Source: Mustelus asterias
Lineage: Eukaryota
DNA: 64,000 nucleotides
Direction: 5' to 3'
Assembly (NCBI RefSeq): GCF_964213995.1
Contig: NC_135815.1
Coordinates: 54,932,001 to 54,996,000, forward strand
In this document: one piece after another, positions 1-64,000 of the stretch
Layout of the letters: the number at the start of each line of letters is the position of its first letter
Numbering within the stretch: the first letter of the stretch is position 1
Program-made: the position numbers and the translations under genes
Notes under the pieces: model-generated
Databases searched by the model: none
Seen by the model: only the letters and a program-made list of their open reading frames with translations
What the model was told of the DNA's origin: nothing

Positions 1-1284
1 GGAAGAGTGTGCCTGCGCTGATAGTGAAGTGGGGGTAGCAGACAAACATGAGAATCCTCAAGACATGTTGCCATTCTCCAAGTCTCAATTGAGTAATCAA
101 TGTGCCTTCCTTTATCCCTTGTGATGCACTAATGGCATCTCTCTTCTCTTGCAGGAAAAACAGCCAAGCAGCTGGGACCATCCTCGTGCCCCCTAGACCC
201 ACCAGACACGAGCAGCTCTGAGGGAGGCTTCCCAGACCCCATCATGGAAGCAGCCACCCTCACCCAGCACCAGCACAGATACTCACACGTTGGTGGGTTC
301 ACTAAATAGGCAGGCTTCTGGGTTACTCACTGGTGAGCACCTCACAGCTGAAGATCAGCAGCAGGTGGGGGCAGGGATGTTCCAGGGAACAAGCACCCGG
401 ATAGATGCCGGAGGCCAGGACTCTGCTGGACTGTTGGACGATGATATGTCCCTGGGTCCAGTCATCCCAGGTTTGATGGAACTGGAAGGCAGAGTCGCGA
501 GCACCAGGGAGGGATGATAGTATCCCTCCTTGGACTGCAAGGCCGGCTGGAGGAGTCCCATCATCTTCTGCAGCCTGGTCTCTCCCAAAGCAGGACCGCA
601 GGACCTAATAGTCACTCCCAGTACTGCTCCTCAGATGTGACCACCTCCAACCCAGTTTGAAGCTCCAACAAGGAAGGGCATCCTCTCAGCTGCTGTTTGA
701 ACATTAACCCAGTATGGAGGAACTGGGAAGCGATGCCTGCTTGGGGTATCCAGCACATCCCCTTGGAGAAAGAGGTGACCCGATATGAAGGGAAGGTCAG
801 GCCTTTGAGCTACCCACCCATACTCACCCTGTCAAAGGTGACAGTAACCCTCACCCCTGGCCCTGAGTTGCACCTCTGTACACTCACAGCATTCTCCCTG
901 GTGCCCCTTGAGAGTTAGACTGCCCAAGAAGTAATGGCCGCCTGTGCGGCTCACCTCCGATATCCCCCTCAGAGGTGATGGCACGAGGTTCACGCTTATG
1001 TAGAACTGTTGTAAATGGTACCGACATGACGTCACACCAGTGCTAGCTGAATATTTAGTGCAGCCTCAATATCTTGCATGAGTGCTCACGAATGAAATGC
1101 TGATACATTCAAATTAGGTTCCCGCCCTTCCCCAGCGTGTTCTACATCACTCTGCTGGTGAGGTTACTTCAAAATCGGGAAACACAATCTTGCCAATGAC
1201 ATTCATGCTCTCTTCAAACTCTCCACATTTTGAGCCCAAGCTGCCATTCCCGCACATAGAGCGAGTGGGCCCAAGCTCCCACCC
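1..1284. mobile_element. Decayed Harbinger-like DNA transposon remnant (possible Myb/SANT-gene relic, may include other fragments)
   Basis: Splice-acceptor-like tract at ~140-154 followed by decayed GC-rich coding-like sequence resembling 44250-44960. The right end (...aagctcccaccc, ~1284) resembles the GGG(T/C)GG termini of MITEs elsewhere in the window. Confidence 0.3.
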
Positions 1285-2005
1285 ATTCTACATTATGCAA
1301 TGGTTTTAATAATGTAGCTAAGTTAGGAACAAATTTCCCATAATAATTTACTAATCCTAGAAAAGACCTCAATTGCATCACATTCGTCGGACATGGTGCT
1401 TCAGAAATAGCATTCATCCTTTTTGGTGCTTTATTTTAGGTCTTTACTATCAATAATGTGACACAAATAGTGGACTCCCATCTCTAAAATGTCACATTTT
1501 TCTTTCTTGATACGCAGACCTTGTGCTTGAAGACATTCCAGTGTTGCTTCTAATTTATTCAAGTGCTCCTGTTCACTGAACCCTCTGATTAGAATATCAG
1601 CCAATTAACATTGTACACCAGAGAGACTACTTAAAGTTTGAGCTTTGGAATAGGGTTGGTGCGAATAATATTCCAAAAGGCAATCTTTTATAATAAAGAA
1701 GGCATGTATGAGTAATGATGGTAAGCGATAGTTGAGATTCAGTGGCTACATTAATCTGTAAATATGCTTGCAAACAAATCTTCAATTAAAGGAAGTGGAT
1801 ATTGATAAGCACGTAACACTGAATTTATGGTTGTTTTAAAATCAGCACAAATATGAACTGAAACATCTCATTTCATGACAGGTACAATGGGCATAGCCCA
1901 GTCACTCATTGTGACTGGCTCTAACACGCCAGTGTTAACAAGTCATACTCATTCTTCTTCGACCTTGGGATGAATTGCATATGGCACCGCTCTTGCTTTG
2001 AAACT
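1285..2005 (-). mobile_element. Gypsy pol fragment (RT to RT/RNase H connection), pseudogenised
   Basis: ORF 1214-1417 contains AISEAPCPTNVMQLRSFLGLVNYYGKFVPNLATLLKPL, a typical Gypsy motif. Upstream minus-strand sequence carries decayed RT motifs (WAMPIVPV, PFGI). Confidence 0.85.
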
Positions 2006-4229
2006 ACAATAACGATAATGGTAACTGACAATGTCTGTCACTCAGGCTTCTTGTGCGTTTTATTTGCAACAGAGTAACAGGAAGTTTGAATACATGTCGC
2101 AGGTCAAAGGTAAAGGGATATTACAGGTACCATGACACAGAATAACTGCCTCTCTTTGTGGCCCAATTAACCTTCCATACTTTTGACCCGCAAGAGATCA
2201 TTGCAACTTATTGTTGTGAACAGAGCAATATTAATTTACAAGATTAGCCTATGAGAAAATCCATAATAATATTGTAAGAGAGCATATTAATAAAATGTAA
2301 TATCATGCAATATAACCATGCTCTTCATCTGTCTCTGAAAAACACCTCACCTCGGTTTTTGCACTGATCTCAGCTAACAAACAAAAATCACACAAATATT
2401 TTTATAGGCACCATATTCCCAACTTAAATCTGGACCTTGGAAGTGCAAATATAGTTTGTGGATTGTGCAATAAGCAATAAAACTTTAAAAGCATTGTTTT
2501 ATTCCGTCAATGACTTTGCCGAGCCAAAAGGTGACCAGTCACATACTTTCACCAGGCCATGCGGTTTACTGATTAATTGCACTCTGCAAACAGTCCAAGA
2601 AAACTCTCACTACATCTGTCTGGCCATTGGCCACATGTGTACCTAGATCTTTCCCTAAGTGGTCTATGGGCAACAGCAGGACTACAGAAGTCAGAAAGGT
2701 TTTCAGAACAATTTAAAAATTGAAACACGCTTCCCTGGCCAGATGCAAAGCTAATGCATCGCTAACTCACAGCTATTATAGAGGAGGAGGAGTCCTAGCA
2801 TGAACATGAGCAGACTCATTTATGGGTGATTCAACTATGTATAGGCTGTGGAACTTAACCCCATAGTACCTGAAATTCAATAGGTTAGCAGAGATCAAGC
2901 ATTAACTCTTGCTGTACTGACTTTGTGATGGTACAAAATGCAGCTCATACATTGTACTGTTTAACACTGAAAAACAGCAGTAATTCAACAATTCTTAGAA
3001 TGCTCTGTTAGGTGAAGTCAATATAAACCCATTGGGGGAAATGTTGCAGCCCACAGCAGCCTATCTGAAGGCCGGAGACACATTAGAAAAAAAGCAGGAG
3101 GTGAGCCCTTAGGCTATTGAGGCCCTGAGCTGACTAATTAATGGTCATTAGAGGACCTCTTTCCACCTCCACCACTGGGGGGAAGGCTGGGGGAAAGTTG
3201 TCAACCTGCTACTTTTCCTACTCAGGGCAAAAGGTGGGAAGGAAGGTGGGGTACCTCCTCAAGGGTATGCTCCCAGGATGGATCCCTCCACTATAAAATC
3301 CAACATCACGCCCCCACCCACCCCCATGCCACCTACACCTCACTAGGATCCCCACGCCCTCCACGCAGAAGGCATGTTGTCTTATTTTCAGGGCTCACTT
3401 ATAGTTCAATCAGTGGTCACTACTGGATTGCAGAGGGATCCAAGGCCTTGGGTGAGTGAAGGTGGAATGAGAGTTACAGGGTGGGGATCACTTGAGATTG
3501 TGGGCGAAAGATCGGAGGCAAAGGCGGAGGTGGTCACTTTCAGCTGTCATCCTCCAATGCCAGTTCCCTCAATCAGACACAGAGCACCTCATAGCTGGGG
3601 ACTCCTCCCCAGCCCTCAGTGTGTTTTGCTCAGAAGCCTTTCAAAGGTACAGGAGAGCTGTACTGGCTCCACTTAATCCTCGATCCTCCATTAAATTGTG
3701 ATGGACTCAGGGATCATGGATGTCAATGAATGAGCCTAACTGACATCCAGCCAGTGCTGAGATTCTTGCATAAGTCCTTTCCACCCTCTTACTTTATTGG
3801 GGGAGATATTCCTGCCACCAAGAGATTGATTTGAAAAAGTGGGCCCAACAGCCATGGTTTCCACTTTGATGGGCTGTAAAATATCCAGCACCAGAAACTC
3901 AGCTAATGCATTCTTTACGCTGATTGTGATGATGAAGAGAAGGAAAATGATGATTAAAAATAGGGAACCAAAAAGGATAACAAATGCACACCAACCCAGA
4001 TCTGCTCCATGTTCATCTGGCCCAGACCACTCAAACCTAGCCCCATCACTGCCTGATTCTTCACTGTTAGATGTTGGCTCAGATACTTGAAAGGAAATAG
4101 ACAGTGATAGTGAGGAAGTGGTTCCCAGAGGAGGGAGTTGGAGGAGTGGATGAGTAGATGAAGACATGTTACATTTCCACTGACATTTGAGGGGAAAGCT
4201 ATAGACTTATGGAAACTGGGCAACTGTTG

Positions 4230-5335
4230 TGTTTTTATAGTGATATAAATGGACGGCACGGTAGCACAGTGGTTAGCACTGCTGCTTCACAGCTCCAGGG
4301 ATCTGGGTTCGATTCCCGGCTTGGGTCACTGTCTGTGTGGAGTTTGCACATTCTCTTCGTGTCTGCGTGGGTTTCCTCCAGGTGCTTCGGTTTCCTCCCA
4401 CAGTCCAAAGATGTGCGGGTTAGGTTGAATGGCCATGCTAAAATTGCCCCTTAGTGTCTTGAGATGCGTAGGTTAGAGGGATTAGCGGGTAAATGTGTAG
4501 GGATATGGGAGTAGGGCCTGGGTGGGATTGCGGTCGGTGCAGACTCGATGAGCCGAATGGCCTCTTTCTGCACTGTAGGGTTTCTATGATTAAAGGCACT
4601 AATCACTCATAAGGCAGTGAGTGAACATATTGTGGGACAATTTATTTGAGCTATTCACACATATATACATGCATAGAAAGCTCGACAATTCAGAGCTGTG
4701 CTGTGCTCTGCCCACAGGCAAAAATGAAACTGAAACTGGATCACATGACACACTTCCCTTCAAGTGCAATCCTCTAAAAGCATATTATAACATTCCCCTT
4801 TCTTTTTAAAGACATCTGCCCCCCACTTCTTCAGAGGTATAACTACTTACAATAGATGTTCATATTTAGTTACCATTATATATGGACTGGTGAACCTATA
4901 AGGCTCTAAAGCGTAGAGATAATCTGCTAGTCTGGAGGTTTCTTCAATTGTTCACAGTGATCTGTGAGATTGTCATTCTGATTGCATTTGGGATTTAGTT
5001 TTCTATACAATTGAACAGTGGTTGAGGAGCTGGAATGCATTTGATTTGTCTTCAGTTATGTCTGACTGCAGTGCCTTTGTGTATAGTGATTTCACTAGTG
5101 ATTGTTCTGGTTGGCTCAGAACAAATCCTTGTCACCTCAGCTAGTTGCCACATGCCTTCTGTGGAATCCAGAATGTAAATTTGCTATCCCAACAAAGACA
5201 CAGCTAAGGAGTAGCCGGGGGTCTGAGGGTGGTTTCACCTTCACAGCAACACAGGTTGCATCTCTGGTGGTGGTAGGGGAGATGTTACACAATGTCCTGC
5301 AATACCAACTTCAATAGTATCTCGCCACGATGTAT
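4230..5335 (-). mobile_element. 3' end of a Gypsy element: LTR (4230-4792, interrupted by a SINE), PPT and integrase tail
   Basis: On the minus strand, PPT aaaaagaaaggggaa precedes TGTTATAATATGC (4792), and the LTR ends ...tatcactataaaaaCA (4230). Both ends match the LTR at 18443-18681. Internal QIYILDSTEGMWQL resembles QVHIPDPTTG-IWQP of the Gypsy at 14160/18040. Confidence 0.75.
4251..4590 (+). mobile_element. HE1-type V-SINE (tRNA head, CR1/HER1 tail)
   Basis: A box (gcacagtggttagc), B box (ggttcgattcc), V-domain (gtctgcgtgggtttcctcc), and a CR1-like tail ending ttctatga. Confidence 0.92.
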
Positions 5336-5567
5336 GTTGGTGTCAGTTTGGGACTTTCAGGGTCTAATAGCTAACATTGGACCGGCCATCCTGCTAGTCA
5401 GGGGACTAATGGAATAATGATCACGGAAGTCTACCTGCCTGATTCTGCCGCCTCTTGGGCCCACAGGACATGTCAGCCCTCAGGTCTCCCCTTCCACTGG
5501 AATAGCAGTCGCAGCATTAGGGCTGTTCATTCTCTGTCAGCTGTAAAGTGACATGACAGGAGGGTCA

Positions 5568-6180
5568 TGTGGTGAACCATCGTTGGTTCCCACCAGGTAG
5601 TACTGAGCCAGGGTCTGGCCAGTACTATGAGTCTGTATATATGTTGCTGTTGGGGTTAGGGTTGGGTTGTTCTACATGTTACTCTTGGGGTTAGGGTTGG
5701 GCTGTTCTACCTGTATTATAGTTATGATGGTACATCCCAGTCGGGCTCCGCCTCCTGGGAGAGGTATAAAGGTCACTGCTCTGTCTGGGACCCCTCAGTC
5801 TGGGATCGTGTATTATATATGGTAGCTCTATTGTAGTAGTTAATAAAAGCCTTTATTTCCTCGAGCATCTCTAGCCTCGTGAGTTATATCGCGCATCAAT
5901 TTTATTAACTACTACAGTAGAGCTACCATATATAATACACGATCCCAGACTGAGGGGTCCCAGACAGAGCAGTGACCTTTATACCTCTCCCAGGAGGCGG
6001 AGCCCGACTGGGATGTACCATAATAACTATAATACAGGTAGAACAGCCCAACCCTAACCCCAACAGTAACATGTAGAACAACCCAACCCTAACCCCAACA
6101 GCAACATATATACAGACTCATAGCACTGGCCAGACCCTGGCTCAGTACTACCTGGTGGGAACCAATGATGGTTCACCACA
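5568..6180. mobile_element. Palindromic LTR-derived element: full LTR 5568-5898 plus inverted U3-R copy 5900-6180, 5-bp TSD GGTCA
   Basis: 281-bp inverted arms (5568-5848 / 5900-6180) with about 5 mismatches. Termini TG...CA, TATAAA at ~5765, AATAAA at 5842. ggtca at 5563-5567 and 6181-6185. Confidence 0.9.
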
Positions 6181-6249
6181 GGTCACATGACCCTTTTGTA
6201 GGACTGAAGCTGCCACCCGCCTCTCACAATGCTGACCTTTAGATGGCAC

Positions 6250-6402
6250 CTAGGAAAAACAGGAGAACATTCACGCGGTTGATCCCAAATATGAAGAAAT
6301 TTTCTAATAAGGAGAGGTTAAGTAGGTTGGGCCTGTATTCGTTGGAAGAATAAGAGGCAACCTTATTTAGACATATAAGATTCTCAAGGAGCTTGACAGG
6401 GT
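6250..6402 (+). mobile_element. Old CR1 3' fragment, left part (continues at 9458)
   Basis: Decayed ERLSRLGLYSLE..RGNL...YKILKELDRV CR1 C-terminal motif. Confidence 0.75.
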
Positions 6403-6404
6403 TT

Positions 6405-9400
6405 TATGAATTCATTTACGGGATATGAGTGTTGCTGGCTAGGTCAACATTTATTGTCCATCCCTAGTTACCCTCCAGAATGTGGTTGAAGGTTGCCTTC
6501 TTGAACCACTGAAGTCACTGAGGTGTAGGTACACCCACATTGCTATTAGGGAGAGAATTCCAGGATTTTGACCCAGCAACAGTGAAGGAACAGCGATTTA
6601 TTTCCAAATCAGGATGGTGAGTGACTTGGGCCAGAACTTCCAGGTAGTGGTGTTCTCAGAGTATCTGCAGCTCTTGTACTGGTCATGGGTTTGGAAGATG
6701 CTGTCGAAGGAACCTTCATCAGTCCCTCTCGTGCATCTTATAGATGGTACACATTGCTGCTATTGCTTGTCAGTGGTGGAGGTTCTGAGTGTTTGTAGAA
6801 GGGGTAGCAATCAAGCTTAGTCCCGAATGGTGTCAAGCTTGCTGAGTGTTTTTGGAGCTGCACACATCCAGGCAAGTGGAGAGTATTCCATCACACTCCT
6901 GACTTGTGCCTTGTAGATGATGGACAGGCTTTGGGGAGTTTAGGAAATGAGTTCCTTGCCGCAGGATTCCTAGCCTTTGATCTGCTCTGGTAACCACAGT
7001 TTTTATATGGCTAGTCCAGTTCACTTTCTGGTTAATGGTAACCCCCAGGCTGTTGATAGCGGGGATTCAGCGATGGTAATGTCATTGAATGTCAAGGACT
7101 GATGGTTAGATCCTCTCTTGTTGGAGATGGTCATTGCCTGGCACTTGTGTGGCACAAATGTTACTTTCCACTTGTCAGCCCAAGTGAGAATATTGTCCAG
7201 GTCTTGCTGCATTTGGACATGAACTGCCTCAGTATCTGAGGAGTCACGCATAATACTGAACATTGTGTGAACATTCCCAGTTCAGACCTTATGATGGAAG
7301 AAAGGTCACTGATGAAGTAGCTGAAGATGATTGTGCCTAGGTCACCACCCTGAGGAACTCCTGGAGCTGAGATGAATGACCTCCGCCACCACAACCATCT
7401 ACCGTTGTGCTAGGTATGAATCCAACCAGTGGAGTGTTTTCCAGCTGATTCCCATTGAGTCCGGTTTTACTCAGGCTCCTTAATGCCATACTTGGTCAAA
7501 TGCTGACTTGACGTCAAGAGCTGTCACTCTCACCTCATTTCTGGCATTCTGCTCTTCTGTTCATGTTTGAAACAAGGTTGTAATGAGGTCAGGAGCTGAG
7601 AGACACAGGCCGAACCCAAACTGAACATTCACAAGTAAGTTATTGCTTAGTAAGCAGTGCCTGATAGCACTGTTGATGACCTCTTCCATCACTTTACTGA
7701 TGATTGAGAGTAGATTTATGGGGGGGCAGTAATTAGCCAGGTTGGATTTTTCCTGTTTCTTGTGTACAGGACATAACTGGGCAATTTTCCCCATTGCTGG
7801 GTGAATGGCAGTGTTGTAGCTGTACTGGAACATCTTGCCTAGAGGCATGGCAAGTTCTGGAGCACAAATCTTCAGGACTATTGCCGGAATATTGGCAGGG
7901 CCAATAGCCTTTGCAGTATCCATGCCTTCAGCAGTTTCTTGATATCATGTGAAGTGAATCAAATTAACCAAAGACTGACATTTGTGATGCTGGGGACCCC
8001 CCGAAGGAGGCCGAGGTGAATCATCCACTCAGCACTTCTGACTGAAGATTGTTGCAAATGCTTTAGCCTTATCTTTTGCACTGATGTGCTGGGCTCCTCC
8101 GTCCTTGAGGATGGGGATATTTGTGGAGTTTCCTCCTCCAGTAAGTTGTTTAATTGTCCACCACCATTCATGCTGGATGTGGCAGGACTTTAGAGCTTAG
8201 ATCTGATCTGTTGCTTGGGGTTGGCTTAGCTCTGCCTATTACTTGCTGCTTATGCTGTTGGGCATGCAAGTAGTCCTGTGTTGTAACTTCACCAGGTTCA
8301 ACTTCACCAGGTTCAACTTCACCAGGTTGATGCCTCACGTTTAAGTATGTCTGGTGTTGTTCCTGGAATGCCCTCCTGTGCTATTCATTGAAATAGGATT
8401 GATCCCCTGGCTTGAAGGTAATGTTAGAGTGGGAAAGTAGGCTGGTCCATGAAGTTACAGATTGTGGTTGAGTACAATTCTGCTGCTGCTGATGGCCCAC
8501 AGCACCTCATGGATGCCCACTATTGAGTTGCTAGATCTGTTCAAAGTCTATCCCATTGAGCATGGTGGTAGTGCCACACAACACAATGAAGGGCATCCTC
8601 AATGTGAAGACAGCTCTTTGTCTCCACAAGAACTGCGCAGTGGTCACTCCTACTGACACTGCCATGGGCAGATGCATCTGCAGCAGGCGTATTGGTGAGG
8701 ACGAGGTCAAGTAAGCTTTTCCCTCTTGTTGGTTCCCTCACTACCTGCTGAACTTCCAGTCCACCAATTATGTCTTTTAGGACCTGGCCAGCTCAGTATG
8801 TGGTGGTGCTACTGAGTCATTCTTGGTGATGGACATAAATTCCCCACCCAGGGTACATTCTGTGTCATCAGCTGAGGGGGGACAGTACATGATAATCAGC
8901 AGGAGGTTACCTTGCCCATGTTTGACCTTAAGCCATGAGACTTCATGTGGTCCAGAGTTGATGCTGAGAACTCCCAAGGCAACTCCCTCCTGTCTGTAAA
9001 CCGCTATGCTGCCACTTCTGCTGGGTATGTCCTGCTGGTGAAACAGGACATACCCAGGAATAATGATGGTGGTGTCTGTGAGTATGACTATGTCAGGCTG
9101 ACTAGTGTGTGAGAGACAGCTCTCCCAACTTTGGCGCAAGACAGGATAGTCCCTTTGTAGTTGTTGAATACAACTGAGTGGCTTGCTAGGCCATTTCAGA
9201 GGGTATTTAAGAGTCACCCGTATTTCTGTGGATCTGGAGTCACATGTAAGCCAAACCAGGACGAACATTAGTGAGCTAGCTTTTACAACAATTGATAATG
9301 GTTTCATGGACATCATTAGATTTTTAATTCCAGATGTTTTATTGAGTTTAAATTCCACCATCTGCCATGGTGGGGTTTGAACCCGGTTCCCTGGAGGGTT

Positions 9401-9457
9401 ACCCTGGGTCTCTGGATTACTAGTCCAGCGACAATACCACTGCACCATCACCTCCCC
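6405..9457 (-). mobile_element. Decayed APE-RT LINE (CR1/Jockey-group, clade not determined) with a tRNA+Deu SINE-like 5' end
   Basis: APE motifs (QPDIVILT, SGPHEVSW, YCPPS, PTRG..LLDLVLT, SDH) and RT motifs (KA.GP.NIP, QFGF, GVPQG, WADKWKVTF). The 3' tail is shared with Deu-SINEs. 9150-9457 is a tRNA-like head plus Deu domain. Confidence 0.85.
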
Positions 9458-9747
9458 CATGTTGTTTCCCCTTGTGGAGAGTCTGGGACCAGAAGGGATC
9501 ATCTCAGAGTAAGGGGTCGGCCATTTAAGACAGAGATGAAGATGAATTTCTTCTCTCAGAGGGTAATGAATCTATGGAATTCTTGACCATAAAGAGCTTT
9601 AGAAACTGGATTATTAAATGTGTTCAAGGCTGAGGTAGACAGATTTTTAATCAGTTAGGGAATCAAGGGTTGTAGGGAAAAGGCATGAAACTGAAGTTGA
9701 GGATTACTATATCAGTCATGACCTCATTGAATGGTGGAGCAGATTCA
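9458..9747 (+). mobile_element. Old CR1 3' fragment, right part
   Basis: LFPLVES..TR.DHLRVRGRPFKTEMKMNFFSQRVMNLWNS, colinear with 6250-6402. Confidence 0.8.
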
Positions 9748-9943
9748 TATGCAACCTCATAAAAATCAGGCCAAGAAGGTTGCAATTACAGGTGGAGCTC
9801 TGGAAAAGCACGCAAAAATAGCTACTGCGACATTTATCCCAGGTACCATTGGAAAAGGAATGGTTAAAAGAATATTGTCAAAATATCCACAAAATCCCCT
9901 TCCTTCAATTGGAAAGCCATTGACCCACCATCCAAATCCAAAT

Positions 9944-10248
9944 GGGCAGCATAGTGACACAGTGGTTAGCACCTCTGCCTCACAGCGCCAGGGTTCAATT
10001 CCTGGCTTGGGTCATATATGTCTGTGCGGAGTCTGCACATTCTCCCCGTGTCTGTGTGGGTTTCCTCCGGGTGCTGTGGTTTCCTCCCACAGTTTGAAAA
10101 ACATGCTGGTTAGGTGCATTGGCCATGTTACGTTCTCCCTCAGTGTACCCGAACAGGTGCCAGAGTGTGGCGGCTAGGGGGTTTTCACAGTAACTCCATT
10201 GCAGTGTTAATGTAAGACTACTTGTGACACTAATAAATAAACTTTAAA
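9944..10248 (+). mobile_element. V-SINE variant with a non-CR1 tail (ends tgtgacactaataaataaact)
   Basis: Same head and V-domain as HE1 but a different 3' tail. Flanked by a caaat duplication. Confidence 0.88.
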
Positions 10249-11043
10249 CAAATGTGTAAACAGCGTACAGAGCTACAGTTTCTTGACTCAGCTGTGTCCG
10301 AACCAGACATGCAAGCCACAAAAATGTACCTAGCAATTGGGAATGAAGGTCTACACAGGCTGAACATATCAGGATTAACAGCAGAAGAGCTAAAGGATCC
10401 CCAGTCATGTTAAACTTCTGTAGTTATCGATTAGAGTTCATGTCATTTTGAAAACAGCCTACAGAATCCATAGACAATTTTGTCAGCAGGTGCAGAGAAA
10501 AGAGTGCAGACTGCGATTTTTCAAACACAGAGTGAACAGACAGAACTATTGAGTTGGCTAATACATTCACTCCGCTGGAAGAATTCCAGAAAGATCTGCT
10601 AGACAAGCCCAAAATAAGTAACATCGAAGAACCACTCAAGGATGGACGTAAGTACGACATGATCCTTGCAGGTTAATAAAGTTTATAGGTCCTAAGTACA
10701 ATCCCAATATTTGACCCGTTTACTAGAACACCCAAACCTAGCAAGCACGTGGCCTTCTGCATGCACCAAGGAAATACCCAACTTTCCTTCAATTCTGCAA
10801 GGCTTGCAGCAGTCAGGGCCAGTGGCAGTAGCGGTGCACTAAAGCAAAGGTTGCTGCAGCTACAAAGGGTCATGTGCTGAGCAAAACAGATCATACACAA
10901 TGTTACCTTCAAGCAATAAGAATGACCATCGGGTATCCCATCAGAAATACATGAGGTGATTGAGGAATCAAAAAATTATGATGATGCACACGATGAGATG
11001 AAGAGCGGTGAATACATGTTTCACACCATCAATATTGTGCCAA

Positions 11044-11424
11044 AGGAAATGCACATCCTTTCTCAACAGTTCCTTCAGTGACGAAGACCTCTGAACAAAA
11101 TTGATAATGTTTGGAGAGAAGAAATTACAGAGACCTAGACATCTTTGAAGATTTTCCTTCCTCTTGAAGAGTAGGCATGGCTTTAATATCCTCTATTTTA
11201 CTTTGATCAAGATGTACGTCAGTGCTGGAATAAATAGAACTGAAGAAATTGACCTGTTGCATGTTGATGTTGTATTTCAGACTGTTGACACCAATGCTTC
11301 ATTATGTACCACTTGCTTCAACATGTGCAGATTATGGTCATGTTCTTGCTTTGTTCTTCCCACAATAACAATGCCACCGGTGATACAGTGGTGCATCGAT
11401 GGTTCAGTGCATGTAATGCCATCC
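11044..11424 (-). repeat. Inverted copy of the Gypsy RT segment 12385-12760
   Basis: The reverse complement aligns along its length (roughly 85% by eye). The ORF track shows matching peptides at 11164(+) and 12350/12379(-). Confidence 0.9.
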
Positions 11425-11550
11425 ATGTGGAAAATATAGATGCCATCATACCATCTAATGTGTTTGCCAATGTTAAATGATCTGTCCTAAGAAAGTTGAC
11501 AACCACTCATTCTTGGCCAAGATTGACACAGAGCCAAGTACCAACAAACT

Positions 11551-11655
11551 TGCCAAACTTTTACCGCTTTGCCTGCACGAGGCCAATGGAGAATGCTGTT
11601 CAGCGAGTCTCATCCACCCCGATTCTGGGGCAGGCGTGCCGGTAAAATTCTGGCA
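11551..11655. mobile_element. Short Harbinger-type MITE inside the Gypsy protease
   Basis: Imperfect TIR tgccaaacttttaccg ... cggtaaaattctggca, splitting the protease reading frame. Confidence 0.55.
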
Positions 11656-14195
11656 GCTACCTCTGTGATTTCTAAAAGACATGGAGAACCATGGTGAATC
11701 CTACTGCTGTGGAACTCTCAGTGATATAATGGTTCACTGACTCCATGCGCAGGATCCTTAGTCCTGAAGTATGAGTACAATAAATCTGCCTGGGTGGCAC
11801 AGATGTTCTGCATCATGGAAACTAAAGGTTGCAATACTACCAGCTTGCCATTCGATCACACGAGGGAAAATCCATGGAATCAGTCAGAAAGTAATCCTAG
11901 CACCTCAGTTCATGATCTAAAATTGAAATATCCAGAATGTCTCAACAAAATTGGCAGTTTCAAGTGAGCTGCAACATTACACTTGCTGGAGAATGCAGCA
12001 TCCACTGACAAGTCAAATTAAAGGTCAAACTAGATAAAATGGAGAAAGATGGTATCATTAGAAGAGTACAAGATCGCACATACTGGTGCAGCTCAATTAC
12101 ATATGTCCTAAAGAAGGACCGATCATTGAGAGCATGCTTTGGTCCACAACATTCAAGCTCAACTTTGAAACATTGTCCTTACAAAATACTATATTGGAAG
12201 AGTTGAACAAGAAATTTGCAGGTGCAAAATTATTTTCAAAACGTGATACCAAGCATGCTACTGGTCCACACATCTTGCAGAGAAGTTCCAAGCTTAATAA
12301 ATTTCAGACCCTGCTCAGCCAATATTACTTTCAATGACTTCCTTTGCAGTTAGCTCTTAGTCAGAATCTCTTTCAAGCTCACAAGAACGGCATTACATGC
12401 ACTGTACCATCGATGTACCACTGTATCACCGATAGCATTGCCGTTGTGAGAAGAACAAAGCAAGAACATGACCATATTCTGCTCTTGTTGATGCAAGCGG
12501 TATATAATGAAGCATTGGTGTCCAACAGTCTGAAGTACAACATCAACATGCAACAGGTCAATTTCTTCAGTTCTATTTATTCCAGCACTGACATACATCT
12601 TGATCAAAAGTAAAATAGAGGATATTAAAGCCATGCCTACTGTTCAAGATAAAGAAAATCTTCAAAGATGTCTAGGTCTCTGTAATTTCTTCTCTCATTG
12701 CCAGTTTTGCTCAGAAGTCTTCATCACTAAAGGAATTGTTGAGAAAGGATGTGCTTTTCACAAAGTCCACCAACACCTCTTCGTAGCACTGAATCAGCGG
12801 AAGAATCCACGTTGTAATTTTACAATCCTAGGGAGACAATTTCCCTGCAGATTGATGGCTCACAGATACCTTGCATACTATAAAAAGGCAAACCAATAGC
12901 ATTTGCTTCAAAGTCTGAAATGCAATCCAACCACTCCAACGTCAAGCAGGAAACATTAGCTTTAGTGTTTGGAATCATACATTTTCATACCTATCTATTT
13001 GGCAAATGATTTGTGGCAGAAACTATTCACAAGTCACTGGAGATGATTTGATGAAAACCATTGACCAGTGTACTACCAAGATTGAAATGTCTGTTGATAA
13101 ATATTCAATGTTATGACTGGAACATTTGGTACAAGCCAGTTAACTTGATGGATTTCCTAACCCAGTGAAAACAGAAAGTATATCCTTAGATCTAAAGGTG
13201 ACTTCACTAATATTGAACTTGAAGATGTTCTCCTGATTGATTTGATACATTTTGCAAAACACAAATGCCAGCAGCTATAAGAAGAAACAGTGAAAGATTC
13301 TACACTTCAGAAACTATGGATAACCATAATTGAAGGAAGACCTGATTCTATCTAGCATGTTCGTGGACATGTGAGTCCATTTTGGCCTTCCTGGGATGAG
13401 ATAGACATCGGGGAACAGGTCATCATGCCAGAATCTTTGTGACCTGATAGATTTAAACAACTTCATCACTCATACATGGGCATGAGAAAACTCACAAGAG
13501 AGGCAGTCCATTAGGTGGGCACGAACAATGATCTTGAAGTCAGTGTCAAGAAGTGTGAAGCATGTCAAGAGGATTGGCTGAGTCAGCATGATGAATCACT
13601 GATTCCAAATGAAGCTTCTACCTATCCTTAGTCCACAATCACATCTGATCTCTTCCATGTAAGTTGCACTGACTTTGTCATCATTATCAACTATTTTACC
13701 AAATACCTCATAATTCGACATTTGTACAATATGTCAAGCACAACTGATGCATACTGAGCGCTATTTTCAGTTTATCTGGTGCACCTAAAGCAATCATACG
13801 GAAAATTGTATGCCATTTCAAGATATGTGCGAGAAGTGAAATATTGATTACACTACTTCTTCTCATTACCCAAGATCTAATGGCCACGCTGAATAAATGA
13901 TTTGCACAGTGAAATTCCTAATTCTCAAACGTAGATAGACCAAACAAGGTCAACACAATGTTAAATATGAAAGCGACATCTGTAAGTGCAAATACTCCAT
14001 CACCAGCAGAGCTCATGTTTGGCAGACCAGTGCATACCAATGTACCCACTCTTCTCCATTCTGCTCACTAAGAAATTAGCAAGCAGCTTTTAAAACTGCA
14101 AGAGAAGATGACCAACATATACAACAAATGTGCCAATGCACGATTGCCAAGTTTACAGTTGGGACAACAAGTTCACATACCAGATCCCACAACAG

Positions 14196-17100
14196 GTCAT
14201 AGAGTCATCGAGGTTTACAGCATGGAAACAGGCCCTTCGGCCCAACTTGTCCATGGCGCCCTTTTTTTTAAAACCCCTAAAAAATTATGAAGGGTATAGA
14301 TAGGGTGAACAGTGGGAAGCTTTTTCCCAGGTCAGAGGTGACGATCACGAGGGGTCACGGGCTCAAGGTGAGAGGGGTGAGGTATAACTCAGATATGAGA
14401 GGGACATTTTTTACACAGAGTGGTGGGGGCCTGGAATGCGCTGCCAAGTAGGGTGGTGGAGGCAGACACGCTGGCATCGTTTAAGACTTACCTGAAAAGT
14501 CACATGAGCAGTCTGGGAATGGAGGGATACAAACGAATGGTCTAGTTGGACCAATGAGCGACACAGGCTTGGAGGGCCGAAGGGCCTGTTTCCTGTGCTG
14601 TACTGTTCTTTGTTCTTTGTTCATTTGTTCTTAGCTAATCCCAATTGCCCGCATTTGGCCCATATCCCTCTACATCCATCGTACCCATGTAACTATCTAA
14701 ATGCTTTTTAAAAGACAAATTTGTACCCGCCTCTACTACCTCTGGCAGCTTTTTCCAGACACTCACCACCCTCTGCGTGAAAAAATTGCCCCTCTGGACA
14801 CTCTTGTATCTCTCCCCTCTCATCTGAAACCTATGCCCTCTAGTTTTAGACTCCCCTACCTTGGGGAAAAGATATTGACTATCTAGCTGATCTGTGCCCC
14901 TCATTATTTGATAGACCTCTATAAGGTCACCCCTCAGCCTCCTACGCTCCAGAGAAAAAAGTCCCAGTCTATCTAGCCTCTCCTTATAACTCAATCCATC
15001 AAGTCCCGGTAACATCCTAGTAAATCTTTTCTGCACGCTTTCTAGTTTAATAATATCCTTTCTATAATAGGGTGACCAGAATTGCACACAGTATTCCAAG
15101 TGTGGCCTTACCAATGTCTTGTACAACTTCAACAAGACATTCCAACTCCTGTATTCAATGTTCTGACCGATGAAACCAAGCATGCCGAATGCCTTCTTCA
15201 CCACTCTGTCCATCTGTGACTCCACTTTCAAAGAGCTATGAACATGTACCCCTAGATCCCTTCATTCTGTAAGTCTCCCCAATGCCCTATTATTAACTGA
15301 GTAAGTCCTGCCTTGGTTCAATCCACCAAAATGCATCACCTCGCATTTCTCCAAATTAAACTCCATCAGCCATTTGTCAGCCTACTGGCCCAATTGATCA
15401 AGATCCCATTGCAATTGGAGATAATTTTTTTCACTGTCTACTATGCCACCAATCTTAGCGTCATCTGCAAACTTACTAACCATGCCTCCTATATTCTCAT
15501 CCAAATCATTAATATAAATGACAAATAACAATGGACCCAGCACTGATGCCTGAGGCACACCGCTGGTCACAGGTCTCCAGTTTGAAAAACAACTCTCTAC
15601 AACCACCCTCTGGCTTCTGTCAAGAAGCCAATTTTGTATCCATTTAGATACCTCACCCTGGATCCCGTGAGATTTAACCTTATGCAACAACCTACCATGT
15701 GATACCTTGTCAAAGGCCTTGCTAAAGTCCATGTAGACAACATCAACTGCACTGCCCTCATCTACCTTCTTGGTTACCCCTTCAAAAAACTCAGTCAAAT
15801 TTGTGAGACATGATTTTCCACTCACAAAGCCAAACTGACTGTCCCTAATCAGTCCTTGCGTCTCTAAATGCCTGTAGATCCTGTCCCTCAAAATACCTTC
15901 CAACAATTTACCCACCACAGATGTGAGGCTCACTGGCCTGTAGTTCCCAGGCTTTTCCCTGCAGCCCTTTTTAAACAAAGGCACAACATTTGCCACTCTC
16001 CAATCTTCAGGCACCTCAACCGTGACTATCGATGATTCAAATATCTCGGCTAGGGGACCCGCAATTTCCTCCCTAGCCTCCCACAATGTCCTGGGATACA
16101 CTTCATCAGGTCCCGAAGATTTATCTACCTTGATGCGCTTTAAGACTTCCAGCATCTCCTTCCCTGTAATAGGTACACTCCTCAAGACATCACTATTTAT
16201 TTCCCCAAGTTCCCTAACATCCATGCTTTTTCCAACAGTAAATACCGATGAGAAATATTCATTTAGGATCTCACCCATCTCTTGTGGATCCGCACATAGA
16301 TGACGTTGTTGATCCTTAAGAGGCCCAACTCTCTCCCTTGTTACTTTTTTGCCCTTTGTGTATTTGTAGAAGCTCTTTGGATTCTCCTTTGCCTTATCTG
16401 CCAAAACAATCTCATGTCCCCTTTTTGCCCTCCTGATTTCTCTCTTAATTCTACTCCTACACCCCCTATACTCTTCAAGGGTTTCACTTGATCCCAGCTG
16501 CCTATGCATGTCATGTGCCTCTTTCTTCTTCTTGACCAGGGCCTCAATATCCCGAGTCATCCAGGGTTCCCTACTTCTGCCAGCCTTGCCCTTCACTCTA
16601 AGAGGAATGTGTTTACCCTGAACCCTGGTTAACACACTTTTGAAAGCGTGCCACTTACCAGACGTCCCTTTGCCTTCCCACAGACTCCCCCAATTAACTT
16701 TTGAAAGTTCCTGCCTGATACAATCAAAATTGGCCTTGCTCCAATTTAGAATTTTAACTTTTGGGCCAGGCCTATCATTCTCCATAGCTATCTTAAAACC
16801 AATAGAATTCTGATCACTGGTCCCAAATGATCCTTCACTAACACTTCTGTCACCTGCCCTTCCTTATTCCCCCAGAGGAGGTCAAGTTTTGCCCCCTCTC
16901 TAGTCGGGCAATCCACATACTGAATGAGAAATTCCTCCTGAATACACTCAACAAATTTCTCTCCATCCAATCCTCTAATACCATGGCTGTCCCAGTCAAT
17001 GTTGGGAAAGTTAAAATCTCCGACTATTACCACCCTATTTTTCTTGGAGCTATCTGTAATCTCCTTACATATTTGCTCCTCAATTTCCCACCGACTATTT

Positions 17101-18012
17101 GGGGGCCTATAGTACAACCCTATCAAAGTGATTTCCCCCTTCTTATTTCTCAGTTCTGCCTATATAGACTCAGTGGCCGAACCCTCGGATATATCCCCTT
17201 TCAGTACGGCTGTGATGCTTTCCCTAATCAAAAGTGCTACTCCCCCTCCTCTCTTACCTCCTGTTCTATCTTTCCTATAGCATCTGCACCGTGGAACATT
17301 AAGCTGCCAGTCCTGTCCCTCCCTTAGCCATGTTTCAGTAATTGCTATAATATCCCAGTCCCACGTACTCATCAATGCCCTGAGTTCATCTGCCTTGCCC
17401 GTCATGCCTCTTGCATTGAAATAAATGCAGTTTAATCTGGACTTCCCTTGCTCTCTGTCTTGCTCTTGCCTGATCTGTCTGGTACTAGTATTACTGACAC
17501 TGCCTTTACTACTTAATGTGCTCTCTTTAACTTCTGTGCTGTCCTCAAACTTCTCTTCTGTCTCCCTACTGCTTTGGATCCCACCCCCCTGCCAAACTAG
17601 TTTAAACCCTCCCGAGTGGCTCTAGCAAATCTCCCCGCCAGGATGTTAGTCCCCCTCCAGTTCAAATGTAACCCATCCCTCTTGAACAGATCAGCCCTTC
17701 CCCAGAAAAGGTCCCAATGATCCAAAAATCTAAATCCCTGCCCCCTGCACCAGCTCTCAAGCCAGGCATTCATCTGCCTAATCCTCCTATTCCTACTCTC
17801 ACTAGCACGTGGTACCGGTAGTAGTCCTGAAATTACTACCTTCGAGGTCCTGCACGTTAGCCTTCTGCCTAACTCTCTATATTCACATTTCAGGACCTCA
17901 TCCCTTTTCCTACCTATGTCGTTGGTACTAATATGTACAACGACCTCTGGCTCACCCTCCCCCTTAAGAATGTCCTGCAAGCTCTCAGAGACGTCCTTGA
18001 CCCTGGCACCAG
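14196..18012 (-). mobile_element. HER1/CR1 LINE: complete but disrupted ORF2 plus 3' half of ORF1 (SGNH esterase), 5'-truncated
   Basis: ORF1 PGARVKDV..VHISTND..DGLHLN (17597-18010). ORF2 APE (IAITETWL, GDFNFP) and RT (YMDFSKAFD, GVPQ, FADD, RPHLEYCVQFWSP) split by stops and frameshifts. Tail repeat (ctatgact)n at ~14196. Confidence 0.95.
14281..14631 (+). mobile_element. CR1 3' fragment (subfamily of the 54-56 kb copy) nested in the 3' UTR of the preceding CR1
   Basis: Close match to 56058-56406, with a (tgttctt)n tail. The host resumes ccctaa|gctaatccc. Confidence 0.9.
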
Positions 18013-18442
18013 GGTATATGGCAGGTATATGGCAGGTATATGGCAACCAGCTGAAGTGATAAGAATTTGTTCTGAACCAAGGTCCTATGAAATTATTACA
18101 CACAAAGACACAATAGTGAGGTGAAACCAAAGACAAATCAGATCCATTCCAGCTCCTCAACCATCGAGTAGTCCTTTTGCATCTAGGAAAAGACCCTCAA
18201 AAGCAACCAGGAACAATACCTAAGGATGGCAATCCAGCAGATCACTGTGAGCAATTAAAGAAACCTCCAGACAAGGTTATCATTACACGGTCTGGACATA
18301 CCAGCAGATTACCTCTACACTTTTGTGACTCATAGATTCATCAGTTCTATACATCTATGTTCCGGCAACTAAACATGAACATGTATTGTAAATAGGTTTA
18401 CTTCTTTGGAAGGGGGAAATTATTCCTAAAAGGAAAGGGGGA

Positions 18443-18681
18443 TGTTGTATTATGCCTTTAAGGGAAAGCAGTGTGACTACAATGGAAATGTGTCAGGTGA
18501 TCCAGCTTTAGTTTCAATATAGCTTTTAAACAGAGCACAGATCAAATAGCTCTGCTTCCTGTCTGCTGTCCGCTAGCTTTCTGTCCATGTAGATCTGTTC
18601 TTGTGTCTTAATAAATGAACCCACAATATATTTACCCAACCCCTTCAAAGTGATTGATGCCTTGATATCATTATAAAAACA
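18443..18681 (+). mobile_element. Gypsy 3' LTR
   Basis: Follows the PPT; TGTTG...AAACA termini; AATAAA at ~18610. Confidence 0.8.
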
Positions 18682-18879
18682 AGGCAACTAGTGCCAGTAA
18701 GAAATGAAAAATGTTGGAGGGTGTTAGCGCAACTGGGCATTTCTAATCACTTCCAACGTGACACGGGCCAATCGGCATGTTTTTGAGGATAATCTATGTT
18801 GTTCTGTAAGTATGCAGGGTGGGCAGAACGTGAGTCGGTCAGCATGTAAGACTGACTTGATGCCTGACATTGGCAAGAT

Positions 18880-20810
18880 GTGACAAGTGGAGTCCCTCAG
18901 GGGTCTCTGTTCTGACCTCAACTGTTTACAATTTATATCAATGACTTAGATGAGGGGAGCAAAGGCATGGTAGCTAAACTTGCAAATGGCACAGAGATAG
19001 GTAGGAAAGTATATAATGAAGAGGGCATAAGGAGGTTCCAGATGGATATAGATAGGTTGAGCGAGTGGGCAAACATCTGGCAGATGGAGTATAATGTGGG
19101 AAAGTGTGAAGGTATCCACTTTGGCAGGAAGAGTAAAAAAGCAGAATATTGCTTAAGCAGAGAACAACTGTAGAATTTTGAGGGATTTAGGTGTTCGAGG
19201 GCATGAGTCCCAAAATGATAGCACACAAGCACAGCAAGTAATTACAGAGGCTAATGGAATGCTATCCTTTATTATGAGAGGAATTGAACATAAAAGGATG
19301 TTATACTTCAGTTATACCCGACATTGAAGAGACCACATTTTGAATACTGGCCGGTCGAGAGCCGAAAAATGCTTCAGCTCTTGCGATCTTACAAGAGCGG
19401 ATTCCTGCTCTTTTAAATTAAATTTATTCTAATGTCAATTTGCATTTGTTTAGTGAGCCCAGTGCTAAATCGTCTGGGCTCGTTTGCCTTTACGGCCTTG
19501 TCGGGAGAGGTTCTCTCCGGTGAGGAAAACGTCTGCTCCCCGTGAATGGGGAAGAGTCGTGTTGGCCTCGCCGGTGGAACCAGAGGCCATTGAGACCCCC
19601 CAGCAAGGCCGAAGGCAAGAGGGTTGCCCCTTGGGCAGTGCAGCCTGGCAGTGCCACCCTGGCACCTTGGAACTGTCAGCCGGGCACCCTGGCAATATCC
19701 ACCGGGCACCTTGGAATTGTCCACCGGGGCTTATGGGGGACGGGCCTGAAGGGGCAACCCAACGTTGAAGGAAGGGGGCCCGCTGCCACTCTGCAGCACC
19801 AATTGGATCAGGGGAGGGGAGCATAATTGGTCTGGGCGGTGGCGTGGGGGGGGGGGGGGAGGGGGGAGGGGGCAGGGGTGGGGAGGGTGGTGGGGGCTAC
19901 ATGTCCATGCAGTATGGGGCTCGCGATTAGCGATTAGCAGGGGGAGGGAGAGTTTGTGAGGCTGCCTGTAACAGCAGGGGCCTGACAGCTCTCTCTCGGT
20001 CTGTTAGACCCCTGCTGTTGAAATTGCGCATGTGCAGAATCAGAGGTCTGCAATAGCTCCCTCTGCAGGCTGGCTGACGAATTAAGCCCAGCCCACTGCC
20101 TGCAGAAGCGAGAAATGACCTTGCCCATGTTTTCAATGTCTAAGTCCATACAATTGGGATTGAAAACTCACCCAAAAAACAGATCAGGAACTTTCCTATT
20201 TTCACACTAGCCTTAGGATCATTCACTTAGAATCATTCTCGTAAAATTCTGCCCACTGTCTATATTTCCCATCTCCTTATTTAAGGAAGGATGTAAATTT
20301 GTTGGAGATGGTTCAGAGGAGGTTTACTAGATTGATACCGGGAATGAGTGGATAGTCTTATGCAGAAAGGTTAGACAGACTGGGCTTATTTCCACTGGAG
20401 TTTAGAAGAGTGAGGGGTGACTTGATTGAAGCATATAAGATCCTGAATGACCTCGACCTGGATGTAGAAAGGATGTTTCCGCTTGTGGGTGAGTCTGGAA
20501 CTAGGGGCACTGTTTTTAAATTGGTGATTGCCCTTTTAGGACAGAGATGGGGAGATTTTTTCCTCTCGGAGGATTGTGCGACTTTGGAACTCTCCGCCTC
20601 AGAAGGTGGTGGAGGCGGGATCATTGAATATTTTTAAGGTGGAGATAGTTAGATTGTTACTCGGCAAGCGAATCAAAGGTTATCAGGATAGATGGGAATG
20701 TGGAATTTGAAACACAAATAGATCAGCCATGATTTTAGTGAAGGCGGAGTAGGTTTGAGGGGTCGAGTGGCCTACTTCTGCTCCTATTTCAGATATATCG
20801 TATGACCTGC
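18880..20810 (+). mobile_element. Old CR1 RT-to-3' fragment interrupted at 19349-20254
   Basis: GVPQG, IYINDLDEG, WANIWQMEYNVGKCE, RGDLIEAYKIL and a CR1 3' stem-loop tail. Confidence 0.88.
19349..20254. mobile_element. Non-autonomous Harbinger-type DNA element
   Basis: Splits the CR1 PHFEY|..SPY motif. 3-bp duplication act (19346-48 / 20255-57). Right end gtaaaattctgccc; GC-rich body with poly-G. Confidence 0.6.
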
Positions 20811-23732
20811 CATTTTGGAACTTGTTGCTATTGGCCATGCCTTCTCTTAAATACACGCAATATGTTCAGCTGCATGACGGGCACCCCTGCCACGCTATTT
20901 AAATGCATCATCATCCAACTTGCCGGTCAGCTGCTTTTGACAATTTCCTTACTATTACTGAAGAAGTTATGAAAAGTTGATCAAGTCAGCAGGGAGTGGT
21001 GCTGGGTATTATGAAGGTGTTCTGTGCTTCTGAAAGACCTCTGAGTAAACCACTTGCTCCTGCCATGGGGGTCAATAATGACATTTCCCCTTGGGTGACA
21101 GCGTTACAGGCGAATGGAGCAGTGACAGAGGGGGAAGCTGCTCGCAGAGGGAGGAGGAAGTGGAGGACTCTCACTGTTCACTGGCGGTAGGCTGATGAGA
21201 TCCAAGACCTATTCGAGACAATACAAATTTCTACCCTAAAGTCTGTTCCGACTGCTTCCAATGCAGAAGGCACTGAGTGACATCATTAAGATTTTAAATG
21301 TCATATTTTGCACCATTCATAAGTCTTTCCTATTTTCCCCTTTAAATTCAAGAGTTAATTAACTCAATTGTACAAATGCAGAATGTGCTGTAATATTATC
21401 AGTTCAAACAATGAAGAAGAGAGGCAGGAGGTTCCATCATCATTGATATTTGAACACAATACCGAAGGAGAAAACGCTGGTGAAATCCTCAGAGGGTTAA
21501 TCAAAGCTGCACATCACAACTTTTCACTTTGTTCCTTAAGTGACCTGTGGCTAGCAGCAGACCTGCAAAAGACAAGAGGGTTTCCAGAACATTCAAAAAA
21601 TGAAACATACTTCAGTGGTTAGATGCACAAGGACATCAGTCAACACCAATCAATACACGTGATGCTAGTCATGGATGATGAATTTGAAAGGGATTATAAC
21701 TATAAACTGTGATCAATAGAGACTTACTGGAGAAGGAAACCAACCTTAAAATGTTGTGCTGTTAATAAAGCACTGGGTCATACTTAAACAAAACTTCAGC
21801 AGTGCTACTCACTTGTCACCTAATTTCACAGTGATCCCCGTGCGCAAACACACGTAAAAAAAAAATCCTGACCACATCACAAGGCAATTGCTCCTAAAGC
21901 AGCATAAGATGTGTTTGATGTGAGCTGGCATCACAGAGGTCCCCCATGTCTACTCATTACCCCCCGCCCCCACTTCCCCAACACCACCTACCTCCCCTGA
22001 CCACGCACCACCCCCCCCACCACCCTCCTCCACCCCCACCCCCTCCTGCCTTCCTGTGTCCAGCCTGACTTCTCTGCCATGGGCACATGACTGATCAGGG
22101 CATTCATGACCATGACATTCCTCTCTGCAAACAAACCCACCCCAGCTTGATGTGAAAAATGCAGTGAGCCTGTGCTGCTCACCCACAGATGAATGGAGCT
22201 ATCTGTCTTGTCACCAGGGGTCATTGCAAGAGGTTATTGTCAGTATATACCTTGGCTTCTCTGCTGATGTCTGCATGCTGCTTGAAAAAAAATCCTGCCC
22301 CATAAAAGCACTTATCCAGTCCCTCTAGTACCCATTTCACAAAGCACCATCCCACACCTCTGGAGTAAGACCACAAGACTGATATATATTTTTTACTGGT
22401 GACCTTTTAGTGTCCTTCATGCCTTTGTGTGTAAACCATACACTGATATATGACGGCAATTTTTAGTGGTGCCACTTGTATCTGACTGATTACACACACT
22501 TTACATCTCTGGTCTGCCACTGTGCCACCCTTTCACGATCTCTATTCCTTACACTCTAACTACACAAGCCGGAGAGAGCGGGGATTAACTATTCCTCGCC
22601 CACAAATAATACCAAATTATACGTAACTGTTCTAGGAGTTTGAAAGGGAAGATTGGCTTGCAAAACAATCTCAGACACTCTTATAGAGATATCATGATCC
22701 TCCTGGCACCTGAGGGTGAAATGGGGGCAAATATTGAATTGCAGCTTTTACTGTTATCAGGTTTATTTTTTCAAATTAATTGTTGGAGCTGCAAGCCACG
22801 GCCCTTATCTCCCGGTCTCCAGATGGTAGCCCGGAGGATGTGTTACATGCCCTCTCAGAAGTCCCAATGTAAGGAGTCCATGGGAATTGCTTGGGAAGTT
22901 TTATCTTCCAATGGGCAACTCCCCTGCTCCCCTGAACCCACCAACAAAATCTCCAACTCTGACTTTGACTCAGACACTTCAGATAGTTCGAAACAACTAA
23001 CCATGACAGATATCTAGGAAATAAGTTTAAGTCTAACTCCTGGGTAGCTATACATGTGACCTCACCCCCGACTCCTGACTGCACCTCCCGAACTCCCCTG
23101 ACAATGTGACTTCATTGACTCTCCAACACCCCAGCCATCCAACCCTTGCCACAACCCTTTGACTCCCAACCCAATCCTCTGACCACCAGCCCACCCTCCA
23201 ATTCACCCAACCCTCCAATTCTCCCAACGCTTCCCCAGCCTTCCGACCTTCCTGACCCTCCCTCAACCCTCTGACTCTCCCCTGAACCTCCAACTCCCCC
23301 CAGTCCAACCTGGCCAGTCTACCATCCTACCCATCCTGCCCAACTGGCACCCTCTATCCACCATGCCTCCTACCACCCGAGCACCCCACCTCACTGACAC
23401 CCTAAACACCCTGCCACTTACCAACCTAACCATCCTACACGAATGGTATCCTATCCACCCTACCCACTTACCTCACTCACACTCATTCACTAACCACACT
23501 GAAAGCTATTTAAATCTCCCAAAGCTTTTCTCTTTGTTAGTGAATAAAGACTTACCAAAATACGACAGCTGGTGCCATAAAAAGAGATTGTGTCTTAAAT
23601 AACTTGACAATCCAACACAAAGAAAGACTCCTGGAACAGGTAAGCACCATGCTTCTGAAAAGGCCTGGTTCAGAAATCAGCCAGAAATGCACAGTTTCAT
23701 CTTAATGTAAATGAATAAATGTAAATGTAAAT

Positions 23733-24078
23733 GGGCGGCACGGTAGCACAGTGGTTAGCACTGCTGCTTCACAGCTCCAGGGACCTGGGTTCGATTCCCG
23801 GCTTGGGTCACTGTCTGTGTGGAGTTTGCACATTCTCCTCGTGTCTGCGTGTGTTTCCTCCGGGTGCTCCGGTTTCCTCCCACAGTCCAAAGATGTGCGG
23901 GTTAGGTTGATTGGCCATGCTTAAGTTGCCCCTTTGCGTCCTGAGATGCGGAGGTTAAAGGGATTAGCGGGTAAATGTGTAGGGATATGGGGGTAGGGCC
24001 TGGGTGGGATTGTGGTCAGTGCAGACTCGATGGGCCAGATGGCCTCTTTCTGCATTATAGGGTTTCTATGATTCTATG
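23733..24078 (+). mobile_element. HE1-type V-SINE
   Basis: Near-identical to 4251-4590. Confidence 0.93.
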
Positions 24079-24170
24079 AATAGGCAATCCAACGGTAATT
24101 GCTGCTCCTTGGAATATTCAGCCAGAGGTGATGTAGAAATCTCACATCAGTGACGGAATTACAAATACAA

Positions 24171-24532
24171 TTTTGATTTGATTTGATTTACATTTGCCAC
24201 ATGTATTGGGATACAGTGAAAAGTATTGTTTCTTACGTGCTATACAGACAAAGCATACCATTCATAGAGTACATGGGGAGAAGGAAAGGAGACGGTGCAG
24301 AATATAGCATTTTAGTCATAGCTAAGGTGTAGAGAAAGATTAGTTTAATATATGATAAGTCCATTCAAAAGTCTGATGGCAGCAGGGTCGGTTGGTAAGT
24401 GATCTCAGACTTTTGTATCTTTTTCCGAATGAAGAAGGTGGAAGAGAGAATGTCCGGGGTGCATGGGGTCCTTGGCTATGTTGGCTGCTTTTTCAAGGCA
24501 GCAGGAAGTGTAGATGGAGTCAATGGATGGGA
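24171..24532 (-). mobile_element. Rex1/Babar LINE 3' fragment
   Basis: (aaatc)n tail; homologous to 59680-60048. Confidence 0.85.
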
Positions 24533-25759
24533 ATTTTCATACAGAGGGAACATTGTTTTGCAAGACGTTCTTGGGAAACAACATAAACCTTTTAAACATC
24601 CTCTCAACGTATTCCTTAGCTTATCCCACAGTGGTTTAGACAATGCCTTCACTCTGTGTTCGTGATGTGAGAAACAGTAGGATGGCATTGAAACACAATA
24701 ATCATTGCCTTTGGTGAGCCTGTTCATTCTTAGGTAGGTCATCAGAGCTCTCTTCACAATGCAGTCATTTTACTTCAATGAAATCTTGTGAAAAAATATC
24801 AATAAAGTGTCATTGATTTTACCTAATATTAAAATTCTACAGTGTAAGTGACCCGTTTCCAAATAAAACACTGCTGATAGCCATTTTCCAGCTATCATTC
24901 GAAATTCACTCGATTTCAATTATGACAATGTCGATAGCCCTGGACCCACTGAGGTCACAAGTTCATGCTGTCCCTGTGGTTAAATTTGACCAGTTTTCCG
25001 CTGAAATCTGGTGAAGTTAACAAGTTTTACCTGATGTCCCACGTTACAGCCTTGCTGACAACGCAAGCTCCCTCCATGACCTCCTGGGATCAGACACCAG
25101 GTCAGGACAATAAATCTAATGTGATCTTGAGCAGTGCTTAGGCCAGGTAACTGACAGCGGGGATAAACTCAATGTTCGTCTCGACTCGCCCTCTGGTAAA
25201 TAGCTTTGTGATCAGTTGAGTCAAAGAGCAGCCAGAGTGGAGCCTGACTCTTACGCTGCCATGTGGGAAAAAAAGATGTGTGAAGGTATTTGGTTGTAAC
25301 AGGAGGTAATGTGAGCTCCCCCAAAGGCTTACAATCTGCTCCAGCACTAAGCCAGGAATTGTCCAATCTCTTGGAGCTGGAGTGAGGATATTTACATCAA
25401 AACCATTGAGTGGGACGCATGAAATATGAGCCCCAATACACAGAACATTCAATTGTTCGCCCCGCGTAGCCCCATACACAAAAATGTCAAGCTCCTATGC
25501 TTAAAAGAAAGACCATCATACAGCTCTCACACCCAAAGATTTAGGGCCCCTGCATACAAAGAGTTGTAAATTCCAATAATGCACAAACAATATGAGACTA
25601 CATACGTATAAACGCACAATACCCACATACAAAAATCCTGAACACTGTGCACAAAATTTTAAGTTGCCCCTACCTAAAATAAGCGACATATCAATATAAA
25701 AAATCATTTGTTTGTTCCTCAGGCCTCACTGGCCACCCACATCTGCATGGGGTCGGCAT

Positions 25760-26120
25760 GGGGCGATGGCCTAGTGGCATTATCGCTAGACTATTAATCC
25801 AGAAACTCAGCTAATATTCTGGGGACCTGCGTTCGAATGCCGCCACGGCAGATGGTGGAATTTGAATTCAATAAAAAAAAATCTGAAATTAAGAATCTAC
25901 TGGTGACCATGAAACCATTGTTGATTGTCAGAAAAACCCATCTGGTTCACTAATGCCCTCCAGGGAAGGAAATCTGCCATCCTTACCTGGCCTGACCTAT
26001 ATTTGACTCCAGAGCCACAGCAATGTGGTTGAGTCTCAACTGCCCTCAGGCAACTAGGGATGGGCAATAAATGCTGGCCAGCCAGTGATGCTCACGTCTC
26101 ATGAATGAATTTTTAAAAAA
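25760..26120 (+). mobile_element. Deu-SINE (SacSINE1-like)
   Basis: tRNA-like head, Deu core (aatctgccatccttacctggcctgacc...gactccagagccacagcaatgtggttga), tail ctagggatgggcaataaatgctggcc. Confidence 0.88.
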
Positions 26121-26231
26121 GTAGCGGTTGTATGTTGCCATCAAAAAGATAATCTTTTTGAGATATCCTGACCTGAATGTGGAGGTGCCAGGTGTAGCTC
26201 CACATTAAAACAATGGGCCACCATCCATTTT

Positions 26232-26372
26232 TTATTTGATTTGATTTGATTTATTATTGTCACATGTATTAGTATTCAGTGAGTAGTATTGTTTCTTGCG
26301 CACTATATAGTCAAAACATACTGTACAGAGAAGGGAAGGAGAGAATGCAGAATGTAGTGTTCCAATCGTAGC
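26232..26372 (-). mobile_element. Rex1/Babar LINE 3' UTR fragment
   Basis: (tttga)n tail and match to 34911-35050. Confidence 0.8.
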
Positions 26373-26439
26373 CTCCCAGCCACCACTTCTCTTTGAACTG
26401 GTTGCTGCCTTCCTCCTTTCTTCAGTCCTGACCAATCGA

Positions 26440-26731
26440 CATAGAATCCCATAGAATCCCTACAATGTAGAAGGAGACCATTCAGCCCATCGAGTCTGCA
26501 CCGACCACAATCCCACCCAGGTTCTATTCCCACAAGCCCACGCATTTACCCTGCTAATCTCCCTGACACTAGGGTCAATTGACCATGGCCAATCAACCTA
26601 ACCTGTGGGAGGAAACCGGAGCACCCGAAGGAAACCTACACAGACACGAGGGGAATGTGCAAACTCCATGCAGACAGTGACCCGAGGCCAGAATTGAACC
26701 TGGGTCCGAGGCGCTGTGAGGTAGCAGTGCT
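26440..26731 (-). mobile_element. HE1-type V-SINE
   Basis: Reverse-complement match to the other HE1 copies. Confidence 0.88.
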
Positions 26732-28859
26732 GTTAATCGAACACGAGGAACAATTTGCCGGCAATGAAACAGCGGAAATTCAAATGGTCTTTGCCATCGA
26801 ACTTCCTGGGGGTGCCAGCAGCCACAGCTAGCTGGGCCTGAGGCTCAATATTGGGTGTTTCGGTGCAGGTTTTTAAAAAAAGCTTCCATGGACCAACATG
26901 CCAGTCAGACTTAATTGAACTTTAGATTCCAGTAAATAGTCAATGAAGTAGCCTAACAGGCATTGCAACTTGCTTTCTCCTGGAAAACATCCTAGACCAG
27001 GAAGAGTTAAATGTCTAAATCCACCACTATGTCTCTCCTAAACTAAACGTCATGATTCTACATCTTGCAGGAGCTTGTTCAGGGACTGTGATAACTTGGA
27101 CAGAAATTCATGGGAGATTACTAGCGAACTCCTGCCAAGCTTCACCGCAGCACGGGTAATAGATATGCTCCGGTCCTAAATCCTAAAAGGCCTTGCTACA
27201 TCTGTCAAGCATGCCCTGTTAAAGCACCCTTAGTTCAGATGTTATCACTTCTCCTCCTGCGTCAAAAGATTTAGTGTCCACCCTGGAGGTTGATAATGCA
27301 GGGCTTTCGGTTGTAGGAAACAGCAAAGCATAGAAGGGAGAAAAAAATGAAGCCGCACCTCTTTTATGAGGCAGAAAGTCCATTTTATTGACACTAGATG
27401 GCTTCCAGACATGCATTTTAATTAATAATACTGCATCAAAAACAGTCTAAGTAAGCTGGAAACTCTCTGCCTATAACACAAAATAGAGCATTTCATCATT
27501 TAAAAGTGAAGTATTCATCTTCAATCGACAATCAAAAATAAGAGTGACATTAAATCCTTACAGATGCTATCATTCCTGCAAGCTCCCTGGAATCTTTTAT
27601 GAGAATGTAACATTTCTGGACGCTGAACACTTGTTTACTAATCCCGAGGATAAAAAGATAGCAGCTGATTCCTGCAATTTTTATGATTCTGTTAGAAAGT
27701 TCTCCCACCACAAATACAATTAGCCACTGCGTGAAAACCATTGAGACATTCACTGAGCCATTGCTTTCATACCCAGCAACCACTAAGCCTCAGGGATTGT
27801 AGGATCTAAAGTCCAAATTATAACATCTCCCTCCCACCAAACCTTTCCCTCCCACTCCAAATTGGAACCAGGCAAGTGGGTGGTTAAAATGATGGTCGGA
27901 CACTTTCAGCTACATGAATGTAGCTGAAATGGTGGCATCTGCCACCATTTCACCTGCCAGATTCTAGACAGTGTCAGGACTACCCATCACAAGAAGGCAG
28001 GAACCTCCTTTATATTTCAATGTTCAGGTTCAATGTTTCCCCTAGATCCCAAGAGATTTAAATTTCCAATTGTACATTGATGCAGTGTAGTAGCTGGGCC
28101 AGAAGAGCACACCAAAAGTAAGTGTTTCGCTTATTTTAGGTTTTCTTGTAGGCTTGGGGCAGCAAGAGTGCTAGACCAGGCCACTTCCACCCTGTGCTTC
28201 CTACTCCCACCCTCTTCCACAGCTACAATCACCTCAGGAACACCCTGCCTCCCCGCAGAACCACCCCCCCCCCCCCCCCCCCCACCACCACCAGTAACTA
28301 CTTATGTTTATGCCTTACCCTCCCTCAGATCCCTGATGTTCAAGATGACTCTCCTGCACGCCGACCAGGTAATGACTCCTGCCAACATAGGAAGCCAGAA
28401 ATTACTCATTTAAATGAAGGTAGGGATTTAAAATCTCTGAACTCTCAGGCTCTGGGAGTGTGTGTGCCTTGGGGGGGGGGGGGGGGGGGGCATGGGGGGG
28501 AGCAGTTTCCCACTCAATTCCACCCCTGCACTCCATATTTAGGCCCAAGTTAAAACTCACTTTGTTGGCACTTTAATTGTGATTTGTGCTATGCTGATGA
28601 TAAACTCATTCATTGCTGAAAATGAACAGTCTTTATCAGAGATCATTACCAGCCATCCAAAGAAACTATAAAGTTTTCAAAAAGAATCTATCAGCCTGAG
28701 ACAGAAGTCATGCCACAATATTCAACAGCTTCCATCAGCTTTATGTCTTGTAATCAGAAGTAGCATTGATAGCTACACCAAATAGTTCATCCATTTTGGT
28801 CACATCTAGTAACCTCCAATGACAATGGCATTAATATAGGTGCTGGCCAAAGAATTTAA

Positions 28860-29193
28860 GGGCGGCACGGTGGCACAGTGGTTAGCATTGCTGCCTCACA
28901 GCTCCAGGAACTTGCGTTCGATTCCCGGCTTGAGTCAGTGTCTGTGTGGAGTTTGCACCTCTTCCCGTGTCTGCGTGGGTCTCCTCCGGGTGCCCCGGTT
29001 TCCTCCCACACACCAAAGGTGTGCAGGTTAGGCTGATTGGCCATGCTGAATTGCCCCCTCATGTCCCAGGATACTTGGTCAGAGGGATTAGTGGGATAAA
29101 TATGTGAGGTTACGGGTAGGGCCTAGGTGGGATTGTGGTTGGTGCAGACTCAATGAGCAGAATGGCCTCCTTCAGCACTGTAGGGTTTCTATG
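28860..29193 (+). mobile_element. HE1-type V-SINE
   Basis: A/B boxes, V domain and CR1 tail. Confidence 0.9.
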
Positions 29194-29559
29194 AATTGAT
29201 CTTGTCATAGGCACTTTATTGAGCTTTCAACAACACCTGTGGTAGAGTGGAATGTTTATCCTATGAATGGAGCTTTTCATGCTGCCATATTTTATCAACA
29301 TTTCTGTGCAGTGACGAAATGTTTGACGCCCAGCATTGACTGTCATGTAATATGGAATCTTATTGGACATTGAATGTCACAAATGAGTCAGTAAAATAAA
29401 CCTAACCTGTTTAGGTTTATGGTTATGACCAATTTTAGGGAGTCACTTGACAACACTTAAATATGTTGTTTAACCAGATTTTCTTTGACAAGCCACAACT
29501 GCAAGGGCCACCATTTGTGCATTGGAATACAATAGTAGCAACCGCCAGATGGTATACAC

Positions 29560-29746
29560 ACTCTGCCTGAAGACAGAGCCTTGGCTCATTGTCTGCTGAT
29601 TCTTTAGCTTTTGTCAATAGTGGCCTTCCTCTCTCAGATGCAGGCCGAGGAAGCATATCTGAAGTGTGCCTCAGTCAGCGTAGGAATTGAAGCGGCGTTG
29701 TCGGTACCATTCTGAACTACACACTCGCCAATTGAGGTAACCGGCC
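29560..29746 (-). mobile_element. Ancient tRNA-derived SINE-like remnant
   Basis: The minus strand begins ggccggttacctcaattgg (A-box-like) and has gcttcaattcc (B-box-like) ~50 bp downstream. Confidence 0.4.
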
Positions 29747-30890
29747 CTCTAATTATCCAATGCGCCAATGAAACCTAGCGCAGTAGACGTGAACAATATC
29801 ATATTAAACACCTTGAATCATCTTGTGTCCACTTTTCGCGCAACTGATTTGGATATTTGAATTGATTGATATGATTTGCTTCACCTCAGGGTCAGTAAAC
29901 GAGCGTGGGGAGGAAAATGGTTTGATTCAGCAAAGCACAGGCCCCCTTAAATCATTCCCTGCACATTGTCATTGTGATGAAACTTACAGTTATAACCACA
30001 TCCACTCTGCACATCTGTAATAAAGATGCCATCTGACATCTTCCCAGGACCAGAGCTCCAGTGCAAATGACGCTAAAGCAAATAACATCTTCAGTGGGGG
30101 ATGAGTTATGATGCAAGCACATTCTTTTTTTCTTCACAAGACCTGTAAGCAGCTCAGTCCAGCCTGTGTATAAAGTGAATATGAATAGATATGCTCCTCT
30201 CTCCAAGCTTGCTTCCTTCTTGAAATTTATCAAATATATTTCTCCTTGTAAATTTAAATGCTGCAGAAATAATATCAATATTAATTCCATCAAAAGATGA
30301 AACATTTTGATTGCTGCTAGGATTTTATGATCTTTTAAAAAAAGTTCGCTGTGATCTTTTAAAATTAAATTATCAATTTTTCCTTTGAGAGAAATACTGG
30401 GTCAAGACCCATCATCTAAGTAATTCTTGCGTGTCAGACCAAGACAGATCCTGCCTGTTTTATGCACTGCCACTCACCCAGTATGTTTAACATAACAGTC
30501 ATAATATATTAGACAGCAGTTAATTGGCACCCAGTTAATGGTAGATTTAAAGAGAATATTTTCACAGACTCTGACTAATTTATTATACACAGTTCAATGA
30601 TGGAACAAGAAAGATTCTAGTTTACCTGGTGTAGTTTAAACGGATTATTCTGCTCTCTAGGAACCGATATTAGGTGATGCTGCAATACAAAATCTTTACG
30701 TTACCCCGAGGTGTTAAGTAGTCATTGGTTTGAGTTAACCGACCACCTGTTTTGCAACTGTAAAATGTTTTATTTTCACCAGTTTACACATAACAAGAAC
30801 CGTGTTTTGAGAAGAGGGATGAGATAGTTGAATAATGTGTATGCTCGTGGAAGTGAGGAAAGGATTTGCATTTTTATTTTTGACATCAAG

Positions 30891-31208
30891 CATAGGATCC
30901 CTACAGTGCAGAAAGGGGCCATTCAGCTCATCAAGCCTGCACTGACAACAATACCACTCAAGCCCTATCCCCGTAACCCCATGTATTTACCCCGCTAATC
31001 CCCCGACACTAAGGGGCAATTTAGCATGACCAATCCACCTAACCCACACATCTTTGAAGTGTGGGAGGAAATCAGAGCACTCAGAGGAAACCCATGCAGA
31101 CATGGGAAGAACATGCAAACTCCATACAGTCACCCAAGGCTGGAATCAAACCCAGGTCTCTGGCGCTATGAGGCAGGTAATGCTAACCATTGTGCCACTG
31201 TGCTGCCC
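30891..31208 (-). mobile_element. HE1-type V-SINE
   Basis: Reverse-complement match; atcaa duplication at the flanks. Confidence 0.88.
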
Positions 31209-31824
31209 ATCAACCACTTCAGCGTTGGTATAGAATAAATTAGTCCCAAGGTAAAGATTCACCAATTATGTTGTCCAATTATTTTGCTTTAATCCCAATC
31301 TCAATAAAATTGTGATATGAATGGGAATATTGGTATGTCGCAAACCTAACAGTCATGTTTGGCTCTGCGAAAAAAATTACAAACTTCTTGCCAAATGTTA
31401 AAATTCTGTGCACACTTTCCTTACAAAGAACTGGCCACCATTCTGCCCAGTTTTCACTTGTATTGTATTCAGTAGAAAGGAATATTATGTGTGGTGTAGA
31501 ATGGTGGGCTGTTATGATGTCAGCCATTTTGCACCATCAACCATAGTTGCTATTATCTTAACACAGAATAATGTGTTCAGAAACACGCAAGCAAAAGTGA
31601 TAATTCCACTCACATTCCTCATCATTGTGTTCTCTTCCTGAAAAAGAAACAAGATCGTGCACAACTGGGTCCTGAACAATGGAACTGAAGGAAAAACACA
31701 ATGAAAACTCAGAGGGCACATGAACAGAAACCTCTGTGGATAATAGGCACAGAGAGGAGGATGTGGAAAAGTTGGAGAAATGAGAAGGTTGTGAAAGTTG
31801 GGCAACGCTCATCAGAGGTAGTAT

Positions 31825-31948
31825 GACGTACTTTCTGGCTATGGGCCAAGTGCTGGCAGGTGGGATTAGATGGGAGTTCAGGTGTTTCAGGTGTTGGTGT
31901 GGACTCAATGGGCCAAAGGGCCTTTTCTGCACTGTATGATTCTATGAT
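31825..31948 (+). mobile_element. Short CR1 3' tail fragment
   Basis: ggctatgggccaagtgctggcagg...gggccttttctgcactgtatgattctatga. Confidence 0.75.
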
Positions 31949-32834
31949 TGCAATGTCCTTCCAGTGAACAATGACTTCTTCAAGGGAGCCTGCAATTGCT
32001 CAGTTGTTTGGTATTTGATTATGCCTGTCTGTTACCTGTTCTCTGTGCTATTAGTCAAGTCTGGGCATGATTGCTGAGAAAGAGAAACTAAACTGAAAGC
32101 GAGCAGCTGGAAGCGTGAAAGTGAAGAGACTTTTTAAAAGCACTGTAAATAAAGCTCCTGTTTAGACATGTTGAAAAACTGGCGTCTCTGAGGCATAAAG
32201 CCTAACACAGAGCAAAAGAGGACATCATGGAAGAACATTCAGTCACAACCAATGACTATCCTGGTACTTTTAGTTCCACAACTCCTACCATATCCTCACC
32301 AAACCCACCTTGACAATTTACTGAGCAGGGAGACACATATTTAAGAGGAAATAAAGGCCCCAATATTTACACAGAGCAGAGAGAAGTGGAAGCTAGAAAT
32401 CACGGGAAAGCGGAGCCCCTGATTAATTAAACCACCTTATCATTTCTCTACACTATTTCTCACCCAGCAGTCAGACAGATTTACAGTCGGGCCAGTTGGG
32501 AAAGCCAGTGACTAGAGCCAGGGACAGCTGAGGACAAAGGACAGCTGAGGACAAAACCATTGTGCAGGGGCAATTAAAATATCCCAAAATTAGTTAGGAG
32601 AGCTTTTCATACATGAAGCACTGGGGAATGGTTAGACTGAGGGACAGGGAGTAGAGAGAGGGAGAGTACTATTCTTCCACCAAGGGTATAGTTCACAGGC
32701 TCTCACCGCTCCTGGGACTTCCAGATTCCATCTCACCTCACCCCAGAAACGGCGCTCCCCCATTCCATGAAATACCAGGGGCTTTGGGATGAAGACAACT
32801 TCATACCAACTATTCAACCTCCAATGATACCAGT

Positions 32835-33845
32835 CATTGGCACAAAGGAAGATGGTTGGAGGTCAATCATCTCAGCTCCAGGGCACCACTGCTGGTGTCC
32901 CTCAGGGCAATGTCCTAGACCCAACCATCTTCAGCTGCTTCATCAATGACTTTCCTTCCATCATAAGGTCAGAAATGGGGATGTTTGCTAATAATGGCAC
33001 AATGTTCAATACCATTCACGACTCTTCAGATGCTGAAGCAATCCATGTCCAAATGCAGTAAGACCTGGACAATATTTAGGCTTGGCTGACAAATGACAAA
33101 CAACAGTTGCACCACACAAGTGCCAGGCAATAACCATCTCCAACAAGCTATTCAGTCACATTGCCAAGACTGAATCCCCCAATATCAACATCCTGATGGT
33201 TACTGATGATCAGAACCTGAACTAGACTAGCCATATGCCAGAGCAGGTCAAAGGCTCGGACTCCTGTGGCAAGTAACTCACCTCCTGATTCCCCAAAGCC
33301 TGTCCATCATGTTCAAGGCACAACCCAGGCGTGTAATGAAATATTCTCCACTTGCCTGGATGAGTGCAGCACCAACAGCACTCAAGAATCTTGACACCAT
33401 CCAGGACAAAGCAGCCGTTTGATTACTACCCATTCCACAAACATCCAATCCCTCCACCACCAACGAACAGTGGCAGCAGTGTACACTACCCACATGATGC
33501 ACTGCAGGAACTCACCAAGTTTCCTAGGCAGCACCACTGCAGCACCACTACAACCACTACCACCGAGAAAGAGAAGAGTAGCAGATACCTGGGAACACCA
33601 CCACCTGCAAGTTCCCCTCCAAATCACTCACCATCCTGACTTGGAGATCTATCGCCATTCCTTCACTGGTGCTGTGTCAATGGCATGAAATTCCCCCCCT
33701 AACAGCACTGTAGATGTACCTACACCTCAAGGACTGCAGCAATTCAAGAAGGCAGCTCCGCACCACCTTCTGAAGGGCAGCTAAGGATGGGCAATAAATG
33801 CTGGCCTAGACAGCGATACCCACATCCCATAAATGAATAAAAAAA
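32835..33845 (+). mobile_element. 5'-truncated copy of the LINE family at 6405-9457
   Basis: GVPQGNVLDPTIFSCFINDFPSII and the same 3' tail (gggcaataaatgctggcc...cacatcccataaatgaataaaa). Confidence 0.88.
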
Positions 33846-34099
33846 GCAATAGTCCTGCACCATTGGGTGCAGTCACAAATTTCACTTGTTGGTTTGGAGA
33901 TCAGGAGGGTGCCAATTCCACCGTTTGCACATGCAGCAACTTTCACCGTGAATGGGTAACCCTTGCTACTGAAATAGAAGGGCTGGCAAAAGCTGGTCCC
34001 TTGGAGACACTTGCTTCGATACAAGAGTCACCTCAGACCTTCAAAGTTACAGGGAAACCTTCCCAACCAACTACCATTCAACCTTGCCTCACAGGAAGC

Positions 34100-34400
34100 A
34101 CTTCATGGAATGAGTAGATTAAGAGCTAGAATAAATAAGATTGCTGGAACAAAGGGCAGAAATTGAGCAGATTTAATGAGTGCCTCATACGTTTTGTCAA
34201 TTGCTCCCTGCACCTGTGGGAACCCTGGCAGTCTATAGAATTGAATATCTGTCTCTCTGTTTATCTGTATCCACTGCAAAGGAAATGAGCAGTAGAAGGT
34301 GCTGGAGAAGAGCATCAGTGATCGCCTTTGCACAATGGAGAACTGATTTATGTGACAAAGGTTACCTGATGTAAGATTTAATTGCAAAGGAATTTAATGC
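34100..34400 (-). pseudogene. Harbinger (HARBI1-like) transposase fragment
   Basis: FYRLPGFPQVQGAIDKT resembles the Harbinger DDE motif F..IAGFP.V.GAIDCTH. Confidence 0.65.
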
Positions 34401-34774
34401 GTGGTCATTTTAAAAGTTAGATATATGCTGTTTTCCTGATGGAAGTCAGCCACCAGTGATTATTATATTTACAACAGCCATCAGAGTAAAGCACAGTCTT
34501 CTGCGGCAGTGGTGGGCAGGAAAAGCTATGTGAGACCTAAGTTGCAACATACGGAATGGCTATCTGCACTTTGGGAGCAAACTGTCCATGATGCCTCAGG
34601 TGCCTCCCCAATCTACCCTTTTCCATATCCTCCCTTTTCCAAACAAGGGAATGGAGATTCCCACTGCCAAATCCATGCCCCTGTTCAAAGCTGTACCCTT
34701 TGACAAACTGACTAAGTATAGCAGGAAATGTGAAGACAGAGTTCTCAGAGCAGTGAACAGTTAAACTCAATACA

Positions 34775-36301
34775 AAAGCAGAAAATGCTGGAAAATCTTA
34801 GCAGTTCTGACAGCGTCTGTGGAGAGAGAATAGAGCTAACCTTTCAAGTCTGGATGACCCTTCACCAGAGCTGGGGACAAAAAAAATAGGGTGAGATTTA
34901 TACTGTAAGGTTTGATTTGATTTGATTTATTATTATCACATCTTAGTACACAGTGAAACGTATTGTTTCTTGCATGCTATACAGACAAAACATACTATTC
35001 ATGCAGAAGGAAAGGAGGGAGTGCAGAATGTAGTGTTACAGTCATAGCTAGGGTGTAGAGAAAGATCAACTTAATGCAAGGTAGGTCCATTCAAAAGTCT
35101 GATGGCAGCAGGGAAGAAGCTGTTCTTCAGTCAGTTGGTACGTGACCTCAGACTTCTGTATCTTTTTCCCAATGAAAGAAGATGGAGGAGAGAATTTCCG
35201 GAGTGTGTGGGGCCCTTAATTATACTGGCTGCTTTGCCAGTGGGAAGTGTAGACAGAGCCAATGGATGGAAGGCTGGTTTGCATGATGGATTGGGCTAAA
35301 TTCACAACCTTTTGTGGTCTTGCGAACTTGGGCAGAGCAGGCACCATACCAAGCTGTGATACAACCAGAAAGAATGCTTTCTATGGTGCATCTGTAAAGG
35401 TTGGTGAGAGTCATAGCTGACATGCCAAATTTCCTTAGTCTTCTGAGAAAGTAGAGACGTTTGTGGGCTTTCTTAACAATAGTGTCGGTATGGAGGGATC
35501 AGGACAGTTGTTGATGATCTGGACACCTAAAAACTTGAAGCTTTCGGCCATTTCTACTTCCTTCCCATTGATGTTGACAGAGGCATGTTCTCCACTACGC
35601 TTCCTGAAGTCGATGACAATCTCCTTCATTTTGTTGACGTTGAGGGAGAGATTATTGTTGCCGCACCAGTTCACCAGATTCTCTGTCTCATTCCTGGACT
35701 TTGTCTCATCATTGTTTGAGATCCAACCCACTACGGTGGTGTCATCAGCAAACCTGAAAATCGAGTTGGAGGGGAATTTGGCCACACTCTAAGGGTGTTT
35801 ATTTTCATTTCTTACATTGTGTTTTTTTAAATTTTGCTTTCCATTTTGTTCCCTTCATTTCACTAGAGCTGTCTCTTACATCTCCTTGGTCACCCTTTGA
35901 CACTCAGCTTACCTCTGTTCTAACTTAGGGATTCTGATCTCTTAATAGACAACTATCAGACCCTTCTGAGCCTTGATCACCACCATTTACATTCACTTTG
36001 GGTGGGATTTTCTGGCCGCGTCGCCCCAAAACCCGAAATTCGCTTCTTTGTCTTTTTGTCTATGTCAATTACCACCCCTCCTCCGCCCCCCCCCCACTGC
36101 CCCCCCCCCCTCACCCCACCAGTATAAAATCACATTCTATTTTCTTTGTCTTCAGCTCTTGAGAAAGGTCATCCAGACTCAAGGCGTTGGCTCTATTCTC
36201 TCTCCACAGATGCTGTTGGACCTGCTGAGATTTTCCAGCATTTCCTGTTTTTGTTTCAGATTCCAGCATCTGCAGTAATGTGCTTTTTATTCTTCGAATT
36301 C
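34775..36301. mobile_element. Penelope-like non-autonomous element with inverted termini, interrupted by Rex1 and a MITE fragment
   Basis: 34775-34872 is the inverted copy of ~36155-36255. Flanking duplication aactc(a/g)ataca (34764-74 / 36302-12). Degenerate hammerhead motif in both arms. Confidence 0.7.
34911..35787 (-). mobile_element. Rex1/Babar LINE 3' portion
   Basis: FRFADDTTVVG, WCGNNNLSLNVNKMKEIVIDFRK, YRCTIESILSGCITAWYG; (tttga)n tail. Confidence 0.92.
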
Positions 36302-36528
36302 AACTCGATACATTATCATCATCATGCTAAACCTCAACTCTGGTAAACCAAATATCTGCCTGATGGAAATAGTCTGATGTGTGCACTCTGTGACCTCGGA
36401 AAACTGCACGGATGGAGAAGAGGGAAAGCGGTGCAGCTACCCTCAGTAAAGGAGAGAAGAGAGGTAAATAATGAATAATGAAACAAAGGTTCCCTCCTCT
36501 TACTTGCTGATAAACTACCAGCAGCGGC

Positions 36529-36714
36529 TGTGGAGAGAAACAGAGTTAACTTTTCAGCTCAATGGCTTTTTATCAGAGCATTCTGATGAATGGTCATTGA
36601 CCTGAAATGTTAACTTTGTCTCTCTCCACAGATGCTGCCCGACCTGCTGAGCATTTCCAGCATTTTCTGTTTTCACTTCAGATTTGCGGCGTCTGCAGTA
36701 TTTTGCTTTCGTCT
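36529..36714. mobile_element. Palindromic Penelope-like mini element
   Basis: 36529-36577 inverts 36582-36630. Duplication cagcagcggctgt at 36519-31 and 36715-27. Confidence 0.75.
36574..36618 (+). ncRNA. Minimal type I hammerhead ribozyme motif (slightly decayed)
   Basis: CTGATGA (36583-89), stem II ggtca/tgacc, GAAA (36604-07), then TGTTA where the canonical form is CGTTA. Stem I is cagag/ctttg. Confidence 0.6.
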
Positions 36715-37550
36715 CAGCAGCGGCTGTTGCCCTCACAGGAAGCAAATGGCACTTGCCACATGTTGGATGTCACATAGATGCACATTTATTTTTATCCTTA
36801 CGCCTACATATCTCACCCCTGTGACTTTCACACTTTGTTTCCCCTTCACATTCTGCCCAGGATTTGTTCAATGCCGCACAACAGCATGTCTCAGAACTGA
36901 GATGGAGTCGCTCCAATTACTGTAGATCAATTGGAACACCAGTGACAGAGAGAAGGCAGAAACAGCTCGAAAGCCTGCTCACATCCAGGCCCTGCTGCAA
37001 TGGAGCAAAAGACCCTGGACATTCAGGATAGATGCCTTCATCCCTCTAAATTTTGGATGTGGAAATAGCAGCTAAGAAATGTCTGCAATTGGTTCACGTC
37101 TCTTATGTTTGTCCTTGGTCTGCACCTATTTCATGGGCCTGTCTCAATATGGATATCTCACCACTGGTTTATGTATGAGGCTCCTTAAACTGCCAACACT
37201 TGCTATTCACTCTTCCCTTTCTCTGCTCACAGATCTGCCTGCAGAAGTGTTTCCTGTTGGAGGAAAATGAGTTTAGCTGGCATCAACAACCTGTAATCCC
37301 TCAGGTTTCAGCAGACATCAGCCCAGAGATCAGCACCCCTTATGGATAACTAGAGAGTTGCGCACAGTGTTATTTATGGCCTCAGTAGGTAATGTGTTTT
37401 TTTTTAGAATCTGAAAACCCAAGTATTTACTAAAAGAATGAAGCCACAAGGTTCACGTTTTAAACAAAAGAGTTTTACCACACCTAAATGAAAGAACATG
37501 GACTCTCATAATCACATCCCATTTAAATAGATAATTATATTCAAGCTAAT

Positions 37551-37721
37551 GGGCAGGATTTTCCAACCCATCACCGTGGTGTGTTTTCTATCAGTGAAGG
37601 CAACTCACCATTGGCAACCAATGAGATCTTCTCACCCACTGATGTCTGTGGTGTTTTGTGTTGCTTGCCTTTGGTGGAACCAAAATATCCCACCAGCAGG
37701 AACAACTGGAAAATCCCGTCC
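37551..37721. mobile_element. Harbinger-type MITE
   Basis: TIR gggcaggattttcc ... ggaaaatcccgtcc. Confidence 0.65.
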
Positions 37722-37973
37722 ATTAAAAATACAATTAACACAATTACTCATACTCAAAATCAAATGTCTAAACTCCCCTTTCCTTTGGCACCCAAAACAA
37801 GTCAGATGCTTATCTAAACTTGGAAGATTAACCACTTGGTTTGGGTACAGTGTTCATGGTTCATTTACAGGCTGAGATTTCTTGGGCCTTCCATTTACTT
37901 CCAGCCAGGTTGTCTCTTTAAATCTCTTCTTACTCCCCATTCAACATAGGCATCTCTGGCATCTTAAGCATGG

Positions 37974-38949
37974 TAAGAAGTCTCACAACACCAGGTTAAA
38001 GTCCAACAGGTTTATTTGATAGCAAACGCCACTAGCTTTCGGAGCGCTGCCCCTTCGTCCGGTGAGTGGGAGATCTGTTCACAAACAGGGCATATAAAGA
38101 CACAAACTCAATTTACAGAATAATGATTGGAATGCAAGTCTTTACAGCTAATCAAGTCTTAAAGGTACAGACAATGTGAGTGGAGAGAGCATTAAGCACA
38201 GGTTAAAGAGATGTGTATTGTCTCTGGACAGGACAGTTAGTGAGATTTTGCAAGTCCAGGCAAGTCGTGGGGGTTACAGATAGTGTGACATGAACCCAAG
38301 ATCCCAGTTGAGGCCGTCCTCATGTGTGCGGAACTTGGCTATCAGTCTCTACTCAGCGACTCTGCGTTGTCGTGTGTCATGAAAGCCACCTTGGAGAACG
38401 CTTACCCGAAGATCAGAGGCCGAATGCCCATGACCGCTGAAGTGTTCCCCAACAGGAAGAGAACAGTCTTGCCTGGTGATTGTCGAGTGGTATTCATTCA
38501 TCCGTTGTCGTAGCGTCTGCATGGTTTCCCCAATGTACCATGCCTCGGGCCATCCTTTCCTGCAGGTAGACAACGTTGGCTGAGTTGCAAGAGTATGTAC
38601 CATGTACCTGGTGGATGGTGTTCTCACGTGAGATGATGGCATCCATGTCGATGACCCGGCACGTCTTGCAGAGGTTGCTGTGGCAGGGTTGTGTGGTGTT
38701 GTGGTCACTGTTCTCCTGAAGGCTGGGTAGTTTGCTGCGGACAATGGTCTGTTTGAGCTTGTGCGGTTGTTTGAAGGCAAGACGTGGGGGTGTGGGGATG
38801 TCCTTGGCGAGATGTTCGTCTTCATCATTGACCCGTTGAAGGTTCCGGAGGAGATGTCGTAGCTTCTCTGCTCCGGGGAAGTACTGGACGACGAAGGGTA
38901 CTCTGTCCACCGTGTCCCGTGTTTGTCTTCTGAGGAGGTCGGTGCGGTT
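37974..38949 (-). mobile_element. Penelope-like element 3' part (RT thumb/linker, GIY-YIG endonuclease, pLTR)
   Basis: DRVPFVVQY, CKTC, YSCNSANVVY, WYIGETMQTLRQRMNE, VGEHFS motifs. TSD ttaagcatgg (37964-73 / 38950-59). Confidence 0.92.
38020..38070 (-). ncRNA. Hammerhead ribozyme motif in the Penelope pLTR (core mutated)
   Basis: Minus strand cacCGGACGA-aggggcagcgctcc-GAAA-gctagtgg. One mismatch to the CUGANGA core. Confidence 0.55.
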
Positions 38950-39320
38950 TTAAGCATGGCCATCTCAGGTCAGATATCACTTGGTTCTAATATGTTCTAA
39001 CTCTCCTCAGCTTGGCTATACCAGAAATTCAACTCCTAATAGAATCCTTCAATTGACAGGAGTTTTAATTATTTTAACCAACACCCAGATCAATTGAATT
39101 CTACTGAAAAAGATTGTATTCCAGCTTGTTCTAATCTCTCAAATTAAATCGCTTGAACTGAAAAACAACCCCAGGAATCTACTCACCACAATAATTAACT
39201 TCTCAACCATTGTTTCCTCCTGTTTATCTCTAGGGGCAACCTGATCCCAGCCATTTTGTTCAACAAAAAATCAGGTCCTAGTTCTCAAAAGGATCACCAC
39301 CCCATATAAAATAGAGGTTT

Positions 39321-40765
39321 CATAGAACATAGAACATAGAACATTACAGCGCAGAACAGGCCCTTCGGCCCACGATGTTGCACCGACCAGTTAAAAAAAA
39401 ACTGTGACCCTCCAACCTAAACCAATTTCTTTTCGTCCATGAACCTATCTACGGATCTCTTAAACGCCCCCAAACTAGGCGCATTTACTACTGATGCTGG
39501 CAGGGCATTCCAATCCCTCACCACCCTCTGGGTAAAGAACCTACCCCTGACATCGGTTCTATAACTACCCCCCCTCAATTTAAAGCCATGCCCCCTCGTG
39601 CTGGATTTCTCCATCAGAGGAAAAAGGCTATCACTATCCACCCTATCTAAACCTCTAATCATCTTATATGTTTCAATAAGATCCCCTCTTAGCCGCCGCC
39701 TTTCCAGCGAAAACAATCCCAAATCCCTCAGCCTCTCCTCATAGGATCTCCCCTCCATACCAGGCAACATCCTGGTAAACCTCCTCTGCACCCTCTCCAA
39801 AGCCTCCACATCCTTCCTGTAATGTGGGGACCAGAACTGCACACAGTACTCCAAGTGCGGCCGCACCAGAGTTGTGTACAGTTGCAACATAACGCTACGA
39901 CTCCTAAATTCAATCCCCCTACCAATAAACGCCAAGACACCATATGCCTTCTTAACAACCTTATCTACTTGATTCCCAACTTTCAGGGATCTATGCACAC
40001 ATACACCTAGATCCCTCTGCTCCTCCACACTATTCAAAGTCCTCCCGTTAGCCCTATACTCAACACAACTGTTATTCCTACCAAAGTGAATTACCTCACA
40101 CTTCTCCGCATTAAACTCCATCCGCCACCTCTCGGCCCAACTTTGCAACCTGTCTAAGTCTTCCTGCAGACTACGACACCCTTCCTCACTGTCTACCACA
40201 CCACCGACTTTGGTGTCATCAGCAAATTTGCTAATCCACCCAATTATACCCTCATCCAGATCATTAATAAATATTACAAACAGCAGTGGCCCCAAAACAG
40301 ATCCCTGAGGTACACCACTTGTAACCGCACTCCATGATGAATATTTACTATCAACCACCACCCTCTGTTTCCTATCCGCTAGCCAATTCCTGATCCAATT
40401 TCCTAGATCACCCCCAATCCCATACATCTGCATTTTCTGCAGAAGCCTACCATGGTGAACCTTATCAAACGCCTTACTAAAATCCATATATACCACGTCC
40501 ACTGCCTTGCCCCCATCCACCTCCTTGGTCACTTTCTCAAAAAACTCAATAAGGTTAGTAAGGCACGATCTACCTGCCACAAAACCATGCTGACTATCAC
40601 CTATCAATTCATTACTCTCCAAATAACTATAAATCCTATCCCTTATAATTTTTTCCAACATCTTGCCGACAACAGAAGTGAGACTCACCGGTCTATAATT
40701 CCCGGGGAAGTCTCTGTTCCCCTTCTTAAACAATGGGACAACATTCGCTAACCTCCAATCTTCTG
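39321..40765 (-). mobile_element. Young 5'-truncated CR1 LINE (distinct subfamily)
   Basis: Uninterrupted RT-to-C-terminus frame; tail (ttctatg)n. Confidence 0.95.
39417..40733 (-). CDS. CR1 ORF2 RT domain, open 438 aa, N-terminally truncated
   Basis: NYRPVSLTS, QHGF, YMDFSKAFD, GVPQGSVLGP, FADD, RPHLEYCVQFWSP. Confidence 0.8.
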   Translation of the reverse strand: MFKKGNRDFPGNYRPVSLTSVVGKMLEKIIRDRIYSYLESNELIGDSQHGFVAGRSCLTNLIEFFEKVTKEVDGGKAVDVVYMDFSKAFDKVHHGRLLQKMQMYGIGGDLGNWIRNWLADRKQRVVVDSKYSSWSAVTSGVPQGSVLGPLLFVIFINDLDEGIIGWISKFADDTKVGGVVDSEEGCRSLQEDLDRLQSWAERWRMEFNAEKCEVIHFGRNNSCVEYRANGRTLNSVEEQRDLGVCVHRSLKVGNQVDKVVKKAYGVLAFIGRGIEFRSRSVMLQLYTTLVRPHLEYCVQFWSPHYRKDVEALERVQRRFTRMLPGMEGRSYEERLRDLGLFSLERRRLRGDLIETYKMIRGLDRVDSDSLFPLMEKSSTRGHGFKLRGGSYRTDVRGRFFTQRVVRDWNALPASVVNAPSLGAFKRSVDRFMDEKKLV

Positions 40766-41039
40766 TTCCCCAAAACCCACAGTACCAAATTCACATCTCA
40801 TTGAAGCAGGAGCCAGCAGTGGTGGAAAGCTGGAAAGGGCAGAGTTGGCTGGAGGGCAAACTTGGGTCCAAGCATTTCGGAGGAAGGCAGAGATAGAGAC
40901 CTTAACCCTCTATTCTTCAAGAGAGCGATATTGGAATTGCACCAACAGAGAGTGAATGCCTTCACGTCCAGTCAAGGAAGTACTACGTTATGGTTGAGAG
41001 TATAGCATTCTCCACTTCTGGCAGTGCATTTTGTCCCCA

Positions 41040-42545
41040 GAATTCTGGTAAAATACAGCCTTTTGTTTCTGCATATCAGTCGAAAGCTGAATGTTGTCCA
41101 GATCTGGCTGCACGCAGGCACAAACTACTTCAGGATCTGAGGAATGTCAAGAACACAATGCAATCTTCAAAAATCATCCTCACTTGTGGCCTTTGTTATA
41201 ATTCAGATCAGAAACTCCAAAATGTTTTATGAAGTGCACCTGGATCATAAGTTTTGCACTTTGAATTTGGCTAGGGTGAGCAAGAGATATTTCACTTCAG
41301 ATATGATTCAAATGACCCACTAGGAAGCTTTTCTCAAACAAAGTTTATTTAAGAATATAGTTAACATGTTTGGAAAGAAAATTAGCAATTTTACCAATTA
41401 CAAACAAGAAAAAAACAATTTTAATATAGTATCGCCCTTAAGAGCTAAACATTGTTCCAATTAAACAAATCCCATAAACAAACCCTTTGCCACAGGTTTA
41501 ACACAGCAAAGACTAATGCTCACGTGATACTGCAATTTATTCCTTTGGTTGTATGTTGCAATTCTCTTGAGGCACACACAGACAAGTTTGGAGTCAGAAC
41601 AGCTTCAGCCCTTTGGTTGGAGAATTGAAACTCTGACTTCTCAACTTTGTAACTTCGAGCAGTCCTCTGGATACACCCAGAACAGTTTGAAGTCAGAACA
41701 GCTTACAGTTAAATAAAGTTTATTTATTAGTCACAAGTAAGGCTTACATTAACACTGCAATGAAGTTACTGTGAAATTCCCCTAATCACCACACTCCAGC
41801 GCCTGTTCAGGTCAATGTACCTAACCAGAACACCAGGGAGAGAGAGTCTCTAGGCAAGCCAACCACCAACACAGATTTTCCACTTCAGGAAGGCAAGAAG
41901 CCTTACTTTCAGCTAACCAGCAGAGTTTCCAATATCAGGCAGAGAGAGAAAGACACTGCTTTCAGTCTGAAGTCCACTCCCTTCTAAACTAAAACTGAAA
42001 ATGAATCCTTAGATTTTTCCCTGGGAAGGAACCACCTGACTTTGACTTGTCAAACAAACTTTCCCCTCACATTCCAAGGTCATAAAAGATCCCAGAATAA
42101 AAATAAACAAAACCCAATTCAAGCCATTGCAGTAGCAATAAAAGGACTTCTAGCAAACGGCCTGGCAACAATGAGAAAAAAGACTGAAAAGGTCTGCTTA
42201 TAACTGCAGAGAACATGATTCAGAAAAAAACTTCTTAAAGGCACACTAATGTCACACCTGATAATGGAGGAAAGGTCATTGATGAAGCTGCTGAAGACAT
42301 GAGGAACTCTTGCAGCTATGTTCTGGAACAGGGATGAATGGCCCCCAACAACTACAGCTATCTCCCTTTGTGCTAGGAAGGACTCCAACCAGTGGTCAGT
42401 TTTTCCCCCAATTCCCTTTGACTTCAGTTTTGCCAACGCTCCTTGAAGCTAAACCCTATACAGCATTGCCTTCATGTTAAGGGCAGTCGTTCTCACATTA
42501 CCTCTGCAATTCAGCGCTTTTGACCATTTTTGGACTAAGGCTTCC
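41040..42545 (-). mobile_element. Old fragment of the 6405-9457 LINE family, split by a solo LTR
   Basis: 41090-41190 and 42257-42545 align colinearly with 7190-7590. Confidence 0.7.
41194..42256 (-). mobile_element. Solo LTR (~1.06 kb, includes a SINE tail fragment at 41708-41830)
   Basis: TGTTATA...TGTCACA ends; tttatt poly(A) signal on the minus strand (~41345); approximate TSD cctt/cctg; interrupts a colinear LINE. Confidence 0.7.
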
Positions 42546-44100
42546 GCAAAGGAGAATGACAAAAATCTGTGTGTGACAATCACAGAGGAAATTTGCTGCT
42601 AGTGATAGCTGGTAAGATTCCAGCAAAAGCTGGTGAACTACATAGCAGAACATATACTGCCATAAAGTCAAAATGAGTTCAGGAAAGGTTGATGCACATG
42701 CAAAATGATCTCCATCCTTTGGTAATTACAAGAAAAATGGCGTAAACAGTAGAAAGCACTTTACAGTGCTTCTGTTGACCCCATGAAGGCTTTTGACACA
42801 ATAAATAGAGAGGTCTTGTGAAAAATCTTAGCCAAACTTGTGTCACAGATAGAATTGATGTATTTTTTTTTGTTGTCCATGATCAAAGTGCTTTAATATT
42901 TGAGGTTAGTGTGCTTCTTATCCTCAAGGTGGTTTGACCCCATTTAAATTATCCAGCAGCATGCTTTTATGAATTTAAAAATAAAGAAGGTTTTTATTAT
43001 CACACACGTGCCCCAGAGGTTTAAATGTGATGTCTCACATACAATATCACACACACACACACACAAAAATTAGATACAGATGGAGGGAAAAAAACATACA
43101 ATTACAATTTGGAATTATTCCAGTCCCTTTTGTATCAGTCTTGTAGTTTCTTAAATGAGTTGGTGCTTTAGCTGGAGTGGAGGCCTTGTAAAAGCAAAAG
43201 GTTCTCAGTAAGCTATGGTTTCTTGTAGCTGAATTGCTTGGAGGTAAGCTTTCAGGTGAACTTGAAGTTGGAACCGATTAAGGGGAGAGCCTTCTCCCAC
43301 TTCCAAGGTGTGACTGCATATTACCTTGACTAATAGTTGTCTTGCAGCTGGTTTGATGGCTTGGATTCTAATACCATCAGCTTCTGCTGATATTTATTAA
43401 AGCGAGTAACAAACTTAGCTGCCTTACCCATGTGACTTGTTAGAAGTCCAAGTCCTTTTTCAAATAAGGTAGTGTGCTAGACCAGTAAACATCCTGTGTT
43501 GTGACTTTTCACACCCTGAGAGCTTCAGATAGCCAAGGTCTTTGTGTTTGCGCTGAGGAGCCATCACAATAGAATGAAAGGTCGATGAGATCCCTTTCAT
43601 ATTCTTCTAAGAACCATTGAGTTGCGATGTGCCTATTATCTATGGTGAAGCAGAGAGATGCGTCAGCTGGCGTGTTATATTCCTTTCTGTTGATGGTCCA
43701 TCCTTAATAAAGGAGTGTGTGAATTTATTTTAATTATGTACCCGTTTGAGTTTGAGGGTTGTCTGGGGCTGAATACTGTCAAGTCAAATAAAATACTATC
43801 TGAAACTGCTTTTTGATATCTTTTTTTTAAATATCACTTTAAAATTTGCAATTCTTCAAGCCTGGATTGGGCATGATACTTGGGTGTCATGATAGAGCCG
43901 TAAATCTGACACAGCAGTTTCATGATACAGTGACAGCCAGAGTCATTGACCGTGGTGAATACACTAACCCCTTTGACACAACAAGTGATCTAAAGCAGGC
44001 GTGTACTTCGGCCCTGTGTTCTTCAGTATATTCTTTGCTGCCATGCTTTCTGGGTATTTAATGGAAATGTTAATGGAATATATATCCAATTCAGAACAGA
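42545..44100 (+). mobile_element. Decayed RTE-clade RT fragment split by a solo LTR
   Basis: KAFDTINREVL.KILAKL|GC....NLTQQFHD..TARV...KQAC..FFSIFFAAML. Confidence 0.75.
42841..43878 (-). mobile_element. Solo LTR (~1.04 kb)
   Basis: Starts TGTCAC and ends catgata (likely mutated CA). 4-bp TSD cttg (42837-40 / 43879-82) splits the RTE codons KL|GC. Confidence 0.75.
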
Positions 44101-44109
44101 TAGCAACCT

Positions 44110-45060
44110 TGGCTGGCAGAGGAGCTGGAACCAATGCAGTTGGTGATCTTTTACCTAATCCACCTCCTCACATCCCATGTCCTCCTCACCCCACAATCAC
44201 TTCTGGTTTACCCCACTTTCCCTCACTTCAACTCTACTCTTGCGTTTTTCTCCTTTCAGATACCCAAGGACAGCCAACTGGGCAAGCAGCGGCACAGGAG
44301 CAGGAAGTTCAAGAGCATCAGGAGATTGATGATAATGCAACACTGTCCCTTGATTGCACACTCGCAGCCAGCAGCTCAGATTCTGGCACAGTGAGTTCAT
44401 TAATGGGTAGCATAGAGGCAGGATTGGCATATGTTCAATCATGAGGTACAAATAGTCTGTAGCCCAGGCAGAGGGAAGTATTGTATAGGGGTTGCATCTC
44501 CCCAGAGGCTCAGATTGCACACAGGTCTCGCTCCAGAGGACTCGCATGAGAGTTTTGATGCTGTGGCATACAGAAATAGGCTGACAAACATGTGCAATGA
44601 AACTCTTGATGCATCAGCAGGCTTGCCAGAAAGGCTGTTGCCACAGTCAAGAAGCATGGGAGAGTCTAGTCCCAACATGGTGCAGGGCTTTGCAGAGACA
44701 TTGGAGGCCATCTTTTCTGAGGTGGAAGTGGTGGCCAATTCCAATAGAACATTTGCAGATTCAATCATCATGCAGCATCTGGAGGTCAATGTCCCAGCTT
44801 CTATTGTCGTAAAGAGTAGAAGTCATCCAAAATCTGAGTGCTGCCATGGAAACAAAGACTGTTGCCATCATGATTGTGAAGACCATTGTTTAAAGGGGCA
44901 TGCACTCTCACAAGGCTCTTATAACAGCCCAGTAATCGGGTCTCCAACAGATTACTCAGATCGCTAAGGTACTGCCACAGGAAAATTGTCTCACAAGATG
45001 ACAGCACTTTTTGCTCCCACCATTGCCACTCCACCAGTGCCCATACTGCTGTCTACTATT
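44110..45060 (+). pseudogene. Probable Harbinger accessory (Myb/SANT-type) gene relic
   Basis: Pyrimidine tract plus AG acceptor at ~44259, followed by decayed low-complexity coding-like sequence. No diagnostic domain seen. Confidence 0.3.
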
Positions 45061-45064
45061 AGAA

Positions 45065-46040
45065 ATATTGACCTTTATTGCAAGATGGATGGAGTATCAG
45101 AGTAAGGAAATCTTGCCACAGCTGTAGAGGGCATTGGTGCGACTTCACCGAGAGCATTGTGTATAGTTTTGGTCTCCTCACTTTGAGGGAAATATTTGCA
45201 TTGAAAGTAGCCCAGAGGAGATTCACTAGACTGATTCCTGGGATGAAGGGATTGTCACGGGGGAAAAGATTGATCAGTTTGGGTCTTTTCTCATTGGAGT
45301 TTAGAAGAATGAAAGGTGATCTTCTTGTGACGTATATGATTCTGAAGGGGTTAATAGATGCTGAAAGGTTGTTTCCCCTCATAAGGAAATCTAGAACTAG
45401 AGAGTCCATTTAGTTCGGAGATGAGAGGGAATTTCTTCCAGGATTGATATTTGCAATTCTCTTGCCCATGGAGCAGAGAAAGCTGGGCCATTGAATATAT
45501 TCAAGCTTGGATTAGTCAGATTTGTCAGGGTTATGGGTAGTGTTGCCAACTGTGATTGAATATATTCCTGGAGGTTTCATTACATGATCTGCACTCACAC
45601 TCCAGCCATTCATCAGCCAACACATCCATCCTTGTGACGCACCACCTTCCTACCAACTGGAAAATAGAAAGGCCCATTACCCAACTGGATAATGCAGGAT
45701 TGTCAGTCACATAGTCTTTTCAAGATTTTCCCATTTCAAAATTTTTCTCTCTCGTCAAGAGAATTGTTCAATGAATATTTTTGAAAAAACTATCTTTTTA
45801 AATGTTCCAATGATTTTCTCCAGGATCACAAGCAGCAGCATCCTGGAAATTGATCTTCAATTCCTGGAGACTCCAGATCAATCCTGAAGCAATGGCAAAC
45901 TTCATTAATGGGGGCAGGCAGCAAAGTGGACTTAAGGGCACAATCAGATCAATCAGCCAGGATCTTATTAAATGGCACAGCAAGCTTATGGGGCCAAATG
46001 TCCTACTGCTGCTCTGATTTCTTATGATGTTATGATCTTA
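45065..46040 (+). mobile_element. Old CR1 3' fragment with an internal insertion (~45538-45903)
   Basis: QRRFTRLIPGMKGL..LGLFSLEFRRMKGDL, with the CR1 tail at 45940-46040. Confidence 0.8.
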
Positions 46041-46200
46041 GCTCCAAGTCAGCAAGCACAAACTGCTCTTGCACAAAGTTAGCATGGAGATGATGAGCCA
46101 AATAGCCTCTTTGTGTGTTGTACTCACTCTGTGATTCATGAAAAATCAACAAACCATGTTGGCAATAGTGCTGCTTAGTAGCACAATGTTAATTGTGTTT

Positions 46201-46560
46201 CTTTTTATTCATTCATGAAACATGGGCGTCGCTGGCTAGCCAGCATTTATTGCCCACCCTAGTTGCCCTTGGAGGACACTTGAGAGTTAACCATATCTCT
46301 GTAGCTCCGGAGTCACATGTAGGTTAGACCAGGTAAGGACAGCAGATATCCTTCCTTATAGGACTTTAGTGAACCAGATGGGCTTTTCCAAAATCGACAA
46401 TGGTTTCATGGCCATCGGTAGATTCTTAATTGCAGGTTTTTTTATTGAATACAAATTCCACCATCTACCGTGGTGGGATTTGAACCCAGGTCCCCAGAAC
46501 ATTAACTGAGTTTCTAGATGAATAGTCTAGCGATAATACCACTAGGCATCACCTCCCCGA
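46201..46560 (-). mobile_element. Deu-SINE (SacSINE1-like) inside the 5' LTR
   Basis: Reverse-complement match to 25760-26120. Confidence 0.88.
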
Positions 46561-47704
46561 GGGAAGTTAATTGTATATTAATTGTGTTTAAATGTATCCA
46601 GGTGCGAGGCATTAACATGGCATTCACTTAAGCCCCTATGAATAGATGGATAGAGATTGAAACTATGGTTCTTGGGTTGGGAAGTAGATGCTTGTCGTAA
46701 GTAACTCTATAATTAATTGGAAACATGTGTAAAAATTGGCTGCAGTTCTGTGTATCACCAATTGGCTTATTCGAATAGATTGTGGCAGCAGAGAATGGTT
46801 GCCTAAAGGTGAAGATTGAAAGCTAAGTACATTTTTTAAAAATCAGATAGGAAAGTACAATCGTAGTAGTGATTGTAAAAAATGGCAGAAAGCAAGTGTA
46901 AGTTGTTGGGGTATGATTACACTCTGACATTCAAAGTGTTACATCACCATATGACCAGCGGAAGAATGAAGTGGATATGTGGACACAGGTTGTGTCACTA
47001 CCAAAGAGAAAACAAGGTATGCCCTTGGTGTTGATGCTTCCTACCAACAATAAAGCATTTTGTGAGCTGAATTCCCATCAGTTGGATATGACTTTCTATT
47101 AGAGTTCTGGGAAAACATTTACCAGGCAAATGATCTGTTAAATGCCCGTGAGGCATAGTTAACTTTGGATAGATTCCAAAAAATGATGGTTATTCCGTGG
47201 AAGAATGTACCCTGGATTTTAATGGCCCACATGAAAGATGGCTAAAATTAATTTGGGAAACCTCAATCAGTACCAGAATTACATGCTGAGTTGGTGTCTC
47301 AAACGGGCAGGCTGCTGGTTCTAATTGATGCTCAGTTTACAACAAAGAAGAAGACTCTAGATCAGACGTCAAGAGTTTTGTAAAAGATTTTGGGGAAACT
47401 ATTGTTTCTTCTAACTTTCATGGGGTAAGTGGAACATTTCACAAAGATTTTGAAATGGTTCAGATACTGGACACAGACAGCAATATGATGGAAGGGTTAA
47501 AGACAGACAAAATGAGGGTGATAACAACTTTAGCAGGTCTGGTTTATGATAAAAGGAAGAATTGAAACAGCAACTATGGACTAATGAATCTTTGGAATGT
47601 CCAAGCAACAGATAATAGGTGTTTCAGATGTAAGGGAGTGAAGAGTTATGAGGGTACGGCAGGAAAATGGAGTTGAGGATCATCGTATCAGATCAGTCAG
47701 AATC

Positions 47705-48306
47705 TCATAGAGTCATAGAGGTTTACAGCATGGAAACAGGCCCTTCGGCCCAACATGTTGATCCTTAAGAGGCCCTACTCTCTCCCTTGTTACTCTTTTG
47801 CCCTTTATGTATTTGTAGAAGCTCTTTGGATTCTCCTTTGCCTTATCTGCCAAAACAATTTCGTGTCCCCTTTTTGCCCTCCTGATTTCTCTCTTAACTC
47901 TACTCCTACATCCCCTATACTCTTTGAGAGATTCACTTGATCCCAGCTGCCTATGCATGTCATGTGCCTCTTTCTTCTTCTTGACCAGGGCCTCAATATC
48001 CCGAGTCATCCAGGGTCCCCGACTTCTGCCAGCCTTGCCCTTCACACTAAGAGGAATGTGTTTACCCTGAACCTTGGTTAACACACTTTTGAAAGCATGC
48101 CACTTACCAGACATCCCTTTGCTTTCCCACAGACTCCCCCAATTAACCTTTGAAAGTTCCTGCCTGATACCATCAAAATTGGCCTTGCCCCAATTTAGAA
48201 TTTTAACTTTTGGGACAGACCTATCATTCTCCATAACTATCTTAAAACTAATAGAATTATGGTCACTGGTCCCAAAGTGATCCCTCACTAACACTTCTGC
48301 CACCTG
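47705..48306 (-). mobile_element. CR1 insertion: 3' tail fused directly to an internal ORF2 segment
   Basis: 47705-47754 is the tail, and 47755-48306 matches 16305-16856. It sits inside an older CR1 tail (47630-48362). Confidence 0.9.
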
Positions 48307-48815
48307 TGGAGCTGATTCAATGGGCCGAATGGCCTACTTCTATTCCTACGTCTTATGGTCTCAAAGTATTAAGATGCAATAAACTGTCCAAAGCAATAAG
48401 AGGCATGGTCTTCAAGAATACACATGACACAAAGATTTCTGATGAACAAGGTGAAGATAATGATGAATCTGAATAAATTATACTGCACGCCAGGAATTTT
48501 AGTCCTGTGTTAATTTTCTTGTTGCAGGTTCATTTAACTATGCAGTGCTAGATAGTGCTTGCACTTCAACAGTATTTGGAATTGATTAGTTGAAATTACC
48601 TTGATTCACCTTGTAGTGAGGATAGTTGCAAGGATATGGAATATAGAAGTAGTATGTGCTTTGGATTTGGTGATGATAATACATCAAGGTTGCTAAATAG
48701 AGTGGTAATTCCATGTAAAATAGTTGGTGTAAGCCATTTTATAAGTACTTATATAATCTCTGGTGAGATACCTATGCTCTTGAATATATCTCCAAAATTA
48801 AATGAGTAGATGCAA

Positions 48816-50858
48816 GTCATAGAGTCATAGAGGTTTACAGCATGGAAACAGGCCCTTCGGCCCAACTTGTCCATGCTGCCCCTTTTTTAACCCCTAAGCT
48901 GGTCCCAATTGCCCACATTTGGCCCATATCCCTCTATACCCATTTTACCCATGTAACTGTCTAAACGCTTTTTAAAAGACAAAATTGTACCCGCCTCTGC
49001 TACTACCTCTGGCAGCTTGTTCCAGACACTCACCACCCTCTGTGTGAAAAGATTGCCTCTCTGGACCCTTTTGTATCTCTCCCCTCTCACCTTAAACCTA
49101 TGCTGTCTAGTTTTAGTCCTCTACCTTTGGGAAAAGATATTGACGATCTAGCTGATCTATGTCCCTCATTATTTTATAGACCTCTATAAGATCACCCATC
49201 AGCCTCCTACCCTCCAGAGAAAAAAGTCCCAGTCTATCCAGGCTCTCCTTATAATTCAAACCATCAAGTCTCGGTAGCATCCTAGTAAATCTTTTCTGCG
49301 CTCTTTCTAGTTTAATAATATCCTTTCTACAATAGGGTGACCAGAACTGTACACAGTATTCCAAGTGTGGCCTTACCAATGGCTTGTACAACTTCAACAA
49401 GACGTCCCAACTCCTATATTCAATGTTCTGACCAACGAAACCAAGCATGCCGAATGCCTTCTTCACCACTCTGTCCACCTGTGACTCCACTTTCAAGGAG
49501 CTATGAACCTGTACCCTAGATCTCTTTGTTCCATAACTCTCCCCAACGCCCTACTATTAACTGTGTAAGTCCTGCCCTGGTTCGATTGACCAAAATGCAT
49601 CGCCTTGCATTTATCTAAATTAAACTCCATCAACCATTTGTCAGCCCACTGGCCCAATTGATCAAGATCCCGTTGCAATCCTAGATAACCTTCTTCACTG
49701 TCCACTATGCCACCAATCTTGGTGTCATCTTCAAACTTACTAACCATGCCTTCTAAATCATTAATATAAATGACAAATAACAGTGGACCCAGCACTGATT
49801 CCTGAGGCACACCGCTGGTCACAGGCCTCCAGTTTGAAAGACAACCCTCTACAACCACCCTCTGGCTTTTGTCATCAAGTCAATTTTGTATCTATTTGGC
49901 TACCTCATCCTGGATCCCATGAGATTTAACCTTATGCAACAACCTACCATGTGGTACCTTGTCAAAGGCCTTGCTAAAGTCCATGTAGACAACATCAACT
50001 GCACTGCCCTCATCTACCTTCTTGGTTACCCCTTCAAAAAACTCAATCAAATTTATGAGACATGACTTTCCACTCACAAAGCCATGCTGACTGTCCCTAA
50101 TCAGTCCTTGAGTCTCTAAATGCCTGTAGATTCTATCTCTCAAAATACTTTCTCATAACTTACCCACTACAGATGTGAGGCTCATCAGTCTGTTGTTTCC
50201 AGGCTTTTCCCTGCAGTCCTTCTCAAACAAAGGCACAACATTCGCCACCCTCCAATCTTCAGGCACCTCACCCGTGACTATCGATGATTCAAATATCTCT
50301 GCTAGGGGACCCGCAATTTCCTCTCTAGCCTCCCACAATGTCCTGAGATAAACCTCATCAGGTCCTGGGGATTTATCTACCTTGATGTGCTTTAAGACTT
50401 CCAGCATCTCTTTCTCTGTAATATGTACACTCCTCAAGACATCACTATTTATTTCCCCAAGTTCCCTAACATCCATGCTTTTCTCAACAGTGAATACTCA
50501 TGAGAAATATTCATTTAGGATCTCAAACATCTCTTGTGGATCCGCACATAGGTGACCTTGTTGATCCCTAAGAGGTCCCACTCTCTCCTTAGTTATTCTT
50601 TTGCCCTTTATGTATTTGTAGAAGCTCTCCTTTGCCTTATCTGCCAAAACAATCTCATGTCCCTTTTTGCCCTCCTGATTTCTCTCTTAGCTCTACTCCT
50701 ACACCCTCTATACTCTTCAAGGGATCCACTTGATCCCAGCTACCTATGCATGTCATGTGCCTCCTTCTTCTTCTTGACCAGGGCCTCAATATCCCGAGTC
50801 ATCCAGGGCTCCCTACGTCTACCAGCCTTGTCCTTCACTCTAAGAGGAATGTGCTTCC
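48816..50858 (-). mobile_element. HER1/CR1 LINE, 5'-truncated and disrupted
   Basis: Same subfamily as 14196-18012; RT motifs across several broken ORFs. Confidence 0.95.
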
Positions 50859-51589
50859 CATCTACTGTTGAATTGTTTTATAACCAAAAACCTGTACAAA
50901 TAAATTGCTAGGGGCCCTCAAGGAGGGCTGTCTTGCAATGTAATGCATTGTACAGAAAATGGAAGTTTTTGGTTTCATTTATTTTTAAAATTTTTGTTGT
51001 GCACATTAGTTTTATCTTTTATTTAAAGGGACAGAAGGGAATCTGTTAATTGTGTGTGAATTTAACTTGTGCATTGGGTGTTAACTGGGCATTCACTTAT
51101 GCCCTCACTAAATAGAAATGGACTAAAACTGTGCTTGTGGGAATCAGAGGTCTATACTTGTAACTCTCTAAATAAACATAGAAATGCATAAAGACTGCCT
51201 CCAATTCTATTCTTCACCAACTGGTTTGCTGGAATAGAACACACTAGGCCACGGAAAAACACCTTCAAGATAGGCACTTATAGAATGGACAAGGGTGATT
51301 AGCTGACTTTTGAACAGAATTTTGGATGGTTTGTTTGATAAAATCTGTTTGGAATGGTTGTTCTGGGATGGCTTTATTTTGCAGCATTGTGGCTAAGAGG
51401 AAGTTGTGATGTTGATTGACAAGAGGAAAGGTAAGGTGTGTGACTTTCATCAAATGAGGTTTGGCATTGTGTTGAAGGGAACTGTGCTCAGGTGAGGCAT
51501 TGACAGACAGGCCAGCCTGTCCTTCCTCCTGCTCCTTCTCAGATACTCGCTGATTACTTGTATCCTCAATTTGGGTTCCACAATAATGT

Positions 51590-51920
51590 ATTTACTCATT
51601 CATTGGATGAAGTTAGTGGAGAGAGTGAAGCTGGTCGATGAGCTGTTGATCAAGCAGGCCGCTTTGTCCATGATGTTGTTGAGCTTTTTCGGAGTTGTTG
51701 AAGCTGCAGTCATACAGGCATCAAAACTATTCCACCACACTCCTAAATTGTGTCTTGCAGATGGTGGAAATGTTTTGAAGTGTGAGGCACTGCTGAATTT
51801 CCAACCTCCTGTTCCTGTAGGCACAGTATTTACGTGGCTAATCCACTTACGTTTGTGGTCAAATGTAACCCCCCAGGGTGTTGATGTGGATGATTTGATG
51901 ATGGTGGTGCCATTGACTAG
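51590..51920 (-). mobile_element. Old fragment of the 6405-9457 LINE family
   Basis: Similar to 6770-7090 (tcaagcaggccgctttgtcc...gtaacccccaggg). Confidence 0.6.
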
Positions 51921-52216
51921 CTACACATTTAACAAATGTGAGCTCTTCATCTTTGGGGTGGCTGCCAGATTATGCAAAAGTGACCCAATAATGGTATGCA
52001 TGTAACTTATGATTCCCTGCACATGGAGAATCCTGTAGCGATTGTAAAACTAAAAGCCCATGCATACTGCCTCCTATTGTCACTAGTGCAGTTCCTGAAA
52101 TGGCGAGCCTTTTTGAAGGTAAGCTACAGGGTGCAGATGCATGCAGTTGACTGACTGATGTGACATGTCACTTGCTGCAGTCTGAAATGACCCAGTCGCA
52201 AAATAATTTGGAGCCA

Positions 52217-53998
52217 TCATGAATTTGATGACCAGAGGCAAGGCATCAACATACTATTGGCTTCTTTTATAAGGTGATCATTATTGTCTGCATGAAGTCC
52301 TTTGGCCATTCTCCTGATAACTAAATACCTTTCCACAGCACAGTAAACATTGATGTTAAGTTCTTTTGCATGTTTTTAATCAATTCTGCAGGTATTTCAT
52401 CTATTTCAGCCACTCTTTCAGTTTTTATCTAATTTATTGCTGCTCGTATCTCATTCGCTGGTATTTCTGGTCCAATGTAATCAACGTCAACATTACTCTC
52501 TTCTTCTACTGCAATCATTTCAGGATTTTCACTTTTTGCCTGTAGTTCTTCAATGTGCTTCTTTTCATCAGAGCCTGTTAATAAAACACCTTCCATACTC
52601 AATATTGCTGTTGTTTTCAGTCCTCTATGCTGAGTGCCACTAATCATCTTTGCGTTTGCATACATCAGTTCCAATCTTCCTAGCTGATCCAATTCTTTTG
52701 AGTATTTCACACTGCTCTTTTAACCTAATTCTGTTTCTCTCCTTAACTCATTATTCAAGTGTCCGTATTGCAGCTTTCCTTCTTCAGTATTGATATTCTC
52801 TCATTTTCTCTTTTCTTCCACCTTTTGCAACATTGCAGTCATTACCCATGGTTTCTTGGTCCTTTATCCTCTTTAGAAGCCAATGAAATTTGCCCCTCCT
52901 TCTTTGACAGATCCTTTCATCTGTTCCCATTGCTTATTCGCATTGGTGATATCTTTATCTTTTCCAGCTAGTGCTGCCTTTACTTTATTTACAAATTTGT
53001 CATTTACTACTTTCAGCCATTCTAGGTTCCACTGTTTCCTACATCTTCCACTTCTTACTGCATCCATTTTAACATTCTGCCTCAGCTTCCGGCTGAGATT
53101 TCAAGTTCTTAAGACTATTCCTATATCTCTCTCTCACTACTATATAGTCCAATCAATGGACGCAATTTTACCGGCCGTTCACACCGCACTCCCACTGCAG
53201 CGAGCTTGGAGATTTTGGCGCCCAGCCAGATCTCCATTCACTGCGGTGGGATGGGAAAATTCCAGCGGCGTGAACACTGGTAACTTTCCGGCAGATATCT
53301 CCCTGTATCACTAAGCATTGTGCACGTTTATTATCCTTGTTTATGATGCCTGAATCGCATGGTTGATATCATGAGTCTTGTTCTTCTTCAAAAATAGAAG
53401 AAAAATTGGCTTTGTTTATCTTCCCAACAACATTTGTTCCACCTTCTTTGTCATCTCTTCCTTCTCCCATGACAATCACACAGCTCTTGCCTCTCTTTAA
53501 TTTGATCAGGTTTTTCAATTCTATCATACCAACCTCTTTGTCTGGATGTTTGCTTGTGGGCATGTAGACTTGATTGATGCTGGTTGCCCCTCCACTGGTT
53601 GCCCCTTAACTTCCACAAGCATTAATATATCTGAATGGCATTTCACTTCACTTGCACATTTGGCAGCTTCCTTGTCCAGCCCTACAGGTAATCCCACATT
53701 CCTTTTCTTCTCCTCTAGAGCAGGCTACTCTCACTCGATCACTCATGAAGTCGCCTTGTCCTGTCCACTGTTCTTCACATAAGCCCAGGACGTTTAATTT
53801 CTCCTTTTCCATGTTTTGCATTAGGTTCTCTACCTTACCTTTCCTGTTCATTGTTTGAATATTCCACATTCCTATTTTCTCCAAATTGCCAAGATTGTTG
53901 ACATGAAGATTTCGCTGAACAGCATTCTGGGAGGCCTTACTCAAGCACACATCACCTGTCCTTTGACAAGGGCTCCCGTCTACACTGTTGGTGCTGAT
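52217..53998 (-). mobile_element. RTE-clade LINE, 5' half (APE to start of RT), inverted
   Basis: KIGMWNIQTM..GKVENL, LNVLGLCE..WTGQG, YMPTS, GPEI..NEIRAAI, G.DEIPAEL, GEWPKDF. Confidence 0.82.
53157..53293. mobile_element. Harbinger-type MITE
   Basis: Imperfect inverted ends aattttaccggccgttcacaccgc ... gcggcgtgaacactggtaacttt. Confidence 0.6.
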
Positions 53999-53999
53999 T

Positions 54000-56406
54000 T
54001 GGGGAGGAATTTGTCAAATGCGTACAGGAGGGTTCTTTGGAACAATATGTAGATAGCCCGACTAGAGAGGGGGCTGTACTGGACCTAGTACTGGGGAATG
54101 AGCCCGGTCAGGTCTTCAAAGTTTCGGTAGGGGAACATGTGGCAAATAGTGACCACAATTCTGTTAGCTTTAGGATAGTGATGGAAAAGGATGAGTGGTG
54201 TCCCAAGGGTAAGGTGTTGGATTGGGGGAAGGCTAACTTTAGTGGGATTAGGCAGAAATTGGCAGCTGTTGATTGGGAGAGGCTGTTTGAGGGTAAATCC
54301 ACATCTGGCATGTGGGAGTCTTTTAAGGAACAGTTGTTAGGGCTACAGGACAGGCATGTGCCTGTAAAAAAGAAGGATAGGAAGGGTAGGATTCGAGAAC
54401 CGTGGATAACCAGGGAAATTGAAGGACTGGTCAAAAAGAAAAGAGAGGCGTATGTTAGGTCCAGGCAGCTAAAAACGGAGGGAGCTCTGGAGGAGTACAA
54501 AGAAAGTAGGAAAGAACTCAAACGGGGAATTAGAAGGGCAAAAAGGGGTCACGAAATGTCCTTGGCAGACAGGATTAAGGAGAATCCCAAGGCATTTTAT
54601 TCATACGTTAGGAACAAAAGGGTTGTCAGGGAAAAAATCGGACCTCTCAGGGACAAAAGTGGGGAATTATGCTTGGAGCCCAAAGAAGTAGGGGAGATCC
54701 TAAATGAATACTTTGCGTCGGTATTCACAAAGGAGAGGGATGTGTTGACTGGGAGTGTCTCGGAGGGGAGTGTTGAACCGTTGGAGAAAATCTCCATTAC
54801 AAGGGAGGAAGTGTTAGGTTTGTTAGAGAATATAAAGACTGACAAATCCCCAGGGCCTGATGGAATCTATCCAAGGCTGCTCAGGGAGACGAGAGATGAA
54901 ATCGCTGGGCCTTTGACGCAAATCTTTGTCTCATCACTGGACGCAGGTGAGGTCCCAGAGGATTGGAGGATAGCTAATGTGGTCCCGTTATTTAAGAAGG
55001 GTAGAAAGGATAACCCGGGTAATTATAGGCCGGTGAGCTTGACGTCCGTGGTGGGGAAGTTGTTGGAGAAGATTCTTAGAGATAGGATGTATGCGCATTT
55101 AGAAAGGAATAAACTCATTAACGATAGTCAGCATGGTTTTGTGAGAGGGAGGTCATGCCTCACTAATCTGGTGGAGTTTTTTGAAGAAGTGACCAGAATG
55201 GTTGACGAGGGAAGGGCCGTGGATATTGTCTATATGGACTTTAGTAAAGCGTTTGACAAAGTCCCTCATGGTAGGCTGGTGAAAAAGGTTGGATCTCATG
55301 GGATAAAGGGGGAGGTGGCGAAATGGGTGGAGAACTGGCTTGGTCACAGAAGACAAAGGGTGGTAGTGGAAGGGTCTTTTTCCGGCTGGAGGCCTGTGAC
55401 TAGTGGTGTTCCGCAGGGTTCTGCTTTGGGACCTCTGCTGTTTGTGATTTATATAAACGATCTGGAAGAAGGTGTAACTGGGGTGATCAGTAAGTTTGCG
55501 GACGACACAAAATTGGCAGGACTTGCAGATAGTGAGGAACATTGTCAGAAGCTACAGAAGGATATAGATAGGCTGGAAATTTGGGCAAAGAAATGGCAGA
55601 TGGAGTTCAATCCTGATAAATGCGAAGTGATGCATTTTGGTAGAAATAATGTAGGGAGGAGCTATACGATAAATGGCAGAACCATAAAGGGTGTAGATAC
55701 GCAGAGGGACCTGGGCGTGCAAGTCCACAGATCCTTGAAGGTGACGTCACAGGTGGAGAAGGTGGTGAAGAAGGCATATGGCATGCTTGCCTTTATAGGA
55801 CGGGGCATAGAGTATAAAAGTTGGGGTATGATGTTGCAGATGTATAGAACGTTGGTTCGGCCGCATTTGGAATACTGCGTCCAGTTCTGGTCGCCACACT
55901 ACCAGAAGGACGTGGAGGCTTTGGAGAGAGTACAGAAGAGGTTTACCAGGATGTTGCCTGGTATGGAGGGGCTTAGTTATGAGGAGAGATTGGGTAAACT
56001 GGGGTTGTTCTCCCTGGAAAGATGGAGGATGAGGGGAGACTTAATAGAGGTGTATCAAATTATGAAAGGCATAGATAGGGTGAACAGTGGGAAGCTTTTC
56101 CCCAGGTCGGTGGTGACGTTCACGAGGGGTCATAGGTTCAAGGTGAAGGCGGGGAGGTTTAACACAGATATCAGAAGGACATATTTTACACAGAGGGTGG
56201 TGGGAGCCTGGAATGCACTGCTGGGCAAGGTGGTGGAGGCGGACACACTGTGAACGTTTAAGACTTATCTAGACAGCCATATGAACTGAGTGGGAATGGA
56301 GGGATACAAAAGAATGGTCTAGTTTGGACCAGGGAGCGGCACGGGCTTGGAGGGCCGAAGGGCCTGTTCCTGTGCTGTATTGTTCTTTGTTCTTTGTTCT
56401 TTGTTC
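54000..56406 (+). mobile_element. Young 5'-truncated CR1 LINE
   Basis: 738-aa open frame; tail (tgttctt)n. Confidence 0.96.
54037..56253 (+). CDS. CR1 ORF2 (APE C-terminus, RT, C-terminal domain); truncated at the N-terminus, slightly premature stop
   Basis: PTREGAVLDL, SDH, KSPGPDG, YMDFSKAFD, GVPQG, FADD, RPHLEYCVQFWSP. The TGA at 56251 is upstream of the stop used in paralogues. Confidence 0.85.
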   Translation: MEQYVDSPTREGAVLDLVLGNEPGQVFKVSVGEHVANSDHNSVSFRIVMEKDEWCPKGKVLDWGKANFSGIRQKLAAVDWERLFEGKSTSGMWESFKEQLLGLQDRHVPVKKKDRKGRIREPWITREIEGLVKKKREAYVRSRQLKTEGALEEYKESRKELKRGIRRAKRGHEMSLADRIKENPKAFYSYVRNKRVVREKIGPLRDKSGELCLEPKEVGEILNEYFASVFTKERDVLTGSVSEGSVEPLEKISITREEVLGLLENIKTDKSPGPDGIYPRLLRETRDEIAGPLTQIFVSSLDAGEVPEDWRIANVVPLFKKGRKDNPGNYRPVSLTSVVGKLLEKILRDRMYAHLERNKLINDSQHGFVRGRSCLTNLVEFFEEVTRMVDEGRAVDIVYMDFSKAFDKVPHGRLVKKVGSHGIKGEVAKWVENWLGHRRQRVVVEGSFSGWRPVTSGVPQGSALGPLLFVIYINDLEEGVTGVISKFADDTKLAGLADSEEHCQKLQKDIDRLEIWAKKWQMEFNPDKCEVMHFGRNNVGRSYTINGRTIKGVDTQRDLGVQVHRSLKVTSQVEKVVKKAYGMLAFIGRGIEYKSWGMMLQMYRTLVRPHLEYCVQFWSPHYQKDVEALERVQKRFTRMLPGMEGLSYEERLGKLGLFSLERWRMRGDLIEVYQIMKGIDRVNSGKLFPRSVVTFTRGHRFKVKAGRFNTDIRRTYFTQRVVGAWNALLGKVVEADTL

Positions 56407-56724
56407 TCCTGATGCCACCATTAGCGGTTCTCTGATTTTCAATTCGTTTGATAATCCATGCATGGAAGGTTGTGTTGAGAACTGTAACAAAGGGGGTGAG
56501 TGGAGAGGAAGATGCAGAATTACATTGGAGATGACCAGTCTGGATTCCAGGGAGGAAGAGTGTCAAGAGCAGCAATCGACATGAGAAGATTAATGAGGAA
56601 ATGCATTCAGAATTTGTACAGGAATTACATTTGTTTTATAGATTTTTGAAGAGGTGTTTGTTCGAGTTGTGTGGATTAAGCATGCGACAGTGCTGAAAGA
56701 CATTGGCGCAAGCTGGAGAGATTG

Positions 56725-57034
56725 ATAGAATCCTACAGTGCAGAAGGAGGCCATTCGGCCCATCAAGTCTGCACTGGCCACAATCCCACCCAGGCCCTAT
56801 CCCCATGCATTTACCCTAGCTAGTCCCATTGACACTAAGGGACAATTTAGCATGGTCAATACACCTAACCCGCATCTTTGGACTGTGGGAGGAAACTGGA
56901 GCAACTGGAGAAAACTCATACAGACACGGGGAGAATGTGCAAACTCCGCACAGACAGTCACCCAAGCCAGGAATCGAACACGGGTCCCTGACGCAGTGAG
57001 GCAGTAAGGCTAACCACTGTGCCACCATGCCACC
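56725..57034 (-). mobile_element. HE1-type V-SINE
   Basis: Reverse-complement match to the other copies. Confidence 0.9.
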
Positions 57035-57211
57035 CGCTGATGATGACTCCTACAAATCTATACATGGAACAAACAGCAAGAGTGAAAGTAGCCAATAGGG
57101 AGTTAAAACTATTTGCATTTGGAGGAGGAGTTCAACGAAGGCATTGTTTGTCACCAATCCTCTTAAATATCGATGCAGAATCAATGGTCAAAGAAGCATT
57201 TGAAGACATAT

Positions 57212-57347
57212 GGGCTGAAATCCTCCTGTTTTGCCCACCACGGGAATCATAGAGGGTGAGACAGAAAATTTGGCGGAATTCAAAGCTCCATTGAGCTCGG
57301 GTGGAAATTCCTGGTCTTGGGGCGCGCACGGCCGGAGAATCCCACCC
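57212..57347. mobile_element. Harbinger-type MITE
   Basis: gggctgaaatcctcc ... ggagaatcccaccc; homologous to 57979-58105. Confidence 0.65.
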
Positions 57348-57978
57348 ATAGTACCTGGCTTAAGATTTGGAGTGAAGGATTTGCAGATGACAAGGCACTT
57401 GCAGCAAGCACAGAAGAAGGATTACAAGAGCAAATAATTACAACAGCAGTAATAAACTTTGGAATGAAAGTGAACATTGGGAAAACCAAAGTGATGCATT
57501 ACTAAGAATCACCTAGAAATATTGATAAAAGGAAAAGAACCCGAACAGGTGCAAGAAGAAGCATAATATCTGCAGATAGAATGAAGTAGGAGCAAGGATA
57601 GCAATGGGAAAGGCTGTATTTGATAAGAAGAGACAACTCCTGACCAGAATGCTGAATAAACAACTCAAGAGGCAACTTGCAAAGACTTTGACTTGGAACA
57701 TTGGCCCATAACTTCAGGGATCCAAGAAATCTTAACTGAGGGGTACCTCAATGATGCACTGGGCGCCATCCCCTGGAAGTCTCAATGTAAGGATTGCCTG
57801 GCAATTAGCCAGGAAGTTCAAACTCCTGTTGGCCAATTGCCCTGCAATTAGAACCAGCCGAAAGCACAATTTAGGAAAAGAACAAAGAAAATGGCAGCAC
57901 AGGAACAAGCCCTTTGGCCCTCCAGGCCTGCACCAAGAAAATCGCAAATTTCAGAAGCTTCCACATGTCTTACACTAT

Positions 57979-58105
57979 GGGCGGAATTTTCACGTCCCGC
58001 CCACCATGGGAATCGCAGTGGGCGGGACGCGGACCATGCAAAGGTCTGCTGACCTCGAGTGGGATTTTCCAGCCTTGGGGCGAGCATGGCCGGAAAATCC
58101 CACCC
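57979..58105. mobile_element. Harbinger-type MITE
   Basis: gggcggaattttc ... gaaaatcccaccc, flanked by tat/taa. Confidence 0.68.
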
Positions 58106-58756
58106 TAAGAATTCCCTGGAAAAGTTCAAAAAATTAAAACCACTTCTAAGTCTTGGATAAGTATAGCACTGACAGAACGCCCGATCAACCTCCACTGCGG
58201 ACTGACCGCCCCACTGACCACCTGACCTTCTTAGAGACTATGGAGGGAAGATTTCAAGGGAAAAGAGGAAGAGGAGGGAAGAGAATATCAATGGTGATGG
58301 TTTGAAAATTTTGAGAAGTTATTGGCGAATGAAAAGACTGGCACAGGTGAAGGATATTCCTAGCAGATCGCTTCAGAGGTTTACCCTGGATATCAATACT
58401 CCAAAATTTAAGACTTCGCCCAAAACAACTGCACTTTATTATTTGATTTCTCTTACAGATAGTTCAATAATACTTACACTAGTGACTATTCAACTCTTGC
58501 TTTAGTTGTTTGTTTTCCCCAAGAAACAGACAGGATCGGTTGGTCAGTCTGTCCTTGGCCTTTGTCTGTTCAGATATCTAACCAGGCTATCTACCTCCCC
58601 TTGTCCAGCTGCAGTGATGGCCTCGGGTTTAATAAACGCCATGCTTAAATAGATCGCTGCTTCCCGCCCTGCCATAGACACACTTTATGACTGGCTCGTT
58701 CCATTGATAAAAACAGTCCATGATTGGCTCATGTTCATCCCTGGCCATCCAGCCAG

Positions 58757-58856
58757 TAAGAAGTTTAACAACACCAGGTTAAAAGGTTGGACTTTAACCT
58801 GGTGTTGTTAAACTTCTTACTGTGTTTACCCCAGTCCAACGCCGGCATCTCCACAT
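58757..58856. mobile_element. ~100-bp palindromic Penelope terminal fragment
   Basis: taagaagtttaacaacaccaggttaaa / tttaacctggtgttgttaaacttctta; TSD catccagccag (58746-56 / 58857-67). Confidence 0.82.
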
Positions 58857-58895
58857 CATCCAGCCAGAGCAGGAAGTTTGGCCGATCTCCTCTTA

Positions 58896-60048
58896 GATCT
58901 CAACCCTGGAACACCTAGATAACAAGGACACCTATGTCAGACTCCTATTTATTGACTACAGCTCAGCCTTCAACACCATTATTCCCACAAAACTCATCTC
59001 CAAACTCCGTGACCTGGGCCTCAGCACCTCCCTCTGTGACTGGATCCTGAACTTCCTAACTCACAGACCACAATCAGTAGGGATAGGCAACAACACCTCC
59101 TCCACGATCATCCTCACAAGGCTGTGTTCTCAGCCCCATAGTATGCTCCTTATACACCTATGACTGTGTGGCCAAATTCCCCTCCAATTCGATTTTCAGG
59201 TTTGCTGACGACACCACCGTAGTGAGTCAGATCTCAAATAATGCCGAGACAGAGTACAGGAATGAGATAGAGAATCTGGTGAACTGGTGCAATAATCTCT
59301 CCCTCAATGTCAACAAAACGAAGGAGATTGTCATTGACTTCAGGAAGTGTAAAGGAGAACATGCCCCTGTATCAATGGGGATGAAGTTGAAAGGGTCGAG
59401 AGCTTCATGTTTTTAGGTGTCCAGATCACTAACAACCTGTCCTGGTCCCCCCATGCGGACACTATAGTTAAGAAAGCCCACCAACGCCTCTACTTTCTCA
59501 GAAGACTAAGGAAATTTGGCATGTCAGCTACGACTCTCACCAACTTTTACAGATGCACCATAGAAAGCATCCTTTTTGGTTGTATCACAGCTTGGTATGG
59601 CTCCTGCTCTGCTCAAGACCGCAAGGAACGACAAAAGGTCGTGAATGCAGCCCAATCCATCACGCAAACCAGCCTCCCATCCATTGACTCTGTCTACACT
59701 TCCCACTGCCTCGGCAAAGCAGCCAGAATAATTAAAGACCCAATGCACCCCGGGCATTCTTTCTTCCACCTTCTTCCTTCGGGAAAAAAGATACAAAAGT
59801 CTGAAGTCACGTACCAATCGACTCAAGAACAGCTTCTTCCCTGCTGCTGTCAGACTTTTGAATGGACTTACCTTGCATTAAGTTGATCTTTCTGTACACC
59901 CTAGCTATGATTATAACACTACATTCTGCACTCTCTCATTTCCTTCTCTATGAACAGTATCTTTTGTCTGTAAAGCGCGCAATAAACAATAATTTTCACT
60001 GTATGTTAATACATGTGACAATAATAAATCAAATCAAATCAAATCAAA
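58896..60048 (+). mobile_element. Rex1/Babar LINE, 5'-truncated
   Basis: [47 protein letters not shown]; (aaatc)n tail. Confidence 0.93.
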
Positions 60049-60843
60049 AATATGCTGCTTCAGCACCTGTCCCTCGTTCCATCAAGCAACCATTAAATGA
60101 AGGTGCGTACTAACTGCTGAATTTCTACTTACTGAATAATATTCTAAACTAACAGCAATCATCAGTAGCATCACATTAGGACATTAGCTTTTAAATTTAT
60201 TTTGAGTTTTATACAAACAACTTTATGCAGATATTTGTAATCAAAAAGGTCACAAACTGGCAAAAAAACAATTGCTGTCTGGCCTTTAACCAGTCACCCT
60301 CTGTCAACTCACCTGCAGAAGTTAGCCTATGTTAGCCTTATAAATAATATGAAATACTCTTTGTAAGCCTAGCTTTTCCCTGTACCCAAATAAAGCTTCC
60401 ACAGTGTAAATGACCCTTCTATTATAATCAAAATGCAGCAACTCCTCACACAGGATGAAGAGACATGGAGAATATTATAAGCCAAGGACCTGCCCTTAGG
60501 CGGAGTACATGTGATGATGAAGATGGAAAGTGTGGCTTCCTCGCACTGCGGGCTCAATGCCGGACTCCAGCAGATGACACAACACTTGAGATTGAACTGG
60601 AGATTTTTATCACATGAGCTGGGATTTTGTCAGGCTGGCGAAGGTCTGTTTCGCTAGTCGGAAATCAACATGGAAATCCCATGAGTTCCATGGTGGAGGT
60701 CTTTGCAATCAAGTATTTAGGCGATCATTGGCAGTCCTTTCCCATGATTGAGGTCCATGGTGACCAATGTCCCGCCAACAGAGGCCGCCAGTTCCTCATG
60801 CCACCAGCAACAACAGAAGCAGTGGCTGCCGGTGGCTCTTCAA

Positions 60844-61050
60844 TGGTAGTCATGATGTGGAGATGCCAGAGTTGGACTGGGGTGAACACAGTAAGAGTTT
60901 TAACAACACCAAGTTAAAGTCCAACAGGTTTATTTGGTAGCAAATACCATTAGCTTTCGGAGCGCTGCTCCTTCGTCGACGAAAGCTAATGGTATTTGCT
61001 ACCAAATAAACCTGTTGGACTTTAACCTGGTGTTGTTAAAACTCTTACTG
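60844..61050. mobile_element. ~207-bp palindromic Penelope terminal fragment
   Basis: ~70-bp inverted arms (60889-60958 / 60980-61050); TSD ggctcttcaa (60834-43 / 61051-60); matches the pLTR at 37974-38060. Confidence 0.85.
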
Positions 61051-61824
61051 GGCTCTTCAACCACCAGGATTTCAAGCCCATTGTAGGACCCCAGGCCAGA
61101 GGTGAGTGAGGGTGGGATGAGGGTAGTGGTTTAGGGGTCATTGGAGAGGGAGGGGAGGATGGTCAGAGGAAAGCACACCCTGCCTAATAGCCGGGTCTCT
61201 CGATTGATCTGATTACAAAGCTCCTCTACTCCCAGAGGCCCCCAGCAAACTCACCGGAATTTGCTGGGTGACCTTCCAAGGGGACAGGAAAGTTGTGAGG
61301 CTCCCGGTTCATCCCTGAGCTACCACTAAATTGCAGTGAGCTCAGCGATTACGGGTGTCAATTGGCTCATTAAAGAGCCTAATTGACATCCCACCACTGA
61401 CAGCCAGAAATCCCCATAAGTCCCTCCACCCTCCCACTTAATCGGGTTTCACCATTGCTGGGAAACTGGCACGGGGCCTCTCCCATGGTTAAGTGGCCCA
61501 AATGCCATGTTCTGTGCCACAATGTGCAGCATTAAACCCAGCCTATTTTTCCTCAGTGAAATTGAGATACGTTACATGGTTTCTGCATACCCTATTACAT
61601 GGATTTCAAAACCGTCCCTCACATTCTCGCAGCAGCTTTCTGTGCACCTTGCTGCTCTCTGACCTGTCGTCCAGGTTCATACAACTCCACCACCACCCAG
61701 ATAAGATTTGCCAAAACTACGTCCAGCTCAAGAGAGCTAAATGTTCACAAACACATAAGAAAAGTCTCCCCTCTGAAACTTGCTTCTCTGCGACAGTCAG
61801 TGCTTACTTACACACTTCCGCAGC

Positions 61825-62119
61825 TTGGTGGCACAGTGGTCAGCACTGCTGCCTCACAGCACCATGGACCTGGGTTCAATTCCTGGCTTGGGTCACTCTC
61901 TGCGCAGAATCTGCACATTCTCCCCATGTCTGCATGGGTTTCCTCCGGTGCTCTGTTTCCTCCCACAGTCTGAAAGACGCGCTGGTTAGGTGAATTGGCC
62001 ATGCTAAATTCTCTCTCAATGTACCCGAACAGGTGCCAGACTGCGGCGACGAGGGGATTTTCACAGTAACTTCATTGCAACGTTAATGTAAACCTACCTG
62101 TGACACTAATAAATAAACT
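61825..62119 (+). mobile_element. V-SINE variant with a non-CR1 tail
   Basis: Same organisation as 9944-10248. Confidence 0.88.
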
Positions 62120-62854
62120 CCTCAGTGATGCAGCCAATCTTCAGATTGTCCCGGTTTATTTCCTCTACTGTCCACTTTCCTGAGTGGGCTCTTCGTTGAG
62201 CAAGTGCTCTCATTTTTCCACGAACAGGGTCCTATCTGCATGATAAAACTCCTATTTAAATAGCTAAATTCTGTTAAGTCATTTGATGTAGGCAGCACCT
62301 AATCACGAGGATCCTTTTGACATTTAAATTGGCCGTGGAGTCAAAGGAGACATGATCAAAACGATAAATGAGGCACTACCATTCCTGACATCTGAATGCT
62401 CCACCAATGCCGTGAAGGCTGTGAAATTCAATGCCAATTTATTTTGGATTCAAATGTAGTTTTTCATAGAAATAAAAAAGCAACACGCGCTATTCAAACT
62501 TATTACCGCCTTTATGCTGCAAATGCCTTCAGTCAGTTGCTTCAATAATATTTTAATTCCTCAATTTCTTAATTTATATTCTGCTGGCTTTCAGACCGAG
62601 CAATTATTCTGTTGTATACATAATTTAAAAGGGACTGAATCATTGGCTTTTGAGGATATAGTCTCTGCATCAGAACTGGCTACTTCTGCAGCGCTTTCTG
62701 CACCGTCAGATCACATATAATAGTCCGTGTGCACAACACTATTAATACTTGGATATTTCCCTTTGACATTTTCATCATAAAATTAGCCTCACTTCAGAAT
62801 CAGCAAAGTTGGTGCAAGCTTCCGAATGAGGGAAATACAAGTTGCAGAAGATCT

Positions 62855-63630
62855 TACACACACACTCACTCCTACTCACACACANNNNNNNNNNNNNNNN
62901 NNNNNNNNNNNNNNNNNNNNNNNNNNNNNNNNNNNNNNNNNNNNNNNNNNNNNNNNNNNNNNNNNNNNNNNNNNNNNNNNNNNNNNNNNNNNNNNNNNNN
63001 NNNNNNNNNNNNNNNNNNNNNNNNNNNNNNNNNNNNNNNNNNNNNNNNNNNNNNNNNNNNNNNNNNNNNNNNNNNNNNNNNNNNNNNNNNNNNNNNNNNN
63101 NNNNNNNNNNNNNNNNNNNNNNNNNNNNNNNNNNNNNNNNNNNNNNNNNNNNNNNNNNNNNNNNNNNNNNNNNNNACACACACCCTTACACACACATGTA
63201 CACTTACACACACTCACAAGGACACTTATACACACACGCACTCACACATGCACACTTACACNNNNNNNNNNNNNNNNNNNNNNNNNNNNNNNNNNNNNNN
63301 NNNNNNNNNNNNNNNNNNNNNNNNNNNNNNNNNNNNNNNNNNNNNNNNNNNNNNNNNNNNNNNNNNNNNNNNNNNNNNNNNNNNNNNNNNNNNNNNNNNN
63401 NNNNNNNNNNNNNNNNNNNNNNNNNNNNNNNNNNNNNNNNNNNNNNNNNNNNNGCACACTTAGACACACACGTGTACACCTACACTTACACACATAAACG
63501 TACACACATACACACACTTACACACACACTCATACACACACACTCACATACACTCACACTCACTCATACTCTCATACACACATACACACACTCGCACTTA
63601 CACACACTCACACACAGACACACACACAAT
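62855..63630. repeat. CA-rich degenerate microsatellite containing two assembly gaps (N runs ~62885-63175 and ~63262-63453)
   Basis: acacacactcacac-type low-complexity sequence flanking the N runs. Confidence 0.95.
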
Positions 63631-64000
63631 AATTAATTGGTCAGCAATTTTTTTTAAGAAAACCCTGACTGACAAATTAATGCGAAATGGATCAAATAGA
63701 AAGTGCGATTCAGTAAAAGATTGGTAAATTTAGACTTAGTGGTGGTGCTGAGGAGTCAGAGACTGTTTTTAACGCAACATTTCTTGTGGGAATAAATGAG
63801 TGGTGATCTATAAACTGCAAATGGTAAGAAACATTTGAAAGAAGCCTTGTCTTGTACCAAGCCATTTTAGAAATAGATTCCCATTCTCCTCAGAAAACAG
63901 AAATCCAAATATCCATCATCTTATCATTAATACTTCCCTTTTCAGTTAAAACATCAATAGTCTCTGCTACCATTATTCTGCTGCCATTTCCCCTGTGCGT

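What the first reader, a model, noticed from the sequence alone, without database searches (positions are those of the whole stretch)
5563..6185. LTR turned into a foldback: complete LTR plus inverted U3-R, apparently integrated as one unit with a 5-bp TSD
Seen: 5568-5898 has all LTR hallmarks (TG...CA, TATAAA ~5765, AATAAA 5842). It is followed by ATTTTATT... and a 281-bp inverted copy of 5568-5848 with about 5 mismatches. The whole 613 bp starts TG, ends CA, and is flanked by GGTCA on both sides. Established: Gypsy-type integrases join TG...CA ends and make 4-5 bp TSDs. Solo LTRs are normally not palindromic, and DIRS inverted LTRs use a tyrosine recombinase and lack such TSDs. Inference: the palindrome existed before integration and carried two U3 ends. 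One mechanism is snap-back of plus-strand strong-stop DNA, where the post-LTR ATTTTATT pairs with AATAAAA and RT copies back to the U3 end. That would give a MITE-like parasite or by-product of an LTR retrotransposon. Its promoter would also read into its own antisense copy, producing hairpin RNA.
Basis: partly seen in the sequence, partly recalled or inferred. Interest (0 to 1): 0.82.

Follow-up and report, generated by a model that had tools for sequence, protein, structure and literature searches.

The report
Retrotransposon end folded into a palindrome
One end-repeat of a jumping gene sits here joined to a mirror image of itself, most likely a copying error that the element's own enzyme pasted into the genome; if such errors recur, they would be a built-in source of self-silencing hairpin RNA.

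Summary
The structure is real: a 331-bp LTR-like unit (5568-5898), one extra base, and a 281-bp inverted copy of 5568-5848 (5 substitutions, no indels), with GGTCA on both sides (chance about 0.15%). Best reading: a dead-end by-product of reverse transcription of a Ty3/Gypsy-type element, probably one whose primer-binding site is complementary to its own R region (Tf1-like self-priming). Plus-strand strong-stop DNA folded back, giving two U3 ends that integrase inserted (confidence 0.5). New and unexplained: the inverted repeat resumes outside the element (14 of 16 bases; 8 of 62,661 simulated sites), a sign of host template switching that keeps a post-insertion origin alive (0.25). No parent element or second copy could be found with these tools. 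Ten paper searches showed no report of this structure.

The parts
5563..5567 (+). Left copy of the 5-bp direct repeat GGTCA (candidate target-site duplication)
   Evidence: chance 92 of 63,377 positions
5568..5898 (+). Complete LTR-like unit, 331 bp, TG...CA; family unidentified
   Evidence: ordered motifs 0 of 5,000 shuffles, 19 of 2,512 tiles; 5' end fits the CsRN1 motif 7 of 7, 3' end 5 of 7
5568..5848 (+). Left arm of the palindrome (U3 and start of R, boundaries inferred)
5641..5714 (+). 35-bp tandem repeat, 2.1 copies, in U3 (mirrored at 6034-6107)
5765..5801 (+). TATAAA (5765) and Inr-like motif (A at 5797, 32 nt downstream): likeliest transcription start, by consensus only; mirrored at 5983 and 5951
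   Evidence: consensus motifs recalled
5814..5821 (+). Second TATA-like motif; would place a start near 5840-5845, close to the candidate self-primer
   Evidence: inference
5838..5848 (+). Candidate self-primer segment, contains AATAAA (5842-5847); last bases of the left arm
   Evidence: role inferred, not shown
5849..5899 (+). 51-nt spacer: rest of R, U5, LTR-terminal CA (5897-5898) and one extra A (5899); no special fold of its own
   Evidence: z -0.42; 64 of 200 shuffles fold as well
5900..5910 (+). Candidate primer-binding-site position, 1 nt after the LTR; also the first bases of the inverted arm; no TGG of a tRNA-type site
   Evidence: circular as evidence of the parent's sequence
5900..6180 (-). 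Inverted copy of 5568-5848, ending in a second U3-type terminus
6181..6185 (+). Right copy of GGTCA
5556..5571 (+). Left member of the outside extension of the inverted repeat (12 flank bases plus the first 4 of the element)
   Evidence: (I8)
6184..6199 (-). Right member of the outside extension, 14 of 16 complementary, offset 7 nt from the main arm
   Evidence: I8; 8 of 62,661 simulated sites reach 14 or more, this site included

Best explanation
A dead-end by-product of reverse transcription of a Ty3/Gypsy-type LTR retrotransposon, inserted by its integrase. Step 1 (inferred): the parent has, 1 nt after the 5' LTR, a site complementary to about 11 nt of its own R region, as self-priming elements do. 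Step 2 (known for Tf1, inferred here): the plus-strand strong-stop DNA copies that primer and so ends in a single-stranded tail complementary to its own R. Step 3 (inferred): instead of making the second strand transfer, the tail folds back over the 51-nt R-U5 loop and reverse transcriptase copies 281 nt back to the U3 end, giving a 613-nt hairpin. Step 4 (product shown, route inferred): two U3 ends are joined in one concerted reaction, either after the hairpin is made double-stranded or as two identical hairpins whose arms are then paired by host repair, leaving a 5-bp duplication. Step 5 (inferred): later, a short host template switch at the base of the long stem copied 7-12 nt of the left flank to the right side. 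It cannot retrotranspose as a unit; read-through transcription would give hairpin RNA against the parent family.
For: Both outer ends fall exactly on the U3 terminus and carry a 5-bp direct repeat, the marks used to assign aberrant reverse-transcription products to a single integration (PMC1950507). The inner junction has the geometry of the published self-primer criterion, a complement of 10 bp or more starting 0-5 bp after the LTR (PMC6317226), and no TGG. About 50% of Tf1 cDNA keeps a single-stranded PBS tail (PMC11042837). An 11-nt tail pairs back with probability 0.83 in a DNA model. A solo LTR would offer no pairing at the fold point and only 2 nt at the return point; an 11-nt shared word that would have erased the right GGTCA was not used. 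Self-priming elements occur in vertebrates.
Against: The parent's post-LTR sequence is not observed: the complement is there by construction. No parent or second copy was found. The best promoter match puts the start at 5797, 41 nt before the candidate primer, whereas Tf1-type primers sit at the RNA 5' end; from 5797 the LTR plus 11 nt folds no better than shuffles (z 0.55). The termini fit Sushi motifs only 5 of 7 at each end. The spacer shows no special fold. The outside extension (8 of 62,661) is rarer by chance than the 5-bp repeat and needs a second event. No paper found shows integration of a snap-back product.
Confidence: 0.5

Rival explanations
1. Post-insertion host template switching. 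An ordinary solo LTR (or an element with a self-complementary PBS) was already here with its GGTCA duplication; a stalled fork left the template at the LTR end, copied the LTR backwards, and returned, with further short switches that produced the outside extension (the '3-2-1-4' class of event, on a larger scale).
For: The outside extension continues the inverted copy into the left flank from where the arm stops, interrupted by 7 nt that equal the last CA plus GGTCA of a normal right junction; it is reached at 8 of 62,661 simulated sites. Events of this order make inverted repeats without prior similarity (PMC5453318). A separate inverted duplication of about 385 bp exists in the same window (11046-11429 against 12380-12759).
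Against: Needs the exit at the LTR end plus 1 nt with no pairing and the return at the U3 terminus on 2 nt of homology; a crude figure for both is 1e-4. The published events are a few tens of bases, not 281. Reading the extension as simply part of one continuous arm needs 3 changes in 12 bp against 5 in 281 (Fisher p 0.003).
Confidence: 0.25
2. Two separate cDNAs were integrated by their U3 ends in opposite orientation in one reaction, and host repair joined them through the short PBS/R complement, deleting the rest.
For: Gives the same ends, duplication and junction as the best explanation.
Against: Needs two large deletions that meet at the one short complement; the arms are nearly identical (5 of 281), as expected from copying one molecule, though two copies of a young family would be too.
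Confidence: 0.1
3. A self-propagating miniature inverted-repeat element, derived from an LTR and moved by a Gypsy-integrase-like or Ginger-like transposase.
For: 613 bp, no coding capacity, long terminal inverted repeats beginning TGTGG, which fits the TGTNR pattern of Ginger termini (PMC2836005).
Against: Duplication is 5 bp, not the 4-bp GC-rich or RTATAY-type sites of Ginger1/2; arms are 281 bp, above the 40-270 range; one copy in 64 kb; no PPT for an RNA route; a full U5 end is retained inside.
Confidence: 0.08
4. Penelope-like inverted pseudo-LTR made by target-primed reverse transcription.
For: Such elements form inverted repeats (PMC8557442), and three other short fold-backs in the window have 10-12-nt direct words on their flanks.
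Against: No hammerhead by Rfam or by core pattern (none of 12 window matches lies in the element); no similarity to those fold-backs; symmetric TG...CA ends with a 5-bp repeat.
Confidence: 0.04
5. Assembly or library artefact (fold-back chimeric read).
For: Palindromes are a known artefact class (recalled); raw reads not seen.
Against: Five substitutions with a CpG-type change, in both arms; ends at biological termini; distinct flanks; nearest N run is at 62885.
Confidence: 0.03

Closest known systems
Tf1/sushi-group self-priming Ty3/Gypsy elements (Tf1, Tf2, Tj1, sushi-ichi)
   Same: A complement to an LTR-internal segment starts just after the LTR's CA, with no tRNA-type site; the cDNA tail this produces is documented (passages read).
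   Different: No fold-back insertion was found described; the likeliest start site is 41 nt upstream of the paired segment; termini match CsRN1-type better than Sushi-type motifs; no internal domain is present.
Template-switching complex LTR insertions of Triticeae, rice and maize (PMC1950507)
   Same: Aberrant reverse-transcription product integrated as one unit with a 5-bp duplication (passages read).
   Different: Those are large direct-orientation fusions with three LTRs and normal U3 and U5 ends; this is a small inverted product with two U3 ends.
Ordinary solo LTR
   Same: TG...CA unit with promoter and poly(A) motifs between 5-bp repeats.
   Different: A 282-nt addition lies between the LTR's CA and the right repeat.
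Ginger1/Ginger2 DNA transposons and their non-autonomous copies (PMC2836005)
   Same: TGTNR termini and long inverted repeats; the authors speculate that Ginger1 inverted repeats came from two LTRs in opposite orientation (passages read).
   Different: Duplication length and sequence, no transposase between the arms, no evidence of mobility.
Local template-switch mutation, type 3-2-1-4 (PMC5453318)
   Same: Order of switch points gives an inverted repeat with a spacer; fits the 7-12-nt outside extension well (passages read).
   Different: Known events are tens of bases; here the main arm is 281 bp and both switch points coincide with LTR termini.
Penelope-like inverted pseudo-LTRs (PMC8557442)
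   Same: Retroelement-made fold-back of a terminal repeat (passages read).
   Different: No hammerhead, symmetric integrase-type ends, 5-bp repeat.

Membership tests
Ty3/Gypsy-type LTR | TG...CA termini | tested here: met
   5568 and 5897-5898; a CA near the junction is not rare on its own (3 in the spacer)
Ty3/Gypsy-type LTR | TATA-like motif followed by AATAAA near the 3' end | tested here: met
   0 of 5,000 shuffles, 19 of 2,512 tiles; motifs as in PMC3601003
Ty3/Gypsy-type LTR | 4-6-bp target-site duplication | tested here: met
   GGTCA both sides, 92 of 63,377 by chance; no empty site seen
Ty3/Gypsy-type LTR | Homology to the LTR of a gag-pol element of known clade | not testable with these tools
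   No eukaryotic genome or repeat library on hand; translated-frame searches negative or weak. An endogenous retrovirus parent is not excluded: Gamma motifs fit 7 of 9 and 6 of 7
Solo LTR | Single LTR directly abutting both copies of the duplication | tested here: not met
   282 nt intervene on the right
Tf1/sushi self-priming group | Complement of 10 bp or more to the LTR starting 0-5 bp after the LTR end | tested here: inconclusive
   Formally met (starts 1 nt after), but the complement is the inverted arm itself
Tf1/sushi self-priming group | [quoted passage not shown] | tested here: inconclusive
   Two candidate starts, 5797 and about 5840-5845; no RNA data
Tf1/sushi self-priming group | Three-duplex 'pretzel' RNA structure | tested here: inconclusive
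   5838-5910 folds with z -2.69, 1 of 200 shuffles, but the spacer alone does not and the sequence after the PBS is lost
Tf1/sushi self-priming group | Sushi-type terminal motifs | tested here: not met
   5 of 7 at each end; CsRN1 5' motif 7 of 7, a set built from insect and schistosome LTRs
Tf1/sushi self-priming group | Chromodomain integrase and RT phylogeny | not testable with these tools
   No coding part in the element; parent not found
MITE | Short, non-coding, terminal inverted repeats, target-site duplication | tested here: met
MITE | Many dispersed copies moved by a cognate transposase | not testable with these tools
   One copy in 64 kb; genome not available
Ginger1/Ginger2 | TGTNR termini | tested here: met
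   TGTGG at both ends
Ginger1/Ginger2 | 4-bp duplication at CCGG/CCGT or RTATAY sites; repeats of 40-270 bp | tested here: not met
   5-bp GGTCA, 281-bp arms; only the Tdd elements have 5-bp duplications
TRIM | Two direct terminal repeats with PBS and PPT between them | tested here: not met
   Repeats are inverted; longest purine runs in the spacer 3 and 7 nt
Penelope-like pseudo-LTR | Hammerhead ribozyme motif in the repeat | tested here: not met
   (some clades lack it)
DIRS | Tyrosine-recombinase insertion without target-site duplication (the no-duplication feature is recalled) | tested here: not met
   5-bp repeat and TG...CA ends present

The most novel reading that the evidence does not exclude
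Self-priming LTR retrotransposons carry an inherent flaw: their plus-strand strong-stop DNA ends in a complement of its own R region, so they recurrently shed 'fold-back LTRs' with two U3 ends that integrase inserts genome-wide. This would be an unrecognised class of insertion, hidden from LTR finders and mistaken for MITEs, that marks self-priming families, seeds hairpin-RNA loci against the parent, shows that U5 ends are dispensable for integration in vivo, and offers a one-step route from LTRs to the terminal inverted repeats of Ginger-like DNA transposons.
Probability: 0.3. Interest if true: 0.8.

Novelty: new variant of a known kind. Interest (0 to 1): 0.56.

Why it matters
If it recurs, it is a fossil of a reverse-transcription intermediate: the fold point would map the primer boundary of an animal LTR family whose priming is unknown, and the ends would show concerted integration of two U3 ends in a germline. 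Convergent promoters over a palindrome are a ready source of double-stranded RNA against the family (5797-5951 folds at -91.4 kcal/mol, 0 of 200 shuffles). It would also give a concrete intermediate for the open question of how an LTR element could become a Ginger-type DNA transposon. If unique and post-insertional, it is an unusually long template-switch duplication of local interest only.

Tried and rejected
Second copy or parent in the window: none; the only other hit was 14 nt, E 0.40. Paralogous empty site: flank searches by blastn, nhmmer and tblastn hit only LINE pieces on either side, none across the junction. Structured RNA: one sub-threshold snoRNA hit outside the element, 0 at gathering thresholds in the window. 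Translated frames of the element as probes for copies in protein collections: no candidate (only near-length proteins searched; these frames are not genes, so the blanks are weak); one search gave 2 unnamed hits of 42-44% identity in 4-5 short stretches, not the pattern of a DNA relative; they were not examined. One of three homologue searches and the prokaryotic genome, phage and plasmid collections were left unused as off-target; viral and metagenome contig collections stayed unchecked. A 7-nt snap-back was rejected on folding probability. Reading the purine-rich flanks as retained PPT was considered: 8 or more purines in 9 nt occurs at 3.7% of window positions, so it is not compelling, though not excluded. 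Reading the 5-bp repeat as a side effect of one continuous arm was disfavoured. The bacterial promoter scan is not informative for this sequence. Papers: ten searches listed no title or abstract on a palindromic solo LTR with a duplication; PMC5210030 mentions a guppy ERV with one inverted LTR, a different structure; PMC5445492 and PMC6934838 describe post-LTR hairpins that do not pair with the LTR.

Full report
Observation. The window holds at 5568-6180 a 613-bp palindrome: arms 5568-5848 and 5900-6180, 281 nt each, 51 nt apart, differing at 5 of 281 positions with no indel. GGTCA lies on both sides; a 5-bp direct repeat at this spacing occurs at 92 of 63,377 positions, this one included. The arm differences include a CpG-type change in the right arm and one that, by the 35-bp U3 repeat, falls in the left arm, which argues for ageing in a genome and against a read artefact. 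Divergence is 1.8% (95% interval 0.6-4.2%); if the epaulette-shark rate of 7e-10 per generation applied (PMC10587355, passages) that is 4-30 million generations, but the host was not identified, that rate excludes repeats, and conversion between arms would bias it.

Is 5568-5898 an LTR? It starts TG, ends CA, has TATAAA at 5765, an Inr-like motif 32 nt on (A at 5797), a second TATA-like motif at 5814 and AATAAA at 5842 (consensus motifs recalled). The ordered pattern was met by 0 of 5,000 shuffles and 19 of 2,512 window tiles (post-hoc test). Against Table 3 of PMC3601003 (passages) the 5' end fits CsRN1 7 of 7, the 3' end 5 of 7; Sushi fits 5 of 7 at each end and Gamma 7 of 9 and 6 of 7. The CsRN1 training set is insect and schistosome (supplement passages), so this is a lead, not an assignment. 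No parent was found: no second copy in the window, nothing in Rfam at threshold, no candidates from two translated frames, two weak multi-stretch hits left unexamined. 'LTR' therefore rests on anatomy.

The inner junction. The arm begins 1 nt after the LTR's CA and pairs with 5848 backwards. That is the geometry used to call self-priming elements: a complement of 10 bp or more starting 0-5 bp after the LTR (PMC6317226, passages). In Tf1 the primer is the RNA's own 5' end and pairs with the PBS just after the LTR; the group includes vertebrate elements (PMC4600332; bioRxiv 10.1101/2022.12.06.519325, abstract and passages; PMC5341516, passages). About 50% of Tf1 cDNA keeps the PBS as a single-stranded 3' tail (PMC11042837, passages). 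It follows, by inference, that in such elements the plus-strand strong-stop DNA ends in a complement of its own R region and can fold back. The caveat is decisive: everything from 5900 is the arm, so this copy cannot show what followed the LTR in the parent. Against a textbook Tf1 arrangement, the better promoter match starts 41 nt before the paired segment; from 5797 the LTR plus 11 nt folds no better than shuffles (z 0.55), from 5838 it does (z -2.69, 1 of 200, partly by construction), and the spacer alone does not.

The outer junctions. Both ends are the U3 terminus and abut GGTCA. Flanking duplications are the accepted sign that an aberrant reverse-transcription product was integrated as one unit (PMC1950507, passages: 2 such complexes among 400 Triticeae insertions). 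For a post-insertion origin from a solo LTR, the fork must leave at the LTR end where nothing pairs and return at the U3 terminus on 2 nt of homology, passing over an 11-nt shared word that would have removed the right GGTCA.

The inverted repeat resumes outside the element, 5556-5571 against 6184-6199, 14 of 16 bases, offset by 7 nt. Dropping the element in silico at every window position with a 5-bp duplication gave a match this good at 8 of 62,661 sites, this one included (post-hoc). With the element removed the site is a 12-bp stem; such stems cover 0.26% (G-T only) to 1.2% (any two mismatches) of the window. Three readings: a pre-existing hairpin at the target (LTR elements show only a slight preference for palindromes, PMC6911290, passages, and the duplication here is off the hairpin's axis); a later short template switch at the base of the 281-bp stem, a known mutation class (PMC5453318, passages); or serial switches that made the whole arm after insertion. 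In the last two the right GGTCA still comes from a true right junction. Treating the extension as part of one continuous arm needs 3 changes in 12 bp against 5 in 281 (p 0.003). I favour the second reading, but the extension shows template switching at this locus and raises the post-insertion rival to 0.25. No paralogous empty site was found.

What it can do. There is no PPT-like run in the spacer, no tRNA-type site and no downstream direct repeat, so it cannot complete a retrotransposition cycle as a unit; by-product is more likely than parasite. The two promoters face each other (starts 5797 and 5951). A transcript from 5797 meets AATAAA at 5842 before the arm; the leftward one meets minus-strand signals at 5901 and 5852. 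Read-through would give a 52-bp stem with a 51-nt loop (-91.4 kcal/mol, 0 of 200 shuffles); the full 281-bp stem needs a host transcript. No expression data were available.

Comparison. It works like a self-priming Ty3/Gypsy intermediate caught by integrase; membership of the Tf1/sushi group is not established. It is not a TRIM (PMC6934838, passages), not a DIRS element, and lacks the hammerhead typical of Penelope-like repeats (PMC8557442, passages). It shares TGTNR ends with Ginger elements but not their duplications; the Ginger paper speculates that such inverted repeats arose from opposed LTRs (PMC2836005, passages). The fungal GalEa hairpin does not pair with the LTR (PMC5445492, passages); a guppy ERV with one inverted LTR is a different structure (PMC5210030, passages).

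Novelty. Ten searches showed no paper on this structure; I saw listings for all and passages of 15 papers, none whole. The library lacks most subscription journals, including the primary Tf1/sushi papers (known to me only as citations), and Repbase and Dfam entries; bioRxiv supplements were closed, and supplements are not covered by the search, so a prior annotation may exist. Verdict: real, well beyond chance, most likely an integrase-inserted fold-back product (0.5, plus 0.1 for the two-molecule variant), single and without a known parent. New variant of a known kind; interest 0.56, rising to 0.8 if it recurs.

Noticed in passing
window 11046-11429 and 12380-12759: An inverted duplicate of about 385 bp (90% identity) placed 950 bp upstream of its source, with GGAAA near both junctions, inside a decayed region (about 10900-13900) whose translation looks by eye like a Gypsy-type pol (recalled motifs). 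Pfam did not confirm this on 6 of 6 stop-free pieces.
   Followed up: partly
window 60889-61050, 58754-58822, 36521-36638: Three short asymmetric fold-backs of other repeat families, each with a 10-12-nt direct word on its flanks; related unfolded pieces at 37973-38059, 36120-36286, 34772-34905. A hammerhead-like core pattern lies at 36583-36608; a second pattern found none near them and Rfam found none. They look like Penelope-type inverted pseudo-LTRs (recalled resemblance).
   Followed up: partly
window 14630-18196 (-), 39420-40790 (-), 48894-50859, 53998-56253 (+): Several LINE copies with RT, endonuclease and, at 17600-18196, a GDSL esterase-like ORF, as in CR1/L2-group elements (group name recalled); a 751-aa open frame survives at 53998-56253.
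   Followed up: partly
window 4586-5157 and 6243-6410: The element sits between decayed LINE pieces: the left matches the region upstream of the esterase ORF copy, the right matches LINE 3' ends. The 400 bp just left of the insertion match nothing else in the window.
   Followed up: partly
window 5641-5714: The U3 tandem unit contains the vertebrate telomere hexamer TTAGGG in each copy; no role tested.
   Followed up: no
window 9363-9451 (-): A tRNA-Thr-like sequence inside a repeat that recurs at 25762-25928 and 46382-46558; probably a SINE head.
   Followed up: no
window 62885-63175 and 63262-63453: Two N runs within an AC-rich tandem array: an assembly gap far from the finding.
   Followed up: no

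Follow-up and report, generated by a model that had tools for sequence, protein, structure and literature searches.

Within the 64-kb stretch of DNA analysed here (the window), positions 9458-6403 of the minus strand hold a decayed near-full-length LINE of the elasmobranch Zenon family (CR1 group), an old and inactive copy that begins with a tRNA-like head. Both the Zenon identity of the element and the family-wide presence of the head can be taken as close to certain. Because the head has intact A and B boxes and lies at the 5' end of a coding strand without a single run of four T (T4), the element is a putative Pol III-made coding LINE, and we consider Pol III transcription of the headed coding LINE rather probable on the strength of these sequence features. 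An earlier note on this DNA had raised Pol III drive as a possibility; the boxes and the T4 absence make it a serious one. The full picture has about an even chance of being right: an autonomous coding retrotransposon would be read end to end by Pol III from a captured tRNA promoter, be translated cap-independently and with no AUG in frame, have spread through sharks and rays in thousands of copies, and give rise to SINE-like families by losing its coding middle.

Structure of the element

The element, its host and its relatives in the window are laid out as follows.

6255..6402, plus: portion of the canonical host CR1 ahead of the insertion (alignment)
6403..6475, minus: 3' tail, consisting of the last codons, a short stem-loop region and an A-rich end; common to the short repeats and the sister LINE
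6464..9137, minus: single APE-RT frame with many stops, frameshifts and small deletions (frame and protein comparison)
9138..9171, minus: remnant of a linker found only in the LINE (gene model P0001, published consensuses by eye, non-tail continuation at 9168)
9172..9198, minus: stretch that the LINE has in common with a longer subfamily of short forms, which joins the tail at 9172 (loose ends)
9199..9362, minus: body common to the LINE and the short repeats (self-comparison alignment)
9363..9458, minus: tRNA-like head, the 5' end of the element being 9458/9457 (ARAGORN, box scan, loose ends, start of published consensuses)
9459..9720, plus: portion of the canonical host CR1 behind the insertion, as far as the 3' end region (alignment)
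25760..26117, plus: short form 1, head + body + Zenon tail, with a head of the whale-shark-consensus type (self-comparison, consensuses)
32840..33845, plus: second Zenon copy (the sister LINE), 5'-truncated to the last 1 kb, without T4 on the coding strand (self-comparison)
46202..46558, minus: short form 2, of the same build, with a probable target duplication of 9-12 nt (self-comparison)

ARAGORN called a tRNA at 9363-9451, and the box scan placed the A box at 9447-9437 and the B box at 9383-9373; in Rfam, no family reached its gathering score. The 5' end is marked in the read and contig mapping by loose ends at 9457, present in 702 and 473 contigs. Homology between this 5' part and two short repeats, as claimed earlier, is real, although it ends at 9199 and not at 9150: 9457-9279 and 9260-9199 (-) match 25762-26047 (+) and 46558-46272 (-) at 76-79% (best E 1e-34 and 4e-29). 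Near 9260 about 25-30 nt of the body are absent from the studied copy, and 8912 reads have a loose end there. The gap of some 30 bp described between the repeat-like part and the APE frame turns out to be a private deletion, since the published consensuses show about 100 more bases at this point, among them the first APE motif, which the whale shark model P0001 also carries. With only about 100 nt missing an ORF1 would not fit, and a hidden one in the deletion was accordingly rejected.

As had been proposed, the APE frame, broken as it is, runs through RT to a tail shared with the short repeats. It closes with a stop at 6466-6464, and in the self-comparison the tail (6472-6402) finds its counterpart in both short repeats as well as in the sister LINE; the sister LINE (32840-33838) is 73% alike to the studied element over 1048 columns. 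A tail belonging to the SINE-like part itself, which would have pointed to a separate insertion, is absent from the alignment of 9458-9199. All four Zenon members of the window have short A-rich ends, that of the studied copy being just A4 and so weak. Within the LINE ORF, a 15-nt unit occurs three times in frame at 8280-8325 (-), a feature private to this copy when compared with P0004.

The host CR1 is colinear on either side of the Zenon block, in support of the single insertion described before. Compared with four paralogues, about 9-10 nt of the host are gone at the insertion site, and the block lacks a flanking target duplication of at least 6 nt.

An elasmobranch Zenon with a family-wide head

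The Zenon family itself is already published. Supplementary Table 2 of PMC13343379 gives ten Zenon consensuses (seven from sharks and a ray, two from hagfish and one from coelacanth), with CarCar, RhiTyp, ScyCan, SquAca and HypSab among the names of the elasmobranch set, and a "CR1-Zenon like LINE" was noticed in a whale shark genome preprint (10.1101/443036). Within the first 400 nt of these consensuses, head and body open 7/7 of the shark and ray entries (2886-3314 nt long) and 0/3 of those from hagfish and coelacanth. The same head-APE 5' end thus recurs in the published shark and ray consensuses, a comparison of the kind that the earlier note had suggested. Three motifs from the window have exact matches in 5, 3 and 2 of the seven consensuses, and by eye the studied element resembles them over the first 330 of the 400 nt compared; from the body to the first APE motif they measure about 110 nt. 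Intact ORFs have almost gone from the copies in four families of the same source (0/2313, 1/1419, 3/612 and 0/59).

The remaining traits agree with this assignment. The element has a single APE-RT frame and no ORF1, as had been seen before, this being a general Zenon trait and not a special feature of the copy; a poly-A tail is present, if weakly (A4). Its nearest proteins are shark gene models of whale shark, Heptranchias and Heterodontus, and farther full-length relatives come from amphioxus, moth and beetle, among others. The RT phylogeny that had been called for was built with FastTree (109 rows, those with fewer than 110 covered columns having been removed and no labelled Zenon reference included), and in it the element groups with the amphioxus, moth and beetle proteins, apart from the four window CR1s and hence outside the canonical vertebrate CR1 clade. 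Membership of the L2 clade was rejected on the published consensuses and the RT tree. The lineage probably gained its head once and later gave the short forms. As a separate observation, P0001 fuses a PF06534-bearing protein to a Zenon APE start, probably through mis-annotation or exonisation.

The body had been described as a Deu domain, a label that its sequence leaves unsupported. Deu core motifs were found nowhere in the 64-kb window at up to 3 mismatches, nor by a loose pattern. Set by eye beside the AmnSINE1 Deu domain (from the supplement of PMC7245038), the body shows dispersed short stretches resembling it in matching order, with a gap-rich likeness of about 55%, whereas Deu members match SacSINE1 at 71-82% (PMC5499810); a remote relationship is conceivable. 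Deu-SINEs of the SacSINE1 type carry an L2-derived 3' tail, and here the tail is that of a Zenon LINE. The idea that the element is the parent of the shark Deu-SINEs fails on the same point: SacSINE1, the tRNA-headed SINE of cartilaginous fishes, has an L2 tail (L2-2_CM; PMC5499810) and the element and its short forms a Zenon tail, so that a parental role towards SacSINE1 was rejected and the link to AmnSINE1-type enhancers lapses. Profiles of the body and tail found no homology among 80 related loci (best E 1.7), and there was no match for Deu or body motifs in viral and prokaryote contigs, none for the junction motif in metagenome contigs, and no viral locus for the protein profile.

Absence of T-runs and putative Pol III transcription

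Pol III halts at four or more T in a row. On the coding strand of the studied copy there are 0 T4 runs in 3046 nt, and 0 in the 991 nt of the sister LINE (4,037 nt together), whereas A4 runs number 13 in the same 3046 nt. Dinucleotide shuffles predict 4.6 T4 (zero in 2/300, p 0.007), an order-1 Markov model 5.5 (P0 0.002), synonymous permutation of 873 codons 4.0 (P0 0.0085) and an order-2 Markov model 2.8 (P0 0.06); base shuffles predict 8.4 for both copies, with zero in 0/1000. TT and AA dinucleotides are similarly low (0.74 and 0.77), and A4 runs are nonetheless common. Controls were never free of T4. T4 density is 3.3-4.7 per kb in the four window CR1s and amounts to 4.6 and 8.0 in two further LINE pieces, and T4 was missing from 0/432 overlapping strand windows of 3046 nt. 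Of 80 matched related loci, 64 offered an N-free match of 1500 nt or longer, and 0/64 lacked T4 (812 observed against 758 expected); the nearest, L001, has equal T content and 7 T4 in 3012 nt. Upstream of the 80 matches ARAGORN called no tRNA, and the box scan gave no pair of A and B boxes upstream of any of 25 relatives (25/25). T4 is present in one short form. Since 10-15% extra random divergence mostly created 2-3 T4 in mutation simulations, zero T4 in an old copy reflects either part luck or a strongly depleted ancestor; the depletion itself is a matter of two copies in one genome.

These features suggest the following course of events. A tRNA-derived head may have joined the 5' end of the LINE in an ancestor of sharks and rays, as the distribution of the head implies, and its A and B boxes would recruit Pol III as an internal promoter. 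With the 3.3-kb coding strand cleared of T-runs, the polymerase could read to the end. The single APE-RT protein would then bind the 3' tail and copy the RNA by target-primed reverse transcription, which is established LINE biology, and each full-length copy would regain its internal promoter through retrotransposition. Internal deletions that join the 5' region to the last codons would finally produce short, non-coding, tRNA-headed forms with the same tail.

Several points speak against Pol III. Its RNA is uncapped, an obstacle that is not absolute because the uncapped RNA that Pol I makes of R2 elements is translated. In addition, non-LTR elements are described as Pol II transcripts, and the processivity of Pol III as limiting transcript length (PMC10886601). 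The order-2 Markov result (P0 0.06), the two-copy basis of the T4 depletion and the near-loss of intact ORFs weigh on the same side. Furthermore, read by eye, the conserved AUG in the linker is out of the APE frame in the one published consensus that shows both and apparently in three more. The following details of the 5' region were likewise read by eye from the published consensuses. Some 345 nt into the consensus, in the part that the window copy has lost, an AUG is kept in 6/7 and opens a short frame that overlaps the APE start in another frame. APE's own frame begins Arg-rich, and in the first 400 nt no AUG of that frame precedes it. Read-through of a stop codon, starting from a frame of two codons further upstream, was considered and rejected, since this frame fits that of APE in three consensuses and not in two others.

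An account in which Pol II makes the LINE RNA, from body or host promoters, is possible at rather long odds. The head would then be an RNA element, for example a 5'-end processing site or an aid to translation or stability, and Pol III would be used in the short forms only. Ribozymes that define the 5' ends of R2, RTE and Ingi offer an analogue for such a processing site, and 5' self-cleaving elements have been reported for six LINE clades. Other Zenons are without such a head and are presumed to be Pol II-transcribed (PMC6740152, PMC13343379, as far as these describe them), and the uncapped-mRNA problem would be sidestepped, albeit only if transcription begins at the head. However, this account leaves the strand-specific absence of T4 along the coding region unexplained, and the heads, like the tails, fold no better than shuffles (z-scores not significant, in decayed copies).

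Short forms and the direction of descent

Returning to the headed LINE as a putative Pol III unit, its short relatives bear on how it may have evolved. By eye, the two short repeats of the window have at least 8 diagnostic differences in common with the whale shark consensus, and the studied element follows the white shark and catshark consensuses; both head types are present among the loose ends. At the second short form (46559-46590 / 46190-46201), 7-19 extra bases separate the probable 9-12 nt duplication from the head and are partly complementary to its first bases, which suggests a 5' fold-back at insertion.

Four runs (1922 million letters of raw reads) were mapped on 8351-9550 at 80% likeness. 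Summed raw-read depth was about 15,900 in the body, 1,140 at 8911-8950 and 2,420 at 8471-8510, all of them lower bounds because depth tracks the local decay of the studied copy, and by read depth the short forms outnumber the LINE about tenfold. The short-form junction from 9199 to the tail was found in 2935 reads, with poor agreement, and that from 9172 in 3371 reads and in 641, 297 and 78 contigs. A continuation other than the tail occurs at 9168 in 310 contigs of X16. Among the matches listed, at least 5 joint rows connect 9168-9174 with APE (in up to 13 contigs of run X1 and 7 of X16); these joints, read at 80% likeness, have flanks of 21-36 nt and a spacer of unspecified length. Such bridging contigs back the head-APE link beside the published consensuses, not in their place.

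The breakpoint of the short forms falls in microhomology between the LINE 5' region and the last codons. In this they resemble SIDEs of the Persaeus type, which likewise combine 5' and 3' LINE ends across a microhomology breakpoint, but SIDEs have no small-RNA head or Pol III promoter and the shark short forms are headed. The element, for its part, has the tRNA-like head with A and B boxes of a SINE2; at 3.05 kb and with APE-RT it is not short and non-coding, a description that fits the 350-nt forms only. It is likely that the short forms are internal-deletion derivatives of another Zenon subfamily, and we infer repeated deletion from headed LINE subfamilies. The choice posed earlier, between an autonomous parent and a LINE that captured a SINE, thus loses its edge: the element is plausibly parental to the short repeats of the window, and the two alternatives are not exclusive.

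The opposite direction, in which an independent SINE lineage repeatedly gave its 5' part to LINE subfamilies, seems unlikely. Both the tenfold excess of the short forms and the scattered Deu/Nin-like motifs seen by eye in the body, which would fit an old SINE origin, speak in its favour, yet both junctions lie on the continuous 5' sequence of the LINE, the short junction sits in the microhomology just described, and Zenon is known to yield deletion forms repeatedly (PMC6740152).

Somewhat less likely still, the head could be a passenger of one ancient template switch, nonfunctional in the LINE, with the T-run absence due to composition or chance in two copies. Template-switch chimeras of SINEs and LINEs are well known (PMC4824008, PMC5499810), and both the order-2 Markov result (P0 0.06) and the generally low TT (0.74) would agree with it. 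However, AA is as low (0.77) and A4 runs are common, relatives of equal T content retain T-runs, and recognisable boxes persist in 7/7 published consensuses, which cover both shark superorders and a ray. Finally, a one-off chimera or a chance SINE insertion in front of a LINE would fit the missing target duplication around the block, but is ruled out for practical purposes by the same 5' end in 7/7 published consensuses, together with the head part having no tail of its own and the bridging contigs from two runs.

Other repeats in the window

A 281-nt inverted repeat (5568-5848 / 5900-6180) has arms that are identical at 276/281 positions and lie 51 nt apart. Both carry a TATA-like motif and one resembling a poly-A signal, comparable to LTRs or Penelope-type pseudo-LTRs, and the structure is either very young or an assembly fold-back. 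A second inverted pair of 386 nt (11046-11429 / 12380-12759) is 90% alike, with about 950 nt between its arms. Another family of tRNA-headed SINEs, about 350 nt long, has copies up to 93% alike at 4243, 9940, 23725, 26450, 28860, 30888, 56725 and 61827, and presumably resembles the shark V-SINE HE1.

Comparison with known systems

Elasmobranch Zenon as described in PMC13343379 has the same 5' sequence (by eye, first 330 nt), a single APE-RT frame, no ORF1, an A-rich end and a length of 3.2-3.3 kb. The main text of that paper contains 0 matches to "tRNA", 0 to "promoter" and 1 to "SINE", and we found no discussion there of a Pol III-type head, T-run depletion or short derivatives. Our literature search, which covered sources other than Repbase, Dfam and subscription journals, likewise returned no account of a tRNA-headed Zenon or of a Pol III-transcribed autonomous LINE.

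The textbook division assigns Pol II to coding LINEs and Pol III to short non-coding SINEs (PMC10886601). If the Pol III reading is true, a 3.3-kb Pol III coding element would break this division, and would constitute a natural long translated Pol III RNA, implying cap-independent translation. Whichever polymerase is used, dropping the middle of a headed LINE is a one-step path to a SINE. This route bears on the origin of SINE bodies, and a large class of shark "SINEs" would have to be annotated as Zenon derivatives.

Of the Deu-SINEs SacSINE1 and AmnSINE1, SacSINE1 is alike in its tRNA head and differs in its tail (L2 against Zenon); by eye, the likeness of the body to the Deu domain stops at the scattered motifs described above. 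CR1-Zenon tails are used by bivalve SINEs (PMC11481361). A possible precedent for a headed LINE is RTE-1_DAn with its relatives, an RTE-clade LINE with tRNA-like sequence that is covered by a one-sentence mention (PMC5786205). Similar in build are the bipartite SINEs from RTE and Vingi (Bov-tA, CoeSINE4, SINE2-1_EBu), which likewise consist of a tRNA head, a LINE 5' part and a LINE 3' part; there the head was added to an already deleted LINE, whereas here it sits on a full-length coding element, and CR1-group donors are not among the ORF-less bipartite clades listed in these sources (PMC5786205, PMC7245038). The Persaeus SIDE of lepidopteran Zenon is made in the same manner from Zenon 5' and 3' ends, with several origins and microhomology at the breakpoint, but, according to its description, lacks both homology to tRNA and a Pol III promoter (PMC6740152). 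In sharks the LINE itself is headed, and because the parent already carries the head, its deletion products would be SINE-like at birth.
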